A stretch of 61,336 bases of DNA, the filler included, from Rhabdomonas costata (Eukaryota), in NCBI GenBank assembly GCA_019059605.1. It is 20 parts of 20 records of this genome, joined end to end, with 100 filler letters (N's around TTAATTAATTAA, not from the genome) between each part and the next. Parts side by side here need not be neighbours in the genome. Positions count along the whole stretch, not along the records: positions 33,813 to 36,785 come from JAHMHO010001628.1; 19 more parts are not named here. One strand, 5' to 3'. The translations under genes were made by a program, and so were the position numbers. How positions within the stretch are numbered: position 1 is the stretch's first letter; every line of letters starts with the position of its first letter. The notes beneath the pieces were generated by a model. That model saw only the letters and a list, made by a program, of their open reading frames with translations, was not told the DNA's origin and searched no databases. Positions 1-61,336 of this stretch are shown here, piece by piece.

Positions 1-152
1 GGGGTTTTGAGATATCCCTTTTCCCTTGGCTTTGCCGTGGTAAAAACAACGGTAACCTTCACAAAGAAAATTGCACTGCACATTTGCAGAGTTCTTTTCG
101 TGTGAAGATGTGAACATGAAATAGAAAGGTGGACATCAAAAAGCTTAGCCAC

Positions 153-512
153 CTCCATGTCTCTGTGGGGGTGCGTGCCGAAACCCCGCAAGGGCTGCAC
201 CAGGTCGTCATTCACCACGCGCAGCACCCCAAAGCCGTCGCGGTGGGGGTCCGAGTACTCCGCAAACGAGAAGTGAAACCTGGACTTCAGCCAGTTCGGG
301 CTGCTCCAGTTGGGATTGCTCTCGTCGTTACGCGGGTTTCCGAAGTGCTCCGGGCTAGGCTCGGAGACAAACAGGGATTCCGCAGGAACCTTCTCCATCT
401 TAGTGGGCGAGGTGGACGCAGAGAGCAGAAGAGCGGCAGTGCACAGCGGGGCACCGCTGAAAAAGAAGCCACTGGCAACTCCAAGAAGACCCCGAGAAAG
501 CAGGCAGCGCAT
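153..512 (-). CDS. Pirin-family (bicupin, YhhW-like) protein, first exon
   Basis: Not in the ORF track because the frame runs off the window edge. Manual translation: MRCLLSRGLLGVASG...NWLKSRFHFSFAEYSDPHRDGFGVLRVVNDDLVQPLRGFGTHPHRDME, followed by a GT donor at 152. FGVLRVxNDD and GFGxHPHRDME are pirin motifs. Confidence 0.9.
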
Positions 513-1038
513 ATGAGGAGAAGGGTCTGCTTTTTTTCGAGACGGGAGATGGGAGTGGTCAGGGGTCAGAGAAAACCACTGTCGTGGCGGTCAGTGGGGA
601 CTCCACTTTCGATTCGGAGGCTGACCAGAGGCACCTCGCTACAATTTGGAGGGATGGCATCTGGTGCTGCAAGGATGTGGCGACTTTGACGTATTTGGAA
701 AGAATATTCTCCATATGCGCTGAGGGTTTGGGGACTGGGGGGAGAGAGAGGACACAAACGCTCCTGTGGTGCAACACCGGGATTGGGGATAGGCATCCAG
801 CTGACGAATGCACGAAAAAGGAATGCGCGCAGACCGTAACAACACATCGGCCACCGTAACAACACCGTCCACTTCATTGATCAACGGGCCCGTATTTACA
901 TCGTTCAGGCGTAACCCGCATCAACCCACGCGCAAACGAGGCCACCGATGCGGGGAAGCCTGCGTGATACCCCTGAAGGGGATAAGTTAAAAGTCAGTCC
1001 CCTTGAGAAGCCTCCTGCATTGTCAACGCACTAACCCC

Positions 1039-2326
1039 TCACCCGCCCCGAAGGGCTCCAGGTGGACTACCCCTATGCTCCGGCTTTGGCTGCTGCTGGG
1101 CAGGTCTGGCCGCAGCCACAACCGCCGGGGCGGCGGTTGTGACGGCAGTGGCAGTTGCCGGGGATGGTGCTTCCGCAGGTGCCTTAGCCTTTCTCTGCTG
1201 GCGGCGCATCATTGGGCCAGCGATGGAGAGAGCACGGACGGCGCGGTCGTCGTGGGTGTGCAGGGCAAAGTCCCCAGGGTGGAAGAGCTCGCGCTCGGGC
1301 CACACAGAGAGCCCGCGGCGGTCAAGGTGGAAGAAGGTCCATCCCCGGGGATCCCGCTCCAGGGGCCAGAACAGGAAGTGGTAGGCAGAGCGTCGCCCAT
1401 ACGGAAACCTACCCCAGCGCGATATTGCGTTGCAGTACTGAGCGGAAATTCCACTTTTAGGGCCCAATTAGCACCATTCTGAATGGGTTTGGGTGTGGGG
1501 ATCTTTCCTAACAATCTCTTGCACACGCACCTGCAAGAGACGTGCCAAAAATGGCGTCCACCTCTCGCGAGTTGCGGGCGGCTTTTCCTTTATAATGTCG
1601 AATCCGTACCCACATCTCGGAGGGAGGATTGGTCACCAGCACCTTTTCTCGTTTGTTTTTTGAACATAGGACCTCCAGCGGTGGTTTGGTTGTAACCATG
1701 CCTGACTACTATCGACATCTACTATCGACCACTTCTTTCATCGATGGCTTTTACTCATTGGTAATGGTTTTCACCACTCCTCTTCACTTTACCGCTTCAG
1801 CACTTCTCCAACCACCAATCTGTGTGCCGTTCTTGCATTCAACCCAATCTCGCGTTCCTGTTTTTGTTTCTGACGAACCCCAACCATTGCGAAACTCCTG
1901 TGCCTGTGCCGGAGTGCCGTCATTTTGTTTATGTAAAATTTTTAGGCACGGCATTTCGGATGTCTGCACCTACCCAGTGACGAATGGTTCCCCACAGGTG
2001 ACGAGAAAATTTGGAAAACAAGCCGCTCTCAAGGGAAGCCATGAACATGAAAGCACGAAGGAAAAAAACCAGCACTGTGGAACTTGCAAGTATCAGACGG
2101 CAGACCTTACAGGCGCCCAGAATGGGCATCAAGCAGATGCAGGCACGTGCTGAGAGGGGGGTGAGATGTGGGAGGATGAGGAAGACCCAAGCTTCAGCAT
2201 AGTGTCCCGGTAGCAGTCGATGGAGCGCCTCCAGTCCACCGCGGGGGAGGTCTTGCAGATCTCCAGCCCAGCGCTGCGCCCGCTGAGCCGGGCGTAGTAC
2301 GGAAGCATCACGTCCCACAGAGCGAC
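1039..2326 (-). CDS. Hypothetical protein, 3' exons (about 2326-2187 and 1408-1039); possibly glycosyltransferase (GT34/MNN10-like) C-terminus
   Basis: A GT-AG intron 2186-1409 joins in frame: ...DCYRDTMLKLG|FPYGRRSAYHFLFWP...FHPGDFALHTH. PGDFxxH resembles the GT34 C-terminal motif. The family assignment is weak. Confidence 0.45.
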
Positions 2327-2976
2327 CTGTTCCAATGGAATGGCCGCTGAGTGTGGTTTTGTCTTGCTCTCCCATCTTTCGGGAAGGGGGGGGGGAGCAT
2401 GACATTTGAAAATTACCATAGTGCAGGTGGAGAAAATTAGCCCGTGCTCCTTTCTCGCCGTTGAGGTAAGACCCATCCAAGTTCAACAGGTAACTCCGGG
2501 AAGTCCGCCAGTGAATTTCTCTTTGATGGCATAGTGCAGAGAGAGTGAGCGGAAGGGGGAATACAGAAGTCGACGACCTGGTCATTCCACTGAAACTTGC
2601 ATCGGTGAAAGAGAAGAACACTGCGCTGAGCGACGGTCTGGCACTGCCGCCCTGGGTCTGGCTCACTGGCATTCCACCTTTACCCCCACAATAGCGAAAA
2701 CAAGACATAGCTTCTCTCAGGTCTTCAACATAAATGCGTCCCTGACGTTTTTATTGCAGTGAGCAAATAAAATCACAATGAAACTGCAAAAAGGCATGAA
2801 GGAAGCACATGCAATGAACAAAACAAAGTCAAACCACAATTCGGTAACGCTCTTCAAAAGCTTCACAGTAGCCACTGAAGAGCATTGTAGACGAAAAGAA
2901 AACCGTGCTTTGGCCAAAGGGACGGAGGCTTACTGAGGAGGCACCCACAGCAACACGCACAAACCACACCCACCCC

Positions 2977-3076
2977 NNNNNNNNNNNNNNNNNNNNNNNN
3001 NNNNNNNNNNNNNNNNNNNNTTAATTAATTAANNNNNNNNNNNNNNNNNNNNNNNNNNNNNNNNNNNNNNNNNNNN
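2977..3076. other. Artificial contig linker (44 N + TTAATTAATTAA + 44 N), first of 19
   Basis: The same 100-nt spacer with stops in all frames recurs at 6052, 9126, 12199, 15276, 18350, 21421, 24492, 27563, 30641, 33713, 36786, 39859, 42928, 46001, 49070, 52137, 55207 and 58272. The contigs between linkers are all 2965-2978 bp. Confidence 0.99.
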
Positions 3077-3798
3077 GGGTTTTTTTTTTGGGGAGTGGGG
3101 GTTGACCGGTTTAACGTCGTAAAAGGTGAGTGAGGATATCAGATTTATAATGGGGTTCCTTTTCTCGGTGTTAGAGGTGTTTCAGGCGTTAGAGGACGGA
3201 CTTCGGTGAATTTATCCAAAGAGGGCGATGAACGGTTCCCAGGAGATGGCACACCTAGCAAACCTAGGGGCAGCGTTATCTTAGTGGTGAAGGGAAGCGC
3301 GGTCGGAGCAGGCGGGGAGTTTTTGTAATCATGCGCTCCAAAGGCGAAACATGAAGGCGTTTTCGAGTGGCCAAGCATTCATGGTTTTGTACCTAGAGTT
3401 TTGCCGTCCCACTGAACCCAACAGGGTTAAGAATAGGAAAGGAGGATTTCTAGTTCCCTTCTTCACCGGTCTATCGAAGAAGGGAATTTCCTCCGGCACC
3501 CTCACTACCGCGCGTACCAAGGCAAAAATAAAAATTCGACGCTTTTAAACGAACCTGCCAGTTCTTCCCAAATGAAAGAAACGCACGGTTCTCTTGAAAT
3601 CAAAATGAAGCCCACTTTTCAGAACAAAGCAAACCAAGGGTCGAAGTTGTCTGCATGAAATAGCCAACCAGCACAGGTGGCCGACAGAGTCCAAAGAAGG
3701 ATCCAGAAGCTGCCAGCTCCCGTCACAACCCCCAACAAAACACCACTGGCATTGAACTGAAGCGATCATTCCTAAAAACAAAATGTTGTGAACTTTTT

Positions 3799-5517
3799 TC
3801 AGAAAATACTGCAAGCACCAGAAACACAAGAACACTGGTTTAAGGACACTTGGGCAATAATGTCTTGCCTATCTGCATCCTGGACATTGTTTTCGCTCAC
3901 ATTCAAGGAGGTGACGCTGGTGAGAAAAGAGGACGTCCTCAGCGCTTGCAGTCCAACAGCGCCAATTTGATTCCGGCTCACATCCAAGGAATAGAGCTTG
4001 GGGAAGACAGAGGATGCCGCAAGTGCTTTCGCTCCTGCGTCCTCGATAGCGTTTTCCCTCAGTTTCAATTTGGTCAGATTGGGGAAGAAAGGGCAGGCAG
4101 CAAGCGCTCGCACTCCGCCAGCCATAATCAAATTCCCGCTAACATCCAAAGAGGCAAGTTTGGGAAAGAAAGCGCATTGAGAAAGCGCTTCCACTCCTTC
4201 AAGGCCGATACGGTTTGACCCCAAGTTCAAAGAGGTTAGGTTAGGGAAGAAACGACAGGTTGCAAGCGCTTCCACTCCACCAGCCATGATCAAGCTCCGG
4301 CTCACATCCAAAGAGGCAAGGTTGGGGAAGAGGCGGCAGGCCGCAAGTCGTTGCATTCCTTCGACGCCCAAGTCGTTAATGCTTAAAGCTAAGGTGGTGA
4401 GAAAGGGGAAGAAAGCGCAGGCCGCAAGGGCTTCTATTCCTGCCTGCAGCACGTTGGAGGTCACGTCCAAGAAGGTGAGTCTGGGGAAAAGGGGGCATGC
4501 CGCAAGCGCACGAATTCCCGCATCGCCGATCCGGTTGCAGCCCACTGCCAGGGAGGTGAGATTGGGGAAGAAAGGGCAGCCCGCAAGCGCTTGCATTCCC
4601 GCAGCGCCTATCTGATTGAAACGCACATCCAAGAAGGTTAAGTTGGGAAAGAAACGGCATGCCGCCAGCGCTTGAGTTCCTGCATCGCCAATTCGGTTCT
4701 GACAAACGTCCAAGGAGGAGAGGTTGGAGAACAAAGAGCTTCTCGACATCGCTTGCAATCCTACATCGCTGATCTGGGTGGCGCTCACATCCAAGGAAGT
4801 AAGATTGGTGAGGGTATTGGCTGTCGCAAGCGCTTGCATTCCTTCATCACCAATGGAATTACCGCCTACATCCAAGAAGGCAAGGCTGGAGTAGAAAGAG
4901 CTGCCCGCAAGCGCTTGCACTCCTGCAGCGCCGAACGAACAAAACCTGAGATTCAACGAAGTGAGAATCGAGAAAGGGCATGCCGCAAGCAATGGCATTG
5001 CTTTATCCTCGATTCTGTTGCCATCCACTGCTAAGGAAGTGAGTTTTGGGAAGAATGGGGAAGTCGCGAGCGCTCGCAGTCCTGCAACGCCGATAGAGCA
5101 GAAACACAATTTCCAGGAAGTGAGGTTGGGGAAGAAAGAAAGGGCCGCAAGCTTTCGTAATCCCTCATCGTCGACATAATTTCTGCTCAAATCCAAGGAG
5201 GTGAGGTTGGGGAACAGAAAGGAACCAGGAGTTCTCGCAAGACCTTCCTGAAGCACCTGAACGAGGACGCTTGGGGCGTGCACCGAAATCTCCGCAACGG
5301 AGCACATCAGCCACCATGCTCCCGGACGTGCTGTTGGCCTCCGCGAAGGGTCGTTAAGGAGCACAACCCTCCATCCCACAGCAATGAAACCGTCCAATAA
5401 ATCCCGAAACTGCCGGCACACTAGCCTCAGAGCCAGCTGCGGCTTTCGCCCCAAGAATCGAAAGCTGTGCAACAAAATGCTCTCAGGAAGGCTGGACTTT
5501 GGCGATCTTGCCGGCAT
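3799..5517 (-). CDS. F-box / leucine-rich repeat protein (RI-like 27-28 aa LRRs), intronless
   Basis: The N-terminus SLPESILLHSFRFL...LRLVCRQFRDLLD is F-box-like. It is followed by about 15 repeats of FPNLTxLDVxxNxIGxxGxxALAxxx. Probable start is MPARS at 5517. Confidence 0.9.
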   Translation of the reverse strand: MPARSPKSSLPESILLHSFRFLGRKPQLALRLVCRQFRDLLDGFIAVGWRVVLLNDPSRRPTARPGAWWLMCSVAEISVHAPSVLVQVLQEGLARTPGSFLFPNLTSLDLSRNYVDDEGLRKLAALSFFPNLTSWKLCFCSIGVAGLRALATSPFFPKLTSLAVDGNRIEDKAMPLLAACPFSILTSLNLRFCSFGAAGVQALAGSSFYSSLAFLDVGGNSIGDEGMQALATANTLTNLTSLDVSATQISDVGLQAMSRSSLFSNLSSLDVCQNRIGDAGTQALAACRFFPNLTFLDVRFNQIGAAGMQALAGCPFFPNLTSLAVGCNRIGDAGIRALAACPLFPRLTFLDVTSNVLQAGIEALAACAFFPFLTTLALSINDLGVEGMQRLAACRLFPNLASLDVSRSLIMAGGVEALATCRFFPNLTSLNLGSNRIGLEGVEALSQCAFFPKLASLDVSGNLIMAGGVRALAACPFFPNLTKLKLRENAIEDAGAKALAASSVFPKLYSLDVSRNQIGAVGLQALRTSSFLTSVTSLNVSENNVQDADRQDIIAQVSLNQCSCVSGACSIF

Positions 5518-7338
5518 ATTGGAGGGCTTGCTTTTTCCAATTAGACGTGCGTCAAAAGAAAATAAAAGCAGAACAAGAAGCAAAAAGGCGAATCAATTAA
5601 TGACCTGAAGAAGAAGCAAGCACAGTCAGGAAGGCAGAACGGGGGATGCACCGAGCGGTCGTTTGACGATGACAAGTCAGCGCAGCTTGAACCAATTGGT
5701 GCTCCGGCGAAAAGCCACAAAAAAAGAAACAGAACAATGACTTAAATCGGGAATTTGTGCAGTAAAGTCCATAATCCCTGCCCTCCAGGGTCCACGTTTC
5801 TGCATGCTCCCCGTCCGAAAGTTCATGTGGGGGGTTTTACAGGTTCCGCCAGAACACGCATCCCGCCCCTAAAACATACGCCCGCTACAAAACTCTCACG
5901 CCACATCGCGATGCGTATTCCAGTCAAGCTTTCCAGTCAAGGGTTGAGATTCTACGGAGGACGCGTCATCACAGGGAGTACCACATTCCTAGCGGATGCT
6001 GTGGCGAGCGCCATCGCCACACCACACCACCACACCAAACACACCCACCACNNNNNNNNNNNNNNNNNNNNNNNNNNNNNNNNNNNNNNNNNNNNTTAAT
6101 TAATTAANNNNNNNNNNNNNNNNNNNNNNNNNNNNNNNNNNNNNNNNNNNNTGTTGTGTGTGTGTGCGAATATAAATGTCGAAGTTTTTTTCCGGTTGTA
6201 TTCGGGTCTTTTGTCCTTCCCTGCTCCAGGGGACGGACAAATAAGGTAGATATAGCTTGCTTCCAACGGATACGTGGAGAAGATCCCTAAGAGTGCAGAA
6301 TATAAAGCAAGGTACGACGGCTTGGGAGAGCCGCACCGCGCGCACTGGGGCGGCAGCCCCCGCAAAATGGGTGCCTCCCTCAGCTGACTTCTTGAAAGCA
6401 AAAGAAAGGTCACACTGTGGACAAAGAATTGGGCAAAAAAAATGCAAACGTTGCGGACCACAAGCAGATGGGAAGACAGAAGTTCGGTTATGCTTGACTT
6501 GGACGGAAGTTCCAGCCCCTGCCTCTTCCTGTTAGGAATTTATGGAGTGAGGTTGGGATTGGGGCCGTGCCCTGACCCTACAAGTCGACTTGGGGGAGCT
6601 GCAAAAACAGCGAAAACGGACTTTCGAAGCAAGCCAAATAACAATGTTCCGTGAAAGAGGAATGTAGATGTGATGGACGTGGGGCATTGGTTTCGAAATT
6701 GCATGTGGCAATGAAATGGGGTTTCTCTGGGACATGAAGAGGTCATGAGAAGGTTGGCATTGGTTAGACCACCAATGAAGATGGAGAGTGTGCTGGGGTG
6801 GATAAAAGAGAAAAGAGGCAACGTGAGGAGAAATGGGTCACTGCGCGACGGAAGCGGAGAGGATCCCCATCCAAAGTGAATCGAGAATCTCGGCACGAGC
6901 ACCATAGTTGCGGTATTCTAGTCCAACTCTCTCCCCTGATGTCTTGTTCATACCTCTTCCACCCTGCTTCCACGAAAGTTTAGGGCAGTGTGCTGTCAGG
7001 TTCAACCCCGTGGCCCCTCCTCAAAAACCAGGAAAAGGAACTCACTTGTGCCTGGCGCAATGATCCACTAATGAACCTCTTCGGTGGTTGTTCTCGAAGC
7101 GGTCAACACCAAAAAGTTCCGACCATCACCCCAACCCCAGTCAATGATGAGTATTTTCTCTCAGAAGACACCCGGAGGTCAACCTCACTCCACCGACAAG
7201 GAACCGTTCAGCCTGAGCTTGCTGACAACAATTCATATCCGTCAAGGGAATGGCTGGTGCCTGGGCAAGTCCTGCCTCAAGGCTGTGGAGCATGTCTCCA
7301 GTGGGCACGCCTAGCCTCTTTCCATCAACCCGATATTG

Positions 7339-8674
7339 TCAGGAGGACAACCGGTCACCCTTTTGTTGGAAGTGTGGATTGTAGGAGAGGTCGTCTGTCG
7401 GGAAGGGCACGCCCTGCATTGGATGCCAAGGAGCGAACTCGACCCAGTTGCGAAAAGTGGGGGACATCAGGGCCTCGTACGCCACGCAGCCGAAGAGAAA
7501 CACCCCAAAAGCCCCGAGAAGGGCCCACCACGACGCAAGAGCCATGGTAAAGCCCATCACGAGCAGTGTGGGGAAAAGCATCACCACCAGCCACTGAAGA
7601 CATGACAGGAAGGCATGACACAACCCCCCACACCACACAGAGAGACGCCTCCCTTCTTCTTTTTCTTCTTCTTCTTCTTCTTCCACTCAAAGTATCGCAG
7701 TCAGTTTTCTAAATTCCATCCTATCTCTGCCTCGCATCGATCAGTGTTTTTTGGTCAGCAAATGCAAGTACCCTCGGCGCTATGCGAATGAATGTCACGC
7801 ATTTGTGTTTGGAGAGGCATCGTGCATTTGTGCATTGTGCATTTGTGTTTGTGAAGGTGCGCTCACGACCGGAAACGGCAGTGGTATCCTGAACGGCCGG
7901 GGCCAGTGCGGAAACGCCCACCGCAAGTACAGAAAGGCCGAGAACTCAATGAATGCCGCAATGATGTACAGCAAGTTCAGCATCATCGTCAGTTTCCCAA
8001 AAACCACCAGTACCGATCCCAGCAGAACAGCGGTCAGGCTGAGCAGAATTCCCAGTGTTGGGGTACCGTGCCGAGACCGTCGCGCAAAGCATAGCGGAAG
8101 GAACCCTCGGTCCGCCATCCCTGAAAAGAGTTCATAAGCGCTTTTCGACCCACCAAACTTCCATACAGGTGACCTTGCGGGCCTGAGAGTTTCTGCGGAT
8201 TCGAATCGACGCAGCTTCGGTGATATATCAAATAATCACATAGAACTGGGCTAACTGACCCTAACACTCCGAATTCAAAATATTTTGGTTTAGCCTTTGT
8301 CTCGGATGACGGAAGATGGCTCAACCCAAACACCACACTCTCTTTCTGGTGCGTGTGGTACGTCAATGCCCTGATTAATGCCTTAGTGTGTTAAGGATGC
8401 AACGAATCACAGCTGTGATACATCTAAACTAAAATCGCCGCGTTGAGAAAAAACGATGGTTTCTGTGTTGTTGTTATTTGACGAAACGCAGCCGCCCCTT
8501 CAATGAAGTACACACATAAAAAGCACTCTCAAGCCCACCCACGCACCCACAAGCTGAAAACTGTCAGAGCTCATTTCCGCCTCAAATTGGCCCAGGTTGG
8601 AGAGCGCTGACGCCCCAATCATTCCCCACTGAAGGGGCCAACCGCCCACAGCTTTGGCAACATCCGTGTATAGC
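7339..8674 (-). CDS. APC-superfamily amino acid/polyamine transporter (LAT/PUT/RMV1-like), 3' exons 8674-8547, 8120-7867, 7593-7339
   Basis: The spliced product contains [48 protein letters not shown] and FLYLRWAFPHWPRPFRIP. GT-AG junctions are in frame. Confidence 0.9.
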
Positions 8675-9323
8675 CTGAGCGCGCAGAAGCACATTCGCAC
8701 GAATGCACACCGCCAGCAAACAAAAAGCTGGAAAAAATAATGAATAAGGTTGCCAGGCAAAATCGCTGATTGTTACAGCCATGCCTCGCCGTCAGGAGAT
8801 TTCCGCTCAGAAAAACGGCCAAGGAGCCACGCACACAAGAGAGCAAGAGAGCGGACATGGCAGGGGGGATCGGAAGCAAACTCACTTAATGCGACGGTTA
8901 AGCCGACGCTGCCCAGTTCCCCAATCCATTGCTTCATTCCCAATGCACTGATCCCGAGCTTGCCACTGAAAACCACCCGACCGATAGCCCCGAGCATTGC
9001 CGGCGACAACGACAGCGCTTATCATTCGCATTGATATGGCCCACGTGAAGGCATGAGGAGGCGGGGTACGACCAATGTTGCAACACAAACGCGTCTCTCT
9101 TCACTCGTTTCTATGCCCAACACCCNNNNNNNNNNNNNNNNNNNNNNNNNNNNNNNNNNNNNNNNNNNNTTAATTAATTAANNNNNNNNNNNNNNNNNNN
9201 NNNNNNNNNNNNNNNNNNNNNNNNNTGTGTGGTGGTGGTGGAGGTGTTGGTGTTGGTGCCTGCGCTTCTCCTTCTGCCGCTGCGGCTGCTGCTTCGGGTG
9301 CTTCCCCTGTGCCTGTTGCTCAG

Positions 9324-11836
9324 CGGCCCGTCGTCGTGGTCTCGGCGCGGGTGCACCCCGCAGAGTGCGGGGCGTCCTGGGCAGTGGAGGGGCTGCTCTC
9401 CGCACTACTGGACCCCTCCAGCCCAGCCGCCCGCGCGCTGCGGGAGCAGTACGTGTGGAAGGTGTTTCTATTTCTGCCCCACCTCCCACCTGATGAACCT
9501 CGGTCCTCACGGGGTCGTCTCCCTCCCCACGAGATCTCTCTGTTTCTGCCCCACCTTTTATTTTTGGTGCCTGTTCTCACGGCCTAAGCTCCCTTTGCCT
9601 ACCTTTTAAATGCTGTTCCGACTGTTCCAGACGGGTTCCTTTTTCCCCGTAAAACCGCAAAACAAAGGTGATCCCGATGCTGAACGCCGACGGGGTGGTC
9701 GCGGGGAACACCCGCTGCTGCCTCAACGGGTGCGACCTGAACCGGCGGTGGCGGGCTCCAGACCCCTCAGCGCACGCCCCGATTCATGCAATGCGGGGGT
9801 ACCTCCACCATGTTGGGGCCCGGGAGAAGCGCCTGGTGCTTCTGTTTGTGGACCTCCACGGCCATGCCCGCCTCAAGAATGTCTTCATGTACGGCTGCCC
9901 AGGTCTGTGTGTGTAGGGACGGGTGGAACCGCGGTTCGCTGAACAGAAGGTGTGCCTCTGGATTGTGCCTTCACCGGGGTGGACATCATAAGTTCCATGG
10001 GATGCACGCACTGGCGAGGATTTGTACAAATGATGTTAAATTTTGGAGGATGGCGGATCTCAATGCACCTGGAAGCGACTAGTCCGGCGATGTGTCCGAG
10101 ATGACGCGCAGTGACATTAAGCAGCTGATGGTGTCATCCGCCCGTAGCCAACTTTACCACACTGCTGAGTGTCCGGTGAGGTTCCCAGCGACCTAAACGA
10201 GAAGATGGGGAAAGCGCGTGCACAGCAGGGGAGCCGAAGTGACGACGGTCAAGCATTCAACTTCCAAAAGCCGTGTACTAATTCAGACTGGTGTGTCTGT
10301 TTATGGTTGGGTGCACTCTTGAATGCAATCACTTTTTTCTGTTATCCAATGTTACCTGATGTTAGCAGTCGTGTTTCCACTCTATCCATTCTGCCGAAGT
10401 GTGAGGTACAGCTTCAGTTTGGAGTATGCCCGTTTAATTGGCTGTGCTGTGGAGGAGTTGTCTGGATCGGTTCACAATAGGGGACGGCACCATGGCCACC
10501 GTGCGGGGTCTTACCGTTCCCGTGGAGGCAGTGCTGCCCACCCTCCTGCACTCCGGGGCTGGGGCACCTTTGGGGTCCCCGGCGGTGTTTAGCTTGGCCA
10601 CCACAAGCTACCGCCTGCAGGCCTGCCGGGACTCCACCGGCCGTGTGGTGGGACGCCGCGAGCTCGGGATTAGCCTGAGCTACACCCTGGAGGCCTCGCT
10701 GTGCGGCTTCGGCGGGGCTGCATCGGCCTCCCCACCCAGCGCCAGCTCGATGCCTGGGCCAAGCTCGCCCTCGTCCATCGCCTCCTCTTCCTGTCCTGCA
10801 GGTGTGTTTCCTATTTCGCTTGCGTGCTGGTGCGCGTGTGCGTGCCATTGTGGTTTCTGTCAATAACCTCTGTCCTGCAGTAAAAGGGGTGATCCGCATT
10901 TCGAGAAGCAGCCAGGAAGCGGAAAAGGTTTGAAAGCCCATCTGGATGAAAGACGGCTATGACAACCACAGCACTGGGGCACAGTCCGACACGCCACAAG
11001 CTGAAAGATAAATGATGAAGATAACGTCTGGTGTACCCTGTTGTGTTTGGGTTATATGTGAGTAACGTCAAGTTGTGTCCCCAACCAGGCACCTGCTGGC
11101 CCCCATGTTCCACATGGGAAGACCTGGTTTGGGTGTGGCCAGAGGTGCCTTCAGTATAACACCTAATCGAGTCCAGCGTGATAGACAATGATATGAATTT
11201 GATCGGACATCGGTGCCTGGTAGTATCCGAACTTGCTTACCGTTAACTCCCAACTCTGTGTGTGTGGGGGGGCGGGTGCAGTGAATCTTCACGATGGTCG
11301 GGCGTGTAGTGTTGCTGGGAATGAGTGCAAAAAGGAGTGAGAAGGGATGAGGGGTCCTCTGAATCATCTTTGGGATGAATCAAACAGAATTACACGATAC
11401 GTTACTGGCGCCATCCTGTGCCGCACAGCTCCTTCGAGGTGGTGCCCGTTGTGGTGCTGTCGCCCCTTTTTCAGGGACTTCTGCGGTTCCGGAGCGTCCT
11501 TCCAGTTCCCAGTGCAGCCCAAGCTCAAGGCTGGTTTCCCCCCGAACGACAGAGGCAAGCCCTCCGAGCCCAGTCCTGCCCGCGCCCTTTGCCAGCCCTC
11601 CCTCTGAGGGGCACTTCCACTGCCACCACTACCTCACCATCGGCGCCAGTCTGGCCCGCTGTGTGCCCGCTCTGGACCGGAGCCGGATCACCCCCGGCTC
11701 GATGACGGTGCGAGAAGTTGTGGCGCGTTGGGGGCGCAACTTTTGGGCTGCGGTTGAGGCGGAGCGCCGGCGTGGGCCTGCGGGGAAGCCCGCCAAGGAA
11801 GCCGTGGTCAGTGAGGACTCCAGTGACTCCGGATGA
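9324..11836 (+). CDS. Cytosolic carboxypeptidase (M14 CCP/Nna1/AGBL family, tubulin deglutamylase-like), 3' exons 9324-9461, 9668-9902, 10481-10801, 11475-11836
   Basis: Motifs SARVHPAE, VIPMLNADGVVAGNTRC, DLNRRW, DLHGH, NVFMYGC and SYTLEAS are present. The GT-AG introns are phase-consistent. Confidence 0.9.
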
Positions 11837-11989
11837 TTGAAAAGCAAATTGACACCACTCGGAGATCTGCGGGCACCCTGAAGAATATTCCCGGGTTCAG
11901 TGCCGCTGCGAGCCGGAGCGATCGAGGCTTTTGCGCGATGGGTGCCGCGCTTTGAAGGTCACTGTTATAGAAGCCCTTGGGTGGGTATG

Positions 11990-12198
11990 ACGGGATTTTC
12001 TCAGCTGCTGGGCAAGAACTTTTGCTGCTTCCCATCGGGATCGGTGGATGCTTTCCACAGGTTTGCATGGAATGAGCATCGGCAGCATTACGGCGACAGC
12101 ACTCCAGTCCCAATCCTATCCATGAAAACCTGTGGAAAGCATCCACCGATCCCGATGGGAAGCAGCAAAAGTTCTTGCCCAGCAGCTGAAAAAACCCC
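11990..12198. repeat. Inverted repeat (arms of 70 bp or more, loop about 47 nt) running to the contig end
   Basis: 12001-12071 is the reverse complement of about 12119-12189, with one mismatch near the loop. Confidence 0.9.
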
Positions 12199-13099
12199 NN
12201 NNNNNNNNNNNNNNNNNNNNNNNNNNNNNNNNNNNNNNNNNNTTAATTAATTAANNNNNNNNNNNNNNNNNNNNNNNNNNNNNNNNNNNNNNNNNNNNTG
12301 TCAGTGGGTTTATGGCTGGAGGGTGTGTGGCGTTGAGGGCTTCGTGTCATTGCTTCTTGTGATGTGCTTGGTGTGTTACGCTGTGTTAGTGCTTGCTGTG
12401 TCAGAGGATGTGTGGGGTTGAGGGCTGATGTTGGGTTCGTGTTGATGGGTTCGTGTTGATGGGTTCGTGGGGTTCGTGAGGTTCGCGGTGTTGGCATAGC
12501 TTGGGTGAGTGCATTCTGTGTTTGTGTTCTTCGCGCTTCTGAGGTGGTAGGGTGGATGTTGTTGGTGAGTTAGTGCGTAATGGTAACGGTATCAGTATGA
12601 CTGTGAGTGAAGAATGCAGTAACTCGGCATGACTCAGAGGGAGAGCAGAAAGCAAGATGAACCCTCCTACCTGCCGGTGGTCATCCAATCCTTCTATCAT
12701 TCTATCATACTACGCATTGCTCGCTGACGCACCCATGCTTCATACCGTCTCTGCATTCCTGAACCCAAAGTGTATAGGGTGTAGGAATGCATTGAGGGGT
12801 TTATGCTCTACTCCGCTACGCTGCGTGACCTTCCTTCCCACAACGGTAAGACATTCACCTCCTACTCCGCGATGCCCTTACGACCATCGCTACGTGCCCT
12901 TCACCTCTACCTGTATTGGTGCTCCTGTGGCTACGCCAGGACGGATCTACACGTACCGCCTAATGGTAGCGGTGGTGAGTGGAGAGGAGTTACAAGTGGG
13001 GGTTAGAGATGTTTATGCTGGTATGCTTGTTGTTGGTGAGCGGTGGTATTGGAATCTCACAGTGGAAATCTTAGTGCTTGTTCAAGTTTCCTTTGTGCT

Positions 13100-14560
13100 T
13101 GAAAAACGGGTTCATCAGCCTGCTCGTGCATGCCAGCTGGTCAACGGGGTCCAGATACTTCGTCTCAAATGTGATCAGCTCGCTGGAATGGAAAAAGGGC
13201 CTCATCTTCTTCCGAGTGTGTGATGGAAATTCAATATCGAAGGTGTTATTAGTGGTCTGCCTCTTGATCTTGTAAGGATTAACAGCCTTTGGTGTCAGGG
13301 GGCTAGCGGGGCCCAACTGGTTCCGATGGTGCTTTCTCTGGTTAATCAAGACGTCCTGCCCAACTACAAATTCACAATTGGCCCGCTTGATGTTGCGGAA
13401 CTCCGCTGCTATTGCCAGTTAATGGTATATGGCACGGTACACAAAACCCCAGTAGTAGTTCAGCTGCGCAAGCCTTTCCTTGGTCGTCACCATGCTCTCG
13501 CCGGTTAGCCTCTCCTCGTCGAAGTTGTGGACGTCCACGAAGAAGCTAGGGTGGTAGCCCACGTTCAAGAAGTATGGGCTTAGATCTGTGCATCCGAGGG
13601 GGGCGTCGTTGATGGCGATCTCAACAAAGTCCAGTGAAGGTAGTTGGGCAGCCTCCAATTACTGACTTCCTGCATTCTGGCGAGTACAATTGTCCACAGC
13701 ACATGCTTCATTGTCTGGTTCGTTTTCTCCGATGCGCCATTCGTATGCGTATTGAACGGTGAGTCATGCGCTGCTTGGTTTCCATAATGTCGCACAGAGC
13801 CTTCCAGAAAGCCCTCGTGAACTTGGTGTCCCTGTCGGAAATGATGCCGGATGGAAATCCCCTATGAAGCACAAATACATCTTTAACACTTGGTGTGCCT
13901 TCACTTCGTCCGAGCATGGAATCAAGATCACCTGCTTTGAAGCACGGTCTGTGATGGTCAGCACCTAATTAAAAATATGTCCCTGTGCCGTTTTGACAGT
14001 CTGAAGGTTCGTCCAGTCCAAGTAAATGGACTTCCACTGCCTCATGGGCATCTCCAATAGTTTCATGTGGCCTTGTGGAAGATGATGTTGTGCCTTGGCC
14101 TGTTAACATGCCACGCAAGTCCTGCAACAACGGCTCACGAGCCTCCGGTAATGTTCAATTCTAAACCGTCTCCTCACAAGGCAGCTTCCGCTGCTCTTTC
14201 CTAATCTGGCACTCCAGGATCCAAGGCAGGAAGTGATCCGTGTTTCCTGTGTAGGCATGGAATTGAGGGTCTTTCTACATCAAATTCCTGAACTTGTATG
14301 CTTGTAATTAGGATTCCAACTACTCGATGAGATGTTGATGGGCTTGAGCACTGCACTCAGAAAACATCTTCTGCGCCACGAGCATCTCACTTTGCATTCG
14401 CTGCTTTGCTTGCAACGGAGCGGCCGTTGCTTGCGCGATAATCTGAGCGAGCAGATCAAAGGTGATGGAAACAGTCCATCCTGGCTAAGGTGGTCCACTC
14501 ATTGATTGCAATTAGCCTTGGGAATTTTGGGAAAGACATCTAGGGAGTGAAAAACGCAGT
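13100..14560 (-). mobile_element. Degenerate Ty3/gypsy LTR retrotransposon pol (integrase, probable RNase H end)
   Basis: Frameshifted fragments: CRTCVAC...LPQGHMKLLEMP..W; LTITDRASKQVILIPC; HRGFPSGIISDRDTKFTRAFWKALC; HTNGASEKTNQTMKHVL; LSPYFLNVGYHP; PYKIKRQ...FHSSEL. Confidence 0.88.
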
Positions 14561-15122
14561 GAGTCACGATCAGCAAGTAAAAGAGCATCTCTCCTACCCC
14601 CATCATCCAGCCATGGGTCCACTCCCATGCGTGACGACTGTGAATGTGACCCTGTGACCGTACCGACCTATGTCTGGGAGTTACCACATGTAGAGGAATG
14701 ATGCGAAGACTTGAGCATCCTGACGTTTCTACTTCTCAAGTACTGGCTGTGAACAGGAGACATGGGCGTAGTGAATGTTGAGTGTGAACCGTGATCGATG
14801 TAAAGGATACAAAGAGGAACAGGTGACACGAACGCAGTGAGAGTACAGTGTGACGCCAGGAGGAACGAGCGCGTAGCGAGTGACGACAAAGGACTAAACA
14901 TTAGCGTAACGATTGTGAACGACCAGGACATAACAAGTGACCATGAGCACGAGGAACGCAGTGACGAGAGCGATTGTGAACAGGAGGAACATGAGCGCAG
15001 TGATTTTGACGACTGAGAGGAACAGGAGCGACATCGAATGCATTGAGAGGAGCGAGTGTGATTAATGAATCGTAGAACTCACCCTACTGAGTCCTAACTC
15101 TTGCTTGAGAGTGTGGGTGTCT

Positions 15123-15152
15123 CTCTTACTCTTACTCTTACTCTTACTCTTA
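15123..15152 (+). repeat. (CTCTTA)n microsatellite
   Basis: About 5 tandem hexamer copies. Confidence 0.8.
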
Positions 15153-15375
15153 CCCTCGGTCTAGCGTTGGTTTAGCGGTCATGGCATACCGTACGCCTTA
15201 CCCTCCCTCTGTGTGGGTTGACATCCAGGACACTGACACCAGTAGCATGTTTCCTCTGGTGCGTTGATGCTGTGANNNNNNNNNNNNNNNNNNNNNNNNN
15301 NNNNNNNNNNNNNNNNNNNTTAATTAATTAANNNNNNNNNNNNNNNNNNNNNNNNNNNNNNNNNNNNNNNNNNNN

Positions 15376-15462
15376 TGTTGTGGTGACATTATTAAACAAC
15401 CCTGGGTGCATCATCTCATGAGATGATGCACCCAGGGTTGTTTAATAATGTCTCCACAACGA
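15376..15462. repeat. Palindrome with no loop at contig start
   Basis: gacattattaaacaaccctgggtgcatcatctca|tgagatgatgcacccagggttgtttaataatgtc. Confidence 0.9.
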
Positions 15463-15649
15463 CGCGTGAACAAAAAATGCTCTTCCTGTGTAACTTCAGA
15501 ACTAGCAACCAATATTTTGGTGGGCTCGGTACAAAATCTGAACAGAACTGTATTGAGGGCAAAAAACCGCTCGTACAAAAAGTGCGAGTCAGTTTGTCGC
15601 GACCTGGAAAAAAATGGTGACGTGTTGCTGTGGCGCGTTTCAAGAATAC

Positions 15650-15880
15650 CTGACGGTAGTTTCCTCGGACCATCATTCCAGTGGGCACCTTGCGCGCTGG
15701 ATACTGGAAGGTGTGCGGCTCGGCCTGGGGCGAATAGTCACCAAATGCAAGTTCCTCAAAGTGGACTTTGACTCCCATCTTTGAAGTGGTTTTCAGGGAA
15801 CGAAGGTTTCGCACTGGGGCATGCACAAGGAAGTAGAGAGTCTCGGTCTGCTCCATTCCTTCCTCCTGCAAAGTCGAAAA
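15650..15880 (-). CDS. Rho GDP-dissociation inhibitor-like exon
   Basis: EEGMEQTETLYFLVHAPVRNLRSLKTTSKMGVKVHFEELAFGDYSPQAEPHTFQYPARKVPTGMMVRGNYR follows the RhoGDI pattern (G.KV....LGxYxP..E......PSGM..RG.Y). Donor is CAG|GTATTC. The acceptor is at 15881 or 15866. Confidence 0.7.
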
Positions 15881-16082
15881 CTGCTTGAAACGACCCAAAA
15901 GCATGAAGCAAAGAAATGGTTTCAAAACGTCATTGACTATCTTGGTTACGTTTTGCGGATCAACAACAACAACGGGCAGAAAATCGTCAGCATTCCCCCA
16001 GCTACCAGCTAGAGCAATCATCAGTCCCCATTCCATCTTTCTTTCTATGTAGTGGCTAGGCTTTTCTCTGATGCGAGCGCAT

Positions 16083-16393
16083 CCATTCTCGTTCACGAGG
16101 GTTGTTCATTCGCCTCAGTGGGGTCCGAGAATCAGCCATTCAAACCGTCCACACCACATTCGCGACTAACGTGTCTGAAAGGACCTCGCATTGGGAATGC
16201 ACTCGTGGGGTAAATGCGCGTTTACTTCTGTCTTCTGTCTTTGCCTGGACGACCGTCGGCTACTCGGTGATGATCGTGATGATGATAATGTGAGTGTTTA
16301 TTAATTTAGGTTATTGCACTCTAATCATAGTTTGGAGGCCAGCGGTCCGGTGTAGGAGACGCATTGAGACGCACTTTCCCTCTCCTTGATTCC
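16083..16393 (+). repeat. Diverged direct repeat, copy A (copy B at 17521-17747)
   Basis: Shared blocks ccattctcgttcacgag, cttctgtcttctgt...gcctggacgacc, gatgataatgtgag, gaggccagcggtccggtg and agacgcactttccctctcctt. Copy A carries an extra insert of about 70 bp. Confidence 0.85.
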
Positions 16394-16742
16394 CTCAGGT
16401 TGCCACTTGCTTGCTTCGTCATTGCCTGGGGGCCCAAAGGTGAATCACCTCCTCCGGGTGCTTTGGACTCCCATCCCAAACAAATTTGTCGAAGAGACTA
16501 AGGAGAATGCTCTCTGAGGGACTATGTCGACTCCATTTTGGGTCCCGACTCTTTTTGGTGCCAGTTCCGCTCACCCATTCGGTATGGAGGTTCGGGTTTC
16601 AGAATCCTCTGGGTGCGACTGACGGAGTTGCCCTTTCAGGGTCGCGACCGGCCAGCGGACCTTTTGAACGCGAAATGGAACAACGACCGACGTAGCCATT
16701 GACCCTACGGTGCGTCCATTGCGAATCCTTCGCACCCTTGCG

Positions 16743-17112
16743 AATGGCCGACAAGGATGAGGCCTTCAAACATTTGAAGTATGACGACATCTGTGCGGCT
16801 GGCATCGACCTGATTCCACACGTTTGGGGTTTGCAGAAGAGGGGTTGTGCCGTGGTTCCTTCGAGGTTTCGTCTAAGCCTGTGCGCAGGTGAAAACCAGA
16901 AAGCTAAGGGGAACGGGGTACTTTTAACCTTTACAAACAGTGAAGAGCGGTGTGTGCAGTTCGTGTGCCCGGTCAATACACAACCGCACAAAGTCAAGTT
17001 CCCGCGTTCGATCTTCAAGAGATACTCTAAGAGATTGGCCACCGACAACGAGGTGAGCTTCCCTGGGAAGCAACCGTCCGTCGCCCTGCGCAAGGCCGTG
17101 GCGAAACAATGA
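16743..17112 (+). CDS. Hypothetical ORF between the direct repeats
   Basis: MADKDEAFKHLKYDDICAAG...LRKAVAKQ has protein-like composition but no recognised motif. Confidence 0.3.
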
Positions 17113-17520
17113 GCGACGTGTACACCCAGATGGCGGGTCCTGGGCCTCGCCCTGCCCCTCTCAGCCTCCTGACCACAAGCGCACTACCCCTGGCTGAACA
17201 CTTGCCTCCTACCTCGAATTGCAGGAGGTCGGGAGACCGCCTTCGGCGGGGCTCCCATACAGTTCCATTCCTCTCTCTTTAGTTCTCTATTTGAAACACA
17301 AAGGGTCAGCCATAATTTTTTCTGCCTATCTTATTATCTTATTATCTTATCTCTCCTCTCGCTCAGTTGGGCGGTCTACCAGCCACCTACGGTGTAGAAA
17401 TGTGCATAGTGCCCGTCTGTTTGTCCCCTTTTGTTGCAGTATAGCCCACTCCTGTGAACCTTCGGCACCCGATATGTGCGGTCACGCCCTGTGTTCGTGA
17501 CCACTTGGGAAAAAACACAA

Positions 17521-17747
17521 CCATTCTCGTTCACGAGAGTTGTTCATTCAGCCGCCTCACTGGGGTACGAGAATCAATAATTCAACCTTCCGCTTCTGTC
17601 TTCTGTGTGCCTGGACGACCATCGGCTATTCGGTAATGATGATAATGTGAGAGCTTAATATTTGGGTTAACGAACTCTGTTGCACAGATCATAGTCACGA
17701 GGCCAGCGGTCCGGTGAAGAAGACGCACTTTCCCTCTCCTTTATTCC
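17521..17747 (+). repeat. Diverged direct repeat, copy B
   Basis: Aligns by eye to 16083-16393. Confidence 0.85.
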
Positions 17748-18479
17748 ACCCCAAAGAAAATGCATGCCAAGGAAAAGGTCAGCTCGTGCGAGGAGTACAG
17801 GGTCTCCAAGGTTGAGCCATTTCGCACCAGAATGCTCTTCACCAGCGTTATCCTATTTCCGTTAACGGGGGTCGCAGAAGTTGCCGGTGGCAAAGGGGAA
17901 GCGGGGGCAGTTGAAGCAGGCACAGGATCCACCAAGCGACCAGCGGCGTCGGCGTCTTCACGAATGGAAGGCTGAACGACATCAGAGATCAGCTGCTCCC
18001 GTTTCTTCCTGCACCTGCCCTTTAAGGAAGGTCCCGCTTCAGTACGATCGTGCTTGCCATCCGGGGCACTCAGCTTACCACCGGAATCGGTACACGAGGA
18101 GACTTGCCCACTTGCAGGTTGCCCATGATACAACAGACACCAGCGCCTTGTCCCAGACGTAAAACCATGACTTGATATAGCAGCGGAAGGAGGAAGTGGC
18201 ATCCCACAAAGAGGGGCCTGCGAAAACCAAAGGGGAAACGGGAAGAAAGATGCTAGCATTTCTTCACAAGGCACAGGAAGTTGTCCAATCACTATCTTAC
18301 AACAGGCATTACAACATAGACAGATGAGTTCACAATCTTACAAACAAAANNNNNNNNNNNNNNNNNNNNNNNNNNNNNNNNNNNNNNNNNNNNTTAATTA
18401 ATTAANNNNNNNNNNNNNNNNNNNNNNNNNNNNNNNNNNNNNNNNNNNNGTTGGTGGTTGACAGTGCACGCTGTAGCTG

Positions 18480-19375
18480 GTTTGATGATAGTGCGACGGA
18501 CGAGGAGCCTCTCTGATGGATTATGGAACCATCAAGTTTGTGATTCGAGCCGTCTTCGGGGATAAACTCTTCCCCTTCCTCCCAATCTGCAGTGGTGTTA
18601 TCGCCTGCTTGGTGATGGAACGCCACGGTATGTCTGGCGGTGGGAGTCCGAGGTGCAGGCGTCTTCGATTTCTCTTTCTACAATCGGTGGTGGCGGTTCA
18701 TCTACCTGTACGCGCAACACATACTGGATGATGTCACTTGCGTGGAAGACATTGTGAAACTTCCGGGTAATCCGACTTGAAAAATTCAGCTTGAACGTCC
18801 GATGTCCTATTGTTTTGTTGATGATGAAGTGGCAGGTTGCCTTTGTGACTAAACGGTGGGAACCTCGGATTTTGTACCTCTCGTTCTTACGAGAGCTAAC
18901 TAGGACCACGTTTCCTACTCGGAAGCGGTGATCTTTTTTCGCTCGACGTATATGTACTGTTGCTGCAAACAGAAGTCTGAAATATGGTTCCAATCATCCA
19001 GGAGTCCATTAACAATCTGCTGGGGCCTTTCCTATATATGATTGATGGGACTACTGTACTGGGTGGTGGGTGTAGAAAGTCGGGTGATATCCAAGGTTGA
19101 TGCAGTACGGCAAATAATAGGTCTCGACCAGCGGAGCGTTGTTCACCGCCATCAAGCCAATAAATGTCTTCGTACTGAGCCACTCGAAGCAATTGCTTGA
19201 TTGTGGCATTCATTCTTTCGTCAAGTCCATTGGTATGAGGATGAAATACGCTCGAGGTTTGGATCCGAATGCTGAGGTGGGAACACACAGTCTCCCAAAA
19301 GGATGACATGAATCCAGAGTCTCTGTCGAAGATGATTAAGGCCGTTTCTGTTACCCTACCACATGAAGACCTCAC
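18480..19375 (-). mobile_element. Degenerate Ty3/gypsy integrase (core plus GPY/F module)
   Basis: IIFDRDSGFMSSFWETVCSHLSIRIQTSSVFHPHTNGLDERMNATIKQLLR and FRVGNVVLVS...FHNVFHAS, with frameshifts and stops. Confidence 0.88.
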
Positions 19376-22124
19376 TCCTACTCCAAAAAGATGCCTTCCT
19401 GTGGTTTTCGGCTTTTCTTGTGTTTGTATTTTTGGCTTTTCTTGACTTTTGCCTTTATTGTTTTTGGGATTTGTACCACTTTTTTCCTTCGTTTCACGTT
19501 TTGGTTTTGTTTAGTTTGGTTCATCCATCAAGTTTCTGGTAAGAACATCAACAGATACATCATCAGAAGACGGTGTTCGGATCGACAATCCTGTCCAGTT
19601 ACCATCCTTCCACTCGCGCCACCTGCGCTGAGCACGGATCGCTCTTTGTGGTGGAGAGTGATGCGGCTGACAGTCCACCCAGGTGGATTTGGGATCTGTT
19701 GCAGAGGAGGAGCGCTTGGAGAGCGAGAGGTGGGACAATATGTGTCTCCGAAGCAAACCCCATACACCGTGCAGAATGGGAGATAGAAATGAACCGGAGA
19801 CGTAAGATCCACTTCTTCAGACATAATGCTTAAAATATCGGCCCGGGTAGACTGAGCGGGACGGAAACAAATGCTAAGGATTGGGAGGAAATTCCTTTGC
19901 CTCGATCGATGTCTCAATTGTGCTTGCCAGTGCTTCTTTGGACAAAACCCGACTGTAGAGATTGTATTGTTGTTTAATTCATCCTGTCGAGAATTCTAAC
20001 AGGCTGAACCAAGCTAGAGGAGTTGCCATGAAGAGCCCCCAAAACTCGAACCACAGCCGAAAACCGATCGGTTGATGTATTTATCTTACGCATTGAAAGA
20101 CCAGTGACCATCCCAGGCAAAACCAATCTGGTTCGGCAAGAACGGCTCCCAGTCGGCCCTACTGTAACAGCGAACGATTGGTGCCGCCTTCACACACAGG
20201 GATACTTCACGCGGTGTGCTGTGGCGTGTCATTCTGCGGATTGTTCTGTACACCTGTTGGTTTTTTGTAGCGTCAAAGATACTGCTGTTTGTGCTGAACG
20301 ACACCACAGGCATTGTGGTAAGAGTGTGAGACGTGCCATTTCACACACGCGCATACACACAGTGATTCGTGCTCGTTATTGGGGCCAAATGGCGCCCCGA
20401 GAATTGCGAGGTGGTGGTGGGGATGGGAGACGGCGCACGGCGTCGGCGTAGCTGCGTGGAGGGTGTCTAGCTGATGGGGTACGTGGGTTGGTTCCAGCGC
20501 TTCCTGGAGAGCTCACGGAATGGGAACAGAGTATTCAGACGTGAGCCGTCATGAGCGGTTCCTCCGCAGAGCTCAGGGGTGGGGTGGTAGGCGTTGGTGT
20601 TTGCTTGTCGTGTGAGGTGGTTCCAGAAGAAGTGGCGGAATCTTCATTGAGAGAAGTTTGCGCAACCCTCCTGCATCTAGTTTGTGGGCTGGTGTGAAGG
20701 ATTGATACCTATGTGGGAAGGCTCGTGGTGCCACGGCTTGTAGAGCCTTGTGGTTGGACCTGGGTCCTCGCGGGTGAGTACGGGGACCGGCGCAGTGGAG
20801 GAGTTCCCCGCGACCCCGACGCTTGTTGTTAAATCTTCTCGTTCTCGTTATCTAGGCTGTAGCCATTGTTGTACACATCAGAGGTTGCTGTCATCCACAC
20901 AGAAGTGCATCTCGGTTCTGTCCAGAACGTGCATCAGCTGCGCGTTCTACTCGATTCCACGCCTGACCGCCTTGATGACCATGAGGATGAGGAGGCCTTG
21001 TGGAGTGACCAGCCTTCTTGTTCTTCCTCGTCATCACTGTCCGCTTCACTGGCGCGCCGCGGCTCGTGCTTTCTATGCACATTTCAACGCAGCTGCATTT
21101 GGAGATACAGCAGCTCGCTGGAAAGGCAGACAAAGCGGTGCTCCTTCTTGAACCAGCCCGACCAGATCTCGTACCTGAGGTTACCACAAGCTGCCATGAC
21201 GGCACAGTAATCCCGATGAAACAGTGTGTCCCAGTATCCTTCTTGGTGTACAAACGCCGGCCCTGGGTGAGAACGCCCTCAGCAGGACATGGTTTGGTGA
21301 GTTTGCACGTGGAGGCTACCGACAGTAGCCGCCGTCACACACATGTCGCATTGGCGCTGTGTGCTCTGAAGTGTCCTTGTGCTGCTTGTTATGCACAGCT
21401 GTTTTTGGAGCCCACACACANNNNNNNNNNNNNNNNNNNNNNNNNNNNNNNNNNNNNNNNNNNNTTAATTAATTAANNNNNNNNNNNNNNNNNNNNNNNN
21501 NNNNNNNNNNNNNNNNNNNNGGTGTGGTGTGAGGGCGGAGGTCTTTCCATTTCGGGCAAAGGTTGGCATTCTGGTGGGAAGCACTCCAGTTGTGCTGGGC
21601 AGCACTCAGACTGGCATGGTGAGGGTGACCAACGCTGGTATGGAAGACCAACCCACGCCCTCACACCACGAACGACTGAACGAACGGACGAGCCAAGTTG
21701 CATGAACCTTCCCAATTCACCCTCTGGCACCCATTGGGCGTAGGTAGCCTTAGCGCGCTCGAAAAGGTTTACCGGCGGCGTTCCTGAGGTGGTGTTTTGG
21801 AAATATTTTGCTGGGATCGCTGCGTCCGGGCCGAAGAGGGGGGGGGAGACCTCTCTACTCCGAGATCCAAACTCTTAAGAATGCACACGCACTGTGACGC
21901 GGCTACCATAGTGACCATACCCATACACGGACTATAGCCCATATAAAGAGGCGACGCACACACACGGCAAGATCACCACACACCCTAGGCTGTCAAGCAC
22001 GGATAGCAAGAGGCGGGGAGGAAAGGTTTCGGCTTGCTGCCGTATATGCCTCACCTCCTTTTGGTGGGAATATGTTATTTGATTTTCCAGGGAAATCCTT
22101 TATATTCCTCCCGTTGCTGCGCAG

Positions 22125-24491
22125 GACTGCCCGCCAATGAATTCGTTCACGTCGCCGTGTTTCCCTCCGCCACCGGCAACTGCACCGTGGAGGCAGGAAA
22201 TCCACTCACGGTCCTCCTCAACACCTCCGACCCCTCCAGGTGGCGCTGGCGGGGAAGTTTTTCGATGCTTTCAAGATTTGACTGCCGCCAACCCCACCTC
22301 CCACCTCACCACCCAAAAAAAACCTTGGTATGGCATGTTTGTTTTACGTGCCTCCTCTTGTTCCTTCAGTGTGGCGTACGTGCCCTTCACGCTGACTGTG
22401 GGGTATACCGCGGGTTTCTCGGTTGATGTCCTGGTTTCAATTTCAAGCCTCACTTTGGGAACCCTTTTGTTGCCCTCTGCCGTGGCGATTATGCGCACCC
22501 CGACCATTTCAATTATGAACAGCTCTGTGCCGCTCTCAGGTCTTCGTTTTGTGCGTCATTTTTGTTCGTTTCGCTTTGGCACACAACCACGTATATCACC
22601 GACAAAGGGATCACAAGATGTTTTGGAAAAAACAAATATGCAGAAATCATTGATTTGTCGACTATCTTTGGGTGCTGAGTATCTTCATTCTGTGTGTCAA
22701 ACAAGCAAGAATCGTCATAGTCCGGCCAGTTTGCCTTCCCCTCTTTCAGGTGGAAATATGACCATTACCGTAACTGTTGCTGGGCTGCCTGCCAACACCG
22801 GGATCTACAACCTCTCCGTAAACCTTGACGGGCTGAGGCTATGGCGCTCGCCCTTTCAGGACTGTACCACTGTCTTCCCCTCGGACAGCTCCCGGGGTCT
22901 GCCTTTTATTACCACTTGCTCCATAATTCTGGAGGACACCCAGGCCAGTCTGACTCTGGACGCATACGTTCACCCCTCTGCCGCACGTGTTGCGATGAAA
23001 GCCACGCTGAGCTCACTCAACTCAACCTGGGACTGCGCTCCGACACCCATCGTCCAGGAGGCATCCTGGGATGTTCTTCTTCCCACCATCGCTCTTGCAA
23101 TCACCACTGTTCCTCAGTTTGTACGTGGGATCTACAACCCGGTGACATTTGCAGTGGCAAACTCTGCGACTGTTGCGCCCGCGAGAGCTGTTGGGGTGTA
23201 TCTTCTACTTCAAGGGCTGCTTCCAAGCACGGTCCCCTCATTCTGTACCGTGATTTATGACAACTCTGATTTTCCGGGATGCTCCCTATACTGTCCTTTA
23301 TGGGACTTTGAACCGGGAAATGCCTACAACTGGACCCTCATGCTGATTTCCACCGCTCCGTCGCTGACGACCCTTCAGTTACAAAGCACGCTCTATTCAG
23401 TGGATACGGACGCGGTTCCTGGATCCTTCGTCTCACCCATGATGCTCTCTGACCTGCAGATCACTCTCTTCACCGCTGTGTGGTTTCCGGGGAACTCTTT
23501 CAACGTCACGGTGGAGTTTGTGAACTTTAGTCCCTCTGAAGCTGACGGGGCATTGTTTCTGCTCCAGCTCTACCCAGGTGACATGGATACCCTGGGATCG
23601 TATACCTACTTGGGAGTGGACCAGTGGCCAGGTTTGAACCTGGTGTCAGGAAATCAGGCTCAAGTTCAGATGACGAACATCTCGGCAAACTCTTCGGTGA
23701 TGCTAACCACCACGCTGGTTTTCTCAAGCTGTTCCGCTGGTGCCTTCTCGCTCGTGGCCACGATTCACGACCCAAACGGCGACTCAAACCCGAGCGCATG
23801 CGTCCAGACTCTCTACCTGAGCAAGGTTGGGCCGCAGTTCATCTACTCGGTGGTGCCTGTAGATCCGCAAACGTGTCCCTACAACCCGGATTCCACCGTT
23901 GCATTCAGTTACAATGCCACAGTGACGGCCACTGACGTTCCACTTGCGTCCACATCGATTTCCCTTTCTGTTTACGGTGGAACGGTGGCCTCTGTAGACA
24001 ATGGAGACTGCACTATTACGTCAGCATCCCAGATCAGCTGCACGATTCCTGATCTAGCTCCGGGGCAAGTGCACACACTTCTCTCTGCGCTCTCGGCTGT
24101 TGTTGACAGCATGGTTCCGGATGGCCAGCTCGCCTTCATTTCGCAGGCTTCTGCGCAATGCTTCGAGGATGCATTGCCTTGCCCGTGGTCCTGCGGCAAC
24201 TCCAGCTATGCCGTGAATCCCCCTCTGGTGATTACTACAGTGAGTCTTACGGGCCCTCTAGTGGCCGCCCGTAGTGATGGAGGTTTGGTTCAGTTGGTAA
24301 ACAATGGGAGCTACGGCACATTGGGTCCACAAGTTATACTCTCCATCACAGCGATGACCGGAGTGACACTATTCATTCCACCTGACTCTCCCATCTTCTC
24401 ATTGTGCACTTTCCCGGTTCCGTATCAGCTGTTTTGCGTTCTTTCGGCAACCCTGAACCCAGCTGACGTGCTCGAACTGCCCCACAACCCC
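22125..24491 (+). CDS. Large surface/secreted protein with DUF11/Ig-like beta domains, partial (exons about 22125-22239, 22369-22539, 22750-24491+)
   Basis: The last exon is open for more than 570 codons and is rich in Thr/Ser/Val with many NxS/T sites. SDLQITL...GNSFNVTVEFVNFSPSEA and CTIPDLAPG resemble DUF11 repeats. Confidence 0.7.
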
Positions 24492-24596
24492 NNNNNNNNN
24501 NNNNNNNNNNNNNNNNNNNNNNNNNNNNNNNNNNNTTAATTAATTAANNNNNNNNNNNNNNNNNNNNNNNNNNNNNNNNNNNNNNNNNNNNGTGGG

Positions 24597-24830
24597 GTGT
24601 GGTGATTTGCTAAGCACTTCACGAGCTGGGTCCAAAAGTGATGGCCTTTATCCCTTTCCCTTTCTCTCGGAATGTTGCAAAAGCAGGTGACCCCGGCAGA
24701 AAGAAACGAGATCTGCCCAATGAATTCGATCGCAACTTTCGACCGCTGGCTTCTTACTATGAAGGCAATGTTGGCATGACCGGTGCACCTTGAGTTCTCA
24801 GCTCATGAAGTGCTTAGCAAATCACCACAC
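24597..24830. repeat. Inverted repeat (32-bp or longer arms, spacer about 170 nt) at contig start
   Basis: gtgtggtgatttgctaagcacttca(c/t)gagctg at 24597-24628 and its reverse complement at 24799-24830. Confidence 0.85.
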
Positions 24831-24992
24831 GCCAGATTTGCCGCTTCTTCTTTTTCGATGTGCGGTTTGGTAACGGTTCTAACTGACTGTGCTGCATTGT
24901 CGCTGGTTCTTTCTTGTGAAGGTTAACCTTGCTTTCAGCAAAAAAAAAAATCTTCTCGGTTGCCTCCTCCATTCTCTTTCACCCCAAAACAG

Positions 24993-26692
24993 GAGCATCC
25001 ACCACATCCTGAGAGGCCGCACGGTGCTGGCTGGGCTCTTCCCCGTCACGCTGCGGCGGGTGGGGCCAGCCGGGGCGGAGCCCCCTGTGCGCACCCTCCC
25101 CACGGACTGGAGCAGCCCCCCACGGGAGTGGCGTGAGGTCGGGAACCCCGAGGCCGCCGTGGACACGTCCCGGCAGTCCCTCGAGAACGTCCAGGTCCCT
25201 CGTGATGTGTGTGTGTTGTTGTGTATCGTGCTTTCTTTGCCTTTCCTCAGACAGCAGTCTTATGCGTGAGTGTTTGGTTATTTGAACGTCAGTTTGTCGC
25301 TGACTTAACCTTCTCCGTCCGTTCTTTTCTTGCTCTTACGTTTTCTGATACTCTGCCATGGGAGAAGGGGTGGGTGCCCTTCTGCGGACTGTTCTGTGGT
25401 ACCCTCACATTGTCTTCTTTCCTGTCCTTGCTCAACCAATCTCAAGCGAAAAGCATGAGCAGAACTTTCTAAAAGCCTTGCCTGTACAGAAATATTCACA
25501 ATATGCGGATTTCCTTTCCAGCTGCACATGGTGCGCGTACAACTCACCGCGGTCGATTGCAGGTGGGAGATTGTTTTCAAACCCTCCTGGCGGTGACCCA
25601 TCTCACTCGGGGGCTTTCCAAAGGCTCCACAATGAGCTCTGATTTTTTCTCCCTAGGTTTGGCCTTCGACCTCAGGGCAGCATCGGAAGAGGCTGGTTGA
25701 CCTCTGTGCTGTGCTACGGAGCAAGAACGCCGGTTTGTTTGTGGAGTGCGGGTGGCTTCGGGAGTTTAGAATTTAGAACTTAAGAACTTTTAAGGTCTAT
25801 TGCGTTGGACGAAGGCTGGACACAAAGACACTGGGTGCTTCTCAGCGATGGCGATACGATGCTCTCCGAGGCAATACCGAAGAACGTTTTTAAGATCATT
25901 CTCACCCCACTTTGGTGGTGGTTTGTCAGGGATCAACGAGCTGACCTATGACTTTCTGTTTGACTCCCGGCCGTGGTACGAAGCAGTGAAGCACAGCGGG
26001 CTGCTGGCCTCTGCTGAGGTGGCCCGCCTCCTGGGCATTGCCCCGGCTCGAGTGCTGGGATGCTATTTTACTGACGTCATTCCAGCAATCAAGGCGCGCA
26101 CCCCCCCCCCTCTTCCTGTTCGCCCCGGGGCCAGAGCCTCTGAGCATCCCTCGCATTCCTTGTTTCTTGAATTGTAGAACTGAGTTTTCGAGTTTTTCCT
26201 CGTGAGCGCTGTTTGGCATTGGAATGGCTCGTTTACCCCTGAATGCCGCACAATTGAAGTTTTGATGGGATTGATGTAATACCTTAATGCTAGGCTCCTA
26301 TTCCTATTCCTATTCCTATTCATACTAAAGTGAGTGCTTTGACCTCAACGAAAAATCGGTCGCGGCACTGCGGCACAGGCATATGCGTAATGGCATCCGC
26401 AATGCTACGAAGCGAATGGTGTTCTTCATTTATTTTCTTGTTTTTCGCTAGTTGGTGGTCATTTTAGAAAACACATTTTTAGAAAACATGTCTCGCCCTA
26501 AAGTGCAGCGGACAATATCTTTGAAAGAGCAGAATCACTTGTCTTTGACGACTTTTGAGTGCTTCCTTTGCTGTGGCTCAGATCACGGTGGACCGCGAGC
26601 CCTTTGCCGGTGACCACGGGGACCGGGACGTTTTTGGGGCACAGCAGTACAGCAGGCTGCTTGGGCTGGAGATTCCAGTTGACGGTGCCTAA
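24993..26692 (+). CDS. DUF4387-domain protein (probable AtuA-like DUF1446 + DUF4387 fusion), 3' exons 24993-25194, 25657-25732, 25930-26093, 26582-26692
   Basis: The spliced C-terminus RLVDLCAVLRSKNAG|INELTYDFLFDSRPWYEAVKHSGLL...DVIPAIK|ITVDREPFAGDHGDRDVFGAQQYSRLL matches the DUF4387 pattern (RSKNAG..ELT.D; AIK.T; GD.D..GAQQ). Confidence 0.85.
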
Positions 26693-26984
26693 GCCAACAC
26701 TTTGTCATGGATGGCTCCGGTGTGGGGCAGAGACCCCAAAACGGCCCCACGGTGACCCCGGCTTCCGACTGATCCCACGATCCACGCAATGGAACGCAAT
26801 GGAAGTGCAGGATTGGCTGTGGGGTAGACGTGGGATTCAGTCCTGGCCTTCCAAAGGCACAGTCGATACCGATTTTGATCGCACGTTTTGATGAATTTGC
26901 TCTCCTAGACGCGGGGGTCGTGTGCATGGCTTCGGCGGTTAAATGTGCACAAGTTGTTTTTGGACGACGGAGAAGAAGAGAAAC

Positions 26985-27364
26985 ATGGGCGATGCCTTTG
27001 AAGTGGAGAACCGGTGCGAGCGTACTCATGCGATGAGGGTGCGTTTCCGGGCACTCCCTGCGCGAAGTTTCATTTGAAACTTCATTTAACAAATGGGTGC
27101 CCGCCCTATACCCCGTTCTGTTGTTAGGCTCTCCATTGCTCCCCATTTCTATCTCTGACGATGGATAGCAAACGCACTCGGGTCACCTCGTGGGCCTCTC
27201 CCAATGAGCACTTGATGTACTTCCAGAACTTCGCGTGGGGCCTGATCGACATCCAGAAGCGGTACGAGGCCTGGGTGAACTTCAAGAAGATGGTCTTGAA
27301 CGCCACCATGAGCCCGTGGTGGAGCCCACAGTACGTGCTGCTGACCTTCTTCGCCCTCCGCAAC
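26985..27364 (+). CDS. Hypothetical protein, 5' exons 26985-27038 and 27128-27364
   Basis: ATG, then an in-frame GT-AG intron, then an exon with strong GC3 bias (HLMYFQNFAWGLIDIQKRYEAWVNFKKMV...WSPQY) ending at a GTATGC donor. Confidence 0.6.
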
Positions 27365-27405
27365 GTATGCAGTCAGTCTGGTGTCAGTCATGTGCAAGGG
27401 GGAGA

Positions 27406-27554
27406 TGGAAAGAGACATTGGGTTTAATATCGAAACAGAAAAGGCCGATGCCGTCATATCGGCTAGCGTTGCCCAGGAGTGCTAGCGCATAGTTCTGGAG
27501 ATTGGGCGGCATGGGCCTTTTCTGTTTCGATATTAAACCCAATGTCTCTTTCCA
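27406..27554. repeat. Inverted repeat (48-bp arms, loop about 53 nt) running to the contig end
   Basis: 27406-27453 versus 27507-27554, with one mismatch near the loop. Confidence 0.9.
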
Positions 27555-27662
27555 CCCCCCACNNNNNNNNNNNNNNNNNNNNNNNNNNNNNNNNNNNNNN
27601 NNNNNNTTAATTAATTAANNNNNNNNNNNNNNNNNNNNNNNNNNNNNNNNNNNNNNNNNNNN

Positions 27663-29575
27663 GGTTTGGGGTACTACGGCGTCGGCGGCGAGCAGCGCGT
27701 GTAAGGTCTCGTGCATATCAAAAAGCACCGCGTCGTGGAGGCACGTCGTCATTACCGCCGCGCAGTCGCCGGGCGGGCCCGGGCGCAGCCGTAGTACTCC
27801 ACAGTCCAGGCTGGGCTGCAGCAGCGCCGCAGTGACGCTGTCGTTGCGGGCCGCCAGAGCGGCTGCGAACGGCAGGCGGGCCAAGTCCTGCACCCAAACA
27901 CACCCCTGGCAACACCTGACACACACGTCCACCCGGAGACAGCCTGTGAGCCTATTTTGTAAAGAGGAACGGGAGTGAAGGAGTGAGGGATATTATCGTA
28001 GGTCTCCCCTTGAATCTCGAGGAATGCTCGGAAGAAGGGAAGTGGGTAGAACGGCAGCAACGGAAGGAACGGAGTGGGAAAGTAGAGAAAAGAGCAAAAA
28101 CAAAAGCGTCCACGGTTGCGAAAGTAAAAGAAGAACCCGAAGAGCAGAAGAAGGCTAGTAAGAAGAGTAGTAAGTGTATCACACTGCATCAAGATAATCA
28201 ACGATGTGTCACCGAACACCGACCAAAAAACTGACGATTTTTTTTGTTTTCATAGTTTTTCTTTTAATTTTTTCTGACTTGGAACAGAGAGAAAAAAGTG
28301 GAAAAATGGACCCAGGCTTACTTATGAGCGGAATTCTGTTACAATCCTTGCAAAATGCACCCATGGACAGCTACGCACTCGGGCATACCATCAATCTCGA
28401 AAAAGGTGAGCAAGAGAGTAAAAAGAAATAAAAAAGCGAAAAGACAAAAAAAAAGGCATAGCTTGCACACCTCCTCAGCCTGCACCACCACAAGGGCGGT
28501 GCAATCGTAGAAACATCGGTACTGGCCAATGCACCCGGTCTCTTCCCACTTCACCTCAAACTCGCAGCTGTTATTTTTAACGTCTCGCAGGACTCGCCCC
28601 CTCTTCCCGGCGCCACCATCGCTGTCACTTGTTCCCCAGTGCGGGCCTCGAGCGACCAGGTCGTTGACCTTCACCTAAAACCCGTACACACAAAAAAAAG
28701 AAGCATAAAATATAGGCCCCACCCCATTGCAAAACTGTCTTATTCCCTACACCAGTGTTCGACTGAAAACGCTGGTAAAGAATGCAAACGTAAAATAATG
28801 AGAAGAATCCAGGATGGCCTGTTCGCCGATATGACGGGATAGGAATAGGAGGGAATGTGCGCTGAGCAGTGCAGATGTGTTGGAGCACAGCTCTCCCCAT
28901 TCCATTCCACGCCTAACATTTCCCCAACTGCACGGAACACTCCACTTAATTTAATTATTTCAGATATAGAAAAAACCCGCCGTTTCTAACCTCTCTGCCA
29001 TCGCATAGGTCGCTCACAATACTTGCTGAACGAACCAAGGGGGAAAAGGTGCCCCTTAACAACATTTTAGCCTGAGTAACATGGAAACGTTTAAAACTAT
29101 CGTACGCATCCATACCAGCCTAGCGGCATTTTTGAGCGTTCCCAGGACTTCAATTGGAAACTCATAACAAGCTGAATTCTTAGTTTTGGGATGTAACTTA
29201 CCAGGCAAAATACAGGCAGGAGGAAAATAAGGGAAATTGGAGTTTCGCACATACAGCAAAAGCAGGCGCGTGGGCGAGGTAGAAGGATACCACGTTGAAG
29301 GAACACCAAGAAAACCCGGTGGTGAGCTTGGTCACCAGCCCACGCACGCATGCACACACACACACCTTCATGGCGTTTACCGCGGCCCCGGCCTGAAGAA
29401 GGACCTGCACGAGCCCCACGGGGGTCTCCTTCCTGCCCGAGGCGATGAAGAGAGCAGTTCGGAACTGTATGTCCTGGAAAAAATGACACAATACGATGGA
29501 GAAAAACGATAAAGACAGATAAAGACAAACAATAAAGTGAAGGGGAAGGCTGTGTACCTCGTCCCATCTGCTCAT
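27663..29575 (-). CDS. Ankyrin-repeat + MIB/HERC2-domain protein, partial (exons about 29575-29558, 29473-29366, 28674-28471, 27887-27663)
   Basis: RTALFIASG...LVQVLLQAGAAVNA (ankyrin); LVARGPHWGTSDSDGGAGKRGRV...VKWEETG..GQYR (MIB/HERC2); TCLHDAV...LLAADA (ankyrin-like). Confidence 0.7.
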
Positions 29576-31027
29576 AGGCGTCCCGAATTTAACAGAAAGA
29601 AAAACTAAAGAGCTCCTGCGGCGCCAGAGCCGAGAAATAGTCGCTACGGTTGCGGTGAGCTACCAGAAGTTATCGTTTGTCAAACACAGCGCCCTTGCCC
29701 TTTTCTCAATTGCGGAGTTTCCTAGGTTATCCCCTTCCCGCACCTTCCTTGTGAATTCTTGCGACAAAAAGCAGACGCCGGGGCCCATTCACATACGCAT
29801 ACGTCAACTTCCACACCCACACAAAAACCCACACCCACGAGGATTTCAGCCCCAATCGCCGCAGCTCCACCCATACCAAGCAGCCCGTTGCCCTGAGTGG
29901 GGCTTCATTCCACAGTCGATTTTGAAACACACACACACACACACACACACATGTTAAGACCATATCTACAGGGCAAAGCCCAAGCAGGGGGGGGGGGTTC
30001 TTTGCAAGCCAATAAAGTATACAACAGAAGTTTCACAAAAGGAGCTCGATCCACACGATACGCGATTGCCCTGATGCCGACCCGAGCTTTCTCTACGTCT
30101 GGGGAAGCGTGACGACAGAAGTAAAAAAGGCACAACAAATCATAGGGAGAACGCGAAAGCCGGCGCCGCCAAAACTGCAGAAGAATTCCTTCGAAAGGAA
30201 GAAAGGGAGAAGAGAAGGTAAGAGGTGCGTTACGGATCGGGGGACGGGGACGAGGAAAACGCGAAGGCACAGGACATGCAGGTGATGTGCAACGAACCAC
30301 CCACACCACACCACATTCATTGAGGAACCTATATCGTGACTAAAAGTGCTCTAGCCGATAAAACCGAAAACCAGTCAACCACAACTCCAGGGAGGCAACA
30401 GGCAACTGCCATAATCAACGGTTACTCCGCGGGACAAACGGGAGGGAGGTTTTCGGTTCCAATTAGGACGGTTTGTATCCTCACCCTTCATTAGAAAACA
30501 AAGCAGCCATACGAATTGCAGGTCACAGTTGAGAGGAATTCACCGTTTCCATTTCCACATTCTCCGTTTTTCCATCTTTCCGGATCAGATCAGAAACGTT
30601 CCGAGACCTGCCATTCCTGACATCCAAAGCACAAAACCCCNNNNNNNNNNNNNNNNNNNNNNNNNNNNNNNNNNNNNNNNNNNNTTAATTAATTAANNNN
30701 NNNNNNNNNNNNNNNNNNNNNNNNNNNNNNNNNNNNNNNNTTTTGGGGGGAAAGCATACAGTGCAACTTGCAACTTGCAAATGCGGAGAACAGCAAGGTG
30801 ACGAAAAGCCACCCAAGCCAAGTGCAAAATCTGACACCTGCCAGGAAACCCGTGCTCCAGCTTTCGAAAGCCCACACAACACGAAGAGCTTTCGAAGAAG
30901 TTCTGGCGTCGCCCGTCTCGTTAAAAGGGCAAGCTCGGATGCTCCGGTGCCGTCCGGAACGGTACGAGAGCGGCGGTTGTTTGCATACTGCGATGGAGTG
31001 AAGGCCCGTGGTTTCTGTCCGTCAAGT

Positions 31028-33073
31028 CTAATCATTGAAGGGGTCCATCGAAGCAAAGGCGGAAGTGAAGTCGATAGCAGCAACTCCGTGCGTCTTGGTA
31101 ACCTCGGCCTGGTAGCCGGTGCACAACATGCTCAGCTTGGGAAGATAAGGAGATGCCGCCAAGGCCTGCCACCCAGACACTCCAATATTGTTGTTGGTGA
31201 AGAACAATGTGGTGAGGTTGGGAAAGTTAGCGGAGCCCGAGAGGGCTTGAACTCCACGATCTCCAAACTTGTTGCTCGCGAGATCCAAAAACGTGAGGCT
31301 GGTAAGCACAGTTGAGAGCGCAAGAGCTTCCACACCCGCGTCACCGATCTGGTTCCGGCTGAAATTCAAAAACGTGAGGCTCGGAAGGTGGAACGAGTTA
31401 GCAAGCCCCTGAATGCCCAGGTCTCCAACCTGGTTGTCCTCAGCTTCTAGGCGAGTGAGGCAGGAAAAGTTCTGCGACTGTGCGAAGGTTTCCATTCCAG
31501 CATCACCCACCCCGTTCGACAGGATATGTAGGGAGGCTAATCTGGGAAACGTTGAGGAAAGAGCCAGCGCTTGCATTCCAGCGGCCCCAAGTTGGCTGCA
31601 TTCCAGGTTCAGCGTCGTGAGTTCGGAGAAGGTGGTGGAAGACGTCAGTGCGCGAATGCCATCGACCCCCACAAAACATCCTCGGAGGTTCAAGGAAGTC
31701 AGCTGAGGAAAGTGTGAGTAGGCGAGTGCCCGCAGTCCCAGATCACCGATCTGGTTGTAGCTGAGTTCCAAGGTGCGGAGAGCAGTATAGTTAGCGGAGG
31801 TCAACAGTTCCTGCCATCCATCAGGTCCCGCTTGGACTTGACTAACATTCAAGGACACTAAAGACGAAAAATGAGACGATCTGGCAAGCGCTTGGAGTCC
31901 CGAGACCCCGATCGGGTTCTCACTGAGGTTCAGAGAGGTGAGCCGGGGAAAATTCGAGGACTCCGCAAATGCCTGCATTCCGGGTGGGCCGATCTCGTTC
32001 CTATGAATGTGCAAGTGGGCCAAACACGGGAAGGGCGCCGAAGAGACAAGTGCCTGTATGCCAGAGTCGCGGAAGAAGTTGCCACCGAAATTTAGCGCGG
32101 TGAGACGGGAAAAGTTCCGCGAATCGACGAAGGCCTGCACTCCCGAATGTCCGATCTGGTTGTCGCTTGCATTCAAGAAGGTGAGTCTGGGAAAATAAGT
32201 GGAGGATGCAAGTGTTTGAATTCCTTCAAGCCCAATCGGACTACTACTATTGCTGTGAACTTTCAAGGAGGTAAGCTTGGGAAAGCGCGGTGAAGTTGCA
32301 AGTGCGCGCATTCCCTGAGGACCAATATTGTTGGACTTTAGATCCAGCGAGAGAAGGTCGGAGAAGTTAGCGCTGGCAGCGAATGCCTCCACACCTGGAG
32401 ACCCGACTGAGTTGCCACCCAAGTTTAGGAAGGCCAGCTTGGGCAGGTGGGATGAAGCCGAAAGCGCTTGCAACCCAGAACTTCCGATATTGTTGAAAGC
32501 TGCATCGAAGGAAGTGAGGCTAGGAAACCGCCCTGAAGAGAAAGCTTGCATCCCGGCATCCCCAATCATAGCAAAACTGACTATCAGATGGACCAGGTTG
32601 GAAGAGAAGGGTGAACTAGCAATGGCTGCGAGACCGGGGTCACCGATCTCGTTGTTTTGGACATCTAAGTAGGTAAGGCGGGCAAACGAAAGTGAACTCG
32701 TCAGTGGTTCTAATCCGGGGACCGGGCGAGGTCTCACGCGCGTGCGGCAGCCAACACGCAAGGATGTCAATGGAAGACGCCAAGCCGGATTTGCAAGAGC
32801 AGATAGAATGGCGCCGGAGAGCTGAAGGTCCTCAATCCAAAGTTCCCTTGAGGACCGCAAAACTCGGATGGGAAGATGAGCTACACTGCGGTGGTGTGGA
32901 AAGACCGAGCAGCGGAACGAAAGTTTCCACTCCGGAGCGATGCACGTGTCCACCAGCTTTTGGAAGTTGCTGCAGGCCAGGCGTAGCTGAACCTGCTCCG
33001 GAGTACTCAGAAACCAGAAAGTTATAACCCAAGTGTTTTCTGGAAGGTCAACTATTGTCAAAGGACCAGGCAT
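31028..33073 (-). CDS. F-box / leucine-rich repeat protein (RI-like LRRs), intronless; paralogue of 3799-5517
   Basis: DLPENTWVITFWFLS...LRLACSNFQKLVD is F-box-like. About 18 repeats of FPxLTxLxxxxNxIGxxGxxALAxSxx follow. Confidence 0.9.
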   Translation of the reverse strand: MPGPLTIVDLPENTWVITFWFLSTPEQVQLRLACSNFQKLVDTCIAPEWKLSFRCSVFPHHRSVAHLPIRVLRSSRELWIEDLQLSGAILSALANPAWRLPLTSLRVGCRTRVRPRPVPGLEPLTSSLSFARLTYLDVQNNEIGDPGLAAIASSPFSSNLVHLIVSFAMIGDAGMQAFSSGRFPSLTSFDAAFNNIGSSGLQALSASSHLPKLAFLNLGGNSVGSPGVEAFAASANFSDLLSLDLKSNNIGPQGMRALATSPRFPKLTSLKVHSNSSSPIGLEGIQTLASSTYFPRLTFLNASDNQIGHSGVQAFVDSRNFSRLTALNFGGNFFRDSGIQALVSSAPFPCLAHLHIHRNEIGPPGMQAFAESSNFPRLTSLNLSENPIGVSGLQALARSSHFSSLVSLNVSQVQAGPDGWQELLTSANYTALRTLELSYNQIGDLGLRALAYSHFPQLTSLNLRGCFVGVDGIRALTSSTTFSELTTLNLECSQLGAAGMQALALSSTFPRLASLHILSNGVGDAGMETFAQSQNFSCLTRLEAEDNQVGDLGIQGLANSFHLPSLTFLNFSRNQIGDAGVEALALSTVLTSLTFLDLASNKFGDRGVQALSGSANFPNLTTLFFTNNNIGVSGWQALAASPYLPKLSMLCTGYQAEVTKTHGVAAIDFTSAFASMDPFND

Positions 33074-33812
33074 GCGGATGGTTTTTCAGGGTGTTTTCTT
33101 TCCTCACAAGTTGAAGAAAAAGTGCGAGACCTTCAGCAAGGCGCACGACCGAAAAAACAAAAAAAACTGTAATACAAAGGTTAAAGACAAAGTTGCTCAG
33201 CGAGTAACGTCAATTCGCATTTCAAAATGAATATAAATCGCAACACCTGAAATCCTAATTTCTCCTCTGCGCAAACGTCAAAAAATGAATTTACGGCACC
33301 TTATGCGTCTGACATAGAATCAACACGTACTTCTGTGAGTCGCCGAGAGGTCCATTGATTCCATACCTTTGCAACAAAGTGCGATTTCCTCTACTTCCCC
33401 TGTATTTGGCCGCAAAATTTCCATATTGCTGGTAGACTTTTTTTTGTAACTGTGCCGCACGGCGGAAGTACTACGATGATGACTTACGGTTCTATTGATT
33501 CCAGCAAACAACTTTTCGGTATTTCTCCGGATTGGAGACCAAAGTCCCAAGGCAAAAACGTGTCCATATCCAAAACATAAATATGAATAATAAACATGAA
33601 TAAGGCCCAATAATAAAGGCCCGACAAAGAACCCCTGGAAAGACTCCCGGATGCAGCCGACACAAAAATGCACTAGAAACACTCCCACAAGGCAAGAACG
33701 GAAACAAACACANNNNNNNNNNNNNNNNNNNNNNNNNNNNNNNNNNNNNNNNNNNNTTAATTAATTAANNNNNNNNNNNNNNNNNNNNNNNNNNNNNNNN
33801 NNNNNNNNNNNN

Positions 33813-33939
33813 AATGAGTGAAATCACTTTGTTCGATGACAAGGAACTTCCAGATAACAGGTATGGTGAAGTTCGCACAAGCATTAATGGGCTCCCTCGT
33901 GTGGGGATCTGGCCCCACCAGAGCATCCCAAAAGAAAAC
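33813..33939 (+). repeat. 127-bp exact terminal direct repeat (left); identical to 36659-36785
   Basis: aatgagtgaaatcactttg...cccaaaagaaaac occupies the very first and very last 127 bases of the contig. Confidence 0.97.
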
Positions 33940-34091
33940 GATCACAAAAACACATAAACAACACATATCCTCTGCAAAGGTCCGCAAAGACAGAGGGGCA
34001 CTCCACAGCGTATGTACAGTGCTCGGGAGAAAAGCGAGCTTAAATACAGTTCTCGTCCCGTTAGCCTTGGAGAATCAGCGCCAGGTCCTCA

Positions 34092-36071
34092 CTACTTCTT
34101 CGAGGTTTCGACTGGGATCGGCGTGAGCAGCGGGAAGTTCGGTGTGAATGTGTCGAGAAACGACAGCAGCCGCGGGAACGCCGCCTTATCTCCCACAACT
34201 GTCAGGGAACCACTGGCGATCGCCTCGTCCGGAGATTTTGCACCGCTTCCAACGGCTTTGAAAGAATCTCCCTTGAAGGTGAGGGTGGCGACAGCCTCCT
34301 TGCTCTGCGTTTTCGCCCTGTGATTCAGCGTCCCGTTCTCCAGCGTCACGACGATGGTCTCTGAGGTGTCCGGAAAGACCAAGTTGAGCACCATGTATGT
34401 GTCGCCGGCCTTGTTTGTGTTTAGACGAATGCCGAGGTAGTCGAGGAACATCTCATTGGTAATAGCTCGGATCATGTCCGGGTGGGTCGATTGCGAAACC
34501 TTCGGCTTTTGCACCCCCAGGCGAAGCTCCTGCGCCCCGCAAAGATAGAAATTACGCCATGGACCGGACTCTGCCTGGAATCCCATTTGCTCTAGGGCGT
34601 CCGCCTCGAGCTCGCGGGCAGCTGTGTTTGATGGGTCAGCAAAAACGACGCGATTCATGACCTCCGCAACCCATCGGTACTCCCCTTTGGCAAAATCTTC
34701 CCTGGCCTTTTGAAGAACAGCCTCTGCGCCCCCCATGTAAGACACGTACTTCTTCGCCGCCTTGACTGGGGGCAGCAGGTGCAGTAGCGCAGGATTGCCA
34801 TCAAACCAGCCCAGATATAGAACATAGGTTGCCTTTACGTTGTGGTACAGGGTGCCATAGTACCCACGGAGCGCCCAGCACTTTTGAAGCTTTTCAGGAA
34901 AGGCCAGCATGTTGGCAATGTCATCCGGGCCGTACCCAGAGTTAGCCAAGCGAAGAGTTTGGTCATTAATAAAGCGGTACGCGTCTCGTCCAATGCTAAG
35001 CATTTGCGTAACTCGAGAATTTCCGAAGACTGGCCAATGGTGCATCCCGTACATCACTTCGGACTGTGCACCCCAGCGTGCCAGGGTGTCGTCCAAGCAC
35101 TTCGACCATGCCAAGGGATCGCGGATTTTCGCCCCACGAAGAGTATATGTGTTGTGCAGGGTGTGGACGCAGTTCTCGGCCGCCGTCACCGCCTTCAGCT
35201 CCTTGATGTACCAGTGCATCTCCGCGGGACCCTCAGTGCCGGGCGCAAGCAGGAACTCAAAGTGAAGCCCATCAAGCACCAAGGTCTGGCCGTTTTCGCT
35301 GATGAGCAGTGTGGGAGCTATCAAGGTTATCGCCCCATCCGAGCAGGTCAGACCAAGACCGGTCCCGATGTTCTGAGTAGCTGATGGCTCCAGAACGTTT
35401 CCGTACATGAAATCCGCCCTTCGACCCATGATCGTGCCGGCGTAGAGATTCTCAGATGCAGCGGCTTCCATGAACCCGACAGGGGCAACCACCTGGATCT
35501 TCCCTGACTTCACATCAGCCTCATCGATAACTCCCCGCACACCTCCGTAATGGTCCACATGGCTGTGGGAATAGATAACTGCCTTCACAGGCTTCTGCGG
35601 ACGGTGGGCGAGATACAACTCCAAGGAAGCCTTCGCAGTCTCCGCAGAGATCAGCGGGTCCACAACAATAATCCCGGTGTCTCCTTCGATGATGGTCATG
35701 TTGGAAAGGTCAGCATTGCGGACCTGATACAAGCGTTCGGTCACCTTGAACAACCCGCCTTTCATCACAAGGCAGGACTCGCGCCACAAGCTGGGGTTCA
35801 CGGTGTCCGGGGCCGGCTTGTCCGGGTCGATGAACGCGAATTTGGTTAGATCCCAAACCACTTTTCCAGTGGAATCCTTTATCACACCGTTGTTCGGCAA
35901 TGATGCGATGTGTCCACGACTGGCATCTTCGAAGTCCTGCTTATCACTGAAGTCGAGCTGAGTCTTCAATGCAGAATTGGCGGCCAAGGTAGCTGCAGAA
36001 GCTTTTCCTGGGCAGCATTGGGGTGCAATTTCTCTTGATTTCGTGGAACCTTTCCGGCAGGAAGCGAACAT
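34092..36071 (-). CDS. Alkyl/aryl-sulfatase, SdsA1/YjcS/BDS1 family (metallo-beta-lactamase fold + dimerisation + SCP2-like domain), intronless
   Basis: Motifs DFSDKQDFEDASRG, PDTVNPSLWR, GLFKVTERLYQVR..DLSNMT, IYSHSHVDHYGG, HNTYTLRGAKIRD, GMHHWP, RGYYGT, YLGWFDGNP and AESGPWRNFYL. Probable start is MFASC at 36071. Confidence 0.96.
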   Translation of the reverse strand: MFASCRKGSTKSREIAPQCCPGKASAATLAANSALKTQLDFSDKQDFEDASRGHIASLPNNGVIKDSTGKVVWDLTKFAFIDPDKPAPDTVNPSLWRESCLVMKGGLFKVTERLYQVRNADLSNMTIIEGDTGIIVVDPLISAETAKASLELYLAHRPQKPVKAVIYSHSHVDHYGGVRGVIDEADVKSGKIQVVAPVGFMEAAASENLYAGTIMGRRADFMYGNVLEPSATQNIGTGLGLTCSDGAITLIAPTLLISENGQTLVLDGLHFEFLLAPGTEGPAEMHWYIKELKAVTAAENCVHTLHNTYTLRGAKIRDPLAWSKCLDDTLARWGAQSEVMYGMHHWPVFGNSRVTQMLSIGRDAYRFINDQTLRLANSGYGPDDIANMLAFPEKLQKCWALRGYYGTLYHNVKATYVLYLGWFDGNPALLHLLPPVKAAKKYVSYMGGAEAVLQKAREDFAKGEYRWVAEVMNRVVFADPSNTAARELEADALEQMGFQAESGPWRNFYLCGAQELRLGVQKPKVSQSTHPDMIRAITNEMFLDYLGIRLNTNKAGDTYMVLNLVFPDTSETIVVTLENGTLNHRAKTQSKEAVATLTFKGDSFKAVGSGAKSPDEAIASGSLTVVGDKAAFPRLLSFLDTFTPNFPLLTPIPVETSKK

Positions 36072-36658
36072 TTGCAGGACTTTCCGCAGATAACACAAAA
36101 CTGGCAAAGAAAAAAAATACGCTTCATGAACAGCTCAGTGCATCATGAACAGCCCAGTGCGGTTCGAAAAGAAGGACGTTGCACGCAAATGTTGCAAAAT
36201 AACATAACACAACTTTTCTCATGCTATTTAAGCAACTTCTTACAAAAGCTGGCAGCACGCAGGTTTCCTAAGGTGCCGCAAATTCCGTTGAGCTGAAAAA
36301 ATCTGCCATAACAATGCAGACGAAACCGGCTGCCAAATCCTTCGGCCCCCATCCGATAAGCGGTCGCTTCCTCATAAAACAGGGAGTCAGAAATCACACA
36401 ACAACATAACGTCTGAAAGAAAAACTGAGGTGAGAAATACTTCAGCTAACATGCAACGAAAACTTGTTACGGATCAAGGTGAAGAGCAACATAATGCACA
36501 GGCAAACTCACAAGGAGCACAGCATTGTCGCTTGAAAGTAAACAAGCGACAACAGATAGAGAAGTTGAAGTGCTTCCTCAGTGGCAAAGCACCAAAAAGC
36601 AGACCTACAAAAGACATGCATAGCTGTGAATATGCAGACAATACAAGAAGAAATGAGA

Positions 36659-36785
36659 AATGAGTGAAATCACTTTGTTCGATGACAAGGAACTTCCAGA
36701 TAACAGGTATGGTGAAGTTCGCACAAGCATTAATGGGCTCCCTCGTGTGGGGATCTGGCCCCACCAGAGCATCCCAAAAGAAAAC
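36659..36785 (+). repeat. 127-bp exact terminal direct repeat (right)
   Basis: Identical to 33813-33939. Confidence 0.97.
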
Positions 36786-36904
36786 NNNNNNNNNNNNNNN
36801 NNNNNNNNNNNNNNNNNNNNNNNNNNNNNTTAATTAATTAANNNNNNNNNNNNNNNNNNNNNNNNNNNNNNNNNNNNNNNNNNNNGGGGTGTGTGGGTGC
36901 GTAC

Positions 36905-39506
36905 CTTGCACATGAAGATTAGGCGGCCAAACATCTGCAGGATGTCTGAGCTGGGCTGGTGGATCGTCGCCACCACGGTGCGACCCGTCTTTGCCAGCCC
37001 ACGCAGGGTGACCACCACGGACTCCGCGGTGAAGCTGTCCAGCCTGCAAGGGAGAATGAGAGAGCACAAAGAGTAAACCCACTCTGCCGAAAAGGAGCCG
37101 CTTTTGCCACTGGTGCGCACAAAGCGATGAGCGCTGAGGATGAGAAAAAAGAGTGGTGGTGAGGAAGACATGAGCGGAACCCGCTGGTAGGCTCGTCCAG
37201 AAACAGCACGGCAGGGTTGTGCAGCAGCTCCACCCCCACGGCGACGCGCTTCCTCTCACCTCCGGAGACACCTATGGTAATCGGGCGGGGGGCCTGAAGG
37301 AGACAAACGCAAACGTCGTGTGGCGATCTTTTACCAAAAGCTCATGCAGATATGCAAACGCAGCCCTTTCAAAGAATTTAGATAAAACTCCCCATCGGCT
37401 TCAGTACTTGGTCGCAAGGATCTTCAGGCGGACCGAACTATAACTTCGGTCACGTCGACAAGCATTTCAACGGTCTTCTCCCTCCAAAAAATGCAGCGGG
37501 CTGACACCTCTTTCCTCCCAACCTTTGTGGCACCAGGAATCATATTTGCGCAGCCTTATTTGTGTGGAATGTGTTATATCCGAGCTTCTGCTGTGAGGAT
37601 ACAGCCGAACTTCAGCAACCCGGTCCTTGTCACCCTGTGGGATATACTGAACTCAACCAATGAACTTGATCATTGAATTGAAATATTGCCATTGTTACCC
37701 TAACAGTGAGATGTGAAAGAATTATACCAAACCGATACCTTCTGGGGGCAAATAAAGTCGGACATAATACATCACCGTTTCTTGTGCAATTGACTGAGAT
37801 ACCGACACTGAGGTACGTACCCATGTTTCCGTGATTGCGGGTGACAAAAGTTCTAGTTTCTTGCCTTCCACTTTTGCCATGGATCGGGTTATATCATATG
37901 ATTCTCTCCGTGATCGGTTGTCTCGGATTATAACACGGCCAGTGCGGCAATCCATCACTCTGGTAGCTGGCTGTGACGGAGGAGACGCACGTGTGAGCAC
38001 TCGATAGAGGATGCAGATCCGCCCGTGTTTGGTTGGGGCGCGTCCTTCCCAGCATTTTATCAATGCACATTATTTTAGTACCTCTCTTATAATTCATATC
38101 ATCAGGTTCTTCGCCTTTGTTTTCTCCCTCTTTAGGTTCTCAGGCGCTTTTTTTCTGCGAAGGCCACCCACAATATTATTAGCACCCCACAATTCTGGAC
38201 CCAATGAGTGCACGGGTGTTGGGAAGACGCTAAGACGCGGAACCTCGCTCGCAATCAACGCACGCCACTCGGACACCACTTGGAGGGGTCTTGGACACCT
38301 TTCACGTCGTCTCCTCCGATGATCGTCTCTGCGCAGCTGGACAGCCCGAGCTCCACTATGATGGTCTCCACGCGCTCATTCTTCTCTTTCTGAGCGAAAG
38401 GCATGCCCAATCGCACATTGAGGGTGCGCCCGCTGACGGAAGAGCTTCCGCGCCGAACAATGGGAAAGTACTTGGGGACAATTGTATATGGGTTTTGCGG
38501 AGTTTTGGGATAGTCATTTTAGATTAAGATTATTTTTTTACGTGAGTAGGCCAGTCCGTGGGTTACGCATAATTTTTTCTGCTCTGGTTAGGAAATTTAC
38601 GACCGTTGTGCAGTGCTAAACGTTCAAAGCCCTCCCCCCCCCCCCCAATAAAAGAGGCCTCCTACTTGGTGACCGCCATCTGAGGTAATCGACACCACAC
38701 GGAATGATTTGATTTGATTTTCATGGGTGTTGAAATTGTTGGTGACGTTATATAATGTAGTAACAGCAGTTTATCACAGCACAGACACATATCTATAGAA
38801 AAGGTGAAAGAGGGACGAAGTTTACGACCTGAATGGGACTGTGAGGGAAACGCGCCAGTTAATTCGTGATTGTAGGGGGGGGGATTGTACGCACCACATC
38901 TTGGATAAGACTGCCTTGGATAAGACTCTAACGAAGCCGTAAGCAAAAATCTCACAGTCCCAGAAAGCAGTACGCACCGCCGACATCTTCGTCGGAAGGC
39001 GCAGGTTGGCGGCAAACTGGAACATCTCTCGGACCTTCAGCCATTCTGAGTGGAAGGAAAAGAACAGACCACGCCGGTGAAAATCCTTGCTCAAACGATG
39101 ACCAACAAACCCGTAATACTCCATCAAGTGGCGGAACTCCCGAGAGGTAGGCCGTCCTTTGGTCCTTTGCCCTCGTTTGGTCAGATATCAATTACGAGCT
39201 GCTTGTCATCCCACATTAGGGCCCACAGACAATACGTGCATTTCAACTTATACCTGTGGCCAGTTGCCAGACGTAGTCCACTTCGCCTAAGCTGTCGCCC
39301 TGACGCCAAATCAGCCCATCAAATCGCCTAAATGAAAGCCGAGGAGGGGTGCTCAGAGGGGTGTGCTGCGAAAGCAGAGGGGAGTGCTGCGAAAGCAGAC
39401 GGGAGTGAAGTGGCATTTTACAGGGGACGTACTCATCATGAGGTCGTCCTGCATCACGTACGCAATGCGACGGGTAAGCTTGCTGACGTTATCATACTCC
39501 ACCCCA
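36905..39506 (-). CDS. ABCG/White-family ABC transporter, NBD exons 39506-39422, 39034-38978, 38389-38299, 37271-37181, 37043-36905
   Basis: [86 protein letters not shown]. All junctions are GT-AG and in frame. Confidence 0.93.
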
Positions 39507-40918
39507 CTGAAATGAAAGAAGACAAGAATGGGCGATCGGGGTGGTGCACAGGAATCAGAACCTTGCGCACCCATGGGCATAAGATACAATACTAGTTAAG
39601 GGAAGGGCTGAACTCATCATTATCGCGGTTGAAGACCAGCAGTGGGAATCATCCTTTGGGTCTACCACGAACAGTACTTGTAATCCAGATGTCACTCATC
39701 AACACCGAATTGAGAACGCAAGCCATAGATTTTCCCCCGTGCATCGCCCTTTTATTAACCCTCTGCAAGACAAAGAGGTGCAGACATGCAAAATCCTGCG
39801 ACGGAAAACCAAATGAGCATAAGGGGCAGTTAATCTTTTACATTCTTCACACACAACANNNNNNNNNNNNNNNNNNNNNNNNNNNNNNNNNNNNNNNNNN
39901 NNTTAATTAATTAANNNNNNNNNNNNNNNNNNNNNNNNNNNNNNNNNNNNNNNNNNNNACCTCCAGCATGCTACACTGTGTTCTGGTTCTTCCATCCTGC
40001 GTGTGCAAGCGCTGCCTCGACGGGATAGGTCACCTGTTCCTCAAGCAGAGCTCTCTCTAGGAGCAGGGCGCACAGGAATCGGACCGAGCAAAAAGGTGAT
40101 GCGAGTTCCCCTGGGGAATGCGAAGAGGATTAGCAGGAGGCAATTGGCAGTCCATTTGCTTTGTGTTCGCAAATCTTTTTTCGCTGATGATGGATATCCT
40201 CCATCGCCACCCACCACGTCATAATGATGGGCTTTGCACCGCGAGGCCCTTCTGTTGACTGTCTCAGGAATGCAGGCCCCTCCTCAGCTGTCTGCTGAGC
40301 CTCAGCGCGACCCGGGGCACCTCCCTGGAGGTCATCGAAAGCCTAAGGTACATCGGACCGACCCAAGAATGTGAATAAGGAGGGGAAGGGGATGAAATGA
40401 GGTGTGTTGCACTGACGGGTGTGCCAAAGCTACTTGACCTGAAACCTCAGGGTCCTGTCCTGCAAAACATCTCAGTTCTCCTTTAGCTCGGTTCCTCCAT
40501 GAAAGCATTCGTAGATAAGCCCCTCACCAAACGCGCTCTCTCTGTCTCTCTCAAGCAAGTGCGCTCAGTAGCACATAAATTTGCACTTGGAATGGGAACG
40601 CTCCCGGGGTTTCAACTTCCAATATTCCTCTTTTTGAGGCATACGGTAAAAGGTATAAAGTAGATATAATCACAGTTGGCACAAGCAGCGCCTTTTCCTC
40701 GATTGCCGGCTGAAATCGGGCGAAGCTCGCGATGCAAAAACGTTTCCAATAGCTCAGTGTAATGTAAGCACAACCAACCCAACGGCACACGTTCCTCCTC
40801 CACAGTGATAAGATCGATCCGCCACAGTGCCACTTTGAGCCCCCACACATCCCCCCATCCGTTCCGCGAGTCACCGAAGGTGGCATCTCACTCTCGCCTC
40901 TCTTTGTCTCTGTTTCAG

Positions 40919-42927
40919 AGGCCCTGTGTGGTGGTGGTGGTGGTTTTTTCAGAAGGAGCAGGGTCTTTCTGCGCGTCCTCCTGGCGCTGCTGCACATCCG
41001 GGTCTCTTCCGGCCTGCCGGGCCTCGGCGGCGAGCCGTCATCAGCTGAGCTGAGCTTCTCCGCTTCCCACAAAGACACTTCCGCGGAAGAGGAAGAGGAG
41101 GAAGGAGATGCGGCGGACGGAGGAGGGGGCTGCAGTTTTGAGGGTTTGCTCGGTCGGCTGCGACTGCGCGACCCCTTTGTGCTGACGAAGAGCCACCACG
41201 CCCTGCAGGGGCTGTCAGAGGTGCAAGGCGCGCACGCCCTTGGCCATCCCTTGGCCATTTACATATGCCAGAGACAAAAAAACACAGCATTTGGGCAATT
41301 TGAAGATGGCAACCTGGAAAAGCAAGATATTGAGAGATGGTGAAGACGAGAAGGGAGTCACACACAGCATGTTGGGGTGAAGATACGTGGCTTTATTCAC
41401 CTCTCTTTCGCCGCCACTTCCAGGGTTTCCGCACTGTGCACCACTTGGTCCCCACTTTGATCACTTACACAGACCCAAGTTTGAAGTGTATTCCGGCAGT
41501 TTTGAGCAGGACGACATCGAACCAATTGAATCCTCTTTTACGAATGACAAAAGTACATTTCTGTGCAGTATCGTCGCACGCACTTACGTTCACAATGTTG
41601 GACAAGGACGAAGATTGGTTGGCACGGGTGGGAGACAGGAACCATCACAGCTTGTGATATTTTTGATAGCCGATAGCCATAACCACAGCGATAGCCAGCT
41701 TCTTGGCTTTGATCTCCACTGGCGGATTTTCTCATGCCATCAGTGGGTGTGGGTAGACCGGTCTGATAAACTTGGGTCATAGGCATGACCTTGCCGTTGG
41801 TGCTTTCCCTCATCATTCGGACGCTTCTCATACTCACGCTGCTTTCTGGAATGCCAAGGATTTGCAATGTATAATTCTGCTATGCTTCTGCTTGCTGGTT
41901 TTGATATTCTCTGGGGGTGTGGCGCAGACGCTGCCTACTCGGGGGCCTCTCGTGCCCACAGTGGTTACCCCCTCGCCCTCCTGCTTCTCCATGGCCACCG
42001 GGGAGCATCGGCTGGAGTTCTTTGACCAGGTTCCGCCCTGCCCCCTGCTGAGTTTGGCTGCTGCGGTGACAGGGGGATGGCACGATACTCAGCAACTGTT
42101 TCCGGGAGATTCTAAAAACGGCATTTTTCACGATACTGCCTGCACCCCCCATTCCATCTCGAGTGAAGGCATGTTGCGGGGTGGGTTCCGCCCCCCCCCC
42201 TCAGTACGTGCTTTTGCCTCGTAACCCCGGCATCGCCCTCTAACCCCCGGTCTTTCCACTACCGAAAGTCTCCTTTCTACCGTGTTTCGCCTCCTGAGCC
42301 TAGCCATGTTGCTGCAGGGGGGGCCGGGTGCAGTATCGTGACTCCTGCACGACGGGGGGGGGCACAGTATCGTGACAAGATAAAAAACACCTGGGAGGTG
42401 CAAAGATTCGGGAAGCGCAGTGGTGGGTCGGCGGCGAGCTCAGATATCTGCACAGAGTGAGTTTGCAGGACTCCTTCCTCAACCCGAGACGCCACTATCA
42501 CGCCGAGCAAGCAAGCAGTGAGGTTGCAGGGTGTAGCATTCTGGGCTTAGGTCCGATAACTATCCCTAAGAGACTTCGATCCCAGGATTTTAATGCGTCT
42601 GTTGGGGAGTTGGTGCGGGTAATGCCCCATTTGTATCCACACAAATTATATCTGGAGCCGGGACCACGAGAAGAGATTGCACCTGAGCACCAGCTGCGCT
42701 GGTTTGGTACCCTCCTGCACAAGTTTTGCGGCCCTGCTGCTTTTCCTGGGGAACGGTGAACTTCGTCCGAAAAAGAAAGAAAATCTGTCCCTTGCTTTGG
42801 GCGTTCCTGTTGTTGTTATGGGGCTTTGCGGCAGCTGACCGCCCTTCTCCGGGGGCAGTGGGTGGAGCTTCGCCTGCGAGTGACGTCTGCATCCTCGGGC
42901 GGTCAGCTGCCGCAAAGCCCCACCACC
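40919..42927 (+). CDS. Hypothetical multi-exon protein, partial (exons about 40919-41220, 41928-42029, 42469-42522, 42835-)
   Basis: GC-rich exons joined by phase-0 GT-AG introns: ...HHALQGLSE|TLPTRG...LEFFDQ|DSFLNPRRHYHAEQASSE|LTALLRGQW. No family recognised. Confidence 0.45.
42820..42927. repeat. Inverted repeat (25-bp or longer arms, loop about 52 nt) at contig end
   Basis: ggggctttgcggcagctgaccgccc versus gggcggtcagctgccgcaaagcccc. Confidence 0.85.
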
Positions 42928-43027
42928 NNNNNNNNNNNNNNNNNNNNNNNNNNNNNNNNNNNNNNNNNNNNTTAATTAATTAANNNNNNNNNNNNNNNNN
43001 NNNNNNNNNNNNNNNNNNNNNNNNNNN

Positions 43028-45985
43028 CTGTCCTCGTGGCGGAACCCGTTGTGGTGCGAGTCGGCGTCGGAGTGCTACTGAGAGTGGAAGAAATGCTTCC
43101 ACTCGGGGTGGCCGAGGAACTACAAGATGCCGTTCTGCTGGCAGTGACAGTGGGGGTGCCCTCTGATTGAGTCTGGGTGAGGGTGGCGGTTGGCGAAGGG
43201 GTGAGGGTCGGAGAGCTGCTCGGGGTCTTGGTCGGTGTGGATGTTGGGCTCGTGGTTACACTCAGCGTGGAACTAGAGCTTGGCGTTGGGGTCGGCGTGG
43301 GGGAGGACGTCAGAGAGGTTGTGCTGGTATCCGTTCTTGTGCACGTGGAAGTCGGGCTGGGACTAGGAGTAGGCGTGCTCGATGCTGTGGGGGTGGGAGA
43401 TAGTGTCGCGGATCCCGTGGGAGTCAAAGTCGGGCTCTTCGTGACACTTGCAGTGACCGAGGGGGTCTGGGAGGGGCTTGTGGTCGCACTTTGGCTGACT
43501 GTCACAGTCGCGCTTGGAGTCATAGTGGAACTTTGCGTCTGGCTGACCGTGCGCGTCAAAGAAGGGGTCACGGAAGCAGTAGAGGTGGAGGTCCCCGTCC
43601 GGCTGACCGAGAGAGTTCTGGTCAATGTTGGGGAACACGTCAGCGTCCTCGACATCGTGCTCGTAGTTGTCGGAGTTGAAGTTGGCGTTCCTGTCGGAGT
43701 AAACGAGGGTGACAGCGTGCCTGTCCTCGTGGCGGAACCCGTTGTGGTGCGAGTCGGCGTCGGAGTGCTACTGAGAGTGGAAGAAATGCTTCCACTCGGG
43801 GTGGCCGAGGAACTACAAGATGCCGTTTTGGTGACCGTGGGTGATGGGGTGGAGGTCGGAGTTTGTCTAGCGGTCGAGGAAGGTGTGTGGGTTGGACTTG
43901 AAGAAATGCTCTGTGTGGTCGAAGTTGTGGGGGAGAGTGTTGCTGTTTCTGTAATTGTGTTCGATGCCGTAGTCGAGGTAGTCCTCGTGATAGTAAAGGT
44001 AGAGTCCAGGGGTATTGTTACAGTTTGGTTTCGGCGGGGTGACATGAGCCAAGCGCTGACATTGATTTGGCATAATTTGGCTTCTGGCTGAACTTGTAGA
44101 ACGAAACGGTAGGAAAGCGTGAAGTTGCCGACCATGCCATGAACGGGACACATAGCCATGGTCTCAGCACCACTAGAAACGCAGTTCTGGTTGGGTAAGC
44201 CCACTGTGAAAAAAATAAGATGCAAGCAATAAAGGGAGAGGTGAGAAACAGTGCCTAATTACACAGCTGACAGAGAAACTTTTGGCGGCGAACCGTTCGG
44301 CAGTTCGACACGGGAAGAATTTACAGAAACAAACGAGTTCCAATCACATCAAGCATACTATTTAACTACTAACCCCCGACAACTCTCCGTTTGGATGGAG
44401 GACCGAAACATATAGGAGTCAATGGGCAAATAAAGAAGCACAATGGCTGTGTTTGACCATCATGGTGTACACATGACCCACGAAAAAGGGCTCAAAAAGG
44501 AAAAGCCCCAACCCAACTGATGCACACCTATTGAAGTTCCGTTTGTGTCCGAGTGCAACCATAGGCCAATCTTCATCTCAGAGATGAAGCTCAACGGCTG
44601 GCGGTTAGCAACGGTTATCACAGCGGAGACATCTTGAGGCAAGCCCATCCCGATTCGAAGATGGGCAACCTCCAATAGCAGGACCAAATCGGGAACCAAA
44701 ACCAGTAGACTTGTATTCACAGAGTTGTCATGAGGGGTCGGTTCACGATAGGCCTGAAAACAAGTGGCGTTACACTCGATCGTCATCCAACCTGCACAAA
44801 AAAAGCAACAAAAAAAGCACATAAAACAGTAAAGAAGAAGGAAGAAGAAGAAAAAAAGCAGAGAGTCATTCAAGCAAACTCACCTTCCAAAAACATGATT
44901 GCAGGGTACAGTGCCTTTGAACAAGGCTTCATGATTGCAAAGTTCCCCGCGGAAGTGTCCGTGATAATGTGAAAAACAGTGCTACGGTGATTTTCGAGGG
45001 CTGCAGGCTGCTATGAGCCATTTGCCAGGCCCCGTTCCGCGTGAGGTGTGTTCTGTAAATGCATCATGGGAGTTGCCGCAAACCAGCGGAGGGCAAGAAG
45101 AGGTGCAAAAGGCATAGAGCCGCCAACGAGCACCACAACCGGGGGAGGGTGAAAGACCAGAAAACCCTGACACACAACCCAGAGACCCCAAGGAACGGAC
45201 ATGCAGCGTTTCAGGAAACTTGCTGACCAATTGACCGTCTTTAAACAGATCCTGGACCGCACTCAACTGCAGTCACCAAGTTCCCCAGAAACACAAGAAA
45301 CCTGATAATCCTTCCGGAAGAAGCGTCACGACGGTGACTGCAGTGCTCGCGCCAGAAGGCAGGCTGGCCTTGAAGCACGAAACCACCGACCCTGCAGAGC
45401 ACTTCAAGTCAGCGAAGTCCACCGGCAACAGTACGGACTGCGGGAGGCCACCACTCAGGGTGGTCCAGAGCGTTATGTTGGTAGCCGCTCCCTAGGGAGA
45501 CGGACAGTCCACTTACACGGTTAAAAGCAACACAAACACACAGAAGCCCATTGAACCCAGTGAACACCCATGAGAGCACCAGCGAGCGGAAGCGACCTGT
45601 GCCCTTCTATGACAAGAAAAGCGTCAGCGGTACACAAACGGGACGGCTGCTTGGTCCACGCACAGAGAATAAGAGAATTCAATGTCACTGATGATCTGCA
45701 GACGACCGAAACTTGGTGACCAAAGAACCACAGAAGATTCAAATATTGAACGACCTTCACAGACCACACTGATCTTCACATTCCGCATACCCGCCCCACA
45801 TTTGTCACCGTCAGGAGGCAGGTGAGATTCAGGCCAGCAATAGCCGTCCCACAGCTAATTTTGGTCTGAAGGTCAGCGGGGTCCGTGGGAAAACTGAAGT
45901 TCTGGGAGGAGCACCTCACCACCGAACCCAGGCTCACGCTTCGGACAGTTGCCCAGCCGCACCTCTGAGATACGCTGACGATAAA
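43028..45985 (-). CDS. Surface protein with DUF11-like domains and a long Ser/Thr/Pro mucin-like region, partial
   Basis: Upstream exons ADLQTKISCGTAIAGLNLTCLLTVTNVG / AATNITLWTTLSGGLP (DUF11-like). The last visible exon (about 44203-43028) has over 330 aa of TxTxSxTP sequence. Confidence 0.75.
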
Positions 45986-46999
45986 CCAAACAAACGAAAC
46001 NNNNNNNNNNNNNNNNNNNNNNNNNNNNNNNNNNNNNNNNNNNNTTAATTAATTAANNNNNNNNNNNNNNNNNNNNNNNNNNNNNNNNNNNNNNNNNNNN
46101 TTGTTGTTGTAGTCTTCATTGCGGCTGAAGACCCAGTGACACATAAAACTTCACTTGTACATGGATTCTTCTTGGATTTTACCTGGCGTACAATTCTCGA
46201 ATGCTCGAAAAGATCGTTTTATAGTATCTACGCTACATCCGCCACGGCTGATGGACTCCTCACCCAAAAAGATTCAGTCTCTTTTGTACAGCAATCTCTT
46301 GGGAACCGTTTATCGCCTTCGGTGGCAATGAAGGCAGGAAATACTTCTATTAGAATCCCAGGATACACGTGCATCGCTTCCTAACACACTGAAAACCTTC
46401 TACTTGAATTGAGTTTCAGACTAGCACAACAAAAGAGATCGAATGGTGATTTAGAATTTTGTGCTTAGTCTTTTTAAGCATGCTTGGTGGCGTTTTTGTT
46501 TGCTGTCTTCTTTTTGAGATTGATTTGTTTTTTGCCAGCTTTTGAATCCTAGTTCAATTGAAGCAGTATTCATTTGAATGGGAAAGTTACAAGTTTCCTT
46601 CGGTAAAGCGGTTGCCACACGCGAGCATCGAGCCCCACCACGTGTTTTTCCAGAGGCCCCTGGCCACAAAATGGTGGGCGGATAAAGCAAAAGCCAAAAA
46701 CCACCGATGTAAACGCGGTGGGCAATACCAATTTCTTGGACACCAGCGTAGCGTCTAGCTTCAGGCCGCATTGAGCATTGTTTTTTGGCGGGCGCCACAT
46801 TGTAAAAGCTAGTGTTATCTCTTGGTATGCCTGTTTTTCTGTGGCTCGTCGTCCCGGCTTCTGTGCGTGTTCTCCACGTCCGTTGATTTTGTGGTATCTG
46901 GTATTGGCGCATGACGTGCAGCTCCCACGCATTTTTTGCCTCCGCCACGCGCCATGTTTTTATGCCATTACCTGAGCCTCCGTCCACCTGTTTTGTGTG

Positions 47000-47830
47000 G
47001 TTGTGTGAGGTTCGCGTGCATGGTAGGTTCGGTCTTTGGTATCATGGTCGGGGCTGAGTATTAGTGTAATTGTGTGGGCCTTTAATTCGTGTGCGGGTGT
47101 CTTTTTCTTTATGGTTTATGGTCAGGGTTAGATGCAAGTTTATGAGTCGGAGTGTAGGTGTAAGGGTAATGGTTAGTGTTGTGGAGTTGGTGGTGAGATC
47201 GGAGGTTGGGGTGTGTAGTCAGAGGGTGATGGTCAGAGGTTGGGGTCAGAGGTGTGGGTCATGAATCGGCGTGATGGCTTAGGGTAATGGTGTATGGTGA
47301 GGGTTACAGTGTCGTGGGATTTGCGTTGGAGTCGGATGGTCTGGTGGGTGAGGTTCTGTGTGAGGTTCGTGCGTTTTGTGTGTCAGTGTTATTGTCATTG
47401 TGTTATGTTCTGTGTGAATGACATGGTCAGTGATGCGATGGTTTGGATTTTGAGTTGGAGGGTGGGTCTGGTGTTCAAAGTGACGGTAACTGTGTGTGCG
47501 TGGATTTAGTCGAGGATAGATTGTGCGTGTGTTGAGATTATCTTGGTTCTGTGAGAGCGGTGGAGTCGCTGCGTGGACGTGTAGTGTGTGTTTCAGTCGT
47601 TTCAGTTGTGAGTTCGGAGTGTGAGTTGATGATGATGGTGTTTCGTGGGTCGTGAAGGTTAAGGTGGAGAGTCGGATGACAAAGGTGGGTCGGAGGGTGC
47701 GAGGTGAGGAGTGTAGCTGGACATGCGGAAGGTGACGTGTAGTGCGTGTGCTGATAACGCTGGGTGTGTGTGGATTCTAGGGTAGGTGTTTGTGTTTCGG
47801 TGCTGGTGTTCGTGTCGGTGTCCTTGTCAT
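47000..47830 (+). repeat. GT-rich low-complexity tract
   Basis: Strong G/T skew with degenerate ggttag/agggt units and no credible ORF. Confidence 0.55.
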
Positions 47831-49396
47831 TGATTTCCCTCGTATCCAAGCTGTGATAAATGAATCCCTGCTGGAGGCAAAGAGTTGTAGAGGAGGAAAG
47901 CGCAAACCACAGAAGGACGAAACTAGACGTGAGCAATGACATATGAATATAAACAACAACATCGACATGAATGTGATCATGTGAACAAGCAGGTCAGTAA
48001 GCCCATACCGCGCCCACATGATGATCGACATGAAGGCCGGGATGACCAGGCCACTTAATCCTCTTCGACGGCAACGCTTGAGGCACCTCTCTCTAGCAAA
48101 CAATACAACAGCGAACACAGTCTGTGTATGTCTAAGTGGGAAGTGTTCACGGTGATGTAGCAGCTGCCTCGTGAGGGTATGCGTCTAAGTAGGTAACAAG
48201 TATTGTGGTGACAGTGCTCCACGATAGCGCCAGTGGTCGATGGCTATAAACCATAGTAACACTATGGGTATACCACTATTGAGAGGCCGTGCGTTGCTTA
48301 GTCTACGTAACGGATACGACCGGTAAACCACTCCGGAGGAAGCCAGAAGGTCAAGCTAAGGCTCAAAAAAGGTGGCAAGGTAGGGTGTGGGTGTTTCTAC
48401 GGATGGTTGATACCGATACCCAACGCTGATGTCAATCTGAGTGATGATTCTACGGTGTCAGAACCGCTACGCTTAGGGTGATGGATGGATGTCATGGTAA
48501 TGTTTGAGTCAGGGTAACCACACCGCTAGATGCAAAAATAATAGTATAGTGTACCTAAATGGAGCGCACCGAGCGCAACCCGCCATGATGTTGGAGGAGC
48601 GACCGTGAGGAATCGGCGGAAAGGATACAATTATGCTTAACGTCGTCGTGTCATCTCGCTACGCTCAATGCCACTTCTCCAACAACAACCACAGTTTACT
48701 CACCGACTGACTTCGGTACGTTCACAGGGTCACATTCGCTACGATCCTTCATGTTTATCCTGTTACATTCACACTCAATCCTTGATATTATCATGTTCCT
48801 GTTTGCGTATGCTGATGTGGGGTGTTGTGATGATGCGTATGTGTTATGTGGTGATGATGGATGGTTGTGTCCACCGAGAGTTTACCAGGTCGTTGTGATA
48901 TTCACTGCGTTTACATCACTCCTACTAATAGTTGATGGTTCTCTGTTCCACCGCTACGCGTTTTCACGCCTCACTCAAGAGGAAAAAGATATCTGGATGT
49001 CGCTACACTCCATCCTCATCTACCTCTATCAATCAAGTTTCAACCTCGCTACTCTCTCTTTCATCCTCANNNNNNNNNNNNNNNNNNNNNNNNNNNNNNN
49101 NNNNNNNNNNNNNTTAATTAATTAANNNNNNNNNNNNNNNNNNNNNNNNNNNNNNNNNNNNNNNNNNNNTGGTTCTCAGTGACGTTGGGCAATGATTCAA
49201 AGCACACGTTTCAAACGCGGTTGACACCGAGATTTCGATTTCCTCTGCGAATCCTCGTCCCTTGTCAACAGTACAAGTTCTCAGGTCTTTTTATGAAGAG
49301 CAAAGGTGTAGCTGGCTTCATTGTGAGGCATTTACTTCGCTTTGTTTCTATCTTGTCAATGCAACGAAGAAAGTCACTTGCTTTTTACTTTTCCAG

Positions 49397-51081
49397 GAGC
49401 GCCGCAAGAAGCAGGAGATGGAGCGCCTCAAGCGCGAGAAGGAGACCCGCGAGAAGCTGGGATCGCGTCTCTTTGCCGAGCAGGCACCTTGCCTTTTTAA
49501 GTGGCTATGTTGGTCCGTTTTCTTTCGCCTCGGCGTCTTTCCAGTCGCGGGAAGTGGCTACACCAGCCTGGAGCTGAGAAGGCCCCAGTGTTGAATTGCA
49601 CGTTCCAGGTCATTCTCCCCAACCCGTATGCTCAATATTTGGTGTTCTGGTGACTTGCTGTTTGCTTTGCAGTTCCTGAAGAACCTGGAGAACCGTGTCT
49701 ACGCTCAGCTCGAGGATGAGGGCTACTTCCACGACACCGTCCAGCGCAAGGTGTGTGGTGGGAGCCGGACGTGGGTTATTGTAGGTCCGGAAGTGACTCC
49801 TGTTTTGCGTGAGCTCTTTCTGTTGGTTTAAAGCTGCTTTTGAGGCGCCCACCCAATACTCAGTTTCACGAGACCCCCTTTTGATTCTCTTTTTCAGTTG
49901 AGCTGCGATTTTTGGCACTTGCGTTGAAATTCTTGAGAGCTCGCGTTGGTTTGTCGCACCCCGGCCCCTTAATCAAAGCGAGCTTGGTCAAAGCCAATGG
50001 CACCTGGAAGAAATACGAGCAAGGTGGGGAACCCGCAAAGGCGGTCTCTATTTCCGCTTACAATTCTATACTCACAGAGTCACAATGAGGGTGAAAAGGG
50101 AAGAGATCTTTACGATGGGGATGGGATGTCCTTAAATTTGTGATGTTTTTTTTTGAATAGGTTGTGCCGTTTAATTTAAGTCTGAATTGAGGTGCGAACA
50201 GGTCAAACGCCGACTTTTTTTGTACGAGCAACATGGCATGCCTGCGCAAACGAAGTGCCAACGGTTCACCTCATTGGCTATTCTGCCACCAAGCGACTGG
50301 GCACCCATGAACCATGTTCCAATTGTTAAAACTGAATTGAATTGAATTGCCTCAGAGCTCCGCCACAATGAACTTTTGGGGTGCCGAGTAACCCTGGCAA
50401 TTGCACGTGCCCCTCAGGTTGAGGAGGAGTTCTTCCCGTGGCTGATGAGCCGAATGGAGTTCGAGCTCAATGAGAAGCGCCAGGCTCGCCAGCTGGTGAA
50501 CGGTGTGCGCTACCCGGCCATACCCTTAGCCTGTACCCTATCTCAAGCTGAATTTGGTGGTGACTGGGACGGTGTAACTTTGTGTGTGTGTGTGTGTGTG
50601 TGTGTGAAGGTCAAAACGGGGAGGGGTAAAACGGGAAATAAGAGGGAAGGGTGCCCACACTGAGGGTCCTATATAACACTGTCAGGCCGCCCGGCTCACC
50701 ATAAGACAGGTCAGAATACTCCCGCCAGCCCCGCGGGTCCAGGCTTGAAGGAAAACGCGCAGGCAGAGGAAAACTGGAAAAGGGGATAAAGAGCGCGAAG
50801 AGCGCCAGATGGATCAGTTCCTTCATCAATAGCAGTTTTCTGTTTGTGGTTGCTGGCAATAATTTCGAGGATGGTTCACAACATTGGATTTCACGGCTGC
50901 ATGGACTCTGCCGCCCGTTTTTCTGCAGACACCTGGGTGAGTGGACATGGTCTCCAGGACTTTGGAGTTGGGTTGGCCTATTTTTTTTTCTGAGGTGGGG
51001 TTTTCTACAGACTTAATCGAGTACGCCGTTCAGAAGATGTCTCGAGGCCCTGCACGCGCAAGCGTCGAGGAAGCACCATGA
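49397..51081 (+). CDS. RSP3: Flagellar radial spoke protein 3, 3' exons 49397-49483, 49673-49750, 50418-50502, 51011-51081
   Basis: ERRKKQEMERLKREKETREKLGSRLFAEQ|FLKNLENRVYAQLEDEGYFHDTVQRK|VEEEFFPWLMSRMEFELNEKRQARQLVND|LIEYAVQ matches the RSP3 C-terminus (GYF.D....E..F.PWL). Confidence 0.85.
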
Positions 51082-54000
51082 CCCTAAGTCCACACAGAAA
51101 GGGGTGGCCCGTATCCTCTCCAACGTTTTGGGCTTTGTGTCGAATGGCAGGGTCCCGGGAAGGTTAGAGGTTAGGCTGGCCTTATTTTGTCGTGCCTCCC
51201 TCGCTCTCCACACCACACGAGAACCAGCTTTTGCAAAGGCGAATAAACAATTTTCAGTGTGGGTGGTGAAGCCAGGCTTTTTGATAGACAACTGCCGGAG
51301 GACACTGTCCCCCCCCCTCCATGTTCCATGTTCTGTGCTTTTTAGTGGAAATCAGCGGAATCAGCTAAATTTCTGAGCGTAACGAGAAACGAGAAGCTCC
51401 CGAAAACTCGTCCCAGAATTTTTTTTGCGGGATTATAGGACAAATCACTCTCCATGCTATTCCTTTTCCTTTCTGCTGCTTTGCATTGATTACAACATGT
51501 TCCTGGAGAGTTCAGATTTCGGGGCCTGTACACTTGCCATCCACTTCAGTTAGATGCATACCCACCTTTCATTGTGCAAGGTAACTTCTCAAGCACATTT
51601 TTAGTGCGGGGTCATAGGAAGCAGCGAATGCTGGTTCTTTCCACATGGGTACAATTGTTTGGAAGACGTTCGCCCACCATCGCCTGCCGAGGCGAGCTTT
51701 CGCTTGACTTTTGGAGGGTGTGTGTTGTACAGTGGCCTTTTTTGCAGTTTGTTGTGTTGGGTGCACAACCCATGTCTGTCTTTTGCTTGCTGTGGGAGAA
51801 GGGCGGTGCTGTCAGTGTCTTCGTATGCCCTTCTCGTTGTTTGCGTGCACGTGGATGAATGTACTGTCCTGTGTCCCGGAAGTGTGGTGCCCCTTTGCAG
51901 ATGCTTCTGTGGAGATGTAGCTTTGGAGCAATGAACTATGTCGCAGAATGGAGGTGGTTCCCTAAACTCCTCGAAATGGTGGTGCCTAAGATACAACCTA
52001 GAAAGAAGTGCGTTGGGGCAGGGGTCGGTGGTGGGCCAGAAGAGAAGCAAGAGTATCACCCCAGAAGCTCCGTGTGAAGTGCTCCACTTGAGATGATGAA
52101 GAAAACGAAGACGGAATCTCAGGAACCCCCCCCCCCNNNNNNNNNNNNNNNNNNNNNNNNNNNNNNNNNNNNNNNNNNNNTTAATTAATTAANNNNNNNN
52201 NNNNNNNNNNNNNNNNNNNNNNNNNNNNNNNNNNNNCACTGTGCTAAGAGTTAACTTATCACATGCGTTACTGGAGAGACTGATGTTTCAACCCGGCGGA
52301 GTGGTTGGGTCATCATCACCAAGGCAGCGTCTCCACCAGCCGTGGACGTCGTTACATTCTGCTGAACACTGCGCTGTATATACTAACGGGGGAGCATGAC
52401 TGTAACACGCACCTGATCCAGCCGTCGAGGGGCACTCGGAGCGGGCGGCAGAAGAGCGCTGGGAGAGATCCGAAACTTGGCATGCGCCCTCCTCAGGGGC
52501 GAAAAGGGGCACATGCAGCCTCGCGGTGGCCATTTAGTCGAGGATCCACAATGTTCAGTGAAAACAAAAAAGACCCTGAGTGTGAGGATTGGCCCATGAC
52601 AGAACGCAGCAGGACGGAGGGCGGGGTGGCAGAGTTCTAGAGATGTGGCAACATGCCGTCCCTTGGTCTCTTGAACCCATTGTTGTTGGCCTTGCTGCCT
52701 TGTGTCGCAACCAAAGTTAGCACCACTGAGGCCATGCAATATGCAACTTCATTTCCGACGAACTGCGATGTCATCCGAATTCTGGATCCACTTGGACAGA
52801 TTCAGGGTTAAACTATATGAAGTCACCAACCTATCCTCCTGCAATGTAACCCTAAGAGGCCAGGAAGATTTCACCACATGCTAAATACAACCGGAGTCGC
52901 GAAGCTGATAAATGCAGGAGGTCCTCAGACTCACTAAAAACAAACAGCACATCTTTTGCCATACAAGCCATACAGCAAGCCGAAAGGTTGATTGGAAAGG
53001 AGAAAAAGTGATTGCTAACAAAAAGGAAAAACAGGTGGTAATTCACCCAGGTCACCCAGAGTCATCGCTTTTCACAGGTTCCGGGGTACACAATGACAAC
53101 CCTGCACGACCACCAACGCCACGTGTGTTAGGAAAACGCGAAACAAAAAAAGGGCCACTCAACACCGGCCTCGACCACTTGGAACAAAAATACAGAGAAT
53201 TGGGCACGGGGGCGCCACAGCTCAGCAGGAGTGCAGAGGGATCCCACCGCCCCGAAAGCTTGGCCGTTTTAGGATATGGCAAGATGAACCTGCGACTTCG
53301 GATCACTGGGCCACACAACGTGGAAGGATGGGGGACAGTGCAGGGGATGGGGAGTGGGATGGAGATTGAGAGAATGCAGGTGAAGTTCACCTATCAAAAC
53401 AAACGCAAGTACATGTCCGTAAACAAAGCAGGTGCGCCTTAAGCATGGCATGGACGAATGGCAAGATCTGGTTTTAGGCATGTTTATGTGAAGCTGTGCA
53501 AAGAGGTTCACAGCGCACAACTGGACGTGGGAGGACCACCCCACTCATACATTATAAAATGCTCCAATGCAAGATCTCAGGTGGTATGAAAACAAAGCCA
53601 GGGGCCAGGACACCACCAGCTTACGCACCGCAACGGGGGGAGGTGGAGGTGGTTGAACGCTCGCAACGCATATCGACGATTGACGTATCCGCGCATATTT
53701 GTGATGCGTGTAGATGCACTGTCCTATGGTTAGCAGAGAAAGGATGAAAAGTGAGTAATTGATTCTCCGACAAGAAGAGTGAAGAGCAAAAGGCGGATGA
53801 CGGAAGGCGGATGGGGGAGCGTTCCAGGAACGAGGCGGATTCGAACGCTAATGGTGGGCAACCAGTGAAAGAGGAAAGAGGAGGCAGCTCAGCTGGGACG
53901 CGTCGGGCACGATATGCACTGTCGTTCTCGCTGGTTAACCCAAAACATCAAGAAAAACAGGAGGAGAGGAGAGCAACGGCGAACTATCGGCCTCAACATG

Positions 54001-55306
54001 AGGCAGAAGGGGCAGCTGATTTTTGGATGAGAGTGTGTAAACAGAAAATTCAACATGCCAACGCAAAAAGATTGAAAGCACATCCCGCCGACAGGGAAAG
54101 TGGTTGGGTGTGTATGTGTGTCTGGCTACGTAGGAGAATAGGGTGTAAGTGGAAAAGCGGACTAAAAAAAGGGGGAAAACGGATGGATGAGTGGAGGTTC
54201 CAAAGCTCCCAAACAAATAAAAGGGAATGATTCAGAGGGTAATCGTTAATATCCGCGTTGATCCTCGCTCTTGTCGTTGAGGTCCGAAATCAGACTCGGG
54301 TGCTCCCAACAGAAATGGACGAGCAGCTATTCAGTGGGTTGGGTGCCCGCCTCAGCCGCAGCTCCGCGGTAAGCGTGCCAAACCCAAAATCGATGTCATG
54401 GGGCACGGGGGTGTTTACGGCCACCTCCGAGAGATCGATGGACTAAGTGTGAGATGAGGGCATGCAAATGGTGAAGCGGATGCGAAAACCTTTGGCGTTA
54501 TATCGTTATTACGCCAGTCTCTGTTCACTTTGATCGAGGACTCACTTGAATGCCAAACGGCCGGCGGGGCACTACCGTGGGTGCGCACATCAGAAAAGAT
54601 TCCTGAGCTTCGGTTTACGGTAACAAAAGCGGTGAAGGCAACAGGATATCCTTCCAAACTGGCGAAGTAATTCATCGACCAATGTACGCGTGATCCCAGT
54701 AGGTAAGCTTGAGTTCAGTTCATCAGCTTTAGAGTTCGTTTCTAAAAGCGTCTCATGACCGGCCGCATGTCCAGAACGTCCACGAGTGTGCTTCATGCCT
54801 TCAACACTAGCCTGGGCTTTTGCGAAGTGGTGTGTGTGTGTGTGTGGGAAGAACCACGTTTTACCATGATGACCATTTACTCATCTAAGCTCATCCATGC
54901 TTTTTACCTTCTCTTCTTTTGCCCCACACTCTTCCCTTTATCGGATCCTTCCTGCTCCTTCGTTCTGCGCCCTTTTAAACCAACTTTTCATTGCAATGAT
55001 CCCTTCCTGCTCCCGATTGTTTCCCACTGAGGTTGCATTCTGCTCTTCTCTGCTTCCGACATCACTCGTGACTTGCTTCGCAATCAACTCATCCTGCTAC
55101 ATCCACGTGCCCACAACGTCCACGAGTGTGCTTCCTGCGTTCGACGCAATCCTGTGGACCAGTTAAACGATGTGTGGACAGCACCATTTAAGCTCAAAAA
55201 CACCACNNNNNNNNNNNNNNNNNNNNNNNNNNNNNNNNNNNNNNNNNNNNTTAATTAATTAANNNNNNNNNNNNNNNNNNNNNNNNNNNNNNNNNNNNNN
55301 NNNNNN

Positions 55307-55427
55307 GCTGCTCAAGAGGCGCGACCATGGTGGAGCCCGAGCCCTGCAGCACGCCGGCGTTGGCCCAGACGTTTGCCAAAAAACTGCTGAGTAGCAGCAT
55401 CCCAAATATGGGAAAGATGCGAGCCAT
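55307..55427 (-). CDS. N-terminus of a signal-peptide protein with a PstS/PBP-like start
   Basis: MARIFPIFGMLLLSSFLANVWA-NAGVLQGSGSTMVAPLEQ. GSGST..P is typical of the start of phosphate-binding PstS domains. Truncated by the contig end. Confidence 0.5.
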
Positions 55428-56442
55428 TTGCTGAAGCAAACCTAGAAATAAAGCGGGGCAGAAAATCGCAGAGATACAGAGAGAGCTGGAGACGAGAAAA
55501 ACTGACTTCACGAGTGGCGGGTGCGAATTTCGAAAATTAGTCCATGGCAGCATTTTCTTGCGGGCTTCCAGCACGTTTGTGTCGTCAAAATGGAAATAAG
55601 TAAGTAAGTAAAGTGGGCTCCACCGCAAACTGAGAGTTTTGTTCAGCAGTTCAAGCACTGGGTTTAGGGCTGAGCGGTATTAAATCATGGCAGTCAGTGT
55701 GTCGTCTGATGCTTGGCGTTGAAGGTGCCCGCTGTGCACCCGAAACACGTCTATGTCAGGGAACGGCTGCTGAGACGGGGGCGAGAAGCAGACAAAACCA
55801 CGGAGAGCGGGACGCCGAAACAAAACAGCAATCTGGCCTGGCGAGCTTGAGGTGCGAGGTTTCTACGCACACGAAAAGTCACGGAAACAAGCGTTTGGAA
55901 TTCAAAGAACGCCTCTTTTCGGTGCAATGGAAGTTGCCGGGGGGGGGCGTAACGGTCAAAATTGGTAACAATTTCTATTATCATTTTAAAATTGTCAGGT
56001 CACGTTCCAGGTTCAGCACCCCGCTCCGAACTGGCCTTCGCCCCAAAACTTATTCTGACCTTTTCCTCCGCCATATCCCAGCCAATGGCAAGAGCCAGCA
56101 GCTTTTTTCAGCAGCTTAAGCAAAAACAAGCATATAGGGGGCACTGGAAAAGCTTACCCAACCCCCTCACACAAAAATAAATCATTTCGAGAGTGCCGGC
56201 ATAGCTAACGCGATCGCTTTAAGTAAATTTTTAAGCCAGTTTTCTGCAATCACTGGTAACAGTTACTAATGGTAAAAAAAACTTCCATTGGGCCCTCTTC
56301 CAGTAAACAACTTCAGAACGCGACCAGCAGCACTCGACGGTACACAGAGGCAGAAAGCAGCTGACAGCTCACGTGCGAGGAGAAAAAACACGGCCTGAAA
56401 AAGAAAATGCAAAGTCAGCAACTTCAGCAAATATCCACAAAG

Positions 56443-58149
56443 CTAAACCTCCACCACAACTTCGCGTGCTTCAAACGAGGAAAGGTAGAATGCCAATCGT
56501 GGGTTCACCTCTTTAAATTCTGAGGGGTGCTGCAAATGGCAAAGGAGCGCGCACCGTAGCCCAACAATCACGGAACCCCAGCTGTGAGATACAGCCAGCC
56601 AAAGCAGTGGGATCGTCGTAACGACGAAGCTGTTGGTGGTGATTTGCACTAACAAGGCGGTGACCAACGTCCCACGGGTGAAAAAGGATAAACAGCTAAT
56701 CGCGATGTCCTCATTCAAGCGGGGATGGTTCAACGCTCCGGCCGCTTCCATCAACTTGTCACACTCCTCCACAGCTTGAATATAGTTCCATTGGTTCAAC
56801 AGGCACGCCGGCAGCGCAAAGCAACGGTAGTGGCTCAGCATCTCCGAATCTATCAGCTCCTGTTGACGGTACGGGACACACACCAGTCGAGTTAACTGTG
56901 AAACTACACTGACAGCGGCTCGGCCTACCTTCCACGTCATCACCACAACATAAAGCAGCGAATCTGTCACAACTGCCCCGACGTGAAAGCGAAGGGTCCT
57001 CCACACCGCCTGGACAGTAACAAGGTGATACCGCGCGAAACATCCCGGGAAGTTTTTGCCCACGAGTGACCCAATGGTGACATCCCCGAAGGAGCTCACC
57101 ACAGAGCAGCCCCAAAACAGCGACAGAAGACCCAACACAACCGGAAAGAGCCACAGCAGGCTGAACTCAACCTCATGGAATATCATGTCAAAAATATGAC
57201 CAACCAAGACACAGAGATAACTCAGGTAGAAGTAAGCCCACCCCACCCAGGCCAACTGCGTGCCGAGCATCACGGCCAAAATTAGCGGGTCTCGCAAGAA
57301 CTCCACGGCGATGAACGAGCAGCCCGTGAAAACAGTGGCCAGCGTGTCGCGCTTTGTAACCAGCCAGCAGAACTTCAGCAAGAAATATCCTACCAAGCAA
57401 GTCAGAAAAAAACGCTCCAGAACCGGAACAAACGCATTTCCAGATATTGTGCTTAACTTTTGCGTGCTCACGGCAGCGGCTCCGATGGCCACCCCGACAG
57501 TCAGCGTCCCCATGGTAAGGAGAGGGGAAAACGCGATCATCACCAAGACTGCACATGCAACGGCGTACCCCACCAGGAGCCCATAAATCGTGGAGAGCCA
57601 CTGAAAAGAATGCATGATTTGGCCGATTGCAAAGGATGAGGGCACGTAGTATTCTTTGGAAAACACTTTCCCGAAGGCGAATCCGGCAGCTGGTAAGGCC
57701 ACTAGCGATCCCACAATGGTCAAGACAAGGCCAATAACTGCGGGCTGGTCACTGCCCTGACACCAAGCTTTAACGCTCTGTGCCGCCGCTTCAGCTTTTT
57801 CAAGTCCCCTCCGCGCTGCTGTTTTTGCATCCGTGAGGTCCAGCTTCCAGCGTACTTTATGGTGGCCCGGAGGCCGAAGTGCTTCTTGGGAAGCACCACA
57901 GGGAACCGTGGCACGCCCCTCCGGCTGCTCCAACTTCGTGTTTGGCGTGCGGCTCGAGTTTCCCTTTCTCAGCGAGGAATTTCCTTTTCTCAGTGAGGGG
58001 ACCTTGGCCAATGGTGCATCCCCATTACATTGGGGGGAAGTCTCTATCAAAGAGGGAGACTGCACCGGGGGCGTCGGCACCGGAGTGGGAGACTCAATCA
58101 CGGCCTGCGAGAGAAGTTGCTCCTTCCCAGAAACTGGTGCTTCCATCAT
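56443..58149 (-). CDS. Multi-pass membrane protein, probably choline transporter-like (CTL/SLC44/Pns1), intronless
   Basis: About 9-10 hydrophobic segments. LFWGCSVVSSFGDVTIGSLVG, AVWRTLRFHVGAV and LLCHLQHP resemble CTL-family motifs. Probable start is MMEAP at 58149. Confidence 0.65.
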   Translation of the reverse strand: MMEAPVSGKEQLLSQAVIESPTPVPTPPVQSPSLIETSPQCNGDAPLAKVPSLRKGNSSLRKGNSSRTPNTKLEQPEGRATVPCGASQEALRPPGHHKVRWKLDLTDAKTAARRGLEKAEAAAQSVKAWCQGSDQPAVIGLVLTIVGSLVALPAAGFAFGKVFSKEYYVPSSFAIGQIMHSFQWLSTIYGLLVGYAVACAVLVMIAFSPLLTMGTLTVGVAIGAAAVSTQKLSTISGNAFVPVLERFFLTCLVGYFLLKFCWLVTKRDTLATVFTGCSFIAVEFLRDPLILAVMLGTQLAWVGWAYFYLSYLCVLVGHIFDMIFHEVEFSLLWLFPVVLGLLSLFWGCSVVSSFGDVTIGSLVGKNFPGCFARYHLVTVQAVWRTLRFHVGAVVTDSLLYVVVMTWKVGRAAVSVVSQLTRLVCVPYRQQELIDSEMLSHYRCFALPACLLNQWNYIQAVEECDKLMEAAGALNHPRLNEDIAISCLSFFTRGTLVTALLVQITTNSFVVTTIPLLWLAVSHSWGSVIVGLRCALLCHLQHPSEFKEVNPRLAFYLSSFEAREVVVEV

Positions 58150-58388
58150 TCTGCAAAAAAAAATCTGAAAAAACAATGCGCAAGCATACAAGAGAAGCCG
58201 TACCAAATAAAACGTCTCATTGATAGGTCGCCTACATTCCATTTCACTAACATCCATTTGAAAATCAAAGTNNNNNNNNNNNNNNNNNNNNNNNNNNNNN
58301 NNNNNNNNNNNNNNNTTAATTAATTAANNNNNNNNNNNNNNNNNNNNNNNNNNNNNNNNNNNNNNNNNNNNCAACAAAAAACAAACAC

Positions 58389-60689
58389 CGCTCTGAAGAA
58401 GCAGGGCGGCAAGCTCCCGGTGGCCATTCTGAGCGGCAATCCACAGCGGGCTGCCGCCGTTGTCAGTTCTGGCCTGGTTGACATTCGCTCCTAAGCCAGG
58501 CACACGCTTCTTCTTCTTCTTTATTCGGGAAGAGAGAAGTTCAAACAATGGCGTTTTGCAGAAAAGCTATTCTCCGGCCACCGTACCCCCGTGACCAAAA
58601 AGACTGGGTGTCAAGGAAACAGTGGGTGCTGTCGACCCAAATGTTGACATTATTATTGCTATTATTGTTAATTTATAACATTTTCGTTGCACTTGAAAGA
58701 CTTAGGGGGAACCTTGGTAGCATTTTCCGGCAATGGCTGGGATGGTGGCCGTGTTACATGGTGCCAAAAGGAAAAATGGAATTTTGGACACCGCTGGTAA
58801 ATTTAAAGCACCACCGCACGTAAACAACTGGCTGACACAGTCGAACAGAACACCGAGAACATCGGGACTCATTTTGTTTGTGATCGGGGGGTTGATGGCT
58901 CAGTGCCAACACACACACAGACACAGACACACTCAAACCATTTTTCGATTTTTACACATAAAGAGAGAGGTCACAGTCCATTTCCAAACAAAAAAAGGAA
59001 AACCGTTCTGCAGAAGCAGCACGGCGAGCTCGCGGTGGCCCTTTTCAACGGCGGTGAACAGCGGACTAGAGCGGAAGCTGTCAGTCGTCGTCTGGTCCAC
59101 ATGAGCGCCTGTGAAATGAAGGTACTTCAGCCCCTCATCTTTGTGTTGACGTTAAAGAAAAGTTCAGTGTGTGCGCGCGCATACCGGCCTTGAGCAAAAG
59201 CTCCGCTGCGGCATGATTCCCGTCAAAGACGACGAACCACAACGCAGAGTGGCCTTGCGCGTCCAAGTCTTGGTTAACGTTGGCTCCTTTTTTCAGGAGA
59301 GAACACTCACTCCCACAGAAATGAACAAGGAAACTAACTAACCTGGTCGTACAATCCAGAGCAACCACTAGTTCGGTTCTTGAATACTGGTCCCAGCCCG
59401 ATTTCTTGAACGTAAAGCTTCCCGCACATGAATGACAAAACCTATTCCCTCCAAGGGCTGCTCCATTGTGCACCATGCGGGTTGCTCTGTCTAGTGAGGG
59501 GACGAGCAGTGTTTTGAGGCCACAGATATCCCGGGTGGTTTCAAAAGGCCTCTGGACAGAAGTGATTAGAAAAAGATTATGCTCTTCAAGTGTGTCAGCT
59601 GGCAATTCTTGCCGCAAAAGTCACGGGAAAACAGGTACAGTAAGTTCGTCAGTTCGATTTTCGGGTGTTGCCTTTGATGTCAGAAATACTGGGCCAGTTC
59701 CCTTGACAAGTCACCAGGGTAGTTTCGAGCTTCTGAACTTCGTGGAAAGCGCCAAATTTTCAAGATTCGCCGACCTGTTTCGATCAGCCTCTCCAGTTCC
59801 GGAACGACGCCGTCGTAAGCAGCACGGTACAGCTCGGCGTGCCATTCGTCCTGCGAAGGCATGTGCGACTGCGTGAATTGAAGAACGTCCGTATCTGTAC
59901 ACGCAAAGGTTTCCATTTGTCTCTCTCACTCCCCTTTGGACATCTGCGTCCACTCTTTGCGGTCACTGCGGTAAAATTCTCAAAACCACCCGCAACAGAG
60001 GCCATTCAGCGGTCGTATTGGCCATCCGACCACCCAACAACGATCGCACGAAAATTGCACAAAGCACAAGGAAAGACCTTCCGCTCCCGATCGGCGGCCG
60101 CAGTGCAACTCATGCTTGGCTGTGAGATGAAAACAAAAGACAGATTTATTCTTTGCCAGAGACAATTTAATGTGCAGTGAGCAAGAATGCAAGAAAAATG
60201 GGCAACAGCCGAAAAAGAAGGCTGAACGCAGGGCATATTCAGAAATCTAATTCCCGGGGTTCGCAGGATTTTCAGGTCAGGTACCTAGGTACAATCGAAA
60301 CCCACGATTTCACATCATAAATTGTTCACCTCATTGACAAAACAATGAAAAGTTCATAGCCAATGAAAGTGAGGCAAAAATTTCCTTGCGAGAATTGGCA
60401 CGGACTTCCGCTTTAACTGCAAGAATACCGATTGGCAAAGTTGAAAAACAAACTCGGAAAAAAGAACGAAAGCTTCGGTTACCTTCAACAAACGCGTATT
60501 CACTATAGAGAAGACATGATTTTTCTCATGCGAAGCCGGCTGGTGCACCAGAGGTGTGGAAACACGCGGTTGAGGTTCAGGCTGGTCCTCGGAGTGGTTG
60601 CAGGGCGAAGAACTCGGGGCGCCTTGTGCTATCGCTGCTTCTTGAAGATTGAAGGAAAGTGGCGGGGCTTTGGAACCGGCGCATCCCAT
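58389..60689 (-). CDS. Ankyrin-repeat protein with N-terminal MGCxxS acylation motif, partial (exons about 60689-60483, 59868-59775, 59286-59185, 59108-59004, 58490-58389)
   Basis: ELYRAAYDGVVPELERLIETG|ANVNQDLDAQGHSALWFVVFDGNHAAAELLLKAG|AHVDQ...SPLFTAVEKGHRELAVLLLQNG|ANVNQARTDNGGSPLWIAAQNGHRELAALLLQSG. Linking the first exon is less certain. Confidence 0.85.
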
Positions 60690-61336
60690 TTTTGCGACAG
60701 CACGAATCAAAAACCTGGCGAAGCCATATGCCTATGTCGTCGTATACCTATTTTGGCCAATACACTCGTCGTCTTAGGGCGGGGTACCATGGTGATTATT
60801 CCTTGTTTTTTTTCTCGATCACAAAGTAAATGAAGCAGCAACTCCCACAACCGCGCGGTTCGTGGGGTCGCTTGTCCCTGGTCGCGACTGACAAGGAAGC
60901 AAGCACAGTTGCATTGCATGGATGCATATCCGAGCACGGTTGTATTATACATCGGTGCATGCTGAAGGAAGGACGTGTGCACAACGCCGTGGGGTTTTAT
61001 AAATTCTTACCGCTGTTTTATTTTTAGGGGGATTGGTAAACTTTCCAGTTCTCCAATGTAAACAACTGCAAATTGCAATTGGAAGCTATAGCAGGGGACA
61101 GATAGGCAGGGCCCTGACACTGAACCGACGGATTGCCACTCTGCGCTTTGCAACTTTTCCGTCTGGGCAAATTCCTCCCGTTTCCTTTGCAATAGTTTGA
61201 CGTCGAGGGTAAAAATCATTGTTTGATCAGCTGGGATTCTCTGTTTATTTTTATTATTTTCACTTTTGGGGCGAGGGACTGTCGAGTTCGTGCAGTTCCT
61301 ACTGCAATGGATTCACAAAGTATGCCACCAAACCCC

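Follow-up and report, generated by a model that had tools for sequence, protein, structure and literature searches.

Does a contig that closes on itself around a single gene of bacterial type represent a tandem repeat in a chromosome, a free circle of DNA, or an accident of library amplification? The question is raised by one contig in the window, that is, the whole stretch of DNA analysed here (61,336 nucleotides), which consists of 20 contigs of 2965-2978 bp each, joined by N/TTAATTAATTAA spacers. The features of this contig, which carries an alkyl sulfatase gene, are collected in Table 1.

Table 1. Features of the sulfatase contig, in coordinates of the window.
Feature	Position	Strand	Description
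Whole contig	33813..36785	.	2973 bp: one 2846-bp unit followed by its first 127 bp again; form of a k=127 de Bruijn loop edge
Left copy of the 127-bp terminal overlap	33813..33939	.	Within the spacer, 153-279 nt past the stop codon, counted along the gene's strand
Right copy of the 127-bp terminal overlap	36659..36785	.	100% identical to the left copy
Spacer, downstream part	33813..34091	-	279 bp; sense-strand G/T-rich tract at ~33925-33975; in the cycle joins 36658 directly
Alkyl sulfatase CDS	34092..36071	-	659 aa plus TAA stop, intronless; GC 0.554, GC3 0.659; N-terminus not hydrophobic
HSHVDH codons (residues 169-174)	35550..35567	-	HxHxDH metal-binding motif of the MBL fold, intact
Spacer, upstream part	36072..36658	-	587 bp; richer in A/T than the CDS; T exceeds A on the sense strand
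Polypyrimidine tract ending in AG (TATTTTTTTTCTTTGCCAG)	36101..36119	-	29 nt before the ATG
19-bp unit, two tandem copies	36121..36158	.	Copies 89-94% identical; 50-87 nt ahead of the ATG

The closed form of the contig

An earlier, sequence-only reading of this DNA had described identical 127-bp contig ends bounding a 2846-bp unit, the form of a closed de Bruijn cycle and, unlike most of the other contigs, ends free of noisy tails; each of these observations holds. The two terminal copies agree over 127 nt at 100% identity with a start-to-start spacing of 2846, and a terminal overlap of at least 11 bp is present in 1 of the 20 contigs of the window, the sulfatase contig alone. Chance cannot produce an exact repeat of 127 nt, and 127 is the largest k of SPAdes. 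Judged by the exact k-length overlap, by its presence in this one contig and by the absence of primer tails, this contig does form a closed cycle in the assembly graph. Where the overlap falls on the unit is arbitrary and marks no biological junction.

The ends of the other 19 contigs are of another kind. A G/T-only run of at least 9 bases stands at the start of 12 of them and an A/C-only run of at least 10 bases at the end of 15, whereas the corresponding runs in the sulfatase contig are 0 and 5. Run lengths in the tails cluster at 10-11, and G/T-only runs of at least 8 occur at 1.4% of random internal positions. Because of these tails, the library looks to have been amplified with degenerate G/T primers. 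A universal amplification primer has one match in the window, with 2 mismatches, at a contig end (6035-6052), but this carries little weight, as 11 of 100 shuffles matched too. The unit itself contains no copy of this primer, and its G/T-only and A/C-only runs nowhere exceed 12 nt. The read-depth comparison suggested in the earlier reading would be a weak guide to copy number here, since in a primer-amplified library depth would not be expected to track it.

The alkyl sulfatase gene and its product

The sulfatase gene lies in an open reading frame on the minus strand (34092-36107), in which the first ATG, at 36071, gives the 659-aa protein. The protein has the Pfam domains Lactamase_B (3.5e-19), Alkyl_sulf_dimr (4.1e-59, positions 2-137 of 139) and Alkyl_sulf_C (1.2e-34, positions 2-125 of 125), which are respectively the metallo-beta-lactamase (MBL) domain, the alkyl-sulfatase dimerisation domain and the SCP2-like C-terminal domain. 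Six solved alkyl sulfatase sequences align with it from residues 18-28 to residues 648-652, with E-values from 3e-169 to 7e-236 (7tl5, 7e-236; 4nur, 9.5e-234; 4pdx, 4.6e-189; 2yhe, 2.7e-173; 2cfu, 3.2e-169). These three domains and the full-length matches to solved enzymes uphold the earlier assignment of a single intronless gene of the SdsA1/YjcS family. The columns that are at least 97% conserved among 119 homologues are kept in 195 of 202 cases; seven are altered, including G233Q, A281G, W349F and Y498F, at which the other 119 sequences are invariant. The gene is predicted to encode a full-length, zinc-dependent alkyl sulfatase of the MBL fold (type III/S3), and the family makes a role in sulfate-ester scavenging, and with it the substrate of the enzyme, a reasonable inference.

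Ancestry and closest relatives

Phylogenetic analysis groups the window protein with P0001, a transcript of the euglenid Rhabdomonas costata, at 91/90; the pair lies inside a 9-row clade (support 100/100) adjoining Fundidesulfovibrio, an 11-row clade also has support of 100/100, and the named neighbours are Desulfovibrionaceae. Identity to the window protein is 75% for P0001 and 69-74% for the nearest bacterial-type relatives. The gene is of bacterial ancestry, and it would have come by lateral transfer from a Desulfovibrio-like bacterium.

A hydrophobic N-terminus is absent from the window protein and from P0001, and is present in 8 of the 9 other rows of the 11-row clade; among the 118 other homologues 49 lack it as well, so that a missing signal peptide is not peculiar to eukaryotes. 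The product would probably be located in the cytosol.

The authors of the R. costata transcriptome, from which P0001 derives, warn of bacterial contaminants, and one supplement of the R. costata paper mentions neither the P0001 transcript id nor "sulfatase." Among the matched stretches, relatives of the gene are encoded by 572 of 598 in metagenomes, where the best of the 80 kept has 73% identity and lies on a 496-kb contig, and by 580 of 602 in prokaryote genomes, where the 80 kept are all at or below 64%. None of the stretches kept from either scan is near-identical.

Composition, neighbours and spacer

Tetranucleotide frequencies of the unit correlate with those of the pooled other contigs at r 0.79; values for each of the 19 other contigs run from 0.42 to 0.88 (median 0.76), and those for six bacterial homologue loci from 0.20 to 0.53. 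Codon usage is ambiguous (r 0.72 with four pooled neighbour ORFs, 0.69 with a single bacterial homologue gene). The closed contig contains neither a second gene nor an intron, nor any gene that is unquestionably eukaryotic. Sequences of eukaryotic type are found on the neighbouring contigs (F-box/LRR, RhoGDI, Ty3-type SH3 and MIB_HERC2). Given the absent signal peptide, the host-like composition and the eukaryotic sister sequence, the sulfatase gene looks host-adapted and laterally acquired, rather than a contaminant. Among the neighbours, the F-box/LRR ORF matches generic LRR proteins (best 42% identity), and an ORF of 800 aa belongs to no Pfam family and matches none of 7999 scored candidates at E<=0.001. 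The sister sequence of the sulfatase offers a lead, and no more than that, towards a euglenid affinity of the host.

The spacer, put at about 0.85 kb in the earlier reading, measures 866 bp (587 + 279), whereas the gaps beside a bacterial homologue measure ~75-180 bp, and its GC is 0.448 against 0.554 for the CDS. On the sense strand T exceeds A with a skew of 0.28 on both sides of the gene, which resembles the flanks of several neighbouring genes. The polypyrimidine tract ahead of the ATG resembles a splice acceptor and may belong to a 5'-UTR intron or a trans-splice site; the strict form of this motif is found in 3 of 6 genes and in 15% of random 120-nt stretches, a difference that is suggestive only. 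Its AG occupies 36101-36102. Farther upstream, beyond a T8 run at 36109-36116, another ATG at 36127 is out of frame as the sequence reads.

The earlier statement that the unit has no Rep, transposase or integrase also stands, with none of its 16 other ORFs (47-180 aa) having a Pfam match at E<=0.01. An Rfam search of the spacer returned no family at E<=1, and a tRNA search of the whole window returned none. Sigma-70-like promoters number 0 in the spacer against 1.6 expected, and terminator-like sites 2 against 3.4 expected, a count that is not evidence. The longest inverted repeat in the unit is 18 nt at 83%, and the lowest GC over 200 bp is 0.41. A search for a plasmid backbone found none, the 51 plasmid records that match doing so in the CDS core alone (at 63-64.5% in the eight records listed), and no phage similarity was found outside the CDS core.

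Array, circle or artefact

A repeat, a free DNA circle and an amplification artefact would all fit the sequence as it stands, and of these the repeat is the most likely. To the specific explanation that the contig represents a chromosomal head-to-tail array of at least two near-identical copies of the 2846-bp unit, in the nuclear genome of a microbial eukaryote from a poorly sampled group, we would assign about half of our confidence. Each unit of the array would comprise one intronless sulfatase gene and the spacer, which would supply the gene's own 5' and 3' processing signals; following transfer, the bacterial signal peptide would have been lost and the sequence composition of the host acquired. 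The assembler would have collapsed the copies onto one loop, and the unique flanks would be missing because degenerate-primer amplification of the library would have been patchy. As for the amplification of the gene proposed in the earlier reading, the same contig would arise from two head-to-tail copies with unamplified flanks, or from a chimeric amplification product.

We favour an array over a circle because the unit has no Rep, no ori-type RNA, no plasmid backbone and no notable inverted repeat, and because nuclear tandem arrays are known to appear as circular contigs in SPAdes-based assembly, as described in PMC8620147. Some observations count against the array. A comparison of the unit with the other 19 contigs gave only chance matches of 18 nt and 21 nt, and neither a flank nor a variant copy; no near-identical locus came from the metagenome and prokaryote collections; and the codon usage points to no particular side. 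Further points against this explanation are the contaminant warning attached to the transcriptome of P0001, the homologues elsewhere in the family that also lack a hydrophobic N-terminus, and the want of an unquestionably eukaryotic gene or intron on the contig.

The next best explanation, which we consider possible but not probable, is a free circle outside the chromosomes, 2846 bp in length or a multimer of that, which carries the sulfatase gene alone, is either self-maintained or continually excised from a chromosomal copy, and is transcribed around its circumference. The isolated cycle, with neither entry nor exit sequence and no primer tails, is what such a molecule would give, and the strand bias of gene flanks extends over the whole spacer, which fits transcription in one direction. 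Precedents are described for euglenids, the group to which the closest eukaryotic homologue belongs: their rDNA is carried on extrachromosomal circles (PMC9082867), and ~1000 eccDNA candidates have been reported (bioRxiv 10.1101/2023.11.29.569251); in wine yeast, a transferred segment is described as amplified through a circular intermediate (PMC3053389). Against a free circle stand the lack of a replication gene and of an origin-like RNA in the unit, as well as of any strongly AT-rich stretch (the GC minimum being 0.41) or inverted repeat beyond 18 nt. Moreover, stably kept single-gene circles are very rare in nuclei, and tandem arrays are common. Arrays may also shed unit-length circles through recombination between copies, in which case array and circles could coexist. 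The narrower proposition, that the unit is a genuine extrachromosomal circle of unit length in a protist nucleus, a nuclear "single-gene minicircle" whose sole cargo is a laterally acquired bacterial gene, we regard as doubtful. Were it true, the cell could increase and adjust the dose of a foreign enzyme by means of the circle, and foreign DNA might initially have persisted as such a circle, whether ahead of integration or in place of it.

An amplification or assembly artefact seems to us rather unlikely. Here the locus would be single-copy, template switching during whole-genome amplification would have joined its downstream end to its upstream end and so closed the graph into a loop, and the true flanks would have gone unamplified. 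Chimeras are a known product of whole-genome amplification; the apparent degenerate G/T primer tails noted above (12 of the 19 other contigs at the start, 15 at the end) suit this account, and coverage evidently in islands of a few kb makes missing flanks plausible. A chimeric join within an amplified island should, however, leave primer-tailed entry and exit branches that break the loop, and the contig shows none, nor does the unit contain a G/T-only or A/C-only run of more than 12 nt or a copy of the universal primer. A 2.8-kb loop with a complete gene and both of its flanks is also more orderly than a random chimera. If an artefact it is, the contig would be a useful warning that, in single-cell assemblies from primer-amplified libraries, a closed-cycle contig should be taken for a circle or an amplification only with unamplified DNA to support it.

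Contamination, whether by a small bacterial plasmid or by a genomic repeat of a eukaryote-associated bacterium, we judge to be very improbable. The gene is intronless and nests among bacterial sequences, its bacterial-type relatives come close to the eukaryotic sister in identity (69-74% vs 75%), and codon usage correlates with that of one bacterial homologue too (r 0.69). On the other hand, the tetranucleotide correlation is with the eukaryotic contigs (0.79) rather than with the bacterial homologue loci (0.20-0.53), the 866-bp non-coding spacer lacks a sigma-70-like promoter, the signal peptide seen in 8 of 9 clade relatives is absent, and the unit has neither Rep nor plasmid backbone, its plasmid matches being confined to the CDS core. 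A 2.8-kb replicon lacking every replication function would not be expected to be viable.

Least credible of all, to the point that we give it hardly any weight, is a single-copy gene between two copies of a dispersed 127-bp direct repeat: the two 127-mers are indeed all that the contig actually duplicates, but by graph reasoning such a repeat must equal k exactly (a longer one would give non-identical ends and a shorter one no collapse), the 127-mer has no further occurrence in the rest of the window, and the primer tails that mark true island ends are absent from the contig.

If either a repeat or a circle is real, a laterally acquired bacterial enzyme gene would have had its dosage raised after transfer in a microbial eukaryote. 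With its export signal stripped and its host-like flanks, it would be a compact example of the domestication and amplification of a foreign gene, and a concrete locus at which to ask whether circles serve as intermediates in amplification after transfer.

Comparison with known systems

Single-gene minicircles are carried by the plastids of dinoflagellates. Together with the euglenid rDNA circles (PMC9082867), as these are described, they resemble in form what the unit would be as a circle, being small protist circles with one gene or one operon; the unit differs from both in that a search of it turned up neither a conserved non-coding core nor inverted repeats, and in that its gene is neither rRNA nor organellar.

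As a precedent for an array, PMC8620147 describes a 45S rDNA array recovered as a circular contig in a Shovill/SPAdes assembly, at a coverage of 493x. There, as is proposed here, repeat units exceeding the read length and arranged head to tail were collapsed into one circular contig; that case is rDNA with a measured high coverage, whereas the unit described here is a protein-coding, transferred gene. In wine yeast, the account in PMC3053389 is of a horizontally acquired 17-kb segment with several genes and a tested ARS, for which eccDNA-mediated amplification is proposed. The likeness would lie in a rise in the copy number of foreign DNA once transferred, by way of a proposed circular intermediate; the unit described here, at 2.8 kb, has a single gene and lacks a recognisable origin.

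At the level of the enzyme, the closest comparison is with the type III (SulfAtlas S3) enzymes SdsA1 (2cfu), PSdsA (4nur), YjcS (4pdx) and Pisa1 (2yhe), with which the window protein shares the three-domain build and the HxHxDH motif, aligning with them over its full length (residues 24-651) at E-values of 1e-169 to 1e-236. It departs from them in having no signal peptide, in its seven changed conserved columns and in being encoded on a eukaryote-like contig.

Uptake of such a gene by a eukaryote has a precedent in yeast BDS1, a bacterial alkyl sulfatase gene. Tunicates and spiralians are likewise described as carrying S3 sulfatases of bacterial ancestry, and in Ciona two of the five S3 genes, Chr4.174 and Chr4.175, lie side by side (PMC13390645). 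As far as these accounts go, the window gene is like them in being a eukaryote-encoded S3 enzyme of bacterial ancestry, and unlike them in its donor clade, here Desulfovibrio-like, and in its recipient, a protist. It further differs in that its copies, if there are several, would be identical at the level of k=127, and in that the gene is the only content of the unit.

A cyclic contig with tailless ends

The window comprises 20 contigs, each of 2965–2978 bp and separated by N/TTAATTAATTAA spacers, and is not one continuous stretch of genome. One contig, of 2973 bp, carries one 127-base stretch at both of its ends (100% identity), as the sequence-only reading had claimed, and its non-redundant unit is therefore 2846 bp; a terminal overlap of at least 11 bp was found in none of the 19 others. 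A contig with the same k-mer at both ends is a loop edge of the de Bruijn graph, and the maximum k of SPAdes is 127. A dispersed repeat flanking both sides takes this form only when its length is exactly k: if it is longer the ends differ, and if it is shorter there is no collapse. Since such a repeat would need exactly this length, the contig is a true cycle in graph terms. Such cycles arise from three types of template: a circle; a head-to-tail repeat of at least two copies, with flanks absent or clipped; and a chimeric amplification product, with its downstream end fused back to its upstream end.

A G/T-only run of at least nine bases opens 12 of the 19 other contigs and an A/C-only run of at least ten closes 15 of them, the runs being mostly 10–11 long; at internal positions chosen at random, runs of at least eight of the same type have a frequency of 1.4%. 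In the cyclic contig, by comparison, the runs measure 0 at its start and 5 at its end, in agreement with the earlier remark that it shows no noisy tail. Having G/T at the 5′ end and A/C at the 3′ end, the tails are oriented opposite to telomeres, and they fit residues of degenerate G/T amplification primers left in the deposited contigs; such residues call for trimming. A universal amplification primer matched the window once, at a contig end and with two mismatches, a weak result given that 11 of 100 shuffles also matched. We infer that the assembly came from a primer-amplified library, with coverage in islands of a few kb each, and a primer origin of the tails would make read depth no guide to copy number.

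An intronless alkyl sulfatase gene and its spacer

The sole long ORF in the unit is uninterrupted, and the gene is therefore intronless. The Pfam domains of its product, Lactamase_B (3.5e-19), Alkyl_sulf_dimr (4.1e-59) and Alkyl_sulf_C (1.2e-34), are the trio of MBL-fold alkyl sulfatases, and residues 24–651 align to solved enzymes: 7tl5 (7e-236), PSdsA 4nur (9.5e-234), YjcS 4pdx (4.6e-189), Pisa1 2yhe (2.7e-173) and SdsA1 2cfu (3.2e-169). Aligned with 119 homologues of the 120 listed, the protein retains 195 of the 202 columns conserved at 97% or above, with HSHVDH intact at residues 169–174; four of the seven altered columns are otherwise invariant (G233Q, A281G, W349F and Y498F). The homologue left out, P0017 (573 aa, from outside the window; 78% identity over 74% of the query), has about 60 C-terminal residues of unrelated sequence, resembling a frameshift, and was likewise kept out of the trees. 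Judged from its sequence, the gene looks functional, and from its family the product should be a binuclear-zinc hydrolase converting an alkyl sulfate ester to alcohol and sulfate. Because a signal peptide is absent, it is predicted to act in the cytosol, and would be a cytosolic enzyme provided that the annotated start is correct. Its role may lie in sulfate supply, in carbon use or in degrading sulfated lipids of prey.

An ATG further upstream opens another frame, reading MKRIFFLCQFCVICG..., which is signal-peptide-like; a T8 run follows directly, and one additional T would bring this ATG into frame with the sulfatase. The frame could be a bacterial signal-peptide relic, an upstream ORF, or the product of a homopolymer error masking a secreted form; splicing at the nearby AG, were it an acceptor, would take this ATG out of the mRNA.

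The spacer contains no Rfam family at E ≤ 1, no tRNA was found, and none of the 16 other ORFs (47–180 aa, including one spanning the arbitrary contig boundary) has a Pfam family. Nor is there a plasmid or phage backbone: 51 plasmid records and one phage record match the core of the CDS only, at 63–66% among those listed. The claim that the unit holds no Rep, transposase or integrase is thereby borne out. The spacer resembles no other contig of the window and has no inverted repeat longer than 18 nt; its sole notable internal repeat, a 19-bp unit present twice in tandem (89–94% identity) 50–87 nt 5′ of the start codon, may serve as a promoter element or a processing element.

Ancestry of the sulfatase

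At least 7999 candidates, the number scored in the protein search, reached E ≤ 0.001. The top match among those listed, P0001 (EukProt RCo004359; 75% identity, 95% coverage), bears the prefix of transcripts from the euglenid Rhabdomonas costata, some of which are bacterial contaminants by the authors' own warning (PMC8219788); P0002–P0010, the next among the matches listed, are 69–74% identical to the window protein. P0001 is sister to the window protein both in a quick tree with 45 listed matches (SH-aLRT 85) and in a careful tree with 22 (UFBoot/SH-aLRT 91/90), and the pair is nested in a 9-row and an 11-row clade, each supported at 100/100, where the named neighbours are Desulfovibrionaceae: Fundidesulfovibrio, Desulfolutivibrio and a Desulfovibrio MAG. 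Among the metagenome matches listed, the closest is locus L003 (73%), whose 496,647-bp contig has densely packed ORFs, with intergenic gaps of ~75–180 bp beside the sulfatase gene.

Origin of the cycle

We favour a chromosomal head-to-tail array, a reading we hold to be evenly balanced between right and wrong, because arrays are the usual source when eukaryotic short-read assemblies yield circular contigs, as with a 45S rDNA array in a SPAdes-based assembly (PMC8620147), because the unit shows no replication function, and because patchy amplification readily accounts for the absent flanks. Primer tails within the repeat would be clipped as tips, the cycle providing an alternative path, so that tails would be missing on this contig alone. 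Every unit would bring 5′ and 3′ signals of its own, with gene dosage proportional to copy number, and the identity of copies at k = 127 would imply recent amplification or homogenisation.

A free circle alone is unlikely, even with precedents of a kind in euglenid rDNA circles (PMC9082867), an eccDNA survey in Euglena (bioRxiv 10.1101/2023.11.29.569251) and a 17-kb horizontally acquired segment of wine yeast, amplified via a proposed circular intermediate (PMC3053389); the unit, as noted, shows no replication function. A nuclear circle having the transferred gene as its only cargo is a little harder to credit. Array and circle are compatible readings, since recombination between array copies would release unit-length circles. 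An amplification chimera seems more doubtful again: single-cell-type libraries tend to yield such products, but tailed entry and exit branches would be expected, and none were seen.

Host gene or contaminant

Several features favour a host gene. Tetranucleotide frequencies of the unit give r = 0.79 against the other contigs taken together (19 other contigs, each against the rest: 0.42–0.88, median 0.76), against 0.20–0.53 for equal-length stretches of six bacterial homologue loci. The non-coding part (866 bp) has a lower GC than the CDS (0.448 versus 0.554) and lacks sigma-70-like promoters, of which 1.6 were expected, and its sense-strand T>A skew, 0.28 either side of the gene, is like that in the flanks of several neighbouring genes. 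A hydrophobic N-terminal segment, missing from the window protein and P0001, is present in 8 of the 9 other rows of their clade, but is also missing from 49 of 118 other homologues of the wider family. The polypyrimidine tract and AG 29 nt 5′ of the ATG resemble a splice acceptor, which is only suggestive; the strict motif precedes 3 of 6 genes examined versus 15% of random 120-nt stretches. Other observations count against a host gene or are neutral: codon usage follows both the pooled neighbour ORFs (r = 0.72) and one bacterial homologue (0.69), the contig has no intron or second unquestionably eukaryotic gene, and P0001, unmentioned in the one supplement of the R. costata paper examined, could itself be a contaminant. 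On this balance, bacterial contamination is very improbable.

The neighbouring contigs are clearly eukaryotic; a Pfam scan covering 119 of 141 ORFs of at least 110 aa found F-box with LRR, RhoGDI, Ty3-type SH3 fragments and MIB_HERC2. The closest database relative of the F-box/LRR_6 protein is merely 42% identical. The SH3 fragments lie on two contigs and are therefore remnants of LTR retroelements in the host genome. Four matches, to AA_permease_2, Rho_GDI, DUF4387 and MIB_HERC2, cover their profiles only in part, which suggests exons of intron-containing genes, unlike the intronless sulfatase. A long ORF that belongs to no Pfam family, and for which none of 7999 scored candidates reached E ≤ 0.001, is a host orphan gene.

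Features located in the window
Feature	Coordinates	Strand	Remarks
Cyclic contig	33813-36785
Sole long ORF of unit	34092-36107	-	first ATG 36071, 659 aa
AG, candidate acceptor	36101-36102
Polypyrimidine tract + AG	36101-36119
T8 run	36109-36116
Upstream ATG	36127	-
19-bp tandem repeat	36121-36158
LRR_6-rich ORFs	3799-5583; 31028-33073	-	long, intronless; ~6e-68 each; N-terminal F-box on one
AA_permease_2	7798-8235	-	partial
Tf2-1-like SH3 fragments	13074-13418; 18601-18993	-
Rho_GDI	15416-16096	-	partial, profile positions 98-168 only
Uninterrupted ORF	22137-24539	+	800 aa
DUF4387	25794-26174	+	partial
MIB_HERC2	28342-28674	-	partial
Tailed ends (examples)	3077-3093; 6017-6051; 9226-9241; 36886-36899
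Universal primer match	6035-6052

Comparison with known systems

Yeast BDS1 is an S3 alkyl sulfatase taken up by a eukaryote. Uptake of such enzymes by eukaryotes is already documented, in tunicates and spiralians as well (PMC13390645), and the assembly of tandem arrays as circles is routine. The modest novelty here lies in another recipient lineage and a Desulfovibrio-like donor clade, together with a probable euglenid sister of the window protein and, possibly, amplification of the sulfatase gene after its transfer.
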